Positions 1-64,000 of a DNA stretch of 64,000 bases are shown piece after piece. The DNA is taken from positions 44,893 through 108,892 of the forward strand of contig DASTWY010000068.1 of NCBI GenBank assembly GCA_035765735.1, given 5' to 3'. The notes beneath the pieces are model-generated. The model was not told the DNA's origin. It saw only the letters and a program-made list of their open reading frames with translations, and did not search any database. The DNA comes from Baekduia sp. GTDB lineage: Bacteria; Actinomycetota; Thermoleophilia; Solirubrobacterales; Solirubrobacteraceae. Position 1 is the stretch's first letter. Each line of letters begins with the position of its first letter. The position numbers were made by a program, and so were the translations under genes.

Positions 1-1
1 G

Positions 2-1123
2 TGGCCGTCGCTGCGGCTGCTGACCCCGAACTGGCTGAACCGGCTCCCGGGCGCGCCGGCCCCGGAGGACGCCGACGGCTTCCAGGCGGCGTCGGGGTTC
101 GTGGCCGACCTGGAGCGCTACGCGGCCTCGTTCGGGGCGCCCGTGCGCGAGCAGGAGCCGGTCCGCTGGGTCGCGCCGGTGCAGGGCGCGGGCGGCTACG
201 TCGTTGCCACGCCCCGCTCGGTGTTCCACGCCCGCCACGTGGTGATCGCCACCGGCGACTGCGCGGTGCCCCGGGTGCCGGCCGCCGCCGCGACCGTGCC
301 CGCCGGGGTCCGGTCGCTGCACGCCGCGGCCTACACGGCGCCCGACGCGCTGCCGGCCGGCCCGGTGCTCGTCGTCGGCGCCGGGGCCACGGGGCAGCAG
401 CTCGCCGCCGAGCTGGCGCGCGCGGGCCGGCGCGTGGTGATCGCCGCGGGCGGCCACGCCCGCATGCCGCGGCGCTACCGCGGCCGCGACGCGTTCGCGT
501 GGCTGCACGCGATCGGCGCGCTCGACGAGCGGATCGAGGACCACCCCGAGCCGGAGCGCGCGCGGCGCGCGCACAGCTTCGTGCTCAGCGGCGCGGACGG
601 CGGCACGTCGCTGGACCTCAACGTCCTCCAGGACCTGGGCGTCGAGGCCGCCGGCCGGCTGCGCGGCTTCGACGGCGGGCGCGCGCTGCTGGCGCGCGAC
701 CTGGACCGCACGGCCGCCGCGGTCGATGAGCGGCTCGCCGAGCTGCTGGAGCGCTTCGACGCGGCGGCGACCGCCGCCGCCGCGCCCGTGGCGCCGCCCG
801 ACCGGCCGCCGCCGCTGGCCTGCGGCCCCGGGCCCGCGACCGTGGACGTCGGCGGCTTCGGCGCCGTGCTGTGGGCGACCGGCTACGGCCGCGCGTACCC
901 GTGGCTGCGGGTCCCGGTGCTCGACGCCGCCGGCGAGGTCGTCCACGACCGCGGCGCGACCGGCGCGCCGGGACTGCACGTCCTCGGCCTGCGCTTCCAG
1001 CGCCGGCGCAGCTCGCACTTCATCGGCGGCGTGGGGCGCGACGCCGCCGAGCTCGCCGCGGCGCTCGTCGCCGGCCGCGGCGCCGAGCCCGAGCCCGTCC
1101 GCGCCGCCGGCGCCGCCGGGTGA
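2..1123 (+). CDS. FAD/NAD(P)-dependent flavoprotein monooxygenase-like oxidoreductase (5' end outside window)
   Basis: The frame-2 ORF is open to the window edge (WPSLRLLTPNWLN...). It has an internal dinucleotide-binding motif VLVVGAGATGQQLAAELARAG and a C-terminal LWATGYGRAYPWL motif typical of CzcO/class-B flavoprotein monooxygenase-like enzymes. The frame-1 ORF 1..729 is Arg/Gly junk. Confidence 0.75.
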   Translation, partial: WPSLRLLTPNWLNRLPGAPAPEDADGFQAASGFVADLERYAASFGAPVREQEPVRWVAPVQGAGGYVVATPRSVFHARHVVIATGDCAVPRVPAAAATVPAGVRSLHAAAYTAPDALPAGPVLVVGAGATGQQLAAELARAGRRVVIAAGGHARMPRRYRGRDAFAWLHAIGALDERIEDHPEPERARRAHSFVLSGADGGTSLDLNVLQDLGVEAAGRLRGFDGGRALLARDLDRTAAAVDERLAELLERFDAAATAAAAPVAPPDRPPPLACGPGPATVDVGGFGAVLWATGYGRAYPWLRVPVLDAAGEVVHDRGATGAPGLHVLGLRFQRRRSSHFIGGVGRDAAELAAALVAGRGAEPEPVRAAGAAG

Positions 1124-1245
1124 CCCGCCGCCCGCGGACCGGCCTCCGATGCCACCCGCCCGAGCGCACCGGGGGCCGGTCCGCGCAGCCCGCACCCTCC
1201 GGCGTACGGGTCGCCCCCTACCGGGGGTCGCCGGCCGGGAGGACC

Positions 1246-4200
1246 ATGGGCGCCATGCACACCGTCGACGTGCAGCTGCTCGGAGCCTTCGCCGTCACGG
1301 TCGACGGGAGGCCGCTCGGCTCCGCCGCCTTCCCGCAGCGCCGCGCCGCCGACCTGGTCAAGCTGCTGGCGCTCGCCGGCGGCCGGCGCCTGCCGCGCGA
1401 CGCCGTCGTCGAGGCGCTGTGGCCGCACCTCGGCGCCGAGGCCGGCCTGGCCAACCTCCACAAGGCGGCCCACCACGCGCGCCGGGCGCTCGGGGAGCCC
1501 CGGGCCATCGTGCTGCGCCGCGGCGCGGTCGAGCTGGCGCCCGGCGCCACGGTCACCACCGACGTCGAGCGCTTCGAGGCCGGCGACGACGCGGCGTATG
1601 CCGGCGAGCTGCTGCCCGACGACCGCTACGAGACCTGGACGCTCGCGGCTCGGGACCGGCTGCGGGAGCGCCGCCTCGAGGTCCTGCGCCGCCAGGCCCG
1701 CTGGGCGGAGCTCGTCGACGAGGAGCCGGCCGACGAGGAGGCGCATCGCGCGCTGATGCGCGAGCACGCCGCCCGCGGCGACCGTGCCGCTGCGGCCCTC
1801 CAGTTCCGGGCGCTGGCCGACGCGCTCGCGCGGCTCGGGCTGCAGCCGGCGGCTGAGACCGTCGCCCTCCAGCGCGCGCTGTGCGCCGGGCCCGCGGTGC
1901 AGGTGCGGCCCCACCGGGCCGGCGCGCTGACGGGACGCGACGACGAGCTCGCGACCGCCTCGCGCGCGCTGGCCGCCGCGGGTGACGGCCAGGGCGGTTG
2001 CCTGCTCGTCGTCGGCGACGCCGGCACGGGGAAGTCGCGCCTCGTCGACGCCGTGCTCGCCGCCGCGGCGCAGCGCGACCGCCACGTCCTGCGCGCGGCG
2101 GCCCACGACCCGGAGGGCGGCCTGCCGTACCGGCCGCTGGCCGACGCGCTCGAGCCGCTGCTGGCCGAGCGCCCCGACCTGCTCGCCGCGCTGGCGCCCG
2201 CCGCCCAGCGGGTGCTCGCGCTGCTGTGCCCGGCCGCGGTCCGCGGCGTCGAGGTGGCGCGCGGGGCCCGCGGGCAGGACGTGCTCGCGGCCGTCGACCA
2301 GCTGCTCGCCGCGGCCGCCGCCGAGCGACCGCTGGTCCTCGCGATCGAGGACCTCCACGAGGCCGACGCCGCGACGCTGCGCGCCCTGCGCTACGTCGTC
2401 GCGTCCGCGCGCCGGCGGCCGGCGCTCGTCGTCCTGTCGCTGCGCCCCGACGAGGGGCCCGGCGAGGCCGGCGCCCTGCGCCGGCGCCTGCTCGAGCAGC
2501 GCGCGGCGACCGAGATCCACCTCGGTCCGCTCGCTGCCGGTCCGCTGCGGCGGATCGCGCGCCGCGCCGCGCCGCGGCCGCTCGACGACGCGACCCTCGA
2601 CGCGGTGGTCGAGGCCGCCGCCGGCAATCCGTTCTACGCCGAGGAGCTGGCCGCCGCCGGCCCCGCCGGCGCCGCGGCACCGCCGACGCGCCTCGAGGCG
2701 CTGCTGAGCGCCCGCGTCGACCGGCTGGCCGCCGTGGCGCCCGGCGTGCTGCCGGTCGTCGCGGTGCTCGACGACGGCGCGGGCACCGACGAGATCGCCG
2801 AGCTGGCGGACGTCGGGCGCGAGGCCGCCCACCGGGAGCTGCTGGCCGGCGTCCGCACGGGCGTGCTGCGCGCCGCCGGCGGCGGCTGGCGGTTCCGCCA
2901 TCCGCTGCTGCGCGCGGCGGCGCAGCGGCGGCTGATCCCGGACGAGCTGGCGGCGGCGCACCGCCGCGCGGCGGAGCACCTCGACCGCCGGGGCGCGGCG
3001 CCGGAGCGCGTCGCCGGCCACCTGCTCGCCGGCGGCCGGGAGCGCCAGGCCGTGCCGCTGCTGCGCCGCGCCGCCGAGGCGGCGGCGGAGCTCGGGGCGT
3101 TCGCCGACGGCATCGAGTGGGTGCGGCTCGCGCTGACGCACGCCGAGGCCGCCGACCGCCCCACCCTGCTCGAGCTCCTCGGAGATCTCCGCCACGGCGC
3201 CGGCGACGCCCGGGCGGCCAGCGCGTACGCGGCCGCCCGCGGCGAGCGGCGCGGCGCCGCGGTGGCGGGCCTGCAGCTCAAGGAGGCGCGGGCGCATGTC
3301 GCGCTCGGCGACCTCGCCGGGGCGCAGCGCGCGATCGAGGGGCTCGACGGCGAGGGCCACGCGCACGCGCGCGAGAGCCTGCTCGTCCGCGGCATGATCG
3401 CCTGGTACCGGGGCGACTTCGCCACCGCCCGCCGCTGCGCCGACGCCGCCGCCGAGGAGCCGGGAGGCGACGCCGCCGGCGACGCCGTGCTCTACGACCT
3501 GCAGGCGATGATCGCGCACGCCGAGGGCCGCTGGGAGCGCGCGATGGAGGCGCAGCTCGCCGAGGTCTGGCACGTGCCGCAGCTCGCCGGCCGCGTCCTG
3601 GACGCCTACCTCTGCGTCACCGAGTACGTGCTCCACGCCGGTGACCCCGCGGCGCGGCTGATGCAGTTCGCGCGCGACCTCCGCGCACAGGCCGACGCGG
3701 CGGGCGCGCGCCGCGGCATCGCGTTCGCCGCCACCGTCCTCGGCGAGGCGCACCTGCTGGCCGGCGAGCCCGAGGCCGCCGCCGAGCACCTGGCCGACGC
3801 CGTGCGGCTCAGCCGCGCGGTGGGCGCGGTCGGCGGCGAGTCGCTGGCGCGCACCCGGCTCGGCGAGGCGCTGGCGGTGCTCGGGCGGCGCGCCGAGAGC
3901 CGCGCGCACCTCGACGAGGCGGTCGAGCTCGCGCACGCGTCCTCGCTGGCCGACCACGTCCTGTTCATCGCGCACGCCCCGCTGGTCCGCGTCGCCGAGG
4001 ATCCCGAGGAGGCGCTGCTGGTCGTCGACCGGGCCGAGGCGCTGCTCGACCCTGAGCCGGCGTGCCGCTTCTGCCCCGTGGAGTACTACGTCGCCGCGGC
4101 GACGGCCTGCGCACGGGCCGGGGACGTCGGACGCGGCCGGGGGTTCCTCGATCGCGCGCGGGCCTCGGCCGCCCTCTGGGCGGGAGGACCGCGCTCGGCG

Positions 4201-4353
4201 GCCGTGGCCGAGGCGCACGGCGAGCTGCTGCTGGCCGAGGGCCGCGACGCCGACGCCGAGGTCGCGTTCCTGCGCGCCGCCGACGGCTACGCGAGCGTCG
4301 GCCACCGCCTCCACGAGGACCGCGTGCGCGACCTGCTGGCCGCCCGCGTGTGA
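1246..4353 (+). CDS. SARP/AfsR-family transcriptional regulator (winged-helix + BTAD + P-loop NTPase + TPR-like C-terminus)
   Basis: ATG 1246 follows a GGGAGGA RBS. The N-terminus LLGAFAVTVDGRPL...DRYETWTLAARDRLRE matches SARP DNA-binding/BTAD domains. A Walker A motif GDAGTGKS is present. The long Ala/Leu-rich helical-repeat C-terminus fits the family. The track ORF upstream of 1246 is Arg-rich junk. Confidence 0.85.
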   Translation: MGAMHTVDVQLLGAFAVTVDGRPLGSAAFPQRRAADLVKLLALAGGRRLPRDAVVEALWPHLGAEAGLANLHKAAHHARRALGEPRAIVLRRGAVELAPGATVTTDVERFEAGDDAAYAGELLPDDRYETWTLAARDRLRERRLEVLRRQARWAELVDEEPADEEAHRALMREHAARGDRAAAALQFRALADALARLGLQPAAETVALQRALCAGPAVQVRPHRAGALTGRDDELATASRALAAAGDGQGGCLLVVGDAGTGKSRLVDAVLAAAAQRDRHVLRAAAHDPEGGLPYRPLADALEPLLAERPDLLAALAPAAQRVLALLCPAAVRGVEVARGARGQDVLAAVDQLLAAAAAERPLVLAIEDLHEADAATLRALRYVVASARRRPALVVLSLRPDEGPGEAGALRRRLLEQRAATEIHLGPLAAGPLRRIARRAAPRPLDDATLDAVVEAAAGNPFYAEELAAAGPAGAAAPPTRLEALLSARVDRLAAVAPGVLPVVAVLDDGAGTDEIAELADVGREAAHRELLAGVRTGVLRAAGGGWRFRHPLLRAAAQRRLIPDELAAAHRRAAEHLDRRGAAPERVAGHLLAGGRERQAVPLLRRAAEAAAELGAFADGIEWVRLALTHAEAADRPTLLELLGDLRHGAGDARAASAYAAARGERRGAAVAGLQLKEARAHVALGDLAGAQRAIEGLDGEGHAHARESLLVRGMIAWYRGDFATARRCADAAAEEPGGDAAGDAVLYDLQAMIAHAEGRWERAMEAQLAEVWHVPQLAGRVLDAYLCVTEYVLHAGDPAARLMQFARDLRAQADAAGARRGIAFAATVLGEAHLLAGEPEAAAEHLADAVRLSRAVGAVGGESLARTRLGEALAVLGRRAESRAHLDEAVELAHASSLADHVLFIAHAPLVRVAEDPEEALLVVDRAEALLDPEPACRFCPVEYYVAAATACARAGDVGRGRGFLDRARASAALWAGGPRSAAVAEAHGELLLAEGRDADAEVAFLRAADGYASVGHRLHEDRVRDLLAARV

Positions 4354-4420
4354 GCCGCGGTGGGCGGGCGGGCCGGTCGCCGGGAAGGTCCGGGGAAGGC
4401 CGGCGGCGCACGCTGGCGGC

Positions 4421-5218
4421 ATGACCACCACCACCGACATCATCGCTCCCGACACCGTCGAGCTCGGCGAGGTGCGCCTCCGCATCCAGGCGATGTACCA
4501 CGACGTCGCCGAGCGCCCCGAGGGCGACTTCCACTTCGAGATGGGCCGCCCGCTGGCCGAGCGCCTCGGCTATCCCGGCGCCTGGCTCGACGCCGTCCCG
4601 CCCGAGGCGCTGGCCTCGTTCGCCGGCGTGGGCCACATGCTGGACCTGGCGGCGCTGCGGCCCGGGCAGCGGGTCCTCGACCTCGGCAGCGGCGCCGGCA
4701 CCGACGCGTTCATCGCGGCGCGCCTGGTCGGCCCGGCCGGCGCCGTCGTCGGCGTCGACATGACCGAGGCGCAGCTCGTGAAGGCCCGGGCGCTCCGCGA
4801 TCGCGCGGGTGTGCGGCAGCTGTCGTTCGTCGCGGGCTTCGTCGAGGAGCCGCCGGCCGAGCCCGGCAGCGTCGACGCCGTCGTCTCCAACGGCGTCCTC
4901 AACCTCGTGCCCGACAAGGCGCGGGCGTTCCGCGCCGCCGCCGACGTGCTGCGTCCCGGCGGCCGGCTCGCCATCGCCGACATCGTCAGCGCGCGGCCGC
5001 TGAAGGACCGCACCCGTCGCAACACCGCGCTGTGGGCGGCGTGCATCGCCGGCGCGGTGCCCATGGACGACTACCTGTCGGCCATCGAGGACACGGGCCT
5101 GGCGGTGGAGGCGATCCGCGTCAACCGCGACTACCGGTTCCGCTCGCCGCGGGCCGTCGAGGCGGCCGACCGCTACGGCGTGATGAGCGTCTCGGTCCTG
5201 GCCGTCAAGCCAGGGTGA
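4421..5218 (+). CDS. SAM-dependent methyltransferase, arsenite-methyltransferase (ArsM)-like
   Basis: SAM-binding motif VLDLGSGAGTD is present. The context (YHDVAERPEGDFHFEMGRPLAERLGYP, RLAIADIV, LWAACIAGA) resembles ArsM/UbiE-type methyltransferases. Clean ATG start. Confidence 0.8.
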   Translation: MTTTTDIIAPDTVELGEVRLRIQAMYHDVAERPEGDFHFEMGRPLAERLGYPGAWLDAVPPEALASFAGVGHMLDLAALRPGQRVLDLGSGAGTDAFIAARLVGPAGAVVGVDMTEAQLVKARALRDRAGVRQLSFVAGFVEEPPAEPGSVDAVVSNGVLNLVPDKARAFRAAADVLRPGGRLAIADIVSARPLKDRTRRNTALWAACIAGAVPMDDYLSAIEDTGLAVEAIRVNRDYRFRSPRAVEAADRYGVMSVSVLAVKPG

Positions 5219-5277
5219 GCGCCGGGCGTCCACTGCCGCGGGCGAGCGCCCCGCGGGCGCGGTAGGTTCGCCGCGAC

Positions 5278-6006
5278 ATGCTCGAAGATCGGGTGGCCCT
5301 GGTGACCGGCGGCAGCGGTGGGATCGGCGCGGCGCTCTGCCGCCGGCTGGCCGCCGAGGGCGCCGCGGTCGCCGTGCACTACCGCGATCGCGCGGAGCTG
5401 GCGCAGGCGATCGCCGACGAGATCGCCGGCGCCGGCGGCCGCGCCTGCGCCATCGCCGCCGACCTGCTCGTCCCGCGAGGCGCCGACCTGCTCGTCGACG
5501 AGGTCGAGCGGCGCCTGGGGCCCGTCGAGGTGCTCGTGGCCAACCACGGGCTCGCGCACCGCGCCCCGTGGGAGGACGTGGACGCCGGGACCTGGGACGA
5601 GACGCTGGCCGTCAACCTCCGCGCGCCGTGGCTGCTCGCCCGGCGGGTGCTGCCGTCCATGCGCGACCGCGGCTGGGGCCGCATCCTCTTCGTGTCGTCG
5701 GTGGCCGCGTTCACCGGCGGCATCGTGGGGCCGCACTACGCGGCGTCGAAGGCCGGCCTGCACGGCTTGACCCACCACCTGGCGGCACGGGTGGCGGCCG
5801 AGGGCGTCACCGTCAACGCGATCGCGCCGGCGCTGATCGAGCGCACCGACATGCTGCCCGGCGACCCGGGCGAGCTCTCGGGGATGGTCCCGGCCGGCCG
5901 CCTCGGCCGCCCCGACGAGGTCGCCGACCTGGCGGTGGCGATGCTGCGCAACGCCTACCTCACCAGCAAGGTGTACGCGTTGGACGGCGGCATCCACCCG
6001 CGCTGA
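5278..6006 (+). CDS. SDR family oxidoreductase (FabG-like)
   Basis: TGGSGGIG cofactor motif, NHG and YxxxK (YAASKAG) catalytic motifs. Length of 242 aa is typical. Confidence 0.9.
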   Translation: MLEDRVALVTGGSGGIGAALCRRLAAEGAAVAVHYRDRAELAQAIADEIAGAGGRACAIAADLLVPRGADLLVDEVERRLGPVEVLVANHGLAHRAPWEDVDAGTWDETLAVNLRAPWLLARRVLPSMRDRGWGRILFVSSVAAFTGGIVGPHYAASKAGLHGLTHHLAARVAAEGVTVNAIAPALIERTDMLPGDPGELSGMVPAGRLGRPDEVADLAVAMLRNAYLTSKVYALDGGIHPR

Positions 6007-6018
6007 GCGGGCGCCGGC

Positions 6019-6108
6019 GGGTGGGGCGGCTCCACGGCGGTATGCGACGCCAAGCCGCCCCAGCGCGCGAGCGGCCCGGTGGGTGGGGCGGCTCCACGGC
6101 GGTATGCG
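6019..6108. repeat. Two perfect 28-nt direct repeats (GGGTGGGGCGGCTCCACGGCGGTATGCG) 62 nt apart, each able to seed a GC hairpin
   Basis: Read directly: copies at 6019-6046 and 6081-6108. They lie in the convergent gap between the SDR stop and the MarR stop. GGGGCGGC...GCCGCCCC can pair (6022-6060). Confidence 0.85.
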
Positions 6109-6143
6109 GGGCGAACGCGCCCCACCCGAGCCGGGCGGCCGTG

Positions 6144-6590
6144 TCACGCCGGCGGCCACAGCGCGCCGTGGAGCTCCGCGAGGAGGCCGCGGAGCGCCGC
6201 CATCTTCTCCTCGCCCAGCAGCGCGGACCACTCGCGCTCGATCTCCGCCGCCGCGCGGCGGGCCTCGGCGACCGCGGCGTGGCCGCGCGCGGTGGGCCGG
6301 ACGAGCTTGGCCCGGCCGTCGTGGGGGTCGGCGATGCGCTCGACGTAGCCGAGCCGCTCGAGCTCGTTGACCAGGTAGACGACGGTCTGCTTGGTCAGCT
6401 GCGCGCGCTCGGCCAGCTCGGTCACGCGCGAGCCGTCGTCGCGCACGTGCTGGAACACGGCGCTCAAGGCTGGGCGGGCGTCGCCGAACCCCTGGTCGGC
6501 GACCGCCGCGTTGAGGCGCTCGTTGAACGCCAGCCAGGGGTCGCGCAGCAGCGTGCCGAGGTTGCGTGTGCCGAGCGGTCGTGGACGCAC
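6144..6590 (-). CDS. MarR family transcriptional regulator
   Basis: A winged-HTH core is present (TELAERAQLTKQTVVYLVNELERLGYVERIADPHDGRAKLVRPTARG). It is 148 aa and divergent from a cupin gene. The exact start is uncertain. Confidence 0.85.
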   Translation of the reverse strand: MRPRPLGTRNLGTLLRDPWLAFNERLNAAVADQGFGDARPALSAVFQHVRDDGSRVTELAERAQLTKQTVVYLVNELERLGYVERIADPHDGRAKLVRPTARGHAAVAEARRAAAEIEREWSALLGEEKMAALRGLLAELHGALWPPA

Positions 6591-6605
6591 TTGCCAACCG
6601 TAGCC

Positions 6606-6646
6606 GATCGTGCGACGATCGAACTATATTCGTTCGAACATCGAAC
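6606..6646. promoter_or_regulatory. Candidate MarR operator / divergent promoter region
   Basis: This is the lowest-GC patch of the MarR-cupin intergenic region. It contains the inverted repeat GATCGT-GCG-ACGATC (6606-6620). Three TCGAAC half-sites are present, including the perfect palindrome GTTCGAAC (6632-6639). A TATATT -10-like box lies at 6625-6630. Confidence 0.4.
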
Positions 6647-6670
6647 GAGCAAAACTCCAGGGAGGACCAC

Positions 6671-7243
6671 GTGGCGCGCAAGGGCGACACCATCAGGAAC
6701 ATCCGGTCGGGTGAGACGATCACCTTCGTCCGCACGACCGAGGACAGCGGTGGCGAGGCCGTGGAGATGCTGTTCACGGTCACGCCGGGCGGCGCGCCGG
6801 CCGCGGTCCACGTCCATCCGCGCCAGACCGAGCGCTTCGACGTCCACGAGGGCTGCTGCCGCGTCGCCGTCGAGGGCGAGGAGCGGTTCGTCGAGGCGGG
6901 CGACAGCTTCATGATCCCGGCCGGTGCGGCGCACGTGTGGTCGGCGGTGACCGATCTGCGGATGACGGTGACCCTGGAGCCCGCGCTCGACGGCGAGGCG
7001 TTCTTCGAGGACCTGTTCGCCCTCTGCAACGCCGGCCCGGTCAACGCGAAGGGGCTGCCGGGCCCGCTCAGCATGGCGGTGCTGGCCCACGACCACCGCG
7101 AGACCTGCATCCTGGCGTCGCCCCCGCCGTTCGTGCAGCGCGTCGTGTTCTCGGTTCTGGCGCGGATCGGGCGCGCGCTCGGGCACGGCGCCGCGAACCT
7201 GCCGGCGCCCGTCGCCGAGCTGGCGGCCGCCGAGGCGGCCTGA
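6671..7243 (+). CDS. Cupin domain protein
   Basis: GTG 6671 is preceded by AGGGAGGA. Cupin motifs are present (HVHPRQTERFDVHEGCCRVAVEGEE ... GDSFMIPAGAAHVW). The track ORF start at 6566 lies inside the MarR gene and is unlikely. Confidence 0.8.
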   Translation: MARKGDTIRNIRSGETITFVRTTEDSGGEAVEMLFTVTPGGAPAAVHVHPRQTERFDVHEGCCRVAVEGEERFVEAGDSFMIPAGAAHVWSAVTDLRMTVTLEPALDGEAFFEDLFALCNAGPVNAKGLPGPLSMAVLAHDHRETCILASPPPFVQRVVFSVLARIGRALGHGAANLPAPVAELAAAEAA

Positions 7244-7260
7244 GGCCGGCGCCGGCCCGG

Positions 7261-7301
7261 CGCGGGCGGGTTGACGGTCGTGACGACCGCCAACCCGCCC
7301 G
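7261..7301. terminator. Bidirectional GC-rich hairpin (19-nt arms, one A.C mismatch, 3-nt loop)
   Basis: GCGGGCGGGTTGACGGTCG-tga-CGACCGCCAACCCGCCCGC lies between the convergent cupin (+) and hydrolase (-) genes. Confidence 0.6.
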
Positions 7302-7310
7302 CGGACGCCG

Positions 7311-9287
7311 CTAGGGCGTCCAGTCCGAGCTGTGGCAGGGCTTGCCGTCGCAGACGTCGACGACCTGCCCGTCGAGCAGGAACCGCGCCTTCTGCACCCG
7401 GGCCGCGGGCGTCGCGCGCGGCGACTCGTGCGGGTCGGTGCCCTCGCGCTGCGGGATCTCGAGGACCGGCTCCGGCGGGTTGTGGCCCGCGCCCGAGTCC
7501 CAGTAGACCAGCGCCGAGCCGCTGTACGGGAACGACGGGATCCGCGCCAGCTCCGCCAGCGGCTGGGCGGCGAGGCTGCGGCCGGGGTCGAACGCCGGCT
7601 CGTAGACCTTCGCGCCGATGGTGCGGGCCATGACCTCGGCCGTCCAGTTGGACACCTGGGCGTCGCCGACGGCCGGCTGGAGCAGCACGGTGTGCTTGGG
7701 CGTGTCCGGCAGGTTCGCCGTCGTCATGTGGTTGGCGTAGCCGTCGCCCTCGCCGCGGTCCCACAGCAGCTGCACGATCGCCAGGGCCTCGAGCCGCTGG
7801 ATCTGGTGCGGGTAGGCGGGGTAGAGGACCTTCGCGTACAGGTCGAAGTCCGTCGAGCGCGGCAGCAGCGTGGCGTAGTCCATGCCGACGACGCCGAGCA
7901 CGGCGCGCGTGTAGTCGGGCGCCAGCGCCGTGAGCGCCGCGCCGTCGATCGCGCCCTGGCTGTTGCCGTCGTAGTACAGCGCCGACGGGTCGATGACCGG
8001 CAGCCCGGCGAGCTGGAACGCCGGGTCCTTCGCGAGCCCGTCGGGGTGGCGCATGAGCCGACCCAGGTAGAGCATGTTCAGGAAGCCCTGCTGCAGCCGG
8101 TCGGCCATCTTCGGAAAGCCGCTGAGGTCGCCGAGGATGCCGACCGCGGTCGGGATGTCCTCGTTGGACATGCCGGCCCACGGCGTGGCGCAGAACACGA
8201 AGTCGTGCTCCTGGGACATCGCCTCGACGTTGGCGGCGTTGATCTCCGTCGGCTTGCCGAGCAGGCCGTGCCCGTAGAGGGACAGGTGCGCCGGCGTCGC
8301 CGGCGTCGCCGCCCGCGGGATGTTGCACACGAACGGCGCCTGCTGCACATTGCCCGGCAGCTGCGTGGGCAGGGCGTCCTTGCTCCTGGAGCTGTAGTGG
8401 AACTGCGCGCCGGTCGGGCACCCGGTCTGGTCGAGATAGCAGGGCACCGTGATCGTGCCGGTGATCTGGCGCGCGATGTTCGCGTTCTCGGTCGGCGAGA
8501 GGTCGGTCACGCCGGTGATCGTGTAGGCCGGCGCCTTGCCCTGCGGGACGCCGTCGGCGAGGTTCGTGTCGCCGAGCTGGCCGAACGCGTCGTCGCGGAT
8601 GGCGAGCATCCGGCCGGCGAGGCTCTTCGTGCTGGCCACGGTGAACGTCCAGGCCAGGTAAAGCGACTTGGTGCGCTTGACCTTCGCCTTGCGCAGCGTC
8701 CTGAAGATCGCCGCGTGCTTGCCCAGGTGCGCGAACCGGCGCGGCGCGTGGCGGTGAATGCCGCGCAGCGCGACCACGTACGTGTGGCCGTCGGCGAGGT
8801 TCTTGGCCGGGTGGATGACGATCAGGCGCTGCGACGGCGACTGGGCGACGCTGACGTCCAGGTCGGCCCAGGCCGGCCACCGCTTGCCCGTCTTCGCGTC
8901 GGCCAGCACCAGCCGGCTGCGGCGCTTCATCGAGTCGCCGACGTGGCCGGCGTCGGGCAGGTGCGTGCGCGCGAAGGCCTTCTGCGTGCTGACGCCCGGG
9001 ATGCGCAGCAGGATCGGCTGGCCGGGCGAGAAGCCGTCGGCGCGGTTCTCGTCGGTGACGTCCATGTGGACGCCCTTGTCGTTGACCGGCACGACGGCCC
9101 GGGACAGGTGCACGCGGCGGCCGGTGGGGGTGTGGCGGTCCTTGACGGTCTGCGTGGCGTCGTTGGGGAACGGCAGCAGGCAGCCGCGCTGCGGCATGTC
9201 GGTGCACGACGGGGCGGCGGCGGCGCTCGCGGGAGCAGCGAGGGCGAGGCCCCCGGCCAGCAGCAGCGCCTGGCGGCGGTACTTCAT
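7311..9287 (-). CDS. Secreted alpha/beta-hydrolase-like protein
   Basis: A GGAGGAG RBS precedes the ATG. The signal peptide is MKYRRQALLLAGGLALAAPASAAAAP. A nucleophile-elbow-like GNSQG motif sits within YYDGNSQGAIDGAAL. The composition is non-junk. The family was not identified further. Confidence 0.75.
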   Translation of the reverse strand: MKYRRQALLLAGGLALAAPASAAAAPSCTDMPQRGCLLPFPNDATQTVKDRHTPTGRRVHLSRAVVPVNDKGVHMDVTDENRADGFSPGQPILLRIPGVSTQKAFARTHLPDAGHVGDSMKRRSRLVLADAKTGKRWPAWADLDVSVAQSPSQRLIVIHPAKNLADGHTYVVALRGIHRHAPRRFAHLGKHAAIFRTLRKAKVKRTKSLYLAWTFTVASTKSLAGRMLAIRDDAFGQLGDTNLADGVPQGKAPAYTITGVTDLSPTENANIARQITGTITVPCYLDQTGCPTGAQFHYSSRSKDALPTQLPGNVQQAPFVCNIPRAATPATPAHLSLYGHGLLGKPTEINAANVEAMSQEHDFVFCATPWAGMSNEDIPTAVGILGDLSGFPKMADRLQQGFLNMLYLGRLMRHPDGLAKDPAFQLAGLPVIDPSALYYDGNSQGAIDGAALTALAPDYTRAVLGVVGMDYATLLPRSTDFDLYAKVLYPAYPHQIQRLEALAIVQLLWDRGEGDGYANHMTTANLPDTPKHTVLLQPAVGDAQVSNWTAEVMARTIGAKVYEPAFDPGRSLAAQPLAELARIPSFPYSGSALVYWDSGAGHNPPEPVLEIPQREGTDPHESPRATPAARVQKARFLLDGQVVDVCDGKPCHSSDWTP

Positions 9288-9400
9288 GTGGTCTCTCCTC
9301 CAGAAAACGGCAGGTGGCGAGCGTAGCGCCCGGATCGGCGCTGCCTCGACACCGTGTCAGCCGCTGGCGCGCCGGTGCGCCGGTGGGCGATGATGGGCGC

Positions 9401-10900
9401 ATGACGCGCGAGCACGTCGACGTCCTCATCGTCGGCGCCGGCCTGTCGGGCATCGGCGCGGCGCATCACCTGCAGGTCAGCTGCCCGGGCAGGACGTACG
9501 CGATCCTCGAGGCGCGCGACGCGATCGGCGGGACCTGGGACCTGTTCCGCTACCCGGGCATCCGGTCGGACTCCGACATGTTCACGCTCGGCTACGCGTT
9601 CAAGCCGTGGCGTGCGGCTGAGGCGATCGCCGACGGCCCCTCGATCCTCGAGTACGTCCGCGAGACGGCGCGCGAGGACGGCAGCGACCGCCACATCCGC
9701 TTCGGCCATCGCGTGGTGCGCGCGACGTGGTCGACGCCCGACGCGCGCTGGACCGTCGAGGCGCAGCGCGCCGACACGGGGGAGACGGTGACGATGACCT
9801 GCCGGTTCCTGTACTCGTGCACGGGCTACTACCGCTACGACGAGGGCTACACGCCGCCGCTGCCCGGCGTCGAGCGCTTCGCCGGCCCCGTGATCCACCC
9901 GCAGCATTGGCCGGAGGACCTCGACTACGCCGGCAAGCGCGTCGTGGTCATCGGCAGCGGGGCCACCGCCGTGACGCTCGTGCCGGCGATGGCGGACCGG
10001 GCCGCGCACGTGACGATGCTCCAGCGCTCGCCCAGCTACGTCGTGTCGCTGCCCGGCCAGGACCCGATCGCCAAGCTGGCCCGCCGCGTGCTGCCGGTGG
10101 GCGTGGCCTATCCCCTGGTGCGCTGGAAGAACGTGGCGCTGGCCACGGCGTTCTTCCAGCTCAGCCGGCGCGCGCCGCGGTTCATGCGCGGGCTGATCCG
10201 CCGCGGGGTCGAGCGCCGGCTGCCGGCCGGCTACGACGTCGACACGCACTTCTCGCCGCGCTACGACCCGTGGGACCAGCGCGTCTGCCTCGTGCCCGAC
10301 GGCGACCTGTTCGCGGCGCTCAGCGCCGGGACGGCGTCGGTCGTCACCGATCGCATCCGCACGTTCACCGAGGCCGGCATCGAGCTGGAGTCCGGGCGCG
10401 TGCTCGAGGCGGACATCGTGGTCAGCGCGACCGGGCTCAACCTGCTGGCGCTCGGAGGCGTGCGCCTGGCCGTCGACGGCGCCGACGTGGAGATCAGCGA
10501 GACGGTCGGCTACAAGGGCATGATGTTGAGCGGCGTGCCGAGCTTCGCGTTCGCGATCGGCTACACCAACGCGTCGTGGACCCTGAAGGCGGACCTGACG
10601 TCGGCCTACGTCTGCCGGCTGCTCAACCACCTGGACGCGACGGGCGCCGCGTACTGCGTGCCGCGCGACGACGACCCGCAGCGGGTCACGCTGCCGTTCC
10701 TCGACCTCGACTCGGGCTACGTGCACCGCGGCATCGCCCAGTTCCCGCGGCAGGGCGCCGAGGCGCCGTGGCGCCTGCACCAGAACTACGTCCGCGACGT
10801 GCTGCTGCTGCGCCGCGGCGAGCTCGAGGACGGGGTGATGGCGTTCGTGCCCGCCGCGGAGCCCGCCGGCGACCGGCCTCCCGAGCCGGTCGCGGCCTGA
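9401..10900 (+). CDS. Baeyer-Villiger / flavin-containing monooxygenase (EthA-like)
   Basis: N-terminal FAD motif VLIVGAGLSGIG is present. The BVMO/FMO fingerprint is FRYPGIRSDSDMFTLGYAFKPW. A second Rossmann motif is VVVIGSGATAV. Start taken at ATG 9401 in the track frame. Confidence 0.88.
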   Translation: MTREHVDVLIVGAGLSGIGAAHHLQVSCPGRTYAILEARDAIGGTWDLFRYPGIRSDSDMFTLGYAFKPWRAAEAIADGPSILEYVRETAREDGSDRHIRFGHRVVRATWSTPDARWTVEAQRADTGETVTMTCRFLYSCTGYYRYDEGYTPPLPGVERFAGPVIHPQHWPEDLDYAGKRVVVIGSGATAVTLVPAMADRAAHVTMLQRSPSYVVSLPGQDPIAKLARRVLPVGVAYPLVRWKNVALATAFFQLSRRAPRFMRGLIRRGVERRLPAGYDVDTHFSPRYDPWDQRVCLVPDGDLFAALSAGTASVVTDRIRTFTEAGIELESGRVLEADIVVSATGLNLLALGGVRLAVDGADVEISETVGYKGMMLSGVPSFAFAIGYTNASWTLKADLTSAYVCRLLNHLDATGAAYCVPRDDDPQRVTLPFLDLDSGYVHRGIAQFPRQGAEAPWRLHQNYVRDVLLLRRGELEDGVMAFVPAAEPAGDRPPEPVAA

Positions 10901-10909
10901 GGCCGCGGC

Positions 10910-11290
10910 TCAGCCGGCGGTCCGGAACGCCAGCTCGACGTGCGTGCCGCCGCGGTCGCCGTGGCGGATGACCACGTCGTCGGACAGCGACGCCATCAGC
11001 GGCATCCCCAGGCCGGCTCCCGGGCTGTCGGAGCGCGGCGCGGGGCCGGAGCCGTCGTCGCGGATCGTCACCACGACGCGGCCGCGGTGCGCGTGTGCCT
11101 CGACGGTCAGCAGGCCGGGCGCGCGGCGCTCGCGGTAGGCGTGCTGGAGGACGTTGTTGGCCGCCTCCGTGACGGCGAGCTTGATGTCGAAGCAGCGATC
11201 GCCGGCGACGCCGAGATCGGTGAGGAACGCTCCGAGATCCTCCCGCAGCGCGCGGACCGCGCCGGGCGCCGCAGCGGCCCGGAAGCGCAT
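10910..11290 (-). CDS. RsbW/SpoIIAB-like anti-sigma serine kinase (HATPase_c_2 domain)
   Basis: The 126-aa ORF is the C-terminal part of track ORF 10910..13504. Motifs: KLAVTEAANNVLQHAY and IRDDGSGP...GAGLGMPLMASLSDDV. Confidence 0.7.
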   Translation of the reverse strand: MRFRAAAAPGAVRALREDLGAFLTDLGVAGDRCFDIKLAVTEAANNVLQHAYRERRAPGLLTVEAHAHRGRVVVTIRDDGSGPAPRSDSPGAGLGMPLMASLSDDVVIRHGDRGGTHVELAFRTAG

Positions 11291-11361
11291 CGTGCGAGGC
11301 TGGCGAGGCACCGCATGACAGCGTATCCACCGCCCCGGCGACCACGCCCGCCGGCGGCCCG

Positions 11362-12945
11362 TCACCAGGTGTCGACGAACCGGCGCCCGCCCGAGGCGCC
11401 GGCGTGCACGGTGGCGGCGCGCATCGTCGCCGCGATCAGCGCGCGCGTCTCCGCGGGGTCGGTCACGTCGTCGAGCTCGAACAGCGCCGCGGCGTTGAGC
11501 GCCTTGGCGTTCTCCTCCGCCATGGCCGTCAGCTCGCGCACCCGCTGCTCGCGCTCGCCCTCGTCGGCGATCGCCTCCAGCTCCTTGCGGAACCCGAGCC
11601 GCACGGCGCCCTCGAGCCCCATCGGCCCGAGATGCGCCGTCGGCCAGGCGACGGTGAGCAGCGGCTCGTGGAGGCTGCCGGCCACCATCGCCTGCGCGCC
11701 GAGCCCGTAGCCGCGCCGCAGCACGACCGCGACGAACGGGACCCGCAGCGCCGCGCCGGTCACCAGCAGGCGCGACGTGTGGCGGACGAGGCCGGTCGCC
11801 TCGGCCTTGGGGCCGACCATCATCCCGGGCGTGTCGACGAGCGAGACGATCGGCAGCCCGAACGCGTCGCACAGCTGCATGAACCGCGCCGCCTTGTCGG
11901 CCGCGTCGCTGGTGATCGCGCCGGCCATGTGCCGCGTGTCGTTGGCGATGACGCCCAGCGGGCGGCCCTCGATGCGCGCCAGCGCCGTGACCATCTCGGG
12001 CGCGAAGCGCTCGCGCAGCACCGTGACCGAGCCCTCGTCGGCCAGCGTCTCGATGATCGGGATCACCGCGTAGGCGCGGCGCTGGCGCTCGGGGACGAGC
12101 TCGCGCAGGCGCGCCTGGTCGGGCTCGATCCCCGGCGCTGTCGCCCCCTGGAAGTACGCGAGCAGCCGCTTGGCGACCGCCGTGGCCTCGGCCTCGTCGG
12201 CGGCCACCACGTCGATGACGCCGTTGCGCGCCTGGACGTCCACCGGGCCCACCTCGTCGGGGTGCACGGAGCCGAGCCCGCCGCCCGCGATCATCGCCGG
12301 GCCGCCCATGCCGATCGACGCGCTCTCGGTGGCCACGATCAGATCCGAGCAGCCGGCGATGACGGCGTTGCCGGCGAAGCAGCGCCCGTGCACCACGGCG
12401 ATCCGCGGGACGATCCCCGACAGCCGAGCCCACAGCGCGAAGGCGCGCGTGTCGAGCGCCGAGACGACCGGGTGGTCGGTGTCGCCCGGCCGCCCGCCGC
12501 CGCCCTCGGCGAAGAAGACGGTGGGCAGCCGCATGCGCTCGATCAGCTCGAACAGGCGGTCCTTCTTGCGGTGGCCGAGGACGCCCTGCGTGCCGGCCAG
12601 CACGGTGTAGTCGTAGGCCAGCACCGCGCAGGCGGCGCGCTCGCCGAACAGGTCGCCGTTGACGCTCGCGGTGCCGGCGACCAGGCCGTCGGCCGGCGTG
12701 CGGGCGATCAGGTCGTCGACGTCGCGGCGTGCGCGCTGGGCGGCGATGGCGAAGCGTCCGTACTCGACGAACGAGCCGGGGTCGACGAGGTCGGCGATGT
12801 TCTCGCGGGCGGTCCGGCCGCCCACCGCGTGGCGGCGCTGCACGGCATCCGAGCGCGCGGCGTCCTCGGTCAGCGCCCGGCGCTCGAGGACCTCCGCGAG
12901 GTCCTGGCGCTCGGTCGGCTCGCGCTCCTGCTGCGTCTCGGCCAC
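11362..12945 (-). CDS. Acyl-CoA carboxylase carboxyltransferase (beta) subunit
   Basis: Strong family motifs are present: GRTARENIADLVDPGSFVEYG, YDYTVLAGTQG, FAEGGGGRPGD, and PIVSLVDTPGMMVGPKAEATGLVRH. The start is ambiguous. GTG 12945 leaves a 58-nt divergent gap, whereas ATG 13005 would overlap the divergent SDR start. Confidence 0.85.
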   Translation of the reverse strand: MAETQQEREPTERQDLAEVLERRALTEDAARSDAVQRRHAVGGRTARENIADLVDPGSFVEYGRFAIAAQRARRDVDDLIARTPADGLVAGTASVNGDLFGERAACAVLAYDYTVLAGTQGVLGHRKKDRLFELIERMRLPTVFFAEGGGGRPGDTDHPVVSALDTRAFALWARLSGIVPRIAVVHGRCFAGNAVIAGCSDLIVATESASIGMGGPAMIAGGGLGSVHPDEVGPVDVQARNGVIDVVAADEAEATAVAKRLLAYFQGATAPGIEPDQARLRELVPERQRRAYAVIPIIETLADEGSVTVLRERFAPEMVTALARIEGRPLGVIANDTRHMAGAITSDAADKAARFMQLCDAFGLPIVSLVDTPGMMVGPKAEATGLVRHTSRLLVTGAALRVPFVAVVLRRGYGLGAQAMVAGSLHEPLLTVAWPTAHLGPMGLEGAVRLGFRKELEAIADEGEREQRVRELTAMAEENAKALNAAALFELDDVTDPAETRALIAATMRAATVHAGASGGRRFVDTW

Positions 12946-13003
12946 GGCCGGATGCTCGCAGAGCGGACCGCGCGCGGGCGGCCGGGTGCGCCAGGATGCG
13001 GCC

Positions 13004-13783
13004 ATGGCTTCGCTGCTGGATCTGGAGGGCGCGGTGGCGCTGGTCACCGGCGCCGGGAGCCCCGGGGGCATCGGCTTCGCGTGCGCGCGGCTGCTGGGGG
13101 AGGCGGGTGCGTCGGTGGTCGTGAGCGCGACGACCGACCGCGTCCACGACCGGGCTGCCGAGCTCGGCGCCCACGGCGTCGACGCCGCCGGCGAGGTCGC
13201 CGACCTCATGGACCGCGCTCAGGCCGACGGGCTGGTGGATGCCGTCCTGCGGCGCTACGGCCGCCTGGACGTGCTCGTCAACAACGCCGGGATGATCGCG
13301 GTCTCCGGCTCGCCCGAGGGCGCGCCGCTGGAGCGCCTCGAGGACGAGGTGTGGGAGGACGCCCTGGCGCGCAACCTGTCGACGGCGATGTACGTCTCCC
13401 GCGCCGCGCTGCCGGCGATGCTGGCGGCGGGCCGTGGGCGGATCGTCAACGTCGCGTCGACGTCGGGGACCGTGTCGGCGTTCGCCGGCGACGCCGGCTA
13501 CCACGCCGCCAAGGCGGGGATGGTGGGGCTGACGCGGGCGCTGGCGGTCGAGGTCGCCTCGCGCGGCATCACCGTCAACGCCGTCGCGCCGGGCTGGATC
13601 GGCACCGCGTCGGCGACCGAGGAGGAGCGGCGCTATGGCGACGCCACGCCCGTCGGGCGGCCCGGCACGCCGGACGAGGTCGCCGCCGTGGTGGCGATGC
13701 TCGCGGCGCCGGGCGCCTCGTACGTCACCGGCCAGCTCCTGGTCGTCGACGGCGGCAACGCGATCCTGGAGGCGCGGGTGTAG
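13004..13783 (+). CDS. SDR family oxidoreductase
   Basis: The N-terminus MASLLDLEGAVALVTGAGSPGGIG, NNAG, and YHAAKAG (YxxxK) motifs are present. The track ORF start at 12659 is antisense to the carboxyltransferase and is rejected. Confidence 0.88.
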   Translation: MASLLDLEGAVALVTGAGSPGGIGFACARLLGEAGASVVVSATTDRVHDRAAELGAHGVDAAGEVADLMDRAQADGLVDAVLRRYGRLDVLVNNAGMIAVSGSPEGAPLERLEDEVWEDALARNLSTAMYVSRAALPAMLAAGRGRIVNVASTSGTVSAFAGDAGYHAAKAGMVGLTRALAVEVASRGITVNAVAPGWIGTASATEEERRYGDATPVGRPGTPDEVAAVVAMLAAPGASYVTGQLLVVDGGNAILEARV

Positions 13784-13831
13784 CCCCGTGGGCGCGCGGC
13801 CCTCGCGGACCGCGCGCCGCTCGGGTCACCA

Positions 13832-15358
13832 TCACGCCCCTGGCGTGAAGAACAGGTAGGCCGCGCCGGCGCGCGTGCGGCCCTGGTGGCTGGCGAAGGC
13901 GGCGCCGGCGAGCAGGTCGCCGCGCCCGTCCCCGCCGAGGTCGCCGGCCGCCGCGGCCGTGGTGAAGCCGGCGGTGTCCTCGGTGTCCGGGACCAGCGGC
14001 GTCGGCGGCAGCGGCGGCTCCAGCGCCGGCCCGTCGATCGTGAAGCCGCGGCTCGCCGGCAGCGGCTCGGCGAGCTGGAGCGTCCCGCGCGACGGCGTGC
14101 CGTAGAGCACGAGCAGCGACCGCCTCGACAGCGTCACGAGATCCGGCCGGTCGCTGCCGCCGATCCGGCGGGCCAGGTCCACGGCCGCCCCGGTGATCGA
14201 GCCGCGGGCGCCGCGGGCCAGCTCCCACGCGCGGGTGCCCGGATCGCGCAGGTCGACCGTCGCGCGGCTGCGGGCGCCGCGCACGACCCACACGCCGCCG
14301 GCCGGCGGCCGCAGCGCCGAGCTGTGGGCGGCGGGCGTCCCGATCACGAGGTCGGGCCGGTGGTCGCCGTCGACGTCGCGCCCGCCGGCGAGCTCGGCGC
14401 CGCCGAGCTGGAAGTGGAGGTACGGGCCCTCGATCGCCACGCCGTCGTGGCCGAGGTGGCCGAAGCGGACGGGCTCGTCGCGCCGGTGCCCGTAGACGAC
14501 GTAGACGGCGCCGCGACCGCTCACGGCGTGCCCGTCGAGGACCGCGATGTCGCGGTGGCCGTCGCCGTTCCAGTCGCCGGCTGCCGCCACGGACGTCACC
14601 GAGCCGGCCGTGCCGAGGCCGATGCGGAAGACCGCCCGGCGCGTGTGGGCGACCTTGATCCGCCCGGGCTCGCGGCGGCCGAAGACCACGTACGCACGCC
14701 CGCGGGTGAAGTCCTGCTCGAAGCCCGGGTTGCCGGGCGCGGCGACGGCGACGTCGGCGTGGCCGTCGTGGTCGATGTCGCCGAGCGCCGCGACGTCCCA
14801 CCCGAAGGCGTCGGGGAACTCGTGCGAGGCGCCCTGGAGCACGACGCCGCCCGCGCCGAGGTGGGCGAGGTCGACGTCGTGCGGGGCGCGGCTGCCGAAG
14901 ACCACGTAGGCGCGTCCGACGGCGCTCTGCGGGCCCTCCTGGCCGGGGGTGCCGGTCGGGGCGCCGACGATCACGTCGGCGAGGCCGTCGCCGTTGACGT
15001 CGCCGGCCCCGGCCACCGACCGGCCGGCCGCCTCCGCGCCGGAGCCCGAGAGGCGGATGACGTGCGGGCCCCCGGCGGCCAGGTCGACCGTCGTCCCCGG
15101 CGTGAACGGGCCGAGCACCACGAAGGCGGCCCCGGCGGCGGTGCCGTCCGCGTTGGGCGCGGCGCCCGGCGCGCCGATGACCAGATCGCCGTGACCGTCG
15201 CCGTTGACGTCGCCGGCGGCCGCGACCGACGTCCCCGTGCGGTCGCCGGCGCCGGCGCCGTCGAAGCGGACCGATGGCGCGACGACCGGCGCCGCCGAAG
15301 CCGGCAGGGCGCACGCGGCGGACGCCGCGGCGGCGAGGACGATGGACCGGATGAGCAT
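13832..15358 (-). CDS. Secreted FG-GAP (integrin-alpha/VCBS-type) repeat protein
   Basis: The signal peptide is MLIRSIVLAAAASAACALPASAAP. GD(V/I/W)NGDGxxDxxxGAP calcium-binding FG-GAP motifs are repeated about seven times. The start could be 15373 (MDHEGM...). Confidence 0.85.
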   Translation of the reverse strand: MLIRSIVLAAAASAACALPASAAPVVAPSVRFDGAGAGDRTGTSVAAAGDVNGDGHGDLVIGAPGAAPNADGTAAGAAFVVLGPFTPGTTVDLAAGGPHVIRLSGSGAEAAGRSVAGAGDVNGDGLADVIVGAPTGTPGQEGPQSAVGRAYVVFGSRAPHDVDLAHLGAGGVVLQGASHEFPDAFGWDVAALGDIDHDGHADVAVAAPGNPGFEQDFTRGRAYVVFGRREPGRIKVAHTRRAVFRIGLGTAGSVTSVAAAGDWNGDGHRDIAVLDGHAVSGRGAVYVVYGHRRDEPVRFGHLGHDGVAIEGPYLHFQLGGAELAGGRDVDGDHRPDLVIGTPAAHSSALRPPAGGVWVVRGARSRATVDLRDPGTRAWELARGARGSITGAAVDLARRIGGSDRPDLVTLSRRSLLVLYGTPSRGTLQLAEPLPASRGFTIDGPALEPPLPPTPLVPDTEDTAGFTTAAAAGDLGGDGRGDLLAGAAFASHQGRTRAGAAYLFFTPGA

Positions 15359-15446
15359 GCCCTCATGGTCCATCGGGTGGTGCGCTCGCTCATCGGTACG
15401 GGCGCGCGCCCGGCGCGGACGAACCCGCGGACCGCGGTGCGGGCTT

Positions 15447-16283
15447 CTACGGGCCGAGCTCGGCGACGCCCTCGACGCACGTCACCGTGCCGCCGCCGAT
15501 CCAGATCGTGCCGTCGGGATCCTGGGTGACGTGCACCCGGCCGGCGCGCCCCAGCGCCCCGCCCTGCGCGGCCACGTACGGCGCCGTCGCGCGGCCGCTG
15601 CCCAGCAGCCACTGGGCCAGCGAGGCGTTCAGGCTGCCGGTCACGGGATCCTCGAACGTCGTCCCGCCCTCGGCGTAGAACGCGCGCACCTCGAACGCGG
15701 CGTCCGCGCCGGCCGGCTGGGGGCCCACGACGCCGAGCTTGAGGTCGAGGTCGCGCGGGCGCACGGCGCGGACCGCGTCGGCGTCGCGCAGGAGCACCGC
15801 GATCCAGCCGGGGCCGTTGTCGGCCCACGCCGCGTCGACGATCTCGTCGCGGGCCAGGCCGAGCGTCGCGGCGATCCGCGCGACCAGCGGCTCCTCGACC
15901 GCGCCCGAGCGGATCAGCGGGGGCGCGGCGAAGGCGAGCCGCCCTCCGTCGCGGCGCAGCTCCACGAGCCCGACGCCGCACTCCTGCACGACGCGGTCGC
16001 CGGCATGCGCGCCGGCTGCCGTGCTCAGCCACGCGTGGCAGGTGCCGAGCGTGGGATGCCCGGCGAACGGCAGCTCGGCCGCCGGCGTGAAGATCCGCAC
16101 GCGATAGTCGGCCTCGGGACGGGTGGGCGGCAGCACGAACGTCGTCTCCGAGAGGTTGGTCCAGCGCGCGAAGCGCTGCATCGCGTCGTCGCTCAGCCCC
16201 TCGCCGTCGAGCACGACCGCGACGGGGTTGCCGAGCAGCGGCTCGGCGGTGAAGACGTCGACCTGCTGGAACGCGCGCGCCAT
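15447..16283 (-). CDS. PhzF family isomerase
   Basis: The sequence MARAFQQVDVFTAEPLLGNPVAVVLDG...LSETTFVLPP...RIFTPAAELPFAGHPTLG matches PhzF/YddE signatures. The upstream portion of the track ORF is junk. Confidence 0.88.
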   Translation of the reverse strand: MARAFQQVDVFTAEPLLGNPVAVVLDGEGLSDDAMQRFARWTNLSETTFVLPPTRPEADYRVRIFTPAAELPFAGHPTLGTCHAWLSTAAGAHAGDRVVQECGVGLVELRRDGGRLAFAAPPLIRSGAVEEPLVARIAATLGLARDEIVDAAWADNGPGWIAVLLRDADAVRAVRPRDLDLKLGVVGPQPAGADAAFEVRAFYAEGGTTFEDPVTGSLNASLAQWLLGSGRATAPYVAAQGGALGRAGRVHVTQDPDGTIWIGGGTVTCVEGVAELGP

Positions 16284-16394
16284 GGCCGAGGACGCTATCG
16301 CCGGGCCGGCGCCCCGGCCGATTGCGGGAAGCCCGCAGGCCACGGAGTAGGCCGTGCGGATGGCGCTCCGCCAGACCTGCGCTGTCATGACGGA

Positions 16395-16790
16395 GTGCCG
16401 TCCGTCGTTCCCGAGGTCTCCCTGGTCCTCGCAGACCCCCACGCCCGTCTGCGAGCGGCGATCGTCGCGCTGCTCGCGCACGAGCCGGACCTGCGGGTGC
16501 TCGGCTCCGTCGGCTCGGGAGGGGAGGCGGCCGCCGCGATGCGCCGCCACCGGCCCGACGTCGTGGTGGCGAGCCTCTCGCTGCTGTCCCCGTCCGGGCG
16601 GCTGCTCGACGGCTGGGGGCCCGTGGACGCCGCCGTGCCGATCGTGGTGACGGGCTTCGAGACGTCCAAGGCCGTCGAGGGGGCGCTGCTCGGTCGCGGC
16701 GCGACGGCGTACGTGGCCATGGAGCGGCTGGCCGACGACCTGCCGGGCGTGCTGCGCCGGGCGGCCCGGGCCGTGCTGCTGCGCCGCTGA
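16395..16790 (+). CDS. Stand-alone degenerate response-regulator receiver domain (no output domain)
   Basis: GTG 16395 is in the frame of track ORF 15204..16790, and GC3 is high. By eye it aligns to NarL/DevR receivers: LVLADPH aligns with ILIVDDH, VVVASLSLL with the LLDLxMP acceptor region, IVVTGF with the T87 region, and AYVAM with the GYLxK region. It ends 85 nt before the kinase gene. Confidence 0.55.
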   Translation: MPSVVPEVSLVLADPHARLRAAIVALLAHEPDLRVLGSVGSGGEAAAAMRRHRPDVVVASLSLLSPSGRLLDGWGPVDAAVPIVVTGFETSKAVEGALLGRGATAYVAMERLADDLPGVLRRAARAVLLRR

Positions 16791-16875
16791 TCCCCCGCGA
16801 GCCGTCCGATCCGCGAAGCGGCGTCGCCCGTACGTCAGAATGCAACCCGGCGTCCGAATCCGCGCCGCGACGACC

Positions 16876-18579
16876 ATGGAGTCCCAGACCTACGAACGAC
16901 TGATCGAGGTCGGCCGCGCGCTCGCCGCGGAGCTCGACCTCGACGCCCTGCTCCAGCGCGTCCTGGAGGTCGCCCGCGAGCTGACCGGCGCGCGCTATGC
17001 CGCGGTCGGCGTGCTCGACGAGGACCGCCAGTACCTCGAGCGCTTCCTGACCGACGGCATCCCGGAGGAGGCGCACGCGGCGATCGGCGACCTGCCCCGC
17101 GGTCGCGGCGTGCTCGGGCTGCTGATCGCGCACCCGGAGCCGGTCCGCGTCAACGACGTCGGCCGGCATCCCGAGTCCTACGGCTTCCCGATCGGCCACC
17201 CGGAGATGAGCTCCTTCCTGGGCATGCCGATCCTGGTCGACGGCGAGGCCTGGGGGAACATCTACCTCACCGACAAGGACGGCGGGCCCTTCACCGACGA
17301 GGATCAGGCGGCGATGGCCGTCCTGGCTGACTGGGCGGCGATCGCGATCGCCAACGCCCGCCTCTACCGGTCCGTCCAGGCGCGCCGCGACGAGCTCGAG
17401 CGCGCCGTCCGCGGCCTGGAGATCATGGTCGAGATCGCCCAGGCGGTCGGGGGCGAGGTCGAGCTGGCCCGGATCCTCGAGCTCGTGGCCAAGCGCGCGC
17501 GGGCGCTGGTGAGCGCGCGCGCCACCGTCGTCGCGCTCGTCGCGGGCGACGAGTGGGAGGTCGTGGCCGGCGCCGGTGAGATCGCCGACGGCGCGATCGG
17601 GCTGCGCGCACCGATCGCGGGCTCGCTGGGCGAGCCGGCGCTGCAGAGCCTGCGGCCCCACCGCCTCGACCGCCTGCGCGAGGCGCGCCGCTTCCGGGGC
17701 GTGGGGCCGATGGACGCCGACGCCGCGCTGGTGGTGCCGCTCGTCTTCCGGGGCCAGGCGCTGGCCGCGCTGGTCGCCTACGACCGCCTCAAGGGCGGCC
17801 CGCACTTCAGCGGCGAGGACGAGCGCCTGCTGCGCGCCTTCGCGACCACGGCGGCGACGGCGATCGCCACCGGCCAGCAGGCCGCCAACCAGGCCCTGGA
17901 GCGCAGCATCGCCGCCTCGGAGCGCGAGCGCGCGCGGTGGGCGCGCGAGCTGCACGACGAGACGCTGCAGGAGCTGGCCGGGCTGCGGCTGCTGCTCGCC
18001 GCCACGCGGCGCGCGACCGACCTCGAGAAGGTGCGCACGTCGCTGGCCGACGGCATCGAGCGGATCGACGAGGGCATCCGCAACCTGCGCAGCATCATCA
18101 CCGACCTGCGACCCGCCGCCCTCGACCAGCTCGGGGCGCAGGCCGCGCTGGAGGCGCTCGCCAACCGCGTCGAGCAGCGTGCCGGCGTGAAGATCGAGCT
18201 CGACCTGGACCTCGGCTGGGAGGCGGGCCGCGCCGGCGAGCGCCACGTGGAGGAGATCGAGGAGACGATCTACCGCGTCGTCCAGGAGGCGGTGACCAAC
18301 GCCATCAAGCACGCGGAGGCTCGCCGGATCACGATCTGCGTCCGCGACACGGACGACGGCACGGTCCTGATCCGCGTGAGCGACGACGGCCGCGGCTTCA
18401 ACCCGTCGGATCGCAGCACCGGCTTCGGCCTGGACGGCATGCGCGAGCGGGTGGCGCTCGTCGACGGCTCGATGGCCATCGAGAGCCGCCCGGGCGAGGG
18501 CGCGACGATCGAGATCGCGTTCCCGGGCCGGCGGCGCGGGGGCGAGCCCGAGCTCGACGCGGCCGCCGGCGCTCGGTAG
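16876..18579 (+). CDS. DevS/DosT-like tandem-GAF sensor histidine kinase (HisKA_3 + HATPase)
   Basis: GAF-A resembles the mycobacterial DevS heme pocket as I recall it (GRGVLGLLI...HPESYGFPIGHPEMSSFLGMPI...GNIYLTDK). The H-box is ARELHDETLQEL. N/G boxes are EAVTNAIKHA and DDGRGF...GFGLDGMRERV. ATG 16876 was chosen as the start. Confidence 0.88.
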   Translation: MESQTYERLIEVGRALAAELDLDALLQRVLEVARELTGARYAAVGVLDEDRQYLERFLTDGIPEEAHAAIGDLPRGRGVLGLLIAHPEPVRVNDVGRHPESYGFPIGHPEMSSFLGMPILVDGEAWGNIYLTDKDGGPFTDEDQAAMAVLADWAAIAIANARLYRSVQARRDELERAVRGLEIMVEIAQAVGGEVELARILELVAKRARALVSARATVVALVAGDEWEVVAGAGEIADGAIGLRAPIAGSLGEPALQSLRPHRLDRLREARRFRGVGPMDADAALVVPLVFRGQALAALVAYDRLKGGPHFSGEDERLLRAFATTAATAIATGQQAANQALERSIAASERERARWARELHDETLQELAGLRLLLAATRRATDLEKVRTSLADGIERIDEGIRNLRSIITDLRPAALDQLGAQAALEALANRVEQRAGVKIELDLDLGWEAGRAGERHVEEIEETIYRVVQEAVTNAIKHAEARRITICVRDTDDGTVLIRVSDDGRGFNPSDRSTGFGLDGMRERVALVDGSMAIESRPGEGATIEIAFPGRRRGGEPELDAAAGAR

Positions 18580-18584
18580 CCGGC

Positions 18585-19496
18585 TCAGGCGGCGACGGGC
18601 GCCCGCGTCCCGCGCGGGACGACCAGCAGCGGGCAGTGCGCGTGGTGCACGGCGGCGGCGCTCGTGCTGCCGAGGGCGACACGGCGCAGCGGTCCGCGCC
18701 GGCGCGAGCCGACGACGAGCAGGTCGACGTCGAGCGTGAGCGCCTCGAGCTCGGCGGTCAGCGGCCCCTGCCCGATGAGCGCGGCGGCCGGGACGCGCCG
18801 CCGGGCCAGCGACGTCACGTGCTCGAGGTCCCGGGCCGCCTGCGCGCGCGCTTCGGCGTAGTAGTCCGCGAAGGACGCCGGGTGCAGCGCCGGGGCCGCC
18901 AGCGGCGGCGCCGGCTCGACGACGTGCAGGATGCGCACGTCGGCGCCGGCCCGCTCGGCGAGGTCGACCGCGGTCGCCAGCGCCGCCTCGGCCTCGGGCG
19001 AGCGGTCCCACGCGACGCCGATGGTCCGCAGGCCCGGTCCGGGCGTCCGTCGCCGGTCGGCGTCGGGCACGACGAGCACGGGGCACGATGCATGGCGCAG
19101 CGCGCCCAGCGCGATGTCGCCGCGGACCGAGCGGACCGCCGTGCCGAGATGACCCGCCCCGAGGACCAGCAGCGCGGCCTCGTGCTGCTCGGCGAGGCGG
19201 TCGAGGCCCTCGACGACGGTCGGCGCGGTGGTGGTCGCCGCCGCGCACGGGACGTCGTCCGGGACCAGCCCGCAGAACCCGGACACGACGTCGCGCACGT
19301 CGGCCTCCTGCGCGGCGGCATCGGGATACGGTGGCACCCACCCGGGCGCCACCGCGCGCCCGACGCCCGCGCGCGTGCCGCCGACGCCGCCCAGCACGAT
19401 CGGCGCCTCCAGCAGCCGGGCCATGGCGACGCCGAGGGCGACGGCCTCGTGGCCGGCCTCGCCGGCGGCGACGGCGACGACGACGGGCTGGGTCAT
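18585..19496 (-). CDS. Tandem universal stress protein (two UspA domains)
   Basis: There are two USP halves, each ending in an ATP-binding-like motif: LLVLGAGHLG...ALRHASCPVLVVP and LLVVGSRRRGPLRRVALGSTSAAAVHHAHCPLLVVP. It overlaps the upstream DUF4389 gene by 4 nt. Confidence 0.88.
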   Translation of the reverse strand: MTQPVVVAVAAGEAGHEAVALGVAMARLLEAPIVLGGVGGTRAGVGRAVAPGWVPPYPDAAAQEADVRDVVSGFCGLVPDDVPCAAATTTAPTVVEGLDRLAEQHEAALLVLGAGHLGTAVRSVRGDIALGALRHASCPVLVVPDADRRRTPGPGLRTIGVAWDRSPEAEAALATAVDLAERAGADVRILHVVEPAPPLAAPALHPASFADYYAEARAQAARDLEHVTSLARRRVPAAALIGQGPLTAELEALTLDVDLLVVGSRRRGPLRRVALGSTSAAAVHHAHCPLLVVPRGTRAPVAA

Positions 19497-20146
19497 GGCG
19501 TGAGCCGGAACGGCGGATAGGCGTCGGTGACCAGCACCCAGGCGTAGGCGACGACGCGCACGTGCCAGCGGCCCACGCCGACGACGTAGTCGAACAGCGC
19601 GCGCGGATAGCGGCCGGTGAAGAGGATCGCGAACCAGGCGGCGATCACGGCGCCGACCACCCCGAGGTAGAGGAACGCCAGCACGATGTAGTGCGGGATG
19701 GCGAGGAACCACTTGACCAGCGGCAGCCACCGGTTGAGCGCCTGGCCGTCGGGCTCGGGCAGCTCGAGGTGGACCGACTGCTGCTCGTCGGTCGACGGAT
19801 AGCGGTCGTTGAGGAGCGCGGCGTAGGCGGCGACGCGCGCGGCGAAGCGGATCAGCTCGCGGTTGAACTCGAACCACCAGCGCGGGTACTTGCGCCGGAA
19901 GAGGAGCAGCAGCAGCGGCGGCAGGAACAGCAGCCCCGTGCCGCCGATGGCGATCGTCGTGGTGTTGCCGGCGCTGGTGTTCCACGACGTGCTCCAGCCG
20001 CCGATCGCGCCGAGCACGATGGCGATCGGGATCAGGTAGAACGGCCGCAGCGCCGACGACAGCCGGTCGAGCTGGCGGTCGGGAAAGTCGACGTCGAGGC
20101 TCGCATCGGGCCCGCCGGCGTAGGGGATCGCGGTGGTGGTGGCCAT
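19493..20146 (-). CDS. DUF4389-like integral membrane protein
   Basis: Motifs: RLSSALRPFYLIPIAIVL, RRKYPRWWFEFNRELIRF, WFLAIPHYIVLAFL, and WFAILFTGRYPRALFDYVVGVGRWHVRV. The family assignment is from memory. Confidence 0.75.
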   Translation of the reverse strand: MATTTAIPYAGGPDASLDVDFPDRQLDRLSSALRPFYLIPIAIVLGAIGGWSTSWNTSAGNTTTIAIGGTGLLFLPPLLLLLFRRKYPRWWFEFNRELIRFAARVAAYAALLNDRYPSTDEQQSVHLELPEPDGQALNRWLPLVKWFLAIPHYIVLAFLYLGVVGAVIAAWFAILFTGRYPRALFDYVVGVGRWHVRVVAYAWVLVTDAYPPFRLTP

Positions 20147-20241
20147 GGGCGCGACGGTACGTCGCCCCGGCGGGCGCGCCATCCGCAAGGGGGCGCAGGG
20201 CCCGCGCGGGAAGTCCGCAGCAGCGGACCGGGCCTCTGCGG

Positions 20242-21531
20242 CTACGGCACGCCGAGCGGCAGCGTGTCGACCTTCGTGCGGCCGTCGCGGAAGCGCGCGA
20301 CGATGCGCAGCTCGCCGGTGACGAAGCTTCCGTCGTAGACGGCGAGGATGGCGTGCGCGGGGCCGGCGGGGACGAGGGTGCGGACGTCGCGCGGGGTCTG
20401 CAGCGTCACGGAGACGACGCCGGGCGCGGCGCGGCCGCCGAGGATCGTCGTGCCCGGTTGCGTGCGACGGGCGACGCGGCCGGCGCGCGCCGGGTCGGCG
20501 CCCTCCTCGGGCAGCGGACCGCTGCCGCCGCTCATGGTCAACACGACGGGGTGCTCGCGCAGGAGCGCGGCCGTTCCCGACCCGGCGCAGCCGATGCCTC
20601 CGCTCAGGCGGTTCTCGACGAGGACGTCGAGCTGATAGTCCACGCTCCCGGCGCGGTCCCCGACGGCGCGGGGACCGGTGGCCGTGCACCAGCCGTGCGT
20701 GCTGTCATGGCGGACGGTGAGCGCGAACGGCAGCCCGCCGTTGGGGTCGGGAGCCCTCGTGGCGAGGTGCCATGTGCCGTCGCCGGGCATGCCGGACGGC
20801 TCGGGAGCCCGGACCACGCGGCCGCCGGCGTACCGGACGACCGCCCGCGCCCCGCCCGGGCTCGCGGAGCCGTCGGCGAGCACGAGGAATGCGTGATGCG
20901 GGGTGGGCGGTGGGGTGATCCGACGGCCCGCGAGGCGGACGTCGACGCGGCGCGCGGCGCGCCCGGCGACGCCCCACGCGATGGTCGACTTCACCCGTGC
21001 CGCCGAGCGTGCCGGATCGGTGATGGTCGACAGCGTCGCGAAGTCCGGGTGTCCGGCGAGATCGGGCTGCGGCGAGCCGCACCACCACGTCTGGCTGCCG
21101 CCGATCTGCGGCCGGATGCGCCTGAAGGTGCCCGCGGCGTCCAGCCATCCGAAGCGACCGCGGTACATCCGGCCCAGCTGCGCGCAGAGGTCGCGGCCGA
21201 CGACGGGGTCTGCGCCCGGGCGGCGCATCCCGCGCCGGACCACGCGGTCGGCGCGGAAGACGCGCACCGCCCAGTCCGGGCCGCCGAGCGGGTCCTTGGC
21301 GCGGGCCTCGACCCGCGGCTGGCCGTGGAGGCGCAGCCGCACGTCGCCGGCCGCGCGCAGCGGCCGTCCGACGCGCAGCACGGTGGCCGGGCCGAGCGGC
21401 ACGGCGGCGGCCGGCGGCGCGGCGCGCGCGGCGAGGTGGTCGGCACCCGATCGGGGGATGGCGATCGCGGCGATCGTGCCGGCCACCAGGCCGGCGACGA
21501 TGCCGACCAGGACGATGGAGCGCGTGGTCAT
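20242..21531 (-). CDS. Hypothetical N-terminally anchored/secreted protein, paralog of the ectodomain of 21528..22757
   Basis: The start MTTRSIVLVGIVAGLVAGTIAAIAI forms a TM/signal anchor. It shares the pattern W-x-(L/V)RV...C...G...GRFG...G-x-FR with the upstream gene. The start overlaps the upstream stop by 4 nt. Confidence 0.7.
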   Translation of the reverse strand: MTTRSIVLVGIVAGLVAGTIAAIAIPRSGADHLAARAAPPAAAVPLGPATVLRVGRPLRAAGDVRLRLHGQPRVEARAKDPLGGPDWAVRVFRADRVVRRGMRRPGADPVVGRDLCAQLGRMYRGRFGWLDAAGTFRRIRPQIGGSQTWWCGSPQPDLAGHPDFATLSTITDPARSAARVKSTIAWGVAGRAARRVDVRLAGRRITPPPTPHHAFLVLADGSASPGGARAVVRYAGGRVVRAPEPSGMPGDGTWHLATRAPDPNGGLPFALTVRHDSTHGWCTATGPRAVGDRAGSVDYQLDVLVENRLSGGIGCAGSGTAALLREHPVVLTMSGGSGPLPEEGADPARAGRVARRTQPGTTILGGRAAPGVVSVTLQTPRDVRTLVPAGPAHAILAVYDGSFVTGELRIVARFRDGRTKVDTLPLGVP

Positions 21532-22757
21532 GGGGTCGTCGGCATGGGTGGCGCGTGAGTGGGCGGCAGTGGGTGGCGCACGAGCCCGTGGCTGCCGTGG
21601 ACGATCAGCGGTCGCCCGTCGCGCCGGCGGACGCGGACGGTGAGCGAGCGCGGGTCGACGCTCGGGGGGTAGACGGCGAGGAAGCTCTGCGCGCCGGGCA
21701 CCAGGCGCAGCCGCTGAGCCGGCCGGCCGCGGCGCTGGACGCTCACCGCCGCGACATCGTCGCCGGCGGCGCCCCAGACGGCGGTGCGGGCGGGATGGCC
21801 GCCCCAATGGCCGTCGCCCTGCGGCTGGACCGGCGTGCCGCCCGTGCCGGGCGCGATGCGCCGCACCGCGAAGAAGACGCCGTGGCGCCGGAGGCCGTCG
21901 CCGAGGTCGCCGCAGGCGGCCGGGCTGACCGGCGGCGACGGCCCGGGCCGCGCCGGCAGGAAGGAGACGCAGGTGCGGCGGTCGCCGCTCACGCGGAAGC
22001 TCTGCGTGCGCCACGCCCCGCCGCCGGCCGGGTCGGGCACCACCGAGGGGCTGCGCCCGAGGGCGTGCACCTCGCGCCGGCCGTCGCCGAACCGCAGGAT
22101 CACGCGGATCGCCAGGTCCTCCGGGTAGCCGCGCAGCGGCAGCACGAACGTGCCGCCCTTGCCGACCGGTGGGCGCCGGCGCCGGCCGCCCGCCGTCACC
22201 GTCACGCTGCGCAGGCCCGGGCCGGCCACGCCGCTGACCACCGTGCGGACGGTCGCGCGACGGCGCGCGTCGAAGACGCGGGCGCCGATCAGCGAGGCGG
22301 CATCGCGACGCTCGATCCCGCACGAGTCGCTGACGCCGTCGGCGAGCACCCGGAAGCGCCCGTCCAGGCCCACGAGCCCGAAGCGCCCGTCACGCACCTG
22401 CCCCACGGTGCTGCACAGCAGACCCGTACGGCTGCGCGCCACCCGCAGCGTCCAGGGCGGCGCGCCGGGATCGGGATCCGCGGCGCGCAGCTCGCTGATC
22501 CGGGCGGTTCCCGGCGCCGGCGTCTGCTCAGGCGGCACCGCGACCGGCGCCGGGATGACCGCGCCGCGCAGGGCCAGCAGCGTCCCCGCGGCCGCAGATC
22601 CCGCCGAGAGGACCAGCAGCGTCGCCGCGATCGGCAGCGACCGCAGGGGGGATCGCCGGCGAGGGCGGCGCTGCCCCTCGCCGGCGGTCTCCGCCGCGGC
22701 CAGCCGCCGGGCGGCCGCCACGAGGTCGCGCTCGAGGCCGTCGATGAAGTCGGTCAC
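21528..22757 (-). CDS. Putative anti-sigma factor-like single-pass membrane protein
   Basis: It sits immediately downstream of the ECF sigma with a 4-nt overlap. It has a short cytoplasmic N-terminus, the TM segment LPIAATLLVLSAGSAAAGTLLAL, and a large ectodomain. No ZAS (HxxxCxxC) motif was seen. Confidence 0.65.
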   Translation of the reverse strand: MTDFIDGLERDLVAAARRLAAAETAGEGQRRPRRRSPLRSLPIAATLLVLSAGSAAAGTLLALRGAVIPAPVAVPPEQTPAPGTARISELRAADPDPGAPPWTLRVARSRTGLLCSTVGQVRDGRFGLVGLDGRFRVLADGVSDSCGIERRDAASLIGARVFDARRRATVRTVVSGVAGPGLRSVTVTAGGRRRRPPVGKGGTFVLPLRGYPEDLAIRVILRFGDGRREVHALGRSPSVVPDPAGGGAWRTQSFRVSGDRRTCVSFLPARPGPSPPVSPAACGDLGDGLRRHGVFFAVRRIAPGTGGTPVQPQGDGHWGGHPARTAVWGAAGDDVAAVSVQRRGRPAQRLRLVPGAQSFLAVYPPSVDPRSLTVRVRRRDGRPLIVHGSHGLVRHPLPPTHAPPMPTTP

Positions 22758-23320
22758 CGCTGCCCCTCCTCCTCGAGCTGACGGCGCAGGCCGGAGAGCC
22801 CGCGGGAGACGCGCTGGCGGACGACCGCCTCGGAGACCTGCAGCTCGCTCGCGATCTCGCGGTACTCCCGCTCGTGCACCACCCGCGCGAGCACGGCCTC
22901 CCGCTGGTCGGGCGGCAGGTCGGCGACCAGCGCGTCGGCGTCGAGGCCCTGCGAGACGTCGACGAGCTCCTCGATGCGCTCGAGGTCGGCGTCGGTGAGC
23001 GTCCGTGGCGGGATGCCCAGGCGCTGGCGGGCACGCGCCTCGACGCGGCCGCGGCGGAGGCTGTCGATGAGCCGGCCGCCGGCGATCGACAGCAGCCAGG
23101 CGCGGGCCGGCCCGCGCCGGGCGTCATAGCGGTGCGCCTGCTCCAGCGCCGACGCGAAGACCTCGGCGCAGAGGTCGGCCGCGAGCTCGGGGCCGCGCGT
23201 GCGTGAGAGCAGGTAGGCGAGGACGGCGCGCACGTGGCGCCGGTAGAACACGGCGAAGGCCTCGGGGTCGGCAGGGGTGGCGGACAGCAGGGCGGCGTCG
23301 GAGCGGCGGTCGGGGCCCAC
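22754..23320 (-). CDS. ECF-type RNA polymerase sigma-70 family factor
   Basis: Region 2 (FAVFYRRHVRAVLAYLLSRT...AEVFASALE) and region 4 (LPPDQREAVLARVVHEREYREIASELQVSEAVVRQRVSRGLSGLR) are present. GTG start with an AAGGA RBS. Confidence 0.88.
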   Translation of the reverse strand: MGPDRRSDAALLSATPADPEAFAVFYRRHVRAVLAYLLSRTRGPELAADLCAEVFASALEQAHRYDARRGPARAWLLSIAGGRLIDSLRRGRVEARARQRLGIPPRTLTDADLERIEELVDVSQGLDADALVADLPPDQREAVLARVVHEREYREIASELQVSEAVVRQRVSRGLSGLRRQLEEEGQR

Positions 23321-23476
23321 GTGTCCTTAGTACGAAGTGCGCGCAGCGTTGTGACGGCGACTTTGCGCTACGTCGATTGCAGCAGTGCCGCCGCGGAACG
23401 GGCTCCGACGCGGGGGACAAGGCCGCGGTCACGGTGTTGTCCGCTGCGCAGCGCCGGCGGCTGCCAGAGTCCCGGC

Positions 23477-24856
23477 ATGGCCTCCACCGCCCCGACCCTC
23501 GACCGCGAGCGCGCCGCCACGATCCTCGACCGCGAGCGCTCGACCTTCGCGGAGCGCAACCCGCGGTCCGTCGCGCTCGCCGAGCGGGCGCGCGGCTCGC
23601 TGCTGCACGGCGTGCCGATGCCGTGGATGGCCAAGTGGGCGGGCGGCGCGCCGCTGTTCCTGGCCGAGGCCCACGGCAGCCGCGTCGTGGACGTCGACGG
23701 CCACGCCTACGTCGATGTCGCCCTCGGGGACACCGGAGCGATGCCCGGGCACTCCCCGGAGCCGACCGTCGACGCGGTCATCGAGCGCCTGCGCGACCGC
23801 GGCGGGATCACCGCGATGATGCCGACCGAGGACGCGATCGCCGTCGGCGACGAGCTGGCGCGGCGCTTCGGCGTCCCGGCCTGGCAGTTCACGCTCAGCG
23901 CCACCGACGCCAACCGCTTCATCCTGCGGATGTGCCGGCAGGTCCAGCGCCGGCCGAAGGTCCTGATCTTCCAGTGGTCCTACCACGGCACCGTCGACGA
24001 GACCGTCGCCGCCCTCGACGCGAACGGGCGCGTCGTGCCCAAGCCCGGCAACGTCGGCCCCGCCGTCGACCCGGCCGTGACGACGAAGGTGGTCGAGTTC
24101 AACGACATCGACGCGGTCCGCGCCGCCCTGGCCGACCGCGACGTCGCCTGCGTGCTGGCCGAGCCGGCGATGACCAACGTCGGCATGGTCCTGCCCGCGC
24201 CCGGCTTCCTGCAGCAGCTGGAGGAGGCCTGCGCGGAGACCGAGACGCTGCTGGTCTACGACGAGACGCACACCTTCAGCGCCGGCCCGGGCGGCTGCGT
24301 GCGCGCCTGGGGCCTGAAGCCCGACGCGGTCACGCTCGGCAAGGCGCTGGGCGCCGGCGTGCCGATCGGCGCCTACGGCCTGAGCGCCGAGCTGCGCGAC
24401 CGCGTGCTGGCCGACACCGAGGGCGACTACCTCGACTGGGGCGGCGTCGGCGGCACGCTGGCCGGCAACGCGCTCTCCCTGGCCGCCGCGCGCGCGACGC
24501 TGACGGAGGTGCTCACCGACGACGCGTTCACGCGCATGCACGCCGCCTGCGACCGCTACGTCGCCGGCGTGCGCGAGGTGTTCGCCAAGCACGGCGCGCC
24601 GTGGTGCGTCGTGCAGCTCGGCGCCCGTGCGGAGTTCCACTTCGTCGCCGAGCCGCCCGCCGACGGCGGCGCCGCCCACGCGACGATCGACCCGCTGCTC
24701 GACGACGTCCTGCACGCCGCGCTGCTCAACCGCGGCGTGATGCTGACGCCGTTCCACAACATGGCCCTGATGGGGCCGTCGACGTCCGACGAGGACGTCG
24801 ACGCGGTGGTCGCGGCACTCGACGAGGTCGTCGGCGAGCTCTTCGCGGCGGGCTGA
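23477..24856 (+). CDS. Class-III (PLP) aminotransferase, glutamate-1-semialdehyde aminomutase-like
   Basis: Motifs are YHGT, the DETHT aspartate motif, and the PLP-lysine context DAVTLGKALGAGVPIGAYG. ATG 23477 is in the track frame. Confidence 0.85.
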   Translation: MASTAPTLDRERAATILDRERSTFAERNPRSVALAERARGSLLHGVPMPWMAKWAGGAPLFLAEAHGSRVVDVDGHAYVDVALGDTGAMPGHSPEPTVDAVIERLRDRGGITAMMPTEDAIAVGDELARRFGVPAWQFTLSATDANRFILRMCRQVQRRPKVLIFQWSYHGTVDETVAALDANGRVVPKPGNVGPAVDPAVTTKVVEFNDIDAVRAALADRDVACVLAEPAMTNVGMVLPAPGFLQQLEEACAETETLLVYDETHTFSAGPGGCVRAWGLKPDAVTLGKALGAGVPIGAYGLSAELRDRVLADTEGDYLDWGGVGGTLAGNALSLAAARATLTEVLTDDAFTRMHAACDRYVAGVREVFAKHGAPWCVVQLGARAEFHFVAEPPADGGAAHATIDPLLDDVLHAALLNRGVMLTPFHNMALMGPSTSDEDVDAVVAALDEVVGELFAAG

Positions 24857-24883
24857 GCGCGGGCCGGCGGCCCGCGCCGGGGA

Positions 24884-25549
24884 TCACCGCTGGTCGCCGC
24901 GCCGCAGGCGCCGGGTGGCGCGGCCGACGGCGGCGGCGGCGCCCTCCAGCGGCTCGACGGTCTCGGCCATCGTCTCGGCCGGCCCCTGCAGCCGCTCGAG
25001 CGCCTCGGTGGCCGCGGGGACGAAGCGCATCGCCATCCGCAGCTGCTCCAGTAGGTCGCCCGTGAGGTGCTCGACGCGCTCGGCGGTGGCCGACAGCGCC
25101 TCCTCGCGGGCGACGAGCGTGTCGCCCCGGTCGCGCAGCTGCCGGCCCTCAGCCGCCAGCGCCTTGCCGGTGGCGCCGAGGCGGCCGCCCTCGTCCAGGA
25201 GCTCCGTGCCGGTGGTGGCCAGGCGCCGGCCCTCGTCCAGCAGCGCCTCACCCGTCGCGTGCAGGCGCCGGCCCGCGTCGAGCAGCTCCCGGCCCTCGTC
25301 GCGCAGCTCGCGGGCGCGCACCTCGACGTGCCGGCCGAGATCGCGCAGCTCCGTGCCCAGCGCGACCAGCTCCCCGATCAGCGGGATGGCGGCGCCCAGC
25401 TGTCCGTGCAGCGCGTCGAGGCGGCGACCGAAGTCCCGCACCCACGGCGGCGGCTGCCGCGTGGCCTCCGCCAGCGTGTGGAGGTCGTCGAGCGCCCGCA
25501 CGCCGAGCCGCAGCAGCCACAGCGGGTCACGGAGCAGGCGATCGACCAT
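24884..25549 (-). CDS. Hypothetical coiled-coil protein with ~14-aa tandem repeats
   Basis: It starts 9 nt after the YbjQ stop and is the last gene of the xfp operon. It contains at least 6 repeats of the type ELLDEGRRLATTGT. The opposite-strand ORFs here are Ser/Arg junk. Confidence 0.6.
   Translation of the reverse strand: MVDRLLRDPLWLLRLGVRALDDLHTLAEATRQPPPWVRDFGRRLDALHGQLGAAIPLIGELVALGTELRDLGRHVEVRARELRDEGRELLDAGRRLHATGEALLDEGRRLATTGTELLDEGGRLGATGKALAAEGRQLRDRGDTLVAREEALSATAERVEHLTGDLLEQLRMAMRFVPAATEALERLQGPAETMAETVEPLEGAAAAVGRATRRLRRGDQR
25079..25351. repeat. 42-nt periodic coding repeat (encodes the 14-aa repeats)
   Basis: Examples read directly: CAGGCGCCGGCCCTCGTCCAGCAGCGCCTCACCCGTCGCGTG and CAGGCGCCGGCCCGCGTCGAGCAGCTCCCGGCCCTCGTCGCG. 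The copies are diverged and the boundaries approximate. Confidence 0.7.
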
Positions 25550-25558
25550 GAGCCGGGA

Positions 25559-25882
25559 CTACCCAGCCCTGCGCACCCGCACCGCGGTCCCGTAGGCGCA
25601 GATCTCCGTCCACGTCGTGCCGAGCTCAGAGGTGTCGAAGCGGAACGCCAGCACGGCGTTGGCCCCTCGCGCCTCCGCCTCCTCCACGAGTCGCTCCTGG
25701 GCGTGCTCCCGGCCCTGAGCGAGCATCTTCGTCATGCCCTTGAGCTCGCCGCCCACCAGCGACTTCAGGGACGCTCCGATCTGCGAGCCCACGTTGCGGG
25801 CGCGGACGGTGAGCCCGAAGACCTCGCCGAGGACCTCCTCGACCTCGTAGCCGGGCAGGTCGTTCATGGTGCTGATGAGCAT
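25559..25882 (-). CDS. YbjQ/UPF0145 family protein
   Basis: The 107-aa sequence MLISTMNDLPGYEVEEVLGEVFGLTVRARN...ANAVLAFRFDTSE...YGTAV is a typical YbjQ sequence. Confidence 0.88.
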   Translation of the reverse strand: MLISTMNDLPGYEVEEVLGEVFGLTVRARNVGSQIGASLKSLVGGELKGMTKMLAQGREHAQERLVEEAEARGANAVLAFRFDTSELGTTWTEICAYGTAVRVRRAG

Positions 25883-25903
25883 GGCCCGGACCCTATCCCG
25901 CGA

Positions 25904-26983
25904 TCACGATGCCAGCGCCGCCCGGACCTGGCGGGCGATCTCGAGGTCCTCGCGGGCGACCACGACGTGCGTGCGGACCGTCGCGGCGCCCTCCGCGGTG
26001 ATCTCCGCGTCACCGCTCACCTGCGCGTTGCGCGCGTCGTCGATCCCGACCCCGAGGAACGCCAGCCCGGCCGCCGTGAGCGCGCGCAGCTCCGCCGAGC
26101 GCTCGCCGGCGCGGCCGGTGAACACGAGGTCGTCGAGGCCGCCGAGCGACGCCGCCATCGCGGCGATGCCGGCCCGCAGGCGGTGGACGTAGACGTCGCG
26201 GGCCAGCTGCGCCGGTCCGTCGCCGTCACCTGCCCGCTCCAGCACCGCGCGCAGGTCGGCGGTCCCGGCGAGCCCGAGGAGCCCCGACTCGTGCTCGAGC
26301 GCGTCGGCCAGCTCGCCCGTGGCCATGCCCTCGTGCTCGAGCAGCCACAGCACCAGGCCGGGGTCCACGTTGCCCGAGCGCGTCGCCATCACCAGCCCCT
26401 CGAGCGGGGTGAAGCCCATCGTCGTGTCGACCGAGCGGCCGTCGCGGATGGCGCACAGCGACGCACCCGCCCCGAGGTGGCAGCTGACGACCCGCTCGCC
26501 GGGGACGCGGCGCGCCACCCACGCGTGCGACAGGCCGTGGAAGCCGAAGCGCCGCAGGTTCCATCGCTCCCGCCAGGCCGCCGGCAGCGCGTAGGTCGCC
26601 GCCGCGTCGGGGAGCGTCGCGTGGAACGCGGTGTCGAAGCACGCGACCGCCGGCACGCCGGGCAGCAGGCGGCCGACCGCGTCGACGCCGGCCAGCGACT
26701 TGCCCTGGTGCAGCGGCGCGAGGTCGGCCAGCTCGCGCAGCGCGGCCTCGACGCGGGCGTCGAGCACCACCGCGTCGTGGAAGTGGTCGCCGCCGTGCAC
26801 GACGCGGTGGCCGACGGCGTCGGGCGCGTCCATCCCGGCGTCGCGCAGCGCCGCCTCGAGCTCGCCCGCGTCGACCCGCGCCCGCGGCGCGGCCAGCTCG
26901 CGCTCGGCGACGGTCGCGTCGTCGGCGTCCAGCAGCGAGAGCTTGAGGCTGCTCGAGCCGGCGTTGACGACGAGGACCCGCAC
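25904..26983 (-). CDS. ackA: Acetate kinase
   Basis: Motifs present: VLVVNAGSSSLK, HRVVHGG, FDTAFH, RFGFHGLSH, HLGAGAS, and TRSGNVDPG. It is compact (359 aa). It starts 3 nt after the xfp stop. Confidence 0.9.
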   Translation of the reverse strand: MRVLVVNAGSSSLKLSLLDADDATVAERELAAPRARVDAGELEAALRDAGMDAPDAVGHRVVHGGDHFHDAVVLDARVEAALRELADLAPLHQGKSLAGVDAVGRLLPGVPAVACFDTAFHATLPDAAATYALPAAWRERWNLRRFGFHGLSHAWVARRVPGERVVSCHLGAGASLCAIRDGRSVDTTMGFTPLEGLVMATRSGNVDPGLVLWLLEHEGMATGELADALEHESGLLGLAGTADLRAVLERAGDGDGPAQLARDVYVHRLRAGIAAMAASLGGLDDLVFTGRAGERSAELRALTAAGLAFLGVGIDDARNAQVSGDAEITAEGAATVRTHVVVAREDLEIARQVRAALAS

Positions 26984-26986
26984 CGC

Positions 26987-29377
26987 TCAGGCCGCCGAGC
27001 CCGCGGCGGGCGGCCAGGTCCAGTCCCGCACCTCGGGAGCGTCGTCGCCGGTCTCTCGCGTGTGCGCGCGCAGGCGCAGCCGGGTGTCCATCATCTCCTG
27101 GCGCAGGCCGGCGGCGCGCTCGCCGAGCGCCGGAACGCGGTCGACGACGTCGATGACCAGGTGGTAGCGGTCGAGGTCGTTCAACATCACCATGTCGAAC
27201 GGCGTCGTCGTCGTGCCCTCCTCCTTGTAGCCGCGCACGTGGATCTGGTCGTGGTTGGTGCGGCGGTAGGTCAGCCGGTGGATCAGCCACGGATAGCCGT
27301 GGTAGGCGAAGATCACCGGCCGGCTGGTCGTGAAGAGCGCGTCGAACTCGCGGTCGGAGAGCCCGTGCGGGTGCTCGCTGTCGGGCTGCAGGCGCATGAG
27401 GTCGACGACGTTGACGACGCGCACCTTCAGCTCGGGCACCCGCTCGCGCAGGATCGCCGCCGCCGCGACCACCTCGAGCGTCGGGATGTCGCCGGCGCAC
27501 GCGAGCACGACGTCGGGCTCGGCGCCGTCGTCGGTGCTCGCCCACGGCCACAGGCCGATGCCGCGCGTGCAGTGGGCGATCGCCTCGTCCATGGTCAGGA
27601 AGTCCAGCGACGGCTGCTTGCCGGCGACGATGACGTTGACGTAGTGCCGCGAGCGCAGGCAGTGGTCGGCGACCGACAGCAGGCAGTTGGCGTCGGGCGG
27701 CAGGTAGACGCGGATGATCTCGGCCTTCTTGTTGACCACGTGGTCGATGAACCCCGGGTCCTGGTGCGAGAACCCGTTGTGGTCCTGTCGCCACACGTGC
27801 GACGACAGCAGGTAGTTCAACGAGGCGATCGGCCGCCGCCACGGCAGCCCGCGTGTGACCTTCAGCCACTTCGCGTGCTGGTTGAACATCGAGTCGACGA
27901 TGTGGATGAACGCCTCGTAGCAGTTGAACAGCCCGTGGCGGCCGGTCAGCAGGTAGCCCTCGAGCCAGCCCTGGCACAGGTGCTCGCTGAGGACCTCCAT
28001 GACGCGGCCGTCGGGGGCGAGGTGGTCGTCGCCGGCGGCGACCTCGGCGTCCCAGGCGCGGTCGGTGGCCTCGAAGACGGCGTCGAGCCGGTTCGAGCGC
28101 GTCTCGTCCGGGCCCATGATCCGGAAGCGGTCGCGGTTGGCCGCGACGACGTCTCGCAGCCAGGCACCCAGCACGCGCGTGGCCTCGCTGCTGCGCCGGC
28201 CCGGCGCGGGGACGTCGACGGCGTAGGCGCGGAAGTCGGGGAGCTCGAGGTCGCGCAGCAGCAGGCCGCCGTTGGCGTGGGGGTTGGCGCCCATGCGCCG
28301 GGGGCCCTCCGGCGCCAGCGCCGTGATCTCGGACCGCACGGCCCCGTCGTCGTCGAACAGCTCGTGCGGCCGGTAGGAGCGCAGCCACGCCTCGAGCTGG
28401 GCGAGGTGCTCGGGCCGCTCGCGCAGGTTGGCCAGCGGCACCTGGTGGGAGCGGAAGGTGCCCTCGGCGGGCAGCCCGTCGACCTCCTTGGGGCCGGTCC
28501 AGCCCTTCGGCGTGCGCAGGACGATCATCGGCCAGCGGGGGCGCGTGCGGTCGTGCTCCTCCCGGGCCCGGCGCTGGATCGCCGCGATCTCGTCGAGCAC
28601 GTCGTCGAGGGCGTCGGCCAGCGCGCGATGCACCGCGGCCGGCTCGTCGCCGGTGACGAACCGCGGCGCGTAGCCGTAGCCCTCCAGCAGCGCCCGCAGC
28701 TCGTCCTCCGGGATCCGCGCGAGCACCGTCGGGTTGGCGATCTTGTAGCCGTTGAGGTGCAGGACCGGCAGCACCGCGCCGTCGGCCGCCGGGTTGAGGA
28801 ACTTGTTGGAGTGCCAGCTCGCCGCCAGCGGCCCCGTCTCGGCCTCGCCGTCGCCCACGACGCAGCAGACGAGCAGGTCGGGGTTGTCGAACGCGGCGCC
28901 GAAGGCGTGGACGAGCGCATAGCCGAGCTCGCCGCCCTCGTGGATCGAGCCCGGCGTCTCCGGCGCCACGTGGCTGGGGATGCCGCCGGGGAACGAGAAC
29001 TGGCGGAACAGGCGCCGCAGGCCCTCCTCGTCGCGCCGGATGTGCGGGTAGATCTCGGTGTACGTGCCCTCGAGGTAGGTGCTGGCGACCAGGGCGGGGC
29101 CGCCGTGCCCGGGCCCGGTGACGAACATCGCGTCGAGGTCGCGTGCGCGGATGACGCGGTTGAGGTGCGCGTAGAGCAGGTTGAGGCCGGGCGTCGTGCC
29201 CCAGTGGCCGAGCAGGCGCGGCTTGACATGCTCGAGGCGCAGCGGCTCGCGCAGCAGCGGGTTGTCCAGCAGGTAGATCTGGCCGATGGAGAGGTAGTTG
29301 GCCGCGCGCCACCAGGCGTCGAGCCGGGCGAGCTCCTCCTCGGTCGCCGGGGCGGGGGCGGCGGGCATGACGTCCAT
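26987..29377 (-). CDS. xfp: Xylulose-5-P/fructose-6-P phosphoketolase
   Basis: The sequence [24 protein letters not shown]...[17 protein letters not shown]...EGGELGY...GDGEAETGP is a hallmark phosphoketolase sequence. The start is at MDVMPAAP (or 29368). Confidence 0.92.
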
Positions 29378-29465
29378 CCTGCGGCCCGGATACCCCGCGC
29401 GCATCCGGGGGAACCCGTGGGCGGGTGCGGCCGCCCGGAGCGTCGGAAGGCTGGACACGTGTCGT

Positions 29466-29490
29466 CTGGACCCCGATCCGCGGGGTCCAG
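29466..29490. promoter_or_regulatory. Perfect 10-bp inverted repeat CTGGACCCCG-atccg-CGGGGTCCAG in the xfp/mntH divergent intergenic region
   Basis: Read directly. It lies 89 nt upstream of the xfp start and 133 nt upstream of the mntH start. Its function (operator or RNA hairpin) is unknown. Confidence 0.35.
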
Positions 29491-29622
29491 GCGACCCGCG
29501 TCCGGCGTCACGCCGGGATGACGGTCACCGGCCGGTCGACTCCAGGAAGGGTCGTCACGCCGAACTGCAGGCGCGCGAGCTCCAGGGCGGTCCCTCGCGC
29601 GCCCGTAAGGTCCACGGCTGCC

Positions 29623-30945
29623 ATGAGCACCCCGGCCCGGAGGCGACGCCTGCCGCGGCGGCCCCATCCCGGCCGCAGCCTCCACCTGCCGCTGTTCCAC
29701 CTGGTGCGGCTGCGCCACCGGCGGGCGCCGTCGACCGTCGCCCTGCTGGCGGTCATGGGGCCGGGGCTGCTGGCCGGCCTGTCGGACGACGACCCGGCCG
29801 GGATCACCACCTACTCGGTGCTGGGCGCCGACTACGGCTACGAGCTGCTGTGGGTGCTGGCACTGTCGACGGTGGCGCTGATCGTCTTCCACGAGATCGC
29901 CGCGCGCACCGGTGTCGTCACCGGCCGCGGGCTGGCCGCCCTCGTCCGCGAGCGCTACGGCCACCGGGCCGCGCACGCGGCGCTGGCCGCGCTCGTCGTC
30001 GCCAACGTGGGCACGATCGGCGCCGAGTTCGCCGGCATCGCCGCGGGCATGGACCTGCTCGTCGGCGCGCCCCGCGGGCTGACGGTCCCGTTCTTCGCCG
30101 CCGCGATCGCGCTGCTCGTGCTGCGCGCGTCGTTCCACCGCGTCGAGCACGTGCTGCTCGCACTCAGCGCGGTGTTCATCACGTACGTCGCGGCCGGGCT
30201 CCTGGCGCATCCCGACTGGGGCGCCGCGGCGCACGGCCTGGTGGTGCCGGCGATCGACGGCACGCGCCGCGGCGTCTTCGACGCGGTGGCGACGCTGGGC
30301 ACCACGCTCGCCCCGTGGGGGCTGGCGTTCATGCAGTCCTACGCGGTCGACAAGCGGCTGACGGTGGCCGACCTGCGCTACGAGCGGATCGACGTGGCCG
30401 CCGGCGCGGTGATGACCGGCGTCATCGGCTTCTTCATCGTCGTGGCGTGCGCGGCGACGCTGCACGCCGGCGGCGTTCGCGTCGACGATGCCGGCGACGC
30501 GGCGCAGGCGCTCGGGCCGCTCGTCGGCGACTTCGCCACGACCCTGTTCGGGCTCGGCTTCCTCGGCGCCGCGGTGCTGGCCGCGGCGATCGTCCCGCTG
30601 TCGACCGCCTACTCGGTCGCCGAGGGCCTCGGCCGGCCGGCGGGGATCGACCTCGCCGTCCGCCAGGCGCCGGCGTTCTACGGCGCCTATGCCGGGGCGG
30701 TGGTCGTCGGCGCCGGGCTCGTGCTGATCCCGGGTGTGCCCCTCGTCCCGGTGCTGGTCCTCTCCCAGGCGCTCAACGCCGTCCTGCTGCTCGCGGTGCT
30801 GCCGTTCCTGCGAGCGCTGGCCGCCGACCCGGTGGTGATGGGGGAGCAGCGCCTCGGCCGCGGGGAGCGTGCGTGGACGGCGCTGCTGCTGGGGCTCGTC
30901 GCTCTCTCCGTCGTCGCACTCGGCGTGCTCGTGGTCCTGGGCTGA
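29623..30945 (+). CDS. mntH: NRAMP-family divalent metal (Mn2+/Fe2+) transporter
   Basis: The sequence has GPGLLAGLSDDDPAGITTYSVLGADYGYELLW (DPGN-like region), GTTLAPWGLAFMQSY and about 11 hydrophobic segments. ATG 29623 is in the track frame. Confidence 0.85.
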   Translation: MSTPARRRRLPRRPHPGRSLHLPLFHLVRLRHRRAPSTVALLAVMGPGLLAGLSDDDPAGITTYSVLGADYGYELLWVLALSTVALIVFHEIAARTGVVTGRGLAALVRERYGHRAAHAALAALVVANVGTIGAEFAGIAAGMDLLVGAPRGLTVPFFAAAIALLVLRASFHRVEHVLLALSAVFITYVAAGLLAHPDWGAAAHGLVVPAIDGTRRGVFDAVATLGTTLAPWGLAFMQSYAVDKRLTVADLRYERIDVAAGAVMTGVIGFFIVVACAATLHAGGVRVDDAGDAAQALGPLVGDFATTLFGLGFLGAAVLAAAIVPLSTAYSVAEGLGRPAGIDLAVRQAPAFYGAYAGAVVVGAGLVLIPGVPLVPVLVLSQALNAVLLLAVLPFLRALAADPVVMGEQRLGRGERAWTALLLGLVALSVVALGVLVVLG

Positions 30946-31031
30946 GCGACCGGGGCGAGGGCACCACATGGGTGGGCGTGGAGCGCTGCGGCATTGACGA
31001 TGCGATAGCCGATGCTGTTTGCTGTGCGGAA

Positions 31032-32171
31032 GTGCGCAATGACGGTGATCATGGTCCGGAGCGGCTCGCGCTCGACGAGGCTCACATCGAGCAGCTGCAC
31101 CGCGGCCGCGTTGCCGACGCCGTTGTCGAGGTGCTCTCCGAGCGCGGCTATCCCGCGGTGACCGTGGCGGACATCGCCGCGCGCGCGACGATGTCGAGCC
31201 GGACCTTCTACCGCCTGTACGACAACAAGGCCGCCGCGTTCGCCGAGGTCCACCACCGGTTGCGGAAGCGCGCGCACCGTCGCATGCGGGCGGCGATGGC
31301 CTGCCACGAAGAGCCCCGCGATCAGGTCTGCGCCGCCCTGCAAGCCGTGCTCGCGTGCGTCGACGAGCACCCGGCGTGGGGGCGGGCGTTCGTGGCCGAC
31401 GGACCGGCCTCCGACGGGTCGGCGGAGCCGCTGTACCTCGCCACGATCCAGGGCTGGCTCGACGAGGCCGCCGACCTGCTGCCCGAGCCCCGTGACATGA
31501 CCCGCGCCGAGCAGGGCGCCGCGGTCTGCGGCATCCTCCGCGCGCGGCTGGCGACGGGCGGGCGACCCGCGTCCGACCTGTTGCCGGCGCTCAGCCGCCT
31601 GGTCGTCGGCGAGCGACTCGACGCGCTTCCGGCGACGGCGGACCGCGCCGCCCCGCCCGCGCCCGAGCTGACGTGGGATGCGCTCGTGCAGGCGCTGCTC
31701 GACCACGACGCCGCGAAGCTCGCCGCGCTCCAGCAGGAGGCCGAGGCCGCGCTGGACGGCCGGCGGCGCGGCGATGCCGCGAGAACCGCACCGCGGGATG
31801 AGGCCGAGCTGGCCGGCCTCGCGCACGCCGCCGCCGTCGGGCGCGTCGGCGGCGTGGCCGGCGTCCTGGCCCTGGCGGGCCACGGCACGGGCGACGGCCT
31901 ACCGTCGCGGCAGGCGCTGCGCTGCCTGCGCTACGTCGCCGCCCATCCCGGCACGAGCGGGCGCGGCGTCCTCCACGGGCTCGGGTTCCGCAACGAGTCG
32001 CAGGTCAGCCGGCTGCTGAGCGGGCTGGCCGGGCGCGGCCTCGTCAACGGCAGCCACGCGCGCGGCGGCCCGCGGGCATGGACGGCGACCGCTGCCGGGG
32101 AGCAGCTGCTGCGCTCGCTGGCGCTCCCGGGCGCGACGGAGGACCCGGCGCCCGAGCTCGACCCCGCGTGA
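31032..32171 (+). CDS. TetR-family N-terminal HTH regulator with extended C-terminus containing a second wHTH-like segment
   Basis: GTG 31032 (alternatives 30972 or 30978). The TetR HTH is VVEVLSERGYPAVTVADIAARATMSSRTFYRLYDNKAAAF. The C-terminal RCLRYVAAHPGTSGRGVLHGLGFRNESQVSRLLSGLAGRGLVNG looks like a MarR/IclR-type wHTH. Confidence 0.7.
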   Translation: MRNDGDHGPERLALDEAHIEQLHRGRVADAVVEVLSERGYPAVTVADIAARATMSSRTFYRLYDNKAAAFAEVHHRLRKRAHRRMRAAMACHEEPRDQVCAALQAVLACVDEHPAWGRAFVADGPASDGSAEPLYLATIQGWLDEAADLLPEPRDMTRAEQGAAVCGILRARLATGGRPASDLLPALSRLVVGERLDALPATADRAAPPAPELTWDALVQALLDHDAAKLAALQQEAEAALDGRRRGDAARTAPRDEAELAGLAHAAAVGRVGGVAGVLALAGHGTGDGLPSRQALRCLRYVAAHPGTSGRGVLHGLGFRNESQVSRLLSGLAGRGLVNGSHARGGPRAWTATAAGEQLLRSLALPGATEDPAPELDPA

Positions 32172-32180
32172 TCGCGCCGC

Positions 32181-32582
32181 TCAGCCGGCGACGACGAACA
32201 CCGCGCGCGCCCGGACGACTTCGCGGTCCCCGGCGCGCAGCGAGCAGTCGGCGAAGGCCAGCGTGCCGCCGACGCGGTCCACGCGGGCGCGGGCCTCGAT
32301 CCAGTCGCCGGGCATCGCCGGCTTGAGGAAGTCGACGGTCAGGCTCACGGTCGCGCGCTCCTTGCCGTCGTCGGCGTCGGCCTGGATCGCCCGCCCGAGC
32401 GCGAAGTCGGCAAACGTGGACAGCAGCCCGCCCTGGACGGTGCCGCGATGGTTGGCGTGGCGCTCCTCGGCGCGCAGCCCGAGCACCAGCTCGCCGCCGT
32501 CCTCGCGGACGTGGACGGGGCCCACGTGCTTGAGGAACGGACCCTGGTTCTCGAAGGGGACGAAGCCGTCGGGAGCGTGCAT
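32181..32582 (-). CDS. PaaI/hotdog-fold thioesterase
   Basis: HRGTVQGGLLSTFADFALG, SLTVDFLKPA and GTLAFADCSL are typical of PaaI-family thioesterases. The start is chosen at MHAPDGF. Confidence 0.82.
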   Translation of the reverse strand: MHAPDGFVPFENQGPFLKHVGPVHVREDGGELVLGLRAEERHANHRGTVQGGLLSTFADFALGRAIQADADDGKERATVSLTVDFLKPAMPGDWIEARARVDRVGGTLAFADCSLRAGDREVVRARAVFVVAG

Positions 32583-32644
32583 CGGGCCGGTCCGTACCCT
32601 GCGGCGGCGGTGCGCCAGTCGCATGGGTACGCTGCGCGGGGCCC

Positions 32645-33625
32645 GTGCGTCCGGTCGTTCCTTCCATCACAGCGCTGCTGGCGGGGGCCGCGGCGCTGGT
32701 CGGCGCCTGCGGCGCCGCGTCGGAGCCGAGTCGCGATCACGCGACGGGGACCGCGGCCACCGCGGCCGCCGGCGCCGCGCGCGAGCACCGGCGCGCGCCG
32801 GCCGTGTGCGGCCGCCTTCGCGCCGTCGCCACCGGGACGCTGCAGGCGCCGGAGCTCACCGAGCTCTCGGGGTTGGCGCTGAGCCCCGACCAGCCGGGCG
32901 TGCTGTGGGCCCACAACGACTCCGGCGACCGACCGCGCGTCTTCGCGCTGGCGCCGGACGGCCGCGCGCTCGCCGTCCTCGACGTGCCCGGCGCGGAGGC
33001 CGTCGACTGGGAGGACCTGGCGATCGGCCCCGCATCGGCGGGCGCGCGACCGCGGGCCCTGTACCTCGCCGACACCGGCGACAACGCGTCCTCCCGCGCC
33101 GGGATCGACGTCTATCGCGTGCCCGAGCCGCGGCTGCCGGCCACCGGCGTGACCGCGCCGGCGACGCGCCTGCGGCTGCGGTACCCCGACGGCGCGCACG
33201 ACGCCGAGACGCTGCTGGTGGAGCCGCGGACCGGCGAGCTGGCGATCGTCACGAAGCGCTTCGACGGCGCGTCGCGGGTCTATTCGGCGACGCCCGCCGC
33301 GGTCGCGCGCGCAGCCGCCGGGGCGGTGGTCACGCTCCGCCGCGGCGCGCTCCTGCCGCTGGGCACCGGCGGCCTGGCGACCGCCGGGGACGTCAGCGCC
33401 AACCGCCGCATCGTGGTCGTGCGGACGTACACGGCGCTGGTGGCCTGGCGCAAGGCGCCCGGCGCGACGCTGGCGGCGACGCTCCGGCGGCGGCCTTGCC
33501 GGGGCGTGGTCCCGCTCGCCGGGGAGGGCCAGGGCGAGTCGCTGGCGCTGACGCGCTCGGGCCGCGCGTTCTTCACCGCGCCGGAGGGCGCCGGCGCGAC
33601 GATCCGGCGCTACGCGGCGCGCTGA
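32645..33625 (+). CDS. Hypothetical lipoprotein (beta-propeller-like, SdiA-regulated/phytase-like style)
   Basis: A signal peptide with lipobox LVGAC is present. Motifs include ELSGLALSP...LWAHNDSGD...DWEDLAIG...LYLADTGDN. The family call is tentative. Confidence 0.7.
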   Translation: MRPVVPSITALLAGAAALVGACGAASEPSRDHATGTAATAAAGAAREHRRAPAVCGRLRAVATGTLQAPELTELSGLALSPDQPGVLWAHNDSGDRPRVFALAPDGRALAVLDVPGAEAVDWEDLAIGPASAGARPRALYLADTGDNASSRAGIDVYRVPEPRLPATGVTAPATRLRLRYPDGAHDAETLLVEPRTGELAIVTKRFDGASRVYSATPAAVARAAAGAVVTLRRGALLPLGTGGLATAGDVSANRRIVVVRTYTALVAWRKAPGATLAATLRRRPCRGVVPLAGEGQGESLALTRSGRAFFTAPEGAGATIRRYAAR

Positions 33626-33652
33626 GGCGCGGCGCGCGAGACTCCTGCGCCG

Positions 33653-34309
33653 ATGCCCGACTCGCTCTCCGCTGCCGACGCCGTCCTCTTCGACCTCGAC
33701 GGCGTGCTCGTCGACTCCCGTCACGCCTTCGCCACCTCGCTGAACGCCGCGCTCGCCGGCAACGGCCTCGAGGAGCGGCCGGCCGCCGAGCTGCACCGGT
33801 TCCTCGGGCCGCCGCTGGAGATGACGATGCGCGAGCTGGTCGGCGACGACCCGGCGCTGGTGGACTCGTGCGTCGCGGCCTACCGCGGCCGCCTCCGCGA
33901 GCACGGCCCGCGCGAGAGCCGGCCCTACGACGGCATCCCGGAGGTCGTCGCCATGCTCGCCAGCGCCATGCCGCTGGCGGTCGCCACCTCCAAGCCGCAG
34001 GCGCTCGCCGAGCCGCTGCTGGAGGCCTTCGGCCTGGCCGGCCACTTCGCGGTCATCGTCGGCCCGTCGATGGAGGCACGCGACGAGCCGAAGGCGGTGA
34101 CGATCGAGCGCGCGCTCCGGCATCTGCCGGCGGGCGCGTCGCCGGTGATGGTCGGCGACCGGCGCTACGACGTCATCGGCGCGCGCGCCCACGGGCTTCC
34201 GTGCGCCGGCGCGCTGTGGGGCGTCGGAGGCGAGGAGGAGCTGCGCGAGGCCGGCGCCGCGGCGCTCGTGGCGGAGCCGCGCGACCTCGTGGCGCTGCTC
34301 GGCGCCTGA
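33653..34309 (+). CDS. HAD-superfamily hydrolase (phosphoglycolate phosphatase-like)
   Basis: Motif I is FDLDGVLVDS, motif II is VATSK, and motif IV is VGDRRYDV. Confidence 0.88.
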   Translation: MPDSLSAADAVLFDLDGVLVDSRHAFATSLNAALAGNGLEERPAAELHRFLGPPLEMTMRELVGDDPALVDSCVAAYRGRLREHGPRESRPYDGIPEVVAMLASAMPLAVATSKPQALAEPLLEAFGLAGHFAVIVGPSMEARDEPKAVTIERALRHLPAGASPVMVGDRRYDVIGARAHGLPCAGALWGVGGEEELREAGAAALVAEPRDLVALLGA

Positions 34310-34340
34310 GTCGCCCGTCGGCTCACCTTCGACCAGAGCC

Positions 34341-34364
34341 CGAGGGTCGCCGCGCCGACCCTCG
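34341..34364 (+). terminator. GC hairpin after HAD gene (9-bp stem CGAGGGTCG/CGACCCTCG, 6-nt loop)
   Basis: Read directly, 32 nt downstream of the stop. There is no U-tract. Confidence 0.45.
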
Positions 34365-34402
34365 TGAGCTGCTCAGCGCTCAAGCGAACTTGCGCTTCGG
34401 GC

Positions 34403-34432
34403 TTGCTTTTGTGAACCGTGTGTGTTTATGGT
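34403..34432 (+). promoter_or_regulatory. Candidate sigma-70-type promoter for the secreted-protein module
   Basis: TTGCTT (34403-08), an 18-nt spacer, then TATGGT (34427-32, TAnnnT). It sits in an unusually low-GC stretch about 100 nt upstream of the 34532 start. Pattern match only. Confidence 0.25.
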
Positions 34433-34531
34433 CTGGACGGCGGGCGATGCTGAGCGAACAGGACTTCGCGAAGCTCAACGCCGTGCGAGGCATATGGCCT
34501 CTAGAGTCACAGCTACTGGAAAGGTCGTGTG

Positions 34532-36805
34532 ATGGGTCGAGGAGCGAGGGCGGTTGCCGTGGCAGCCGCTGTCTCGAGTGCGCTGGGGGCCACAGCCGTG
34601 CCCGCAGGCGCGCTGGCCGCCACGTCGGACGGGCGGGTGTACGAGCAGGCCACTGCAGTGGACAAGAACGGAAGCGCCGGCTTCCGCCAGAACGGCGCCG
34701 TGGTGACCCCTGAGACCGGCACCGTCGGCTTTCCGCTGCTCGTGGCGCCGGACGGCAACCGGCTCCTCTACGCCTCCGAGGGCGCGTTCGCCGGTGGGAT
34801 CGACGGCATCGGCAACGTGTACCAGGCAGACCGCGGTGACGGGGGATGGGCGACCACGGCGATCACGCCGCCCTCGCCGATGACGCATCCGACCCTGCTG
34901 CAGCTCGGCCGTCCGGATCTGTTCGACGCGACGCCCGATCTGGGCACCACGATGTTCTGGATCCGAAACTCTCCCGTCGTTAATCCGAGGAGCGTCCTGG
35001 AACGCCGGCTCCCTGACGGGTCGCTCCAGGCGGCATCGCTGGGCTCGCTCGGCACCACCGGCACCGGTGACGCGCTCTACGGCGGCGCGTCGACCGACCT
35101 GCGGCATGTGGTCTTTGCCTCGCTGAGCGCGATCGAGCCCGGGGCGGAGCCGGCGGCGGCGCTGGTCCAGCACACCCTCTACGAGCGGGACCTCGAGACC
35201 GGCACGACGCAGATCGTCGGCGTGCTGCCGGACGGCTCAGTTCCGGCGGGCGGGGCTTTCCTCGGCAACGGTGGCTACCACGTCCCGACGTACGACAACG
35301 TCGAGTCGCGGCACGCGGTGTCGGCCGATGGCTCCAGGGTCATCTTCATGAGCCCGGAGTCGGGGGACTTGCACGAGCTCTACGTGCGGGTGGACGGCAG
35401 CCGGACGATCCAGGTGTCCGCGTCGCAACGGGCCGCCGCGGGCGACGGCCCAACGGTGGGCGCGTGGTTCCAGGACGCAACCGCTGACGGCTCGATCATC
35501 TACTTCACCTCTGATGCGCAGCTGACGGACGACGACGACGACGACGCGATCGACCTCTACCGCTTCGTCGTCAACGCGGCGGGGACGGGCGGCACGCTCA
35601 CGCGCATGTCGCCCGGCCTGGGCTCCGACGGCATGGTGGGGATGTCCGCCGACGGCCAGGTCGTCTACTTCGTCGCGCAGGGTGTGCTGGGAGGCTCGCC
35701 GGCGACCGCGGGGGCGCCGAACCTCTACGTCGACGACCACGGGACGCTCTCCTTCGTCGCGACCCTGAGCCCGTCCGACCACGTGCGCCTGGTCGACACG
35801 AAGCCCCGCTGGACCCCGACCAACGTGCCGGACATCGACTGGGCCCCGCAGGCCCGCGTGACACCGGACGGGCGGCACGTGCTGTTCCAGTCCTTCGCCG
35901 CGGTGACGGGCTTCGACGCCGGCGGCCACGCCGAGGTCTTCCGCTCCACGCTCGGAGGCGGCATCGACTGCCTCTCCTGCGGGCCGGCCCCGAGCGGGGA
36001 CGCACGGCTGACCGATCCGTACTACACGCCCTCGGTCCGGCTGCCGCACAACCTCAGCGACGACGGCGCCACCGCGTACTTCGAGACGCCGGACCCCCTC
36101 GTCGCGCAGGACGTCAACGGGCAGTTCGACGTCTATCGCTGGCATGGCGGCGCGGTGACGCTCATCTCCGGCGGCACCGGGCCCCGGGAGTCCGGGTTCA
36201 TCGACGCCAGCTCCGACCCCGTGGACCGCGACGTGTTCTTCCGCTCCTACGACCAGCTCGGCGCGAGCGACACCGACACGGCCGGCGACATCTACGACGC
36301 ACGGGTCGGCGGCGGCTTCCCGGTGCCGCCGCCCGGGACCGCGCCGTGTCGCGGTGACGGCTGCCGTGCGATCGTGCCGGCTCCGCCTCCCCCGGCCGGG
36401 GGGACGCTGACGTACTTCGGAGCCGGCAATGCCAAGGCCGCGCCGCACGACGCCGACTCGGAGGCGACGCTGTCGGTGGCGCCGATCAAGCGCTCCGCCG
36501 TCCGCCGCTGGGCCCGCACCGGGCGTCTGCGGCTCGAGGTCCGTGTGTCGGACGCGGGACGCCTCGCCGTCACCGCCAAGGCGCCGTTGCGCCGCTATCA
36601 CCGCGCGCGAGTCGTGGCGCATGCCGTGCGGCATCCGCACGGCGGCACGACCACCGTCACGCTGCGGCTGCGCCACCGGGCGCGCGTGGCGCTGCGGCGC
36701 GGCCATCGGCTGCGGACGACCGTGACCGTGCGGCACGCCGCGGTGAGCAAGCCGCTGGTGGCCACCGTCGTCCTCCCGTCCAGCAACCACAAGGAGCAGC
36801 GCTGA
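34532..36805 (+). CDS. Secreted PD40/TolB-like beta-propeller repeat protein with Arg/His-rich C-terminal domain
   Basis: A GGAAAGG RBS precedes the start, and the signal peptide ends ALA-AT. There are about 8 repeats of the type (A/P)DGxxxxF.S followed by D(L/V/I)Y(R/D). The sequence also has a DDDDDD run, a CRGDGC plus Pro-rich linker, and a basic beta-strand-patterned tail. Confidence 0.8.
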   Translation: MGRGARAVAVAAAVSSALGATAVPAGALAATSDGRVYEQATAVDKNGSAGFRQNGAVVTPETGTVGFPLLVAPDGNRLLYASEGAFAGGIDGIGNVYQADRGDGGWATTAITPPSPMTHPTLLQLGRPDLFDATPDLGTTMFWIRNSPVVNPRSVLERRLPDGSLQAASLGSLGTTGTGDALYGGASTDLRHVVFASLSAIEPGAEPAAALVQHTLYERDLETGTTQIVGVLPDGSVPAGGAFLGNGGYHVPTYDNVESRHAVSADGSRVIFMSPESGDLHELYVRVDGSRTIQVSASQRAAAGDGPTVGAWFQDATADGSIIYFTSDAQLTDDDDDDAIDLYRFVVNAAGTGGTLTRMSPGLGSDGMVGMSADGQVVYFVAQGVLGGSPATAGAPNLYVDDHGTLSFVATLSPSDHVRLVDTKPRWTPTNVPDIDWAPQARVTPDGRHVLFQSFAAVTGFDAGGHAEVFRSTLGGGIDCLSCGPAPSGDARLTDPYYTPSVRLPHNLSDDGATAYFETPDPLVAQDVNGQFDVYRWHGGAVTLISGGTGPRESGFIDASSDPVDRDVFFRSYDQLGASDTDTAGDIYDARVGGGFPVPPPGTAPCRGDGCRAIVPAPPPPAGGTLTYFGAGNAKAAPHDADSEATLSVAPIKRSAVRRWARTGRLRLEVRVSDAGRLAVTAKAPLRRYHRARVVAHAVRHPHGGTTTVTLRLRHRARVALRRGHRLRTTVTVRHAAVSKPLVATVVLPSSNHKEQR

Positions 36806-39753
36806 TGTCCGCGCGCCGGTTCGTCCTTCCCGCCCGCGGGCGGCTGCATCGTGGCCTCGCCATCCTGGCGATGGCGCTGGTGTCGGCGGTGGCGTGGAGC
36901 GCCACCGCCAGCGCCAAGGTTAGCCTGCAGACCTTCTCGGTCGAGCTGACCGGGCCCCAGGCGCAGGTGGCCGGTGGCCATCCGGATCTCACCACGACGT
37001 TCATGGTCACCAACGACCCCACGGCAGGGCCGTACGGGAACCCGTGGCCAGCCGAAGACGTCCGAGACGTGACGGTCGATCTGCCCGCAGGTTTCGTCGG
37101 CAGCGCCGTTGCGGCCCCTCAGTGCACGTATCCCGACCTGACGCATCTGCGCTGCAGCGCCGACAGCCAGGTCGGCATCGTCGGCATCATCTTCGACGCG
37201 GCCGGACACTCATCGCCGGTCGGTATCTACAACATGGTGCCGTCGGCGGGACACACGGCGGAGTTCGGGTTCAACGTCCAGGGCCAGGCGTCCAACGTCG
37301 GCGTCGTCAGCGTGCGTTCCGATGGCGACTACGGGCTGCGGGTGACCATGAAGGGGATCACCTCGCAGGTCATCCCGACCTACGGCGCGAAGGTGACCCT
37401 GTGGGGCGTGCCTGCCGACCCAGTGCACGACGCTGAGCGCTACGCCGGCTTCCCGCCGGCCCCGGGTGCGTCCAGCGGCGCTCCGCGCGTGGCGTACATC
37501 ACCAACCCATCCGTCTGCGGCACGCCGTTCCAGGCGTCGATCGTGGTCAACTCCTATCAGGACCCGACCCACGACACGCACCAGACGGCCGATATCCCGG
37601 CGATGAGCGGGTGCGGCGACCAGCAGTCGCACCCGAAGATGACCGTCCGCGCGGAGGCCACGACCTCGGCGACACCGTCCGGGATGCTGGTCGACCTCGA
37701 CGTCCCGCAGGCCGACAACCCCGGTGCGGTGGCGACGCCCCCGGTCAAGGACGTCAGCCTGACGTTCCCCTGGGGCGTGTCGATCTCGGCCGCCGCGGCT
37801 TCCGGCCTGCAGGGCTGCACCGATGATCAGGTCGGCATCGGCAGCGCCGGTGCGCCGGCGTGCCCGGACGCGTCGAAGATCGGCAGCGTGCAGATCGACA
37901 CGCCGCTGCTGCCGGAGGCGCTCAAGGGCGACGTCTACCTCGGCGCCCCGAAGTCCAACGACGCGCAGTCCGGGAACATGTTCCGGATCCTGCTGACCGC
38001 CGAGGGCTCCGGTGTGCGCCTCAAGCTCCCGGGCAGCATCACCCCGGACCCGGCGACCGGGCAGCTCACCGCCGCGTTCCGCGACGAGCCGCAGCTGCAG
38101 TTCAGCCACCTGGCGCTCCGCCTCGACGGCGGTCCGCATGCGGTGCTGACGCTCCCCGAGGCCTGTGGCACGGCGACCTCGTCGGCCACCGTCACCGACT
38201 GGGGCGGACGCAGCACCACGAGCACGAGCGCGTTCGACGTCACCAGCTGTCCGGGTGCCGGGACGTTCGGCCCGACCCTCGCGGCCGGATCGGTCAACCC
38301 GGCGGCCGGGGCGAGCTCGCCGTTCACGCTGACGTTCGGCCGTCCGGCTGGGCAGGTGTGGCTCGGCAAGCTCGTGGCCACGCTGCCGCCGGGCCTCATG
38401 GCCGAGGTGGCCGGGGTGCCGCTGTGCGCTGACGCGCAGGCCGCTGCGGGCACGTGCTCGGCCGACACCCGTGTCGGGCGCGTCGACGTCCTCGCGGGCG
38501 ACGGCAGCGACCCGCTCCCGCTCGCCGGCCAGGTGTACCTCACGGGCCCCTATCACGGAGCGCCGTTCGGGCTGTCGATCGTCATCCCGGCGATGGCCGG
38601 TCCCTACAACCTCGGCACGGTCGTCGTCCGCGCCGCGGTCTCGGTCGATCCGCACGACGCGCATCTGCGGGTCGTCAGCGACGACATCCCGACGATGCTC
38701 CAGGGCGTGCCGTTCCGGCTGCGCTCGGTCAGCGTCACGATCGACCGCGGCGGGTTCATGGTGAACCCGACCAGCTGCGATCCGATGCAGGTCCTTGCGA
38801 CCATCTCGAGCGTCGCGGGCACCGCGGTCGACACGGCCAACCGGTACCAGGTGGGCAGCTGCCAGGCGCTGCCGTTCGCACCGCGGATCCGGATGACCAC
38901 CGACGGCACGGTCGAGAAGAACGCCGACGCGTCGCTGCACGTCTCGATCGAGCAGTCGTCGCCGTCGGCCAACCTCCGCACCGTGCGGGTCACCCTGCCG
39001 GAGCACATGGGTCCGCGGCTGAGCACGCTGAACCAGGCGTGTGCCGAGAACGACTACGTCGCCGGCACGTGCGGGCCCGGGTCGGCGATCGGCCAGGCGT
39101 CGGTGTCCACACCGATCCTGCCGGTGCCGTTGACCGGCCCCGTCCACCTGGTGGCTCGCAAGGGCCAGCTGCCGCTGATGATGGTCGACCTGGCCGGCCA
39201 GGGGATCAACATCCAGCTCAAGGGCGATGTCTCGTTCGCGGGCTCGCGGCTGGTGGCCACGTTCGACGGGATCCCCGATGTGCCGATCTCGCGGTTCGAC
39301 ATGGACCTGCCCAAGGGGGCGGGCTCGGCCCTGACGTCCGACGCCCGTCTGTGCGATCAGCGGCTCGAGGCTCCGACCTCGGCCGTGGGCCAGAGCGGCG
39401 TCACCGACGACCAGGACGTGCGGGTCACCGCGACCGGCTGCAAGGTCCACATCGCCAGGGCGTCGCGCAAGGGCGCGGCGTCGCGCCTGACGCTGTCGGG
39501 CGTGGAGCACACGGCGCTCACCGTCCGCGGTGGCCGCCTGGTCCGGCCGGTGAAGCGCTCGGTTCGCCGCAGCCACATCGCGCACGTGACCGTGCGGCTG
39601 ACCGGCAAGGGCCGCCGGGTCTACGCGAAGCACCACGACAAGCTCCGCGTCAGGGTCCACGTCACGGCCGAGCTCGCCGACGGCAGCACGCAGAAGACGG
39701 CGCGCTGGGTGACGTTCCGCCCGGCCAAGCGCGGCCAGTTCCAGACGAGCTAG
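36805..39753 (+). CDS. Large secreted hypothetical protein with ~200-aa triple internal repeat and Arg/His-rich C-terminal domain
   Basis: The ATG overlaps the upstream TGA (TGATG). The signal peptide ends ATASA-KV. The composition is non-junk with many Cys pairs. Repeat anchors are G(D/Q/P)V(Y/H)L at nt 37927, 38527 and 39136. Confidence 0.8.
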   Translation: MSARRFVLPARGRLHRGLAILAMALVSAVAWSATASAKVSLQTFSVELTGPQAQVAGGHPDLTTTFMVTNDPTAGPYGNPWPAEDVRDVTVDLPAGFVGSAVAAPQCTYPDLTHLRCSADSQVGIVGIIFDAAGHSSPVGIYNMVPSAGHTAEFGFNVQGQASNVGVVSVRSDGDYGLRVTMKGITSQVIPTYGAKVTLWGVPADPVHDAERYAGFPPAPGASSGAPRVAYITNPSVCGTPFQASIVVNSYQDPTHDTHQTADIPAMSGCGDQQSHPKMTVRAEATTSATPSGMLVDLDVPQADNPGAVATPPVKDVSLTFPWGVSISAAAASGLQGCTDDQVGIGSAGAPACPDASKIGSVQIDTPLLPEALKGDVYLGAPKSNDAQSGNMFRILLTAEGSGVRLKLPGSITPDPATGQLTAAFRDEPQLQFSHLALRLDGGPHAVLTLPEACGTATSSATVTDWGGRSTTSTSAFDVTSCPGAGTFGPTLAAGSVNPAAGASSPFTLTFGRPAGQVWLGKLVATLPPGLMAEVAGVPLCADAQAAAGTCSADTRVGRVDVLAGDGSDPLPLAGQVYLTGPYHGAPFGLSIVIPAMAGPYNLGTVVVRAAVSVDPHDAHLRVVSDDIPTMLQGVPFRLRSVSVTIDRGGFMVNPTSCDPMQVLATISSVAGTAVDTANRYQVGSCQALPFAPRIRMTTDGTVEKNADASLHVSIEQSSPSANLRTVRVTLPEHMGPRLSTLNQACAENDYVAGTCGPGSAIGQASVSTPILPVPLTGPVHLVARKGQLPLMMVDLAGQGINIQLKGDVSFAGSRLVATFDGIPDVPISRFDMDLPKGAGSALTSDARLCDQRLEAPTSAVGQSGVTDDQDVRVTATGCKVHIARASRKGAASRLTLSGVEHTALTVRGGRLVRPVKRSVRRSHIAHVTVRLTGKGRRVYAKHHDKLRVRVHVTAELADGSTQKTARWVTFRPAKRGQFQTS

Positions 39754-39789
39754 CCGCCACCGGCGTCTTCGGGCGCCGGAGCAGTCCAT

Positions 39790-39825
39790 CCGGAGGCCCG
39801 CGTTCGCCCGAACGCGGGCCTCCGG
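39790..39825 (+). terminator. Strong GC hairpin (16-bp perfect stem, 4-nt loop)
   Basis: CCGGAGGCCCGCGTTC-gccc-GAACGCGGGCCTCCGG lies 37 nt after the 982-aa gene stop. Confidence 0.65.
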
Positions 39826-39931
39826 CGCGAGCGGGCAGAGGCCCGGTCGCTCCGTCGTGCGCGGGCGCGCCTCCGTCGTTCTCAGGCCGGGGCAGGCCGC
39901 GGCTCACCTCAACGCAAGGAGTCAGATCAGC

Positions 39932-40522
39932 ATGCAGAAGATCGCGCGAACGGCTGCAGTCGTGTTGCTGCTGTCGCTCGTCGGCGTCGCCTCGGCGTCG
40001 GCCACCACGGTCAGCCCGAGCGGCTCGGGCACCGCGTACACGATGACCAACTCCGGCAACGTCGTCATCAAGGACCCGGCTGGCACGGCCATGTCGTGTA
40101 CGTCCTCGTCGCTGACCGGGACGACCACGTCGAGCGGCGCGCTCACGTTCTCCTCCGAGAGCTTCGGCGGCACCTGCACCGGCGCGGGCTTCAACTGGAC
40201 GATCACCACCAGCGGCACGTGGACCGGCACGCTGACCTATGACGCCAGCGGAAACCACAAGTTCCAGATCACCGTGCCGGCAGGCGGGATGCACTTCTCC
40301 AACGGGTTCGGCTGCACCTATGACGTGAGCGGGACGACCAGCGCGTGGAACGGCACGAGCGGGGGCAAGTACGTGAACACCGGCAACCTGACGCTCCTCA
40401 ACGCCGGCGGGCTGTCGGTCAGCAACGTGTCGTTCGGGTGCTTCGGCACCGTGGCCACCGGGCCGGGCGAGACGCTGTCTGCGACCTACACGGTGTCGCC
40501 CGTCGCGACCGTCAGCCCGTAG
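39932..40522 (+). CDS. Small secreted Ser/Thr/Gly-rich four-Cys protein (paralog A)
   Basis: An AAGGAG RBS is present. The signal peptide is MQKIARTAAVVLLLSLVGVASASA-TT. It is 196 aa and about 75% identical by eye to the product of 41317..41916. Confidence 0.8.
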   Translation: MQKIARTAAVVLLLSLVGVASASATTVSPSGSGTAYTMTNSGNVVIKDPAGTAMSCTSSSLTGTTTSSGALTFSSESFGGTCTGAGFNWTITTSGTWTGTLTYDASGNHKFQITVPAGGMHFSNGFGCTYDVSGTTSAWNGTSGGKYVNTGNLTLLNAGGLSVSNVSFGCFGTVATGPGETLSATYTVSPVATVSP

Positions 40523-40610
40523 GGGCAAGAGGGAAGGCTGCGCGCGTCGGGTGAGGGTCTGCCCGGCGCCACGCGGGAAGCCTCGCCGAGAACCAGCCGC
40601 TGTCGGACCT

Positions 40611-40642
40611 GGAGGCCCGCGCCGACGAGGGCGCGGGCCTCC
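40611..40642 (+). terminator. GC hairpin (13-bp perfect stem, 6-nt loop) sharing the GGAGGCCCGCG core with 39790..39825
   Basis: GGAGGCCCGCGCC-gacgag-GGCGCGGGCCTCC lies 89 nt after the paralog A stop. Confidence 0.6.
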
Positions 40643-41264
40643 GGCGCGTTCGGAGTCCTAGGCTGACCGGCCTCCATGTTCTCCTGACCGTTCTCTGTCG
40701 GTTGAGCGGGGTGTTCTCGTTTCGGCTCAGGCTCCGAAGTCGAGTCACGTCGCAGCACGTGGTTGACTGCAGCTTGTCGGTGACGACGGGCGCTGCTCAG
40801 GCGGGGATGCGCGCGTTGACCTCGTTCTGATCCTTGGCGAACCGTGCTCTGGCTCTATGGTTGGCCTGAGGACCTGACGCATCGATTCTCGGACAGGGAG
40901 CGACGGGAGACCAACCACCACGGCTGCGACTATCGCCGGCTCGCAGCGGCGCCGCGGCTCCAGAAAGCACGGACAGTACGCCGGCCTCGGCCATCGTGGC
41001 GCCCCGACCCGCGCGGCGCCGCCAGATGAGCCCCGCTGAGCTGCGCCTGTCGGCACAACTCGGAGGCCGCTCCATCTGAGCCGGAGGTCGCAGCGCCCTG
41101 ACGGTAACCGCGCGGTGCACCTCGTCCGGCCTCCTTGCGGCGGCGATCGACGACCCTCGGCCGGCCAGCTGCACGGGAGTCTGCGCTGGTGCATGTGGAG
41201 ATCCCGCGGAGCTGCCGGTCAGGCACGTCGCGCAGGGTGGGCTGAGCCGGCGCTTAAACGACAT

Positions 41265-41290
41265 GGCCGGGGAGCATGCGCTCCCCGGCC
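41265..41290 (-). terminator. GC hairpin (11-bp stem GGCCGGGGAGC/GCTCCCCGGCC, 4-nt loop) downstream of paralog B
   Basis: Read directly. It lies 27 nt beyond the stop of the minus-strand gene 41317..41916. Confidence 0.55.
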
Positions 41291-41316
41291 ACGAACCTGC
41301 GTCGTGCTGCTGGGTG

Positions 41317-41916
41317 CTACGAGCTGACCGTGGCGGTCGGGTTCAGCGTGTAGGTCCCGCTGAACGTCGCGCCGGGGCCGCTGGCGACGGCGCCGAAGCA
41401 GCCGAACGCCACGTTGCTGACCGACAGGCCGCTCGCGTTGGTCAGCGTCGCCGTGCCGCTGTTGACGTACTTGCCACCGCTCGTGCCGTTCCAGGCGCTC
41501 GTCGTGCCCTGGACGTCGAAGGTGCAGCCGAAGCCGTTCGACAGGTGCGCCCCCGCGGTCGGGACGGTGATCTGGAACTTGTGGTTCCCGCCGGCGTCGT
41601 ACGTCACCGAGCCGGTCCAGGTGCCGCTCGTCGACACCGTCCAGTTGAAGCCGGCGCCCGAGCAGGTGCCGCCGAAGCTCTCCGAGGAGAACGTGAACGC
41701 GCCGCTCGACGAGGTCGTGCCGGTGAGGGTCGAGCTCGTGCAGCTGATGGACGTGCCGGCGGAGTCCTTGAAGACCGTGCTGCCACTATTGGTGGCGGTG
41801 TACACGTTCCCCGAGCCGCTCGGGCTGACGGTGGTGGCCGACGCCGAGGCGACGCCGACGAGCGAGATGGCGAGCATGGCCACGGCGAAGAGCGCGCGGC
41901 GGATCTTGTGAGACAT
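41317..41916 (-). CDS. Small secreted Ser/Thr/Gly-rich four-Cys protein (paralog B)
   Basis: The signal peptide is MSHKIRRALFAVAMLAISLVGVASASA-TT. It is 199 aa and collinear with paralog A, including all four Cys and the NHKFQITVP motif. Confidence 0.8.
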   Translation of the reverse strand: MSHKIRRALFAVAMLAISLVGVASASATTVSPSGSGNVYTATNSGSTVFKDSAGTSISCTSSTLTGTTSSSGAFTFSSESFGGTCSGAGFNWTVSTSGTWTGSVTYDAGGNHKFQITVPTAGAHLSNGFGCTFDVQGTTSAWNGTSGGKYVNSGTATLTNASGLSVSNVAFGCFGAVASGPGATFSGTYTLNPTATVSS

Positions 41917-42169
41917 CTGGTGTCCTTTGATCGATGTGAGTGATGCGCCCGCACCGAGTGCCGGCGCCTCCTACGGTCCTGCCTGGCCTGCCAGGGGCAG
42001 GCAGTGGTGGTGTGCCTCGATGCCCTCCCTTCGTCCGGCCGTCGCGCGCCGGCTGCCTCCGGCTGCGCTCACGGATCGATCGGAACGCCGCTGAGATAAC
42101 CACACCGTAGGGTCCGAAGTCAAGCATGTTTTTGAGACCGGGCATTTGCATGTGTCCAGACATGCGAAC

Positions 42170-42195
42170 GGCGTGCCCAGCTGGCTGGGCACGCC
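42170..42195 (-). terminator. GC hairpin (11-bp stem GGCGTGCCCAG/CTGGGCACGCC) downstream of DUF892-like gene
   Basis: Read directly, 37 nt beyond the stop of 42232..42975. Confidence 0.5.
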
Positions 42196-42231
42196 GTGCG
42201 ATTGCTGCCGTGCAGCGTCTCTGATGAAGGT

Positions 42232-42975
42232 CTACGACTTCTTCGCGCGAGCCCCGGTGGTGGTTCGCGCGCGCGAGCCGGTCGAGCGGCTCGTCGTCCG
42301 CGAGCCCGAGGCCGACGAGCGCGTGCGCGTCGCTGCGGAGGCCCGGCGGGCCTTGCCCGTGGTGGCGGTGGTGCGCCGGCGCGGCGTCGCCGGCTTCTCC
42401 GCCGGCGGCTTGCGCTCCTTCGCCGGGATCTCCTCCTTGACGACCTGCTTGGTCAGCTGCGGGATCAGCCGCTGCAGGAACGTCGCCATCCGCTCCTCCT
42501 GACGGCGGAACTCCTTGGCGAGCTTCGCCGTGTCGACGTCGCCGAGGGCGTCGGCCAGCTGCTCGATGGCCAAGTAGTTGCCGATCTCCTCGAACTCGTT
42601 GAACAGCTCCGTCTTGGCGTTCTTCAGCAGCTTCTCCGCCTCGCCGGTGCCCCGGAGCATGTGCACCGGGCCCTTCGCCATCGCGGCGCCCTTCTTAGCG
42701 GCACCCATCGCCTTGCCCGCGACGTCGGCGGCGACGTCGGGCCCGGGGAGGTTCAGCGCCTCGGCCTTGCCGCCCAGCGCCTTGATGCGCCGCTCGAGGC
42801 CCTTGGCCTGCTGCTGGGTCTCCTTGAGGTGCTCGCGCAGCCGCTTCTTGTAGGCGTCGCGCGTCGTCATCGAGATGTGCGCCTTGAGCGCCGTCTCGAG
42901 CTCCTTCTCCTTGCCGTAGGCCTCGTTGAGGTACTGGATCAGCTTCGCTTCGCGGGCGGTCGGCTCGGCGGCCAT
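42232..42975 (-). CDS. DUF892/YciE-YciF-like ferritin-fold stress protein with basic Ser/Thr/Arg-rich tail
   Basis: The sequence MAAEPTAREAKLIQYLNEAYGKEKELETALKAHI...EIGNYLAIEQLADALGD is typical of the family. The last ~55 aa (PRRRTTATTGKARRASAATRTRSS...) are low-complexity and basic. The track ORF extension to 43137 runs through the tRNA and is rejected. Confidence 0.8.
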   Translation of the reverse strand: MAAEPTAREAKLIQYLNEAYGKEKELETALKAHISMTTRDAYKKRLREHLKETQQQAKGLERRIKALGGKAEALNLPGPDVAADVAGKAMGAAKKGAAMAKGPVHMLRGTGEAEKLLKNAKTELFNEFEEIGNYLAIEQLADALGDVDTAKLAKEFRRQEERMATFLQRLIPQLTKQVVKEEIPAKERKPPAEKPATPRRRTTATTGKARRASAATRTRSSASGSRTTSRSTGSRARTTTGARAKKS

Positions 42976-43057
42976 GGGGCAGGGCTCCTCCTCGGTGGGA
43001 TCCGTACGCCGACGACTGTTCCCCACGGGCAGGTCGTCTACACTGCCGGAGAACCCT

Positions 43058-43131
43058 GGTGGGCGTAGCTCAGCTGGTAGAGCTCCTGGTTGTGGTCCAG
43101 GCGGTCGGGGGTTCGAGTCCCCTCGCTCACC
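43058..43131 (+). tRNA. tRNA-His: tRNA-His (anticodon GTG)
   Basis: Folded manually. G-1 (43058) pairs with discriminator C (43131). The acceptor is GTGGGCG/CGCTCAC with one G.U pair. The D arm is GCTC-AGCTGGTA-GAGC. The anticodon arm is CCTGG-TTGTGGT-CCAGG. The T arm is GGGGG-TTCGAGT-CCCCT. CCA is not encoded. Confidence 0.93.
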
Positions 43132-43173
43132 CTCCATCTGCCCCGACGACGGCGCGTCGGCGGGTGCTCCGCT

Positions 43174-44229
43174 TCAGCGCCTGACGGTGCTGCTGCGGCT
43201 GGTGTGCGGCGCCCCGGCGCGTTCCCGCGCCCGCCTGATCGCTTCGTCGAAGACGGAGATCCACTGGTCGGCGTGTCGGTCGATCGACTGGGTCCTGGCC
43301 CACGCAGCCGCGCGGCGGCGCAGGCGCAGTCGGAGCATCCGGGACCGGATGAGCCGGTCGAGTGCCTGCTCCCACTCGCCGTCGTCGACGAGCAGGCCGC
43401 CCTGACGCTCGCCGAGGCCGACGTACGGGCCGCGGTTCGATGCGATCCACGGGGTTCCGACCGCGGCGTACTCCTTGACCTTGACGTTCGAGCGCAGATA
43501 GCTCATGGGGATGTCGGCGATCGGCGCGATCCCGATGTCGAGGCCGCGGAGGACGTTGTGCAGCTCGGCGTGCGGCACCAGCCGGTGGCGGAAGTACCGG
43601 CCTTCGTCGAGATCTCGCAGCGCGAGCCCGACGGAGACGACCTGCACGCGATCGTGCCGGGCCATCACCCGCCGCAGGACGTCGTGGATGCCGAGCGCAT
43701 TGGCATCCGCCTCGTGCTCGTGGCCTGCCACCCAGCCGATCACGAGCCCTTCGTGAAGCCGGATGGCGCGTGAGTACTGCTCGGAGCCGAGGTAGTTCTC
43801 GATCGGCCGGACGCACGCCGCGCCGGCGCGGCGGTACACCTCGGCGAGCATCTCGCTCGTCGTCGTCACGACGTCCGCACGGCGGAGCATCATCATCTGG
43901 AGCACGAAGTCGCGCTCTGCGCCGTAGCTGCTGTATCCAACGCGGCGCTTGCTGGCCGGTGGGGCGCGGCGCAGGTCGTCGTCGTTGTCCCACGTGAGCG
44001 CGATCCCCCGGGCGCGCAGCTGGTCGGTGTGGTGACGGACGACCACGTCCGCGCGGCGGTAGACGTGCACGACGTCGCAGTGATGCAGAGGCCGTGGGTC
44101 GAGCGTGCCATCGGGCTGCTGGACGACGACCTCCACCTCGTGGCCGCGCTTCCGCAGCGCCTCGGCTGGCCTCAGGGCCCGGTAGGCGATGTTGAAGACG
44201 TCGTGGTTGACGATCATGCCGATGCGCAT
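43174..44229 (-). CDS. Glycosyltransferase (GT-B fold, GT1/GT4-like)
   Basis: The start MRIGMIVNHDVFNI... and the conserved C-terminal region (APIADIP...SNVKVKEYAAVGTPWIAS) resemble the E-x7-E region of GT-B enzymes. The family is not resolved further. Confidence 0.7.
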   Translation of the reverse strand: MRIGMIVNHDVFNIAYRALRPAEALRKRGHEVEVVVQQPDGTLDPRPLHHCDVVHVYRRADVVVRHHTDQLRARGIALTWDNDDDLRRAPPASKRRVGYSSYGAERDFVLQMMMLRRADVVTTTSEMLAEVYRRAGAACVRPIENYLGSEQYSRAIRLHEGLVIGWVAGHEHEADANALGIHDVLRRVMARHDRVQVVSVGLALRDLDEGRYFRHRLVPHAELHNVLRGLDIGIAPIADIPMSYLRSNVKVKEYAAVGTPWIASNRGPYVGLGERQGGLLVDDGEWEQALDRLIRSRMLRLRLRRRAAAWARTQSIDRHADQWISVFDEAIRRARERAGAPHTSRSSTVRR

Positions 44230-44383
44230 CGAGTCCCTCGCGATCGCGGCCAGCGGACCGCGATTGTGCACTCCGGCTCAGCGCTGTGCAAGGCCCACCA
44301 CCTCATCGAGGGATGCGGCGGGAGCCGGGCCTCCGTCCGCCGCGACCTCGACGGGGAGGGGAGTCGTGCTACTGAGGTGCCCG

Positions 44384-45076
44384 TCACCGCACGCCGGCGG
44401 CGACCTCGTGGCGCACCTCGCCGGCCCCGCCGAACGCCACCAGCCCCTCCGCCCGCCGGCGCAGCTGCTGCAGCTGGCGCACCTGCATGATCACGTGGGC
44501 GGGGTGCCAGAACGCGAGGTCGAGCGGGCGCGTCAGCAGGCGCGGCGCGCTCGCCGCGCCGCTGCGCACGAGCACGCGCGTGCCGCCGTCCGGCTGCGGG
44601 TCGAGGAAGAACTCCCACCGCGCGTCGACGAACGCCCGCGGTCGCGGGCCGCCGGAGTCGTGCGAGCGCCCGCGGAGGTCGTTCAGCGACCGCAGCACGA
44701 GCGAGTGCGGCGGCTGCGCGTGGGCGACCTCGAACCAGGTGCGCCCGGGCACGCTGACGATCCGGTCGCCCTCGGCGACGTGGATCCACTCCGGGTGCAG
44801 CTGGTCGTCGCTGGGGATCCCGGCGCGATCCAGCCGGTCCCACGAGTACCACCCGGCGCGCTCGAACCCCATCTGCGCCAGCCACGGGTAGATCGCCGCC
44901 GGCGGCGCGTGGATCGTCGCCGCCATCGTCGTGACGTCGCGCTCGCCGGGGATCAGCCCGTCGCCGGGCAGCGGGCGGATGCGCTCGTCGATCGTCGCGC
45001 CCCAGTGGCGCAGCGGCGAGCGGGCGGCCAGCGCGGCGAGGGCGGCGGCGGTCAGGACGAGGCGGGCGCGGGACAT
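44384..45076 (-). CDS. SRPBCC (START/polyketide-cyclase-like) family protein
   Basis: IHAPPAAIYPWLAQMGFERAGWYSWDRLD... is typical of actinobacterial SRPBCC proteins. 230 aa. Confidence 0.75.
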   Translation of the reverse strand: MSRARLVLTAAALAALAARSPLRHWGATIDERIRPLPGDGLIPGERDVTTMAATIHAPPAAIYPWLAQMGFERAGWYSWDRLDRAGIPSDDQLHPEWIHVAEGDRIVSVPGRTWFEVAHAQPPHSLVLRSLNDLRGRSHDSGGPRPRAFVDARWEFFLDPQPDGGTRVLVRSGAASAPRLLTRPLDLAFWHPAHVIMQVRQLQQLRRRAEGLVAFGGAGEVRHEVAAGVR

Positions 45077-45168
45077 GGCCCGACGCTACGGCCGCGCCGG
45101 GCTCCCGCCATCCGGGCAGGCGCGCGCGCCGGCCGCGGGTTTTCCGCAGCCGGCGCGACGGCTCGGGC

Positions 45169-46671
<1,503 letters not shown>

Positions 46672-46796
46672 CGCTCTCTAGCTTCGCGCACCGAGGGCCG
46701 ACGTTCCGGCGCGGTGAGGGCGTGGTGGCTGTACGGAGCGGCGCGGATGGTGGCCCAGCGATCGAAGAAGGATCGGATGCCGATATATTGGCTGTC

Positions 46797-48617
46797 GTGA
46801 TCGACCAGCCGCCCGCGCACCGACCCCTCGCCGACTTCACCGCCACCCGCGACCTGGTGCGCCACGTCCTGCTGGCGTGCCTCGTCGGCGGCGCGGTCGC
46901 CGTGCTCGCGCTCGGCCTGCTCGACCTCATCGCGGTGCTGACGCACCTGCTCTACAGCGGTCGCCTGAGCACGAAGACGTCCTCGCCGGACACGGCGCCG
47001 CTCGGCGTGCTCAGCGCGCTGATCCCCGTCGTCGGCGGCCTGGCCGTGGGGCTCATGGCGCGGTTCGGCTCGGAGCGCATCCGCGGCCACGGCATCCCGG
47101 AGGCGATGGAGACGATCCTCCTGCGCGGCAGCCGCATGGAGCCCCGGCTGGCGGTGCTCAAGCCGCTGTCGAGCGCGATCAGCATCGGCTCCGGCGGCCC
47201 GTTCGGCGCCGAGGGGCCGATCATCGTCACCGGCGGGGCGGTGGGCAGCATCGCCGGCCAGATGCTGCACCTGACCGCGGCCGAGCGGCGCGCGCTGCTC
47301 GTCGCCGGCGCGGCGGGCGGCATGACGGCCGTCTTCGGCACGCCGCTGGCCGGGGTGCTGCTGGCGATCGAGCTGCTGCTGTTCGAGTGGCGCCCGCGCT
47401 CGGTCGTGCCGGTCGCGGCGGCCGCCGCCTGCGCTGCCGTGGTCCGGCAGGTGCTCGCCGCCCACGGGCTGCTGCCCGGCGTGCCGCTGTTCGAGCTGTC
47501 GCCCGAGGCGCTGAGCACGATGCCCGCCACGACGATGGCGGCCGGCGCCGTGGTCATCGGCCTGGCCTGCGGCGCGTTGGCCTGGGCGATGACGCGCTGC
47601 GTCTACCTGGCGGAGGACCTGTTCGCCAAGCTGCCGTTGCACTGGTCGTGGTGGCCGGCGCTGGGCGGCCTCGTCGTCGGCATCGGCGGGCTGGTCGAGC
47701 CGCGCGTGCTCGGCGTCGGCTACGGCACGATCGGCGACGAGCTGGCGGGGCGGCTGGCGCTCGGCGTGCTGGTCGCGGTGCTCGTGACGAAGCTCATCGT
47801 GTGGGCGGTCGCGCTGGGGTCGAACACCAGCGGCGGGATCCTCGCGCCGCTGCTCATGCTCGGCGCCGCCGCCGGCGGCATCCTCGGCCATGTGCTGCCC
47901 GACGCGCCGCCCGGCAGCTACGCGCTGCTCGGCCTCGCCGCCGCGATGGCGGGGGTCATGCGCTCGCCGATCACCAGCATCGTCTTCGCCGTCGAGCTGA
48001 CCCACGACGTCGACGCCGTCGTCCCCCTCGTGGTGGCGTGCGGCGTGGCGCACCTGGCGAGCGTGCTGACGCTGCCGCGCTCGATCCTCACCGAGAAGAT
48101 CGCCCGCCGCGGCTACCACGTCAGCCGCGAGTACGCCGTCGACCCGCTCGAAGCGCTGTTCGTCCGTGACGTGATGGAAACCGATGTCGTGACCATCGCA
48201 CCCGGCGCCGACGCCGGCTCGCTCTACGCCCGGCTGCCCGAGGGCAGCGACGCGCGCCGGCAGCGGCTCTATCCGGTGGTGGGGGCGAGCGACGGCCTGC
48301 TCGGCGTGGTGCCGTTCTCGGCGCTGCTGGCCTCCCGCGACGACCCCGAGGTGCGCGTCGCCGACCTCGCCCGGCTGCCGGCGGTCGCGCGCCCGGAGGA
48401 GACCCTGCGGCAGGCCGCCGACCGCATGGTGGCCGAGGGCCACGGGGTCCTGCCGGTGGTCGACGGGCCGGACGGGACGCGGCTCGTCGGCCTGGTCACG
48501 CAGTTCGACCTGCTGCGCGCCCACGAGCGCGTCCTGGTGGAGGAGCGCCACCGCGCGCGGCCGCTGGTGCCGCACCGGCTGCGCGGCCTGCGGCCGGCGC
48601 GGGAGACCGCGCGATGA
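46797..48617 (+). CDS. ClC-family chloride channel/antiporter with C-terminal CBS pair
   Basis: Motifs are GHGIPEAM, GSGGPFGAEGP (gating Glu) and GGILAPLLMLGAAAGG. The C-terminal CBS-like halves contain VRDVMETDVVTI and GLVTQFDLL. The start is uncertain (GTG 46797, TTG 46788, or track 46722). Confidence 0.85.
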   Translation: MIDQPPAHRPLADFTATRDLVRHVLLACLVGGAVAVLALGLLDLIAVLTHLLYSGRLSTKTSSPDTAPLGVLSALIPVVGGLAVGLMARFGSERIRGHGIPEAMETILLRGSRMEPRLAVLKPLSSAISIGSGGPFGAEGPIIVTGGAVGSIAGQMLHLTAAERRALLVAGAAGGMTAVFGTPLAGVLLAIELLLFEWRPRSVVPVAAAAACAAVVRQVLAAHGLLPGVPLFELSPEALSTMPATTMAAGAVVIGLACGALAWAMTRCVYLAEDLFAKLPLHWSWWPALGGLVVGIGGLVEPRVLGVGYGTIGDELAGRLALGVLVAVLVTKLIVWAVALGSNTSGGILAPLLMLGAAAGGILGHVLPDAPPGSYALLGLAAAMAGVMRSPITSIVFAVELTHDVDAVVPLVVACGVAHLASVLTLPRSILTEKIARRGYHVSREYAVDPLEALFVRDVMETDVVTIAPGADAGSLYARLPEGSDARRQRLYPVVGASDGLLGVVPFSALLASRDDPEVRVADLARLPAVARPEETLRQAADRMVAEGHGVLPVVDGPDGTRLVGLVTQFDLLRAHERVLVEERHRARPLVPHRLRGLRPARETAR

Positions 48618-49012
48618 GCGCGCCCAGCGACGCCGACTACGAGCGGCTGCTCGGGTTCCGCACCGAGCTCCGCCGCTTCGTGCTGTGGAGCGAGACGGCC
48701 GCGCGCGACGCCGGGCTCACGCCGGCGCTGCACCAGCTGCTGCTCGCCGTTCGCGGACAGCAGGCGGCCGGCGACGCGACGGTCGGCTCGGTCGCCGAGG
48801 CGCTGCTCGTCCGCCACCACACCGCCGTCGAGCTCGCGCAGCGCGCCGAGGAGCGCGGGCTGATCGTGCGGGCCAAGCACGACGACGACCATCGCCGCGT
48901 CCACCTGACCCTCACCGAGCTCGGCGCCGCGCGGCTCGACGAGCTGAGCCGCGAGCACCTGGAGCGGATCGGGCCGCTCGCGCAGCGGCTCGGCGTGCTC
49001 TCGGCGGTCTGA
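48614..49012 (+). CDS. MarR family transcriptional regulator
   Basis: The ATG overlaps the ClC stop by 4 nt. The wHTH is VGSVAEALLVRHHTAVELAQRAEERGLIVRAKHDDDHRRVHLTLTELG. Confidence 0.82.
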   Translation: MSAPSDADYERLLGFRTELRRFVLWSETAARDAGLTPALHQLLLAVRGQQAAGDATVGSVAEALLVRHHTAVELAQRAEERGLIVRAKHDDDHRRVHLTLTELGAARLDELSREHLERIGPLAQRLGVLSAV

Positions 49013-49016
49013 CGCG

Positions 49017-50045
49017 TCAGGCGGGGCGCCGCCGCGCCGCCGGCTCGAGGTCGGGGTTCTGCCAGCCGCCGTCGACGGGGTTGACGTTGACGCCGGGCGG
49101 GACGATCTCGTCGATGCGATCGAGGATCGCGTCGTCGAGCTGCACGTCGGCGGCGCCGAGCTGGGACTCGAGCTGCTCCATCGTCCGCGGGCCGATGATC
49201 GCGGAGGTCACCGCGGGGTGGCGGATGACGAACGCGAGCGCCAGGTGGATGAGCGAGATCCCGGACTCGTCGGCGAGCTGCCCGAGCGCGTCGGCGGCGT
49301 CGAGCTTGCGCTGGTTGGCGGGGTTGGAGAGGTCGTAGCGCTGGGGCAGGCGCTGCGCGCGCGTCGAGGTCGGCGCCTCGGCGCCCTTGCGCCACTTGCC
49401 CGACAGCCAGCCGCCGGCCAGCGGGCTCCACGGGATGACGCCCATCCCGTGCCGCCGGCAGGTGGGCAGGACGTCGTGCTCCACGCCGCGCACGAGCAGC
49501 GAGTACGGCGGCTGCTCGCAGACGAACCGCTCGCGGCCGCGGTCGCGCGCGACCCACTGCGCCTCGACGATCTGCGACGGCGGGAACGTCGACGAGCCGA
49601 TGTAGCGGACCTTGCCCTGGCGCACGAGGTCGGTCAGCGTGCCGAGCGTCTCGTCGATGTCGGTGTCCGGCTCGGGACGGTGGATCTGGTACAGGTCGAT
49701 GTAGTCGGTCTGCAACCGCCGCAGCGAGTCCTCGACCTCGCGGGTGATCCAGCGGCGCGAGTTGCCGAACTGGTTCGGGTCGTCGCCCATCGTCCCGTGG
49801 ACCTTGGTCGCGAGGACCACGTGCTCGCGGCGGCCGCCGGCCAGCGCCTTGCCGACTATCTGCTCCGACTCGCCGCGGGAGTACACGTCGGCGGTGTCGA
49901 TGAAGTTGATGCCGGCGTCCAGGGCCCGGTGGATGATCCGGATCGACTCGTCGTGGTCGGGGTTGCCCCAGGCGCCGAACATCATCGCTCCGAGGCAGAG
50001 CGGGCTGACCTGGACGCCGGTGCGGCCGAGCGGGCGGTGGTCCAT
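49017..50045 (-). CDS. Aldo/keto reductase
   Basis: MDHRPLGRTGVQVSPLCLGAMMFG...INFIDTADVYSRGESE...DYIDLYQIHRP gives the AKR catalytic tetrad context. The track ORF extension to 50267 runs into the repeats and is rejected. Confidence 0.9.
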   Translation of the reverse strand: MDHRPLGRTGVQVSPLCLGAMMFGAWGNPDHDESIRIIHRALDAGINFIDTADVYSRGESEQIVGKALAGGRREHVVLATKVHGTMGDDPNQFGNSRRWITREVEDSLRRLQTDYIDLYQIHRPEPDTDIDETLGTLTDLVRQGKVRYIGSSTFPPSQIVEAQWVARDRGRERFVCEQPPYSLLVRGVEHDVLPTCRRHGMGVIPWSPLAGGWLSGKWRKGAEAPTSTRAQRLPQRYDLSNPANQRKLDAADALGQLADESGISLIHLALAFVIRHPAVTSAIIGPRTMEQLESQLGAADVQLDDAILDRIDEIVPPGVNVNPVDGGWQNPDLEPAARRRPA

Positions 50046-50150
50046 GCCGCCGGGCCTACCCGCTGGCGACGCCGCGAACCGGCGCGGGGTTCGTGGCGCC
50101 GGCGCCGGCTCGCGGGCGCGGGCGCCGACGCGGGCGCGGGCGCGGGCCCC

Positions 50151-50513
50151 CTGGGGCGCGGGCGCGTTTGCGGTCATCACGTCCGCAACGGCGCCCGGGC
50201 CTGTGACAGGAGTGCGGAGACGGTGGGGGTGATGGCTCGACCTCGCTGCGGGCGCGTTTGCGGTCATGACGACCGTCGGGACGCCCGCGGCGCCTCGGGC
50301 GCACCCCCACCTCGGGCGCGGGCGCGTTTGCGGACCTCACGTCCGCAACGGCGCCCGGGCCTGTGACAGGAGTGCGGAGACGGTGGGGGTGATGGCTCGA
50401 CCTCGCTGCGGGCGCGTTTGCGGTCATTACGACCGTCGGGACGCCCGCGGCGCCTCGGGCGCACCCGCCACCTGGGGCGCCCGGGCATGTGACAGGAGTG
50501 CGGAGACGGCGGC
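50151..50513. repeat. Two near-identical 160-bp tandem units (50151-50310, 50311-50470) plus a partial third copy (50471-~50513)
   Basis: Read directly; the units differ at only a few positions. GGCGCGTTTGCGG occurs at 50161, 50251, 50321 and 50411. GTGACAGGAGTGCGGAGACGG occurs at about 50203, 50363 and 50488. The partial third copy lacks the 33-nt hairpin segment. Confidence 0.9.
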
Positions 50514-51392
50514 GGCGACCTGGCCCGGCTCGTAGCGCACCTGGTCCCAGGTGAACCGCACGACGCGGTGGCCGGCGAGGGTCAGCAGCTGGTCGCGCGC
50601 GCGGTCGGCGGCGAACTGCGCCGGCGTCATGTGCCACTCGAACCCGTCCGTCTCGATGACGAGGCGGGCCGCGGGCCACGCGAAGTCGACGCGCTCGCCC
50701 TCGACGTGCCCATTGACCATCGGCCGCGGGATCCCGTGGTCGTCGCAGAGCTGGAGGAAGCGCGTCTCCATCCGGCTGCGCAGATCCTCGGTGCCGCGGC
50801 CGTGCATCCGCACGATCATGGCCGTCGTTTCGCGGACGCCGCGATGGGTGGGGTGGCGGTCGACCACCGCGACGAGCTTCCGGAGGTCGAAGCGGCGCCG
50901 CCGCGACGCGCTGCGGACGAGCTGCTCGAGCTCGCGGCCGGGCAGGACGACGGCGAGGTCGAGGAGCGTGCGCTCCACGGTCGTGGTCGGGATGCCGCCG
51001 TGGACGCCGGCGTCTGCCGGGTCGAAGAGCTCCGGGCGGTGGATCCGGACGCCGGCGCGGCGAACGCGGCCGGCCCGCCCCGGCAGCGTCACGTGGATCC
51101 GGCTGCCCTCCGGCGGCCGCAGCCCCCAGTTGGCGGCGGCGTGGTGGTGGCTGAGGACGGCGCCACGGCCGACCGCGAGCACGGCGGCCATCCAACGGCC
51201 CTCCGGGCGCAGCCGGTCGTGCCCGAGCGCGTACACCCCGCGGTGGAGGCTCAGCAGGCGTCCGCTGCGCAGGCGGATGTCGATGAGATCGCGTGAGATG
51301 CCCGCGGCGAGCAGCTGCGAGCGGGCCACGACACCGTGTTGGCGCCGAGCAAGTTCACCAATGACACGGTCGCGGGCGTGTTGACGGTCCAT
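50427..51392 (-). CDS. DUF559 (Vsr-like endonuclease fold) protein with AbiEi-type N-terminal wHTH
   Basis: The start is MDRQHARDRVIGELARRQHGVVARSQLLAAGIS...LHRGVYALG. The C-terminus is RVDFAWPAARLVIETDGFEWHMTPAQFAADRARDQLLTLAGHRVVRFTW. The 3' ~90 nt lie inside the tandem repeat. Confidence 0.82.
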   Translation of the reverse strand: MDRQHARDRVIGELARRQHGVVARSQLLAAGISRDLIDIRLRSGRLLSLHRGVYALGHDRLRPEGRWMAAVLAVGRGAVLSHHHAAANWGLRPPEGSRIHVTLPGRAGRVRRAGVRIHRPELFDPADAGVHGGIPTTTVERTLLDLAVVLPGRELEQLVRSASRRRRFDLRKLVAVVDRHPTHRGVRETTAMIVRMHGRGTEDLRSRMETRFLQLCDDHGIPRPMVNGHVEGERVDFAWPAARLVIETDGFEWHMTPAQFAADRARDQLLTLAGHRVVRFTWDQVRYEPGQVAAAVSALLSHARAPQVAGAPEAPRASRRS

Positions 51393-51444
51393 GTGACCGT
51401 AGAGGCGCCCGGGCCGACGAGTGCTCCCCCCGCCGCTGGGACGC

Positions 51445-51486
51445 GGGCGTGTTTGCGGTCCCTTGGACCGCAAGGGCGCCCGGGCC
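51445..51486. repeat. Third copy of hairpin motif GGGCG(C/T)GTTTGCGG-loop-CCGCAA(C/G)GGCGCCCGGGCC
   Basis: GGGCGTGTTTGCGGTCCcttGGACCGCAAGGGCGCCCGGGCC has the same orientation as the copies at 50160-50201 and 50320-50361. It lies 53 nt upstream of the DUF559 start. Confidence 0.8.
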
Positions 51487-51539
51487 CGGCCCGCCCCCGC
51501 GCCCGCTTACCGCGCGGCGCGCGTGGAGATCACTGCCGT

Positions 51540-52886
51540 GTGACCGCCACCGCCCAGCCGGTCCCCGACCTCGAGCCCGCCATCCAGGCGCTCGGGCGCC
51601 GGCTGGCGGACCTCTCGGCGCGGCGGCGGCACCCCGTCGCGCGGGCCGAGGACCGCTTCACCGCGATGCTCGCCGCCGAGCCGGATCTCCGGGCCGCCCT
51701 GTTCCGCTTCGTCGACGTCCGGCCGGCCTGCGCCGACGAGGCCGACGTCGCCCGCCACCTCGCCGAGCTGCTGGCCACGGCGCCCGGCTCGGCCGCCCAG
51801 CGCGCCGCCGCGCTCGCGGGGCGCCCACTGGGCCGTACCGCTCTCGCGCGCCTCGCGTCGGCGGCCGTGACGCGCATGGCGCACCGCTTCATCGTCGGCC
51901 AGGACCCGGCGGCGGCCCTGCCGAAGGTGACCTCGCTCTGGACGCGCGGGATCGCCACCACCGTCGACCTCCTCGGCGAGGCGACGGTCACCGAGGCCGA
52001 GGCCGACCGCTACGCGCGCCGCTGCGCCGAGGCGCTGCGCACGCTGCACGACGCCGCGCGCGGCTGGCCGGCGCGCCCGCTGCTGGAGGCCGACGCCGCC
52101 GGCCCGATCCCGCGCGCGAACCTCTCGGTCAAGGTCTCGGCGCTCACGCCGGTGCTGCGGCCGCTGGCGCCCGAGCGCGGCATCGCCGACGCCCGCGAGC
52201 GGCTGCGGCGCCTCCTGCGCCTCGCGCGCGACCTCGGCGCGCACCTGCACGTCGACATGGAGACCTTCGACAGCCGCGACGCGGTGCTCGGCCTCACGCT
52301 CGAGCTGCTCGCCGAGCCGGAGTTCGCCGACGGCCCGTCGGCGGGCGTCGTCCTGCAGGCCTACCTGGAGGAGTCGCCCGAGCACCTGGACGCGCTGCTG
52401 GGCTGGGCCCGCGACCACCCGCGCGCGCAGCCGCTCACCGTCCGGCTCGTCAAGGGCGCCTACTGGGACCACGAGGTCGTCGAGGCCCGCCAGCACGGCT
52501 GGCGGCCGCCCGTCCACACCGACCGCCGCGCCTGCGACCGCACGTTCGAGCTGCTCACCCGCCGCCTCGTCGACGCCTTCCCGCTCGTGCGCCCGGCGAT
52601 CGCCTCGCACAACCTGCGCTCGCTGGCGCACGCCGTCGCGTACGCCGACGCGCGCGGCCTGACGCCGGCCGACGTCGAGCTGCAGGTGCTGCGCGGCCTC
52701 GGCGACGCCACGCAGGACGCGCTGGCCGCGGCTGGCCGGCGGGTGCGCTGCTATTGCCCGGTCGGCGACCTCGTCGCGGGCATGAGCTACCTCGTGCGCC
52801 GGCTGCTGGAGAACACCTCCAACGACTCGTTCCTCAGCGCGCAGGCCGCGGGGGAGGACCTCGACACGCTGCTGGAGGCGCCATGA
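51540..52886 (+). CDS. Proline dehydrogenase
   Basis: GTG 51540 is in the track frame. Motifs are SVKVSAL, HVDMETFDSRDA, VLQAYL, RLVKGAYWDHE, and the C-terminal YLVRRLLENTSNDSF typical of PutA-type PRODH. Confidence 0.88.
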   Translation: MTATAQPVPDLEPAIQALGRRLADLSARRRHPVARAEDRFTAMLAAEPDLRAALFRFVDVRPACADEADVARHLAELLATAPGSAAQRAAALAGRPLGRTALARLASAAVTRMAHRFIVGQDPAAALPKVTSLWTRGIATTVDLLGEATVTEAEADRYARRCAEALRTLHDAARGWPARPLLEADAAGPIPRANLSVKVSALTPVLRPLAPERGIADARERLRRLLRLARDLGAHLHVDMETFDSRDAVLGLTLELLAEPEFADGPSAGVVLQAYLEESPEHLDALLGWARDHPRAQPLTVRLVKGAYWDHEVVEARQHGWRPPVHTDRRACDRTFELLTRRLVDAFPLVRPAIASHNLRSLAHAVAYADARGLTPADVELQVLRGLGDATQDALAAAGRRVRCYCPVGDLVAGMSYLVRRLLENTSNDSFLSAQAAGEDLDTLLEAP

Positions 52887-54457
52887 CCGCGGGCTTCGTC
52901 AACGAGCCGCTGCTCGAGCTGCGGCGCGCCGCGGTGCGGTGCGAGGCTCGCGCCGCCCTCGCGCGGCTCGACGCCCGCCTGCCCCTCCAGGTCCCGATCC
53001 TCCTCGGCGGCGACCATCTCGCCGGCGACGCCTTCGCCTCGCTCGACCCCGGCGCCCCGGCGCGCGTGGTGGCCGAGGCCCAGGGCGCGAGCGCCGATCA
53101 CGTCGCGCGCGCGGTCGAGCTGGCCGCCGCCGCGGGCCGCGAGTGGGCCGCGCGCGGAGCCGACCACCGCGCCGCGGTGCTGGCGCGCGCCGCCGGGCTG
53201 CTGCGCGCGCGCCGCGCGGAGCTGGCGGCGCTCGCCGTCCGCGAGTGCGCCAAGCCGTGGCGCGAGGCTGACGCCGACGTCGCCGAGGCGATCGACTTCC
53301 TCACGTACTACGGCGCCCAGGCGCGCGCGCTGGCCTCCGGGACGCTGCCGGGCCGCGAGCTGGTCCAGGTCCCCGGCGAGCACAACGTCCAGCGCTACGT
53401 GCCGCGCGGCGTGGCCGGGGTGATTGCCCCCTGGAACTTCCCCTTCGCGATCGTGACCGGCATGACGGCCGCAGCGCTGGCCGCCGGCAACGGCGTCGTG
53501 GTCAAGCCGGCCGAGCAGTCGCCGGCCTGTGCGCTGATGGCCGTCGAGGCGCTGCACGAGGCCGGCGTGCCGGCCAAGGCGCTGGCGCTGCTGCCCGGCG
53601 GCGACGAGCCGGGGCGCGCGCTCGTGGCCCATCCCGGCGTGCACGTCATCGCCTTCACGGGCTCGTGCGCGGCGGGGCTGTCGATCCTCGAGCAGGCGGC
53701 GAAGGTCGCGCCCGGCCAGCGCCACGTCAAGCACGTCGTGGCCGAGATGGGCGGCAAGAACGCGATCCTCGTCGACCGCGACGCCGACCTCGACGAGGCG
53801 ATCCCCGCGATCGTCACCTCCGCGTTCGGCTTCGCCGGCCAGAAGTGCTCGGCCGCCTCGCGTGTGCTCGTCCACGAGGCGGCCGCCGGCGCGCTGGTCG
53901 AGCGCCTCGCGGGCGCGGTCGCGACCCTGCGCGTCGGCCCGGCCGAGGACTTCGAGACGGACGTCCCGCCGGTCATCGACGCCGAGGCGCAGCAGCGCGT
54001 CGCCCGCTACGTCGAGCTCGGCCGCGCCAGCGGGCGCGTCGTCGCGGCGGCGGACGCGCCCGACAGCGACGGCTACTACGTCGCGCCGCACGTCTTCGGC
54101 CGCCTGCCCGCCGACTCGCCGCTGATCGCCGAGGAGATCTTCGGGCCCGTCCTCATCGTCGAGGCCGTGGCCTCGATGGACGACGCCTGCGACCGCCTCG
54201 ACGCCGCGCCGTTCGCGCTCACCGGCGGCCTGTTCAGCCGCAGCCCCGGCACCGTGGACGCCGTCGCGGCGCGCGCGCCGGTGGGCAACCTGTACGTCAA
54301 CCGCGAGATCACCGGCGCGATGGTCGGCCGCCAGCCGTTCGGCGGCGGCCGGCTGTCGGGCACCGGCCCGAAGGCGGGCGGGCCCGACTACCTGCTGGCC
54401 TTCTGCGAGGCGCGCGTCGTGACGGAGAACACGATGCGCCACGGGCTCGTGGTGTGA
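52883..54457 (+). CDS. pruA: L-glutamate gamma-semialdehyde (P5C) dehydrogenase
   Basis: The ATGA overlaps the PRODH stop. ALDH motifs are APWNFPFAI, VVKPAEQSP, EMGGKNA and GQKCSAASR. The C-terminus is GRQPFGGGRLSGTGPKAGGPDYL. Confidence 0.9.
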   Translation: MTAGFVNEPLLELRRAAVRCEARAALARLDARLPLQVPILLGGDHLAGDAFASLDPGAPARVVAEAQGASADHVARAVELAAAAGREWAARGADHRAAVLARAAGLLRARRAELAALAVRECAKPWREADADVAEAIDFLTYYGAQARALASGTLPGRELVQVPGEHNVQRYVPRGVAGVIAPWNFPFAIVTGMTAAALAAGNGVVVKPAEQSPACALMAVEALHEAGVPAKALALLPGGDEPGRALVAHPGVHVIAFTGSCAAGLSILEQAAKVAPGQRHVKHVVAEMGGKNAILVDRDADLDEAIPAIVTSAFGFAGQKCSAASRVLVHEAAAGALVERLAGAVATLRVGPAEDFETDVPPVIDAEAQQRVARYVELGRASGRVVAAADAPDSDGYYVAPHVFGRLPADSPLIAEEIFGPVLIVEAVASMDDACDRLDAAPFALTGGLFSRSPGTVDAVAARAPVGNLYVNREITGAMVGRQPFGGGRLSGTGPKAGGPDYLLAFCEARVVTENTMRHGLVV

Positions 54458-54467
54458 GCTCCCCGGC

Positions 54468-54499
54468 GACCTCGGGCGCGCCGTGGCGCGCCCGAGGTC
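54468..54499. terminator. Bidirectional GC hairpin (14-bp perfect stem, 4-nt loop)
   Basis: GACCTCGGGCGCGC-cgtg-GCGCGCCCGAGGTC lies between convergent pruA (+) and iolA (-). Confidence 0.65.
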
Positions 54500-54514
54500 C
54501 CGGACCTGCCCGTC

Positions 54515-56025
54515 CTAGTCGGCGGTGGGGAAGCTCATGCGGCCCTGCGCGGGCAGCTCCGCGTGCGCGTCCTCGGGCCAGCGCGTCGTGACCGCCTTCG
54601 CGCGCGTGTAGAAGCGCACGCCCTCGGCGCCGTGGATGTGGTGGTCGCCGAAGAGCGAGTCCTTCCAGCCGCCGAACGAGTAGAACGCCATCGGCACCGG
54701 GATCGGGATGTTGACCCCGATCATCCCGACCTGGACCCGCCGCTGGAAGTCCCGCGCGGCCCGGCCCGACGACGTGAAGATCGCCGTGCCGTTGGCGTAC
54801 GGGTTGCGGTTGATGAGCGCGATCGCCTCGTCGAGCGTGTCGACGCGGACGACGGCCAGCACGGGCCCGAAGATCTCGTCCTGGTAGATCGACATGTCGG
54901 TCGTGACGCGGTCGAAGAGCGTCGGGCCGAGCCAGAAGCCGTCGCCCTCCATCTCGATGGAGCGGCCGTCGACGACGACCTCCGCGCCGGCCTCGACGCC
55001 CGCGTCGATGTAGCCGGTGATGCGCTCACGCGCCTGCGCGGTCACGACCGGCCCCATCTCGCTGCGCTCGTCGAGGCCCGGCCCGACCTGCACCTCCAGG
55101 GCCTTCTGGCGCAGCCGCTCGACGAGCGGGTCGGCCGCCTCGCCGACGGCGACGGCCACCGAGATCGCCATGCAGCGCTGGCCCGCGGAGCCGTAGCCCG
55201 CGGACGTCAGGTGGTTGGCCGCGCCCTCGAGGTCGGCGTCGGGCAGCACGACGGCGTGGTTCTTGGCGCCGCCGAGCGCCTGGACGCGCTTGCCGGCCTT
55301 CGTCGCCCGCTCGTGCACGTACCGGGCGATCGGCGTCGAGCCGACGAACGACACGGCGTCGACGTCGGGGTGGTCGAGCAGCGCGTCGACCGCCACCTTG
55401 TCGCCGTGCACGACGTTGAACACGCCGTCCGGCAGGCCCGCCTCCGCGTAGAGCTCGGCCACGCGGTTGGACACCGACGGGTCGCGCTCGGAGGGCTTGA
55501 GCACGAACGTGTTGCCGGTCGCGATCGCGATCGGGTGCATCCACATCGGGACCATGATGGGGAAGTTGAACGGGCTGATGCCCGCGCAGACGCCGAGCGG
55601 CTGGCGGAACGACAGGGCGTCGACGCCGGTCGACACCTGGTCGGAGTACTCGCCCTTGAGCAGCTGCGGGATGCCGCAGGCGAACTCGACGACCTCCATG
55701 CCGCGGATGACCTCGCCGCGCGCGTCGTCGAGGACCTTGCCGTGCTCGGACGAGATGATCCGCGTGAGCTCGTCGGTGTGGCGCTCGAGCAGCTCGCGGA
55801 AGCGGAACATGATGCGGGCGCGGCGGGTGACCGACATCTCGCTCCACGTCTCGAACGCGGTGCGCGCGGCCTGGACCGCGCGGTCGACGTCGGCCTCGGT
55901 CGCCAGCACCACCTCGGCCTGAGGGGCGCCGGTCGCCGGATCGAAGACCGGCGCCGTGCGGGATGGGTCGCCCGCCAGCTCCTCGCCGGCGATGCGATGG
56001 TGGATCGTCCTCAACGTGGTGGTGC

Positions 56026-56029
<4 letters not shown>
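54515..56029 (-). CDS. iolA: Methylmalonate/malonate-semialdehyde dehydrogenase, inositol-operon copy
   Basis: It is collinear and highly similar to 45169..46671, with the same motifs. The GTG start aligns with the paralog Met and overlaps the iolD stop by 4 nt. It is the last gene of the iol operon. Confidence 0.88.
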
Positions 56030-57920
<1,891 letters not shown>

Positions 57921-57924
<4 letters not shown>

Positions 57925-58787
57925 GCCCGCGCCTCCGCCGCCGCCGTCATGGGCAGGCGGGGGTCGACGTCCTGCTCGGCCCACGTCCCGCGGATCCACG
58001 CGTGCTGCGGGTCGTCGGTGAAGCGCCATGCGCGCTCGCCGGGCCCGGCCATGACGTTGAGGTAGTAGAGGTCGTAGCCCGGAGCGGCCATCGACGGCCC
58101 GTGGTAGCCGTGGGGCATCACGATCGCGTCGCCGCCGCGGACCTCCGCGCACACGTCGATCTCGCGGCCGGGCCCCGACCCGTAGACGCGCTGGTAGCCG
58201 AAGCCGTCGCCGGCGACCTCGTAGTAGTAGATCTCCTCGAGCACGGTCTCCTCGCCCGGACGGTCCTCGTCGTGCTTGTGCGGGGGATAGGACGACCAGT
58301 TGCCGCCCGGCGTCAGCACCTCGACGGCGATCAGCCGGTCGGCCTCGAAGGCCTCGGGCGCGCAGAAGTTGTTGACCTGGCGGCTGGCCGACCCGGCGCC
58401 GCGCAGCTCGACCGGGACGTCCGCGGCGGCCACGTGGCGGGCCTCGAGCCGCCGTGACGCGCGCGCCGACGGCAGGGCGAAGCGCCCGCCGGACTCCGAG
58501 CCGATCTCCAGGCGGCTGTCACGCGGCACGTAGGCGAAGTCGCTCACGCCGGCGAAGACGCCGTCGCGCCCCTGCAGCTCGAACGTGTGGCCGTCCGCGG
58601 CGACCGTGCAGGCACCGCTGAGCGGCAGGACGATGACCTCGTCCTCGCCGGTGTCCCAGGCGTGCGAGGCGCCCGGCGCGAGCTCGAGCACCTTGAGGCC
58701 GCTGAAGCCCCAGCCCGCGCTCTCCGGGGTGATGACCAGCTCGAAGGCGCCGTCGCGCGCCGAGCCGGCGGGCAGGACGGCGCTCAT
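57921..58787 (-). CDS. iolB: 5-deoxy-glucuronate isomerase
   Basis: The cupin-type sequence GNWSSYPPHKHDE...EEIYYY...GYHGP is typical of IolB. It has 4-nt overlaps with its neighbours. Confidence 0.88.
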
Positions 58788-59683
58788 CGTGCCGCTCCGG
58801 CGGGCGTGGGGAAGAGGCCGACGGCCGCGTCGACCGCCTTCGCCACGTCGTCGTCGGCGGGGTACAGCAGCGAGCGCCCGACGACCATCCCGATGACGTT
58901 CGGGACCGCGAGCGCCGTGCGCCAGGTCTCGAAGAACGCGTCCTGGTCCTCGCGGATCTCGCCGCCGAGCAGGACGGTCGGCAGGGTGGACGCGCCGGCG
59001 ACGCGCTCCATGTCGTCGACCACCGGGACCTTCAGCCAGGTGTAGGCCGACGTGCGCCCGAGGCCGGCGGCGATCGCCGACGCCTTGATGGCGGCCTCGG
59101 TGGTGAGGTCGTTCTTGCGGCGGCCGTCGACCAGGCGCGACATGAAGGGCTCGACCATGGCCACCAGCCGGCGGTCGGCGAGCTCGTTGACCGCCCGGCT
59201 GGAGGCCTCCAGCGTGGGGGCGGTCGCGGGATGGTCGAGGTCGACGCGGGTCAGCATCTTGCCGCCCTCGAACCCCATCGCCTCGATCGTCTCGGCGTCG
59301 TAGCTCGTGAAGCGGTCGTCGATCTCCCAGGAGGCGCCCGCCAGGCCGCCGCGGTTCATCGAGCCGAACACGACCTTGTCGTCGAGGACGCCGAGCAGGA
59401 GCAGGTCCTCGAGGATGTCGGCGGTCGCGAGCACGCCGGTCACGCCCGGGCGCTCGAGGGCGACGCACAGGCGCTCGAGCAGGTCGGCGCGGTCGGCCAT
59501 CGCCAGCGGCCGCGCGCCCACGCCGAGCGAGCCGCGGGCGGGGTGGTCGGCGGCGACCACCATCACCCGCCCCGTGTCGTCGACGGGTGCCACCGGCCGG
59601 CGCCGCCGGGCCGCCGCCTCGGCGATGGCCTCGGGCCGCTCGACCCGGGTCCGGATGATCTGCTCCACGAAATCCTCACGCAT
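58784..59683 (-). CDS. DhnA-type class-I aldolase family protein (Cgl0159-like), probable 5-dehydro-2-deoxyphosphogluconate aldolase substitute
   Basis: It has a TIM-barrel aldolase-like sequence (VMVVAADHP..., KVPVVDDMERV, VGRSLLYP). It occupies the position between iolC and iolB, as in corynebacterial iol clusters (from memory). Confidence 0.7.
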   Translation of the reverse strand: MREDFVEQIIRTRVERPEAIAEAAARRRRPVAPVDDTGRVMVVAADHPARGSLGVGARPLAMADRADLLERLCVALERPGVTGVLATADILEDLLLLGVLDDKVVFGSMNRGGLAGASWEIDDRFTSYDAETIEAMGFEGGKMLTRVDLDHPATAPTLEASSRAVNELADRRLVAMVEPFMSRLVDGRRKNDLTTEAAIKASAIAAGLGRTSAYTWLKVPVVDDMERVAGASTLPTVLLGGEIREDQDAFFETWRTALAVPNVIGMVVGRSLLYPADDDVAKAVDAAVGLFPTPAGAAR

Positions 59684-60629
59684 GAATCGGCTCCTCGAGC
59701 TTGGCTCGCACTTCGTCCTCGGTGGGCATCGCGTCCGCGCACGCCAGGCGCGACGCGACGATCGCGCCGGCGGCGTTGCAGAAGCGCATCGTCTCTCGCG
59801 TGTCCCAGCGGCCCAGCAGGCCATGGCACAGCGCGCCGCCGAACGCGTCGCCGGCGCCCAGGCCGTTGACGACCTCGACGGGCACGGGGGGGACCTCGAC
59901 GACCGCGGTCCCGTCGTCGGCCAGCACGCCCTTCGGGCCCTGCTTGACGATGGCCAGGTCGACGCCGGCGGCCCGCAGGGCGCGCGCGGCCTCACGCGGC
60001 TGGCGGGTGCCGACCGCGGTCTCGCACTCGTCCTGGTTGCCGACGGCCACCGTGACGTGCCGCAGCGCCTCGGCCACCCAGCGATGCGCCTCGTCGCGCG
60101 AGGGCCAGAACATCGGCCGGTAGTCGAGGTCGAGCACGGTGATCCCCGCCTTGCCCCGCGCCTCGAGCGCGGCCAGCGTCGCGGAGCGGCTCGGCTCCTG
60201 GGACAGCCCCGTGACGGTGACCCAGAAGACGCCGGCCGCGCGGATCGCGTCGTAGTCCAGCTCGTCGGCGTTGATCTCCAGGTCCGGCGCCTTGGGGTAC
60301 CGGTAGAAGTAGATCGGGAAGTCGTCGGGCGGGAAGATCTCGCAGAACGTGACCGGCGTGGGGAGGCCCGGGACCGCGGTGACGAAGCGGTCGTCGACCG
60401 AGAAGCGCTGCAGCGCGTCGTGCAGGAACTGCCCGAACGGGTCCTCGCCGGTGCGCGTGATGACCGCGCTGCGGCGGCCGAAGCGCGCCGCGGCCACCGC
60501 GACGTTCGTGGCGCTCCCGCCGAGGTACTTGCCGAAGGACTCGACCTCGCGCAGCGACATGCCCGTCTGCAGCGGGTAGACGTCGACGCCGATGCGCCCC
60601 ATGGTGATGACGTCCAGTGGTGTGCTCAT
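59676..60629 (-). CDS. iolC: 5-dehydro-2-deoxygluconokinase (PfkB family)
   Basis: The sequence MGRIGVDVYPLQ...GGSATNVAVAAARFG plus the PfkB signature GAGDAFGGAL is typical of the family. It sits in the iol context. Confidence 0.88.
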   Translation of the reverse strand: MSTPLDVITMGRIGVDVYPLQTGMSLREVESFGKYLGGSATNVAVAAARFGRRSAVITRTGEDPFGQFLHDALQRFSVDDRFVTAVPGLPTPVTFCEIFPPDDFPIYFYRYPKAPDLEINADELDYDAIRAAGVFWVTVTGLSQEPSRSATLAALEARGKAGITVLDLDYRPMFWPSRDEAHRWVAEALRHVTVAVGNQDECETAVGTRQPREAARALRAAGVDLAIVKQGPKGVLADDGTAVVEVPPVPVEVVNGLGAGDAFGGALCHGLLGRWDTRETMRFCNAAGAIVASRLACADAMPTEDEVRAKLEEPIHA

Positions 60630-61675
60630 GCTTCGGTGAACCCTCCGTTCCAGGGCCAGTCCTCGCCGACCGCCAGCGGCCGGCCGGCCACGGCGCTGGC
60701 GCGCGCGGCGACGCCGATGGCGACCGCGCGCCGGTCGTCGGCGAGGCCGGGGATCTCGGTCTCCTCGCCGCGGCAGGCGGCGACGAACGCGGCCAGCTCG
60801 CCGCGGTAGCCGTCCTCGAAGCGTGCCCGGAAGTCGCCGGGGAACTCGTCGCGGCGATCGCGGCCGACGACCGTGGTCCCCGGGCCGCCCGCGCCGTTGC
60901 CGACGAAGACGGATCCGTCGGTGCCGACGACCTCGCAGCGGACGTCGTGCCCGTAGGCGCACGTGCGCGACACATGGGTGGTGGCGAGCGCTCCGCCGTC
61001 GAACCGGATCCGGACGAGCGCGTTGTCGCAGTCGTCGACCTCGCCCAGCTCGGGGTGCACGAGCGCCTGGCGGGCGGCGTCGACCTCGACCGGCTCCTGC
61101 CCCAGCAGCCAGCAGGCCATGTCGTAGTCGTGCGCGGCCATGTCGAGCAGGAAGCCGCCGGTGTCGCGCGGGTTCTCGCCCTCCGGCCACTCCATGTCGC
61201 GCGAGGTCATCAGGGCCATGAGCGGGCGGCCGATCGCACCCTCCTGGATGCGGCGGCGCGCCTCGCCGAACGCGGTGTCGAAGCGGCGGTTGTAGGCGAC
61301 CTGCGCGACCGCGTCCGGGTGCGCCTCGGCGACCGCTCGCAGGCGCTCGGCGTCGGCGAGGGTCGTGGCGCCCGGCTTCTCGAGCAGCAGGTGCTTGCCG
61401 TGCTCGAGCACGCTGATCGCGTGACGGGCGTGGTCGATGGAGCGCGCCGCCAGCACGACGGCGTCCACGTCGTCGGCGGCGAACAGCTCGTCGTAGCCGG
61501 TCGCCCGCGCTCCCGGCGCGCATTCGGCGGCGACGCGCTCGGCATGGCCGGGCCGCGCGGCGGCCACCGCGACGACCTCGACGCCGTCCATCTCCAGCGC
61601 GTTCCGCAGGTGCAGCTGGCCCATCTCTCCGAGTCCCGCGATCCCGATCCGCACAACCCTCCCGTCGATCACCAT
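60626..61675 (-). CDS. iolG: Gfo/Idh/MocA oxidoreductase, probable inositol 2-dehydrogenase
   Basis: A Rossmann N-terminus RIGIAGLGEMG and the EKP motif LLLEKPGA are present. It is the first gene of the iol operon. Start at MVIDGR (61675); the track start 61699 is possible. Confidence 0.75.
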   Translation of the reverse strand: MVIDGRVVRIGIAGLGEMGQLHLRNALEMDGVEVVAVAAARPGHAERVAAECAPGARATGYDELFAADDVDAVVLAARSIDHARHAISVLEHGKHLLLEKPGATTLADAERLRAVAEAHPDAVAQVAYNRRFDTAFGEARRRIQEGAIGRPLMALMTSRDMEWPEGENPRDTGGFLLDMAAHDYDMACWLLGQEPVEVDAARQALVHPELGEVDDCDNALVRIRFDGGALATTHVSRTCAYGHDVRCEVVGTDGSVFVGNGAGGPGTTVVGRDRRDEFPGDFRARFEDGYRGELAAFVAACRGEETEIPGLADDRRAVAIGVAARASAVAGRPLAVGEDWPWNGGFTEA

Positions 61676-61693
61676 GTCGGGCGATCCTAACGA

Positions 61694-61777
61694 GCGCAAA
61701 CGATTGCGTCAATTTGGCGCAAGACGCTCCTTTGCGCAGGTGCAGTGCGGCCAGTATGGTGACGCAAACCTTTGCGT
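61694..61777. promoter_or_regulatory. Cluster of CGCAAA/TTTGCG inverted repeats: candidate LacI-family operators
   Basis: Three sites are read directly in the iolG/lacI divergent gap, which is relatively low in GC. Site 1 is GCGCAAA-cg-ATTGCGT (61694-709). Site 2 is GCGCAAG-n7-TTTGCGC (61717-737). Site 3 is the perfect ACGCAAA-cc-TTTGCGT (61762-777). Confidence 0.5.
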
Positions 61778-61843
61778 GCACGAGATCAGCAGCCGAATGC
61801 CGACGGCGGAGACCGTCCGGGCACGAGCGGGCGCCCGGCGTCC

Positions 61844-62851
61844 GTGACCCTGCTCGACGTCGCCCGCCGGGCGGGCGTCTCGGCTTCCACCGCGTCGCGC
61901 GCGCTCAACGGCATCGGCGAGATGACGCCCGCCACGCGGCAGGCGGTCCTCGAGGCCGCCGCCGAGCTGCGCTACGTGCCGTTCCCGCTCGCGCGGTCGC
62001 TGCGCACGCGCCACACGATGACGATCGGGTTCGTCGTCCCCGACGTCGGCGCGGGGTTCTACGCCGCGTCGCTGCGCGGGGCGCAGCACACGCTGGTCGA
62101 CGCCGGCTACCACATCATGCTCATGGACTCCGAGCGCGACCTCGAGGAGGAGGTCGCCGCCCTGCGCACGCTCGTCGCGCACCGCGTCGACGGGCTGCTG
62201 CTGGCGACGACGGGCATCGACCGCGAGACGTTCGAGCGCGAGGTCGGCGATCGGACGCCGTGCGTCTTCTTCGACGGCGTGCTCGACGACGTCGGCGTCG
62301 GCGCGGTGAGCCCCGACAACCTCGGTGGAATCCGCATCCTGGTGGAGCACCTCGTCGAGCACGGGCACCGGCGCATCGCGTTCCTGTCGGGTGCGCAGAC
62401 CGAGAGCAGCGGCCGGGAGCGCCTGGAGGCCTTCCGCCTCGTCGCGGGCGAGGCCGGCCTCAACGCGCCGGACGACTACGTGCGGCTCTGCGACTGGGAC
62501 ACCGGCAGCGGCCGTGCCGCGACGCTCGAGCTCCTGGCGCTCGACGAGTCGCCCACCGCGGTGGTGGCCGCCAGCGAGGACCTCGCGCTCGGATGCCTGC
62601 AGGCGTGCCGGGAGCGCGGCGTCGAGATCCCACGCGACCTCGCGCTCGTCAGCTTCGACGACTGCTACTTCGCGGAGCTGCTGGCTCCGCCGCTGACCGC
62701 GCTCCGCGCGCCGGCGGGCGAGACCGGACGGCTGGCGGCCGAGCTGCTGCTCGAGGCGCTGCCGAACCCGGGCGCGCCCCGCCGCGAGGAGCGCGTTCCG
62801 CTGTCGCTCGTGGCTCGCGCCTCGTGCGGCTGCCCGATGGATCAACGCTAA
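61844..62851 (+). CDS. LacI-family transcriptional regulator (likely iol repressor)
   Basis: The HTH is VTLLDVARRAGVSASTASRALNG and is followed by a periplasmic-binding-fold core. GTG 61844 gives a canonical N-terminus. The track TTG 61772 would add 24 non-conserved residues and overlap operator site 3. Confidence 0.85.
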   Translation: MTLLDVARRAGVSASTASRALNGIGEMTPATRQAVLEAAAELRYVPFPLARSLRTRHTMTIGFVVPDVGAGFYAASLRGAQHTLVDAGYHIMLMDSERDLEEEVAALRTLVAHRVDGLLLATTGIDRETFEREVGDRTPCVFFDGVLDDVGVGAVSPDNLGGIRILVEHLVEHGHRRIAFLSGAQTESSGRERLEAFRLVAGEAGLNAPDDYVRLCDWDTGSGRAATLELLALDESPTAVVAASEDLALGCLQACRERGVEIPRDLALVSFDDCYFAELLAPPLTALRAPAGETGRLAAELLLEALPNPGAPRREERVPLSLVARASCGCPMDQR

Positions 62852-62860
62852 GGAGTGCCC

Positions 62861-64000
62861 ATGGTCAGAGCCGCTGTCATGCCCGAGCCCGGGCGCATCG
62901 AGGTGCGCGAGTTCCCCATGCCGGAGCCCGAGCCGGGCGCCGTCCTGCTGGAGATCGACTACTCGGGCATCTGCGGGACCGACAAGCACACGTTCCGCGG
63001 CGAGACCAAGCAGTACGCCGGCACGCCGCACGAGCGCGACCTGCGCTTCCCGCTGATCTGCGGGCACGAGAACGTCGGCCGCGTCGTGGCGACCGGCGGG
63101 GAGGTGCTCGACGCCGAGGGCCGCCCGCTGCGGGTCGGCGACCGGATCGTCCCGGGGGCCAACGTCCCGTGCGGGCGCTGCTGGTACTGCCGGACCGGCC
63201 ATCCCTATTACGCCTGCGAGCACCTCGACGACTACGGCAACAGCCTCCACTGCGACGACCCGCCGTACCTCTTCGGCGGCTGGGCCGAGCACCTGTACCT
63301 CAAGCCGGGCACGCCGCTGTTCCGCGTGCCCGACGAGCTGCCCAGCCGCGTCGCCGTCCTCACGGAGATCATGGCCGTCACCCACGGGCTCGACGTCGCG
63401 GCGTCGATCGGCGCGGCGGGCAAGGGCTTCCGCCACGGGGACACCGTGGCCGTGCTCGGCGTCGGGCCGGTCGGGCTGTGCCATGCCATCAAGGCACGGC
63501 TGATCGGCTGCGGCGACCTCATCGCCATCGACCGCATGCCCGCCCGGCTGCGGAAGGCCGAGGAGTTCGGCGCGACGCTGACCATCGACGCCTCCGCGAC
63601 GTCCGACGAGGAGCGGGTCGAGGCGGTGCGCGCGGCGACGGGCGGACGCGGTGCCGACGTGGTCATCGACTGCACCGGCGTGCCCGAGGGCTTCGTCGAG
63701 GCGCTGCGGCTCGTGCGCTTCGGCGGCACCGTGCTCGAGCCCGGCGCCTTCGTCGACCTCGGCCCCGTCCCCGTCAACCCCAACGCCGACATCTGCGTGC
63801 GCGACATCTGCGTGCTGGGCGTCGGCGGCGAGACCGCCTCGGCCTACGGGCCGGCCATGAAGCTCATGGCGCGCAACCTCGACCGCTTCCCGCTCGACCG
63901 CGTCGTGACCCATGAGGTGCCCCTGGAGGGCGTCGAGGAGGGTCTGCGCATCTCGCAGACCGACACCACGATGAAGGTCGTCGTGGCGCCCGGCGGGGAA
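62861..64000 (+). CDS. Zinc-dependent medium-chain alcohol/polyol dehydrogenase (3' end outside window)
   Basis: This ORF is not in the track because it is open at the window end. An AAGGAG RBS is present at 62850. My translation gives MVRAAVMPEPGRIEVREF...GICGTDKH...CGHENVG...CGRCWYCRTG...VLGVGPVGL, which contains the catalytic and structural Zn motifs and a Rossmann motif. Confidence 0.85.
   Translation, partial: MVRAAVMPEPGRIEVREFPMPEPEPGAVLLEIDYSGICGTDKHTFRGETKQYAGTPHERDLRFPLICGHENVGRVVATGGEVLDAEGRPLRVGDRIVPGANVPCGRCWYCRTGHPYYACEHLDDYGNSLHCDDPPYLFGGWAEHLYLKPGTPLFRVPDELPSRVAVLTEIMAVTHGLDVAASIGAAGKGFRHGDTVAVLGVGPVGLCHAIKARLIGCGDLIAIDRMPARLRKAEEFGATLTIDASATSDEERVEAVRAATGGRGADVVIDCTGVPEGFVEALRLVRFGGTVLEPGAFVDLGPVPVNPNADICVRDICVLGVGGETASAYGPAMKLMARNLDRFPLDRVVTHEVPLEGVEEGLRISQTDTTMKVVVAPGGE

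Follow-up and report, generated by a model that had tools for sequence, protein, structure and literature searches.

What might a set of genes build outside the cell when every product carries an export signal and most belong to no recognized family? Positions 34403–41916 of the window, the whole 64,000-nucleotide stretch of Baekduia sp. DNA that we analyzed, raise this question. The Solirubrobacterales are widespread soil Actinomycetota, and we know of almost no experimental cell biology from this order. A first-pass annotation had described the locus as a self-contained module of four secreted proteins, three of them belonging to no nameable family, and had proposed that they make up a structural or adhesive assembly outside the cell, or one of the surface-layer type. 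The core of that idea holds: three of the proteins (g2, g3, and g4, numbering the genes g1 to g4) have no Pfam or NCBIfam model, and searches of Pfam, NCBIfam, the PDB, PADLOC, and PHROGs returned nothing characterized beyond PD40, with the PADLOC (anti-phage defense) and PHROGs (phage) models matching none of the four proteins. No relevant publication emerged from literature searches that paired Conexibacter or Solirubrobacterales with S-layer or PD40. The cassette described below is real and previously undescribed, and the proposed assembly is plausible but unproven.

All four predicted genes are real, but they do not form the single run in which they had been read. The genes g1 (34532–36805), g2 (36805–39753), and g3 (39932–40522) lie on the plus strand, whereas g4 (41317–41916) lies on the minus strand and converges on g3 across a spacer of 794 nt. 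A terminator-like, perfect 17-bp GC-rich hairpin follows g2 (39790–39825, plus strand; −40.2 kcal/mol, z = −4.6), a GC-rich hairpin of related sequence follows g3 (40611–40644, plus strand; −42.5 kcal/mol, z = −3.9), and another GC-rich hairpin stands just downstream of g4 (41262–41293, minus strand; −43.8 kcal/mol for the folded stretch, z = −3.3). These strong hairpins divide the locus into three transcription units rather than one; it consists of a translationally coupled g1-g2 pair and two separately transcribed, convergent small paralogs, and is not a four-gene operon. The reported overlap of the g1 stop and g2 start as TGATG was confirmed, with AAGGAG upstream. The start of g1 is either ATG at 34532 or GTG at 34529 (757 or 758 aa), preceded by a ribosome binding site-like GGAAAGG, and g3 has a ribosome binding site of its own. 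The presumed g1-g2 promoter region is a low-GC leader (34375–34531, plus strand; GC 0.56–0.62 versus 0.75 for the window) that begins behind a hairpin (34331–34374) following a HAD gene. The low GC content claimed for this leader is evident (0.62 over 34310–34528 versus 0.75 window-wide), but the promoter-like element is not: a scan for the sigma-70 consensus found no site, and TTGCTT...TATGGT resembles it only loosely. No element was identified in the promoter-side region upstream of g4 (41917–42231, minus strand, GC 0.65), and the spacer (40523–41316) matches neither an Rfam family nor any of the loci, nor does it preserve remnants of a small gene or a tail.

As had been claimed, all four proteins carry an N-terminal signal-like segment, which is the sole hydrophobic stretch in each. 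Lipoboxes and functional LPXTG signals are absent from all four; LPSSN (residue 748 of g1) and LPLAG (residue 571 of g2) have no hydrophobic segment behind them. Sortase-dependent pili or LPXTG surface proteins were rejected for the same absence of a C-terminal hydrophobic segment, and there is no sortase among the scanned neighbors in the window. An S-layer anchored through SLH domains was likewise set aside, as Pfam gave no SLH match. There is no haem-binding CXXCH motif in the window, nor is such a motif conserved. In g2, SARRFVL precedes the hydrophobic core by 13 residues and is not conserved, which makes export via Sec more likely than via Tat.

The g1 product, described earlier as a 757-aa PD40 beta-propeller, scored 45.6 bits against Pfam PD40 (PF07676; cut-off 20.9), and PD40 was found in 22 of 44 g1 homologues. 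A profile of the g1 family matched TolB (7mx5_A, E = 7e-6), and sequence and profile searches of the PDB with g1 returned matches only to TolB and other propellers. Judged by its sequence, g1 is a TolB-like PD40 propeller. It shares with TolB/PD40 proteins the repeats above the Pfam cut-off and the match to the TolB propeller, yet it is not TolB proper: it has no TolB_N match and no Tol-Pal context, with no tol or pal genes among its neighbors (HAD, thioesterase, g2, and others), its propeller region is much larger, it has a basic tail and Cys pairs in addition, and its host lineage is Gram-positive. Two Cys pairs are conserved (C480/C483 and C606/C611). The body of g1 is acidic (pI 4.5) and is followed by a basic C-terminal domain.

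The 982-aa product of g2, reported as a Cys-containing protein, indeed has 16 Cys, all of them invariant. Its AF2 model, of high confidence and rigid overall (pLDDT 92.4, pTM 0.81), consists of four homologous beta-sandwich modules of ∼200 aa (residues 38–270, 271–483, 484–686, and 687–879) followed by a basic tail domain. The modules are mutually homologous (HHalign probability 97–99.8%) and each contains two conserved Cys pairs, with the members of a pair 10–32 residues apart, a spacing that fits disulfides. No match to g2 was found in Pfam or NCBIfam, and none of significance in sequence and profile searches of the PDB; Foldseek of the model against the PDB and BFVD returned only generic Ig/FN3/MG/DUF11 arrays (TM 0.16 or less). 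At such scores we rejected g2 as an A2M/complement, integrin, transglutaminase, or phage-tail protein. The A2M/complement-like assignment is further contradicted by TM values of 0.12 or less, by the absence of an A2M-family Pfam match or a CGEQ-type thioester motif, and by the paired Cys. A DUF11/TIGR01451 repeat protein was rejected as well, since g2 has no DUF11 (PF01345) match; some g2 homologues have an extra N-terminal DUF11 domain. Some homologues have an NHL/SGL propeller fused N-terminally in the same protein, an arrangement that links the propeller with the g2 repeats. Integrin alpha, with its propeller and its thigh and calf beta-sandwich legs, offers a parallel in that Foldseek aligns g2 to the legs and propeller-g2-repeat fusions exist, and complement/A2M MG arrays and mastigoneme Ig arrays were aligned too. 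These are, however, generic beta-sandwich arrays at TM 0.16 or less; propeller and stalk are separate polypeptides in the window, and there is no thioester or metal-site motif.

The g1-g2 pair is the conserved core of the locus. In 79 of 81 related loci, the gene immediately preceding g2 on the same strand is a g1 homologue. Among 85 g1-g2 pairs, 59 have overlapping stop and start codons, and a further 21 are separated by no more than 30 nt. The distance matrices of g1 and g2 are congruent (Mantel r = 0.69, p = 0.001), with the same nearest neighbor in 33 of 72 cases. The window's g2 is 100% identical to a hypothetical protein of Baekduia sp., and none of the 1,734 g2 homologues bears a name. 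Of at least 588 confirmed matches among species-representative genomes, 79 loci were retained to assess the distribution; all of these loci are from Thermoleophilia and nearly all from Solirubrobacterales. The cassette was found only in Thermoleophilia, mostly in Solirubrobacterales. Copy numbers in individual genomes range from 3 up to at least 6, the latter seen in one of them. What recurs is a unit of one or more small proteins, g1, and g2, often with a regulator that has a TetR_N domain and a winged helix-turn-helix (TetR_N+wHTH), whereas the window's exact four-gene set does not recur. The window copy has g1 directly upstream of g2, coupled stop and start codons, polybasic C-termini, and Cys-bounded g2 modules of ∼200 aa. 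A signal-peptide heuristic for other small secreted families near the pair returned mostly regulator false positives and was not used.

The first-pass annotation had found no anchor on these proteins, which is correct for lipoboxes, functional LPXTG signals, and other hydrophobic segments but overlooks a C-terminal beta-domain of ∼100 aa with a pI of 12 on both g1 (36452–36802, plus strand) and g2 (39442–39750, plus strand). The two tails are homologous to each other (HHalign probability 98.5%, E = 3.5e-15) and sit on acidic bodies. Polybasic C-termini are universal in both families: the median net charge of the last 40 aa is +14.5 for g1 and +10 for g2, compared with 0 for control ORFs at the same loci. 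The folded domain is present in only about 25–40% of cassettes, the others having disordered K/R tails, which counts against the anchored complex proposed below; the tail type agrees between g1 and g2 within a cassette. The polybasic tail or domain is likely a retention device, whose anchoring action is putative for the folded and the disordered forms alike. GW modules, such as those of Listeria InlB, are basic, non-covalent anchors to the Gram-positive wall. GW-type anchors and the g1/g2 tails are alike in being C-terminal and strongly basic, in having no hydrophobic segment, and in their proposed electrostatic binding to anionic wall polymers; in contrast, the tails have no GW, SLH, LysM, or CWB match in Pfam and are unrelated in fold and sequence as far as compared.

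We propose that the cassette encodes a salt-bridge-anchored head-and-stalk surface binding complex, a reading that we consider quite possible though short of probable. Translational coupling would produce the g1 “head” and the rigid, disulfide-stabilized g2 “stalk” in fixed proportion; both would be exported by Sec and then oxidized outside the membrane, and their polybasic C-termini would be salt-bridged to the anionic cell envelope. Outside the cytoplasmic membrane the two would form a non-catalytic complex that binds a ligand or a surface, for adhesion or capture. The g3 and g4 proteins would be fast-evolving accessory partners which, lacking a tail, would be either held by the complex or released, while copies of the cassette would diverge in specificity, each switched by its adjacent TetR_N+wHTH regulator. 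The export signals, the domain anatomy, the tail homology, the coupling, the gene order, the copy numbers, and the regulator linkage are established by the analysis, and it is from these that complex formation, anchoring by the tails, binding in place of catalysis, and the part played by the small proteins are inferred. Counting against a role in binding only, propellers of the PD40, NHL, and SGL types can act as catalysts in other families.

Alternatively, eDNA, exopolysaccharide, or soil minerals could be what the basic tails bind. In that case the proteins would be released scaffold or matrix components, and the attachment of their tails to extracellular polyanions (eDNA, acidic exopolysaccharide, humic matter, clay) would construct a biofilm or soil-particle matrix or fasten it in place. 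The tail charges, the absence of a covalent or membrane anchor, and the soil habitat of the hosts all agree with such a matrix, but the present data fit wall anchoring equally, and many diverged, individually regulated copies suit a bulk matrix poorly; we regard this alternative as unlikely.

In 50 of 81 loci, a gene for a TetR_N+wHTH regulator is found no more than 8 kb from g2. In the window, a gene for a TetR_N protein with a C-terminal MarR-like winged helix (31020–32171, plus strand, start codon uncertain; Pfam TetR_N E = 2e-10, MarR_2 0.008) lies 2.4 kb away. It is a distant relative of the cassette-linked regulators elsewhere (29–33% identity) and, as a possible controller of the module, is only tentatively linked to it because three unrelated genes stand between the regulator and g1. 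TetR-type regulators are commoner beside catabolic or efflux genes than beside adhesins, which counts against a surface complex. The cassette might accordingly be imagined as an inducible extracellular catabolic unit, in which the propeller would be an unrecognized hydrolase or lyase comparable to SGL/NHL lactonases or streptogramin lyase-like enzymes, g2 would bind the polymer, and the product would be the signal for the TetR-type regulator. A separate regulator for each copy recalls polysaccharide utilization loci, and NHL/SGL propellers do occur in some g2 homologues, and one source labels a homologue “streptogramin lyase.” Set against this, Pfam, NCBIfam, and profile searches revealed no catalytic family or motif in g1 or g2, TolB, the nearest relative of g1 with a solved structure, is non-catalytic, and no recurring transporter or hydrolase was found next to the cassettes, which makes a catabolic unit distinctly unlikely.

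Extending the head-and-stalk complex to the whole lineage gives a broader reading, which is doubtful at present: that Thermoleophilia, chiefly Solirubrobacterales, possess a repertoire of TetR-switched surface head-and-stalk receptors, built from three families without described relatives and retained on the wall through a C-terminal polybasic domain of a new kind that sorts or anchors them. If true, this would be a new Gram-positive surface machinery in a role like that of Sus or Csc/WxL systems, for example in substrate capture or variable adhesion in soil, and if the anchoring is correct the basic tail could be used as a tag to display proteins on high-GC Gram-positives. Defining the cassette in any case delimits three new protein families and a candidate new C-terminal anchoring domain, assigns a place to a large block of unannotated Solirubrobacterales exported proteins (more than 1,700 g2 homologues and at least 588 species-representative matches, in multiple copies), and pairs a TetR_N+wHTH regulator with its cassette as a candidate regulon unit.

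One of the closest known parallels to the proposed complex is provided by the Csc/WxL clusters, which encode cell-surface proteins in Lactobacillales, Listeria, and some Bacillus (PMC1534035, Siezen et al. 2006; PMC10599100, Hassan et al. 2023). Both are lineage-restricted clusters of Sec-exported proteins only, none with an assigned function, present in several copies per genome; both combine small and large proteins with a common C-terminal domain for non-covalent wall binding (putative in the cassette), and in both, Ig-like partner domains occur and surface complexes have been proposed. The cassette nevertheless has no sequence or family relation to Csc/WxL (no WxL, DUF916, or DUF3324 match; at E ≤ 0.1 Pfam gave only PD40 in g1 and nothing in g2, g3, or g4) and no membrane-anchored or LPXTG member, whereas Csc clusters combine WxL domains on their small and large proteins with a DUF916-DUF3324 (WxLIP) protein and the LPXTG protein CscD; its common C-terminal element is polybasic, and its core is a PD40 propeller with a four-module beta-sandwich protein. 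We treat the likeness as analogy only, not homology.

The small proteins are the least constant part of the cassette. The two ∼197-aa paralogs reported earlier are indeed paralogs, four-Cys proteins of 196 aa (g3) and 199 aa (g4) with 76% amino acid identity, although g4 does not follow g3 but faces it from the minus strand; their DNA forms a 549-nt inverted repeat (81%). The family is sparse, with 26 relatives among 1.84 billion representative proteins and 76 proteins in another count. Because g3 and g4 are separately transcribed, one on the opposite strand, and tblastn with the small proteins found no close homologue in 81 loci, they could be chance neighbors, the g1-g2 pair alone being the functional unit. 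Profile searches, however, show that at 20 of 84 loci the pair has a gene of this very rare family next to it, a significant though partial synteny, and in all three loci chosen only via the small protein, a PD40 gene and then a gene for ∼1,100 aa lie directly downstream in the order small protein, g1, g2. Chance proximity is for these reasons very unlikely. Neither of the two outcomes that the first-pass annotation had named as refuting it occurred: no member beyond the PD40 protein matched a characterized family with confidence, and synteny in related genomes is very strong for the pair and partial for the small family.

That the small four-Cys proteins polymerize into a fiber or pilus, with g1 and g2 as base, tip, or assembly factors, is the least probable alternative: the small genes are often duplicated to two or three copies (three in loci L084 and L075, two in the window), the order small protein, g1, g2 is seen in the loci reached via the small protein, and g3 is modeled as all-beta, if with low confidence (pLDDT 60.7), but no sortase, usher, ATPase, or secretin accompanies them, the low-confidence g3 model reveals no donor-strand or pilin-like fold, and about three quarters of cassettes have no g3/g4-type gene. 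The small proteins are also not single copies of a g2 module (HHalign probability 0.2% or less). Sequence and profile searches of the PDB gave no significant match to the family, and Foldseek with the low-confidence g3 model returned nothing better than E = 0.07. The same model has the look of a meander barrel (lipocalin, LolA, PsbO), which at its low confidence is a hint only.

The coupled genes for an exported PD40 propeller protein (g1) and an exported four-module protein (g2) form the core of a cassette that is real, strongly conserved and previously undescribed; the three protein families that make it up have no models, and our literature searches found no description of it. A scan for g2 relatives in one genome per species confirmed at least 588, and all 79 loci kept belong to Thermoleophilia, almost all to Solirubrobacterales, with 3 to at least 6 loci per individual genome. 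In 79 of 81 loci the gene immediately 5′ of g2, in the same orientation, is a g1 homologue, which bears out the synteny of the large pair. The g1 stop overlaps the g2 start in 59 of 85 pairs (ATGA in 36, TGATG in 19), with a further 21 within 30 nt. Distances among g1 sequences parallel those among g2 sequences (Mantel test on the two matrices, r = 0.69, p = 0.001); thus, the cassette duplicates and diverges as a unit. The nearest neighbour agrees between g1 and g2 in 33 of 72 cases. At one orthologous locus fetched for comparison (L087:11241–14326, positions within that locus), g2 appears split into several short ORFs with an IS481-type transposase nearby, which looks like a decaying cassette copy.

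In the window (75% GC), where real genes were recognised by frame-specific GC3, g1 runs on the plus strand from 34532 (ATG; GTG at 34529) to 36805 and encodes 757 or 758 aa (748 aa with a second gene caller), and g2 occupies 36805–39753 (plus strand, 982 aa). TGATG joins the g1 stop to the g2 start, with AAGGAG immediately upstream; this overlap upholds the translational coupling proposed by the first-pass annotation. The lengths it gave for the PD40 protein and its Cys-containing partner also hold. The two ~197-aa paralogs said to follow are indeed 76% identical in protein sequence, but only g3 (39932–40522, plus strand, 196 aa) follows with its own AAGGAG, whereas g4 (41317–41916, minus strand, 199 aa) is convergent with it; their DNA forms a 549-nt inverted repeat (81%, 794 nt apart). 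GC-rich, very stable hairpins lie 3′ of g2 (39790–39825, −40 kcal/mol), g3 (40611–40644, −42.5 kcal/mol) and g4 (41262–41293, minus strand, −43.8 kcal/mol for the folded stretch), and none of 200 shuffles folds equally well. Hence there are three transcription units rather than one. On either side lie housekeeping or metabolic genes with no relation to the module (Nramp, thioesterase, HAD, DUF892, glycosyltransferase, aldehyde dehydrogenase, tRNA-His), which makes it self-contained, as claimed. The leader 5′ of g1 is low in GC (0.62; last 150 nt, 0.56), but no sigma-70 consensus promoter was found where a promoter-like element had been noted. The sequence common to the g2 and g3 hairpins (39792–39834 versus 40611–40653; 43 nt, 77% identity; core GGAGGCCCGCG...CGCGGGCCTCC) may be a repeated terminator or REP-like element. 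The ~620-nt spacer between the g3 and g4 terminators (40645–41261; 794 nt gene to gene) has no coding GC3 signal, matches nothing in Rfam or in the fetched loci, and holds no decayed remnant of a small gene or tail domain.

The sole hydrophobic segment in each of the four proteins is an N-terminal signal peptide, in agreement with the export first assigned to them. As first annotated, lipobox and functional LPXTG signals are absent from all four; CXXCH is absent as well. A metagenome-assembled genome of Baekduia sp., in the order Solirubrobacterales, encodes proteins identical to g2, g3 and g4, annotated as hypothetical proteins VFT50_18270, 18275 and 18280, respectively.

As first noted, three of the four proteins lack characterised relatives, namely g2 and the small-family members g3 and g4; g1 matches the PD40/TolB propeller. 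Searches of Pfam, NCBIfam, PADLOC, PHROGs and PDB sequences gave no match for g2; its homologues number 1,734 at E ≤ 1e-3, and those carrying a name are all “hypothetical” and all from Conexibacter, Baekduia or Solirubrobacteraceae. Its AlphaFold2 model (97 aligned sequences) is all-beta with pLDDT 92.4 and pTM 0.81, and the high pTM over 982 residues implies that the predicted domains would keep fixed relative positions. Four homologous ~200-aa modules (HHalign probability 97–99.8%) are bounded by invariant Cys, with two Cys pairs per module and 16 invariant Cys in total, and conservation is strongest in the central modules. Foldseek against PDB and BFVD returned only generic beta-sandwich arrays (TM ≤ 0.16: complement/A2M MG domains, integrin alpha legs, mastigoneme, transglutaminase barrels, DUF11/FN3 phage proteins) and no specific structural relative. 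Extra modules lengthen some homologues to about 1,450 aa; in others the N-terminus is extended by an NHL/SGL propeller with FN3, or by a DUF11 domain.

The PD40 score of g1 exceeds the Pfam cut-off, and a profile of 44 homologues, 22 of which match PD40, aligns with the TolB propeller (E = 7e-6). In many g1 homologues (L016, L019, L026, L031, L037 and others), the signal peptide is followed by a conserved sequence, CPN..R....LPDCRAYE.VSP..K.G, reduced in the window to SDGRVYEQATAVDKNG without the Cys pair. An FN3-like “TTYHYRVVA” domain appears to precede some g1 ORFs.

The bodies of g1 and g2 are acidic (pI 4.5 and 4.9), and each ends in a ~100-aa C-terminal domain of pI 12, a feature that the first-pass annotation overlooked; the two domains are homologous (HHalign 98.5%, E = 3.5e-15). 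Across about 1.5 Mb of fetched loci, the domain is confined to the extreme C-termini of g1-like proteins, g2-like proteins and a third class of large NHL/FN3 proteins within the cassettes. Its presence is correlated between cassette partners: both g1 and g2 carry it in 11 cassettes, neither in 57, g1 only in 9 and g2 only in 3 (Fisher p = 4e-6, a significance overstated by the non-independence of related sequences). Where the folded domain is missing, the protein still ends in a K/R-rich tail, in some a basic helix-Cys-Cys motif, and partners from one cassette have the same tail type. Median net charge of the last 40 residues is +14.5 for g1 and +10 for g2, compared with 0 for control ORFs of the same loci and −2 for the small proteins. 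Thus, both large families have a polybasic C-terminus as a defining trait. The third-class proteins (exported, 850–1,390 aa; L002:1244–4057, L083:5225–7783, L082:3977–7024, L062:370–5489) are encoded just upstream of the pair in some genomes, with none in the window.

A word-indexed search of 5.8 billion proteins matched g3 and g4 only to themselves, and HMMER, run exhaustively on 1.84 billion representative proteins, brought up 26 relatives of full length (about 190–220 aa) with four conserved Cys and no Pfam or PDB match. A widened profile gathered 76 proteins, mostly about 186 aa, whose named sources are Solirubrobacteraceae or Baekduia. With the low-confidence g3 model (pLDDT 60.7), Foldseek gave nothing significant, meander beta-barrels ranking best. 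The family is unrelated to the g2 module. Its genes next to a g1–g2 pair mostly sit immediately 5′ of g1 in the same orientation, frequently as 2–3 tandem copies. Many small genes beside pairs are K/E/N/I-rich (L012, L020, L028, L046, L051, L059, L075, L076), and the clusters to which these belong have a median GC3 of only 0.44–0.73, other genes of those genomes being much higher; g3 and g4 are normal (about 0.96–0.98). Two ~208-aa signal-peptide proteins (L082:1988–2614 and 7105–7734) adjoin g2-like and FN3 genes, do not match the small-family profile and may be a second, analogous small family.

In 50 of 81 loci, a gene no more than 8 kb from g2 encodes a ~340-aa protein that combines TetR_N with a C-terminal MarR/IclR-like winged helix. 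This gene usually lies immediately 3′ of g2 or immediately 5′ of g1; in tandem arrays, it separates the units. Three unrelated genes separate g1 from a distant relative in the window (about 31020–32171). Such fusion regulators beside cassettes span about 330–490 aa (L016:10831–11820, L025:3881–5026, L082:13257–19226, window 31020–32171), and L082 has four TetR_N genes in a row.

The analysis shows an exported, disulfide-bearing anatomy, coupled expression, a conserved gene order, several copies in individual genomes, a shared polybasic tail and the regulator linkage. Translational coupling is an established device for stoichiometric partners, and in Gram-positives basic C-terminal modules are established non-covalent wall anchors; on these grounds we infer that g1 and g2 may assemble one to one into a head-and-stalk complex that would stay on the anionic envelope. 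The complex would bind ligands or surfaces, with the small proteins as putative accessory partners and specificity possibly differing between cassette copies. We hold this reading as a whole tentatively, at somewhat short of an even chance. In concept, the closest known systems are the Csc/WxL surface-complex clusters of Lactobacillales and Listeria: a genome has several, and their Sec-exported products include a small and a large protein with a common C-terminal wall-binding domain (PMC1534035, PMC10599100). None of the Csc/WxL defining domains is present in the window cassette proteins, so the relation is one of analogy, not membership.

That the proteins are a released matrix scaffold is rather unlikely. 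That the genes are a cryptic catabolic unit we consider unlikely, and no catalytic family was detected in g1 by Pfam and family-profile comparisons. It is quite improbable that g3 and g4 are unrelated neighbours: by iterated profile the small family adjoins the pair in 20 of 84 loci, so that its synteny holds there but not in the rest, and at all three loci reached solely via a small protein the next genes encode a PD40 protein and then a ~1,100-aa protein without Pfam match (4-nt overlap with the PD40 gene in two). That the small protein is the subunit of a fibre is very doubtful.

Beyond the head-and-stalk candidate, the tRNA-His (GTG) gene (43059–43132, plus strand) lies across the 5′ end of the minus-strand DUF892 ORF in its longest reading (42232–43137), and the DUF892 gene must therefore start further in. 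A phosphoketolase (XFP) gene adjoins acetate kinase (25904–29524, minus strand), likely a phosphoketolase-pathway operon. At 730–4569, two ORFs of ~1,200 aa each overlap on opposite strands, and the GC3 filter accepts both.
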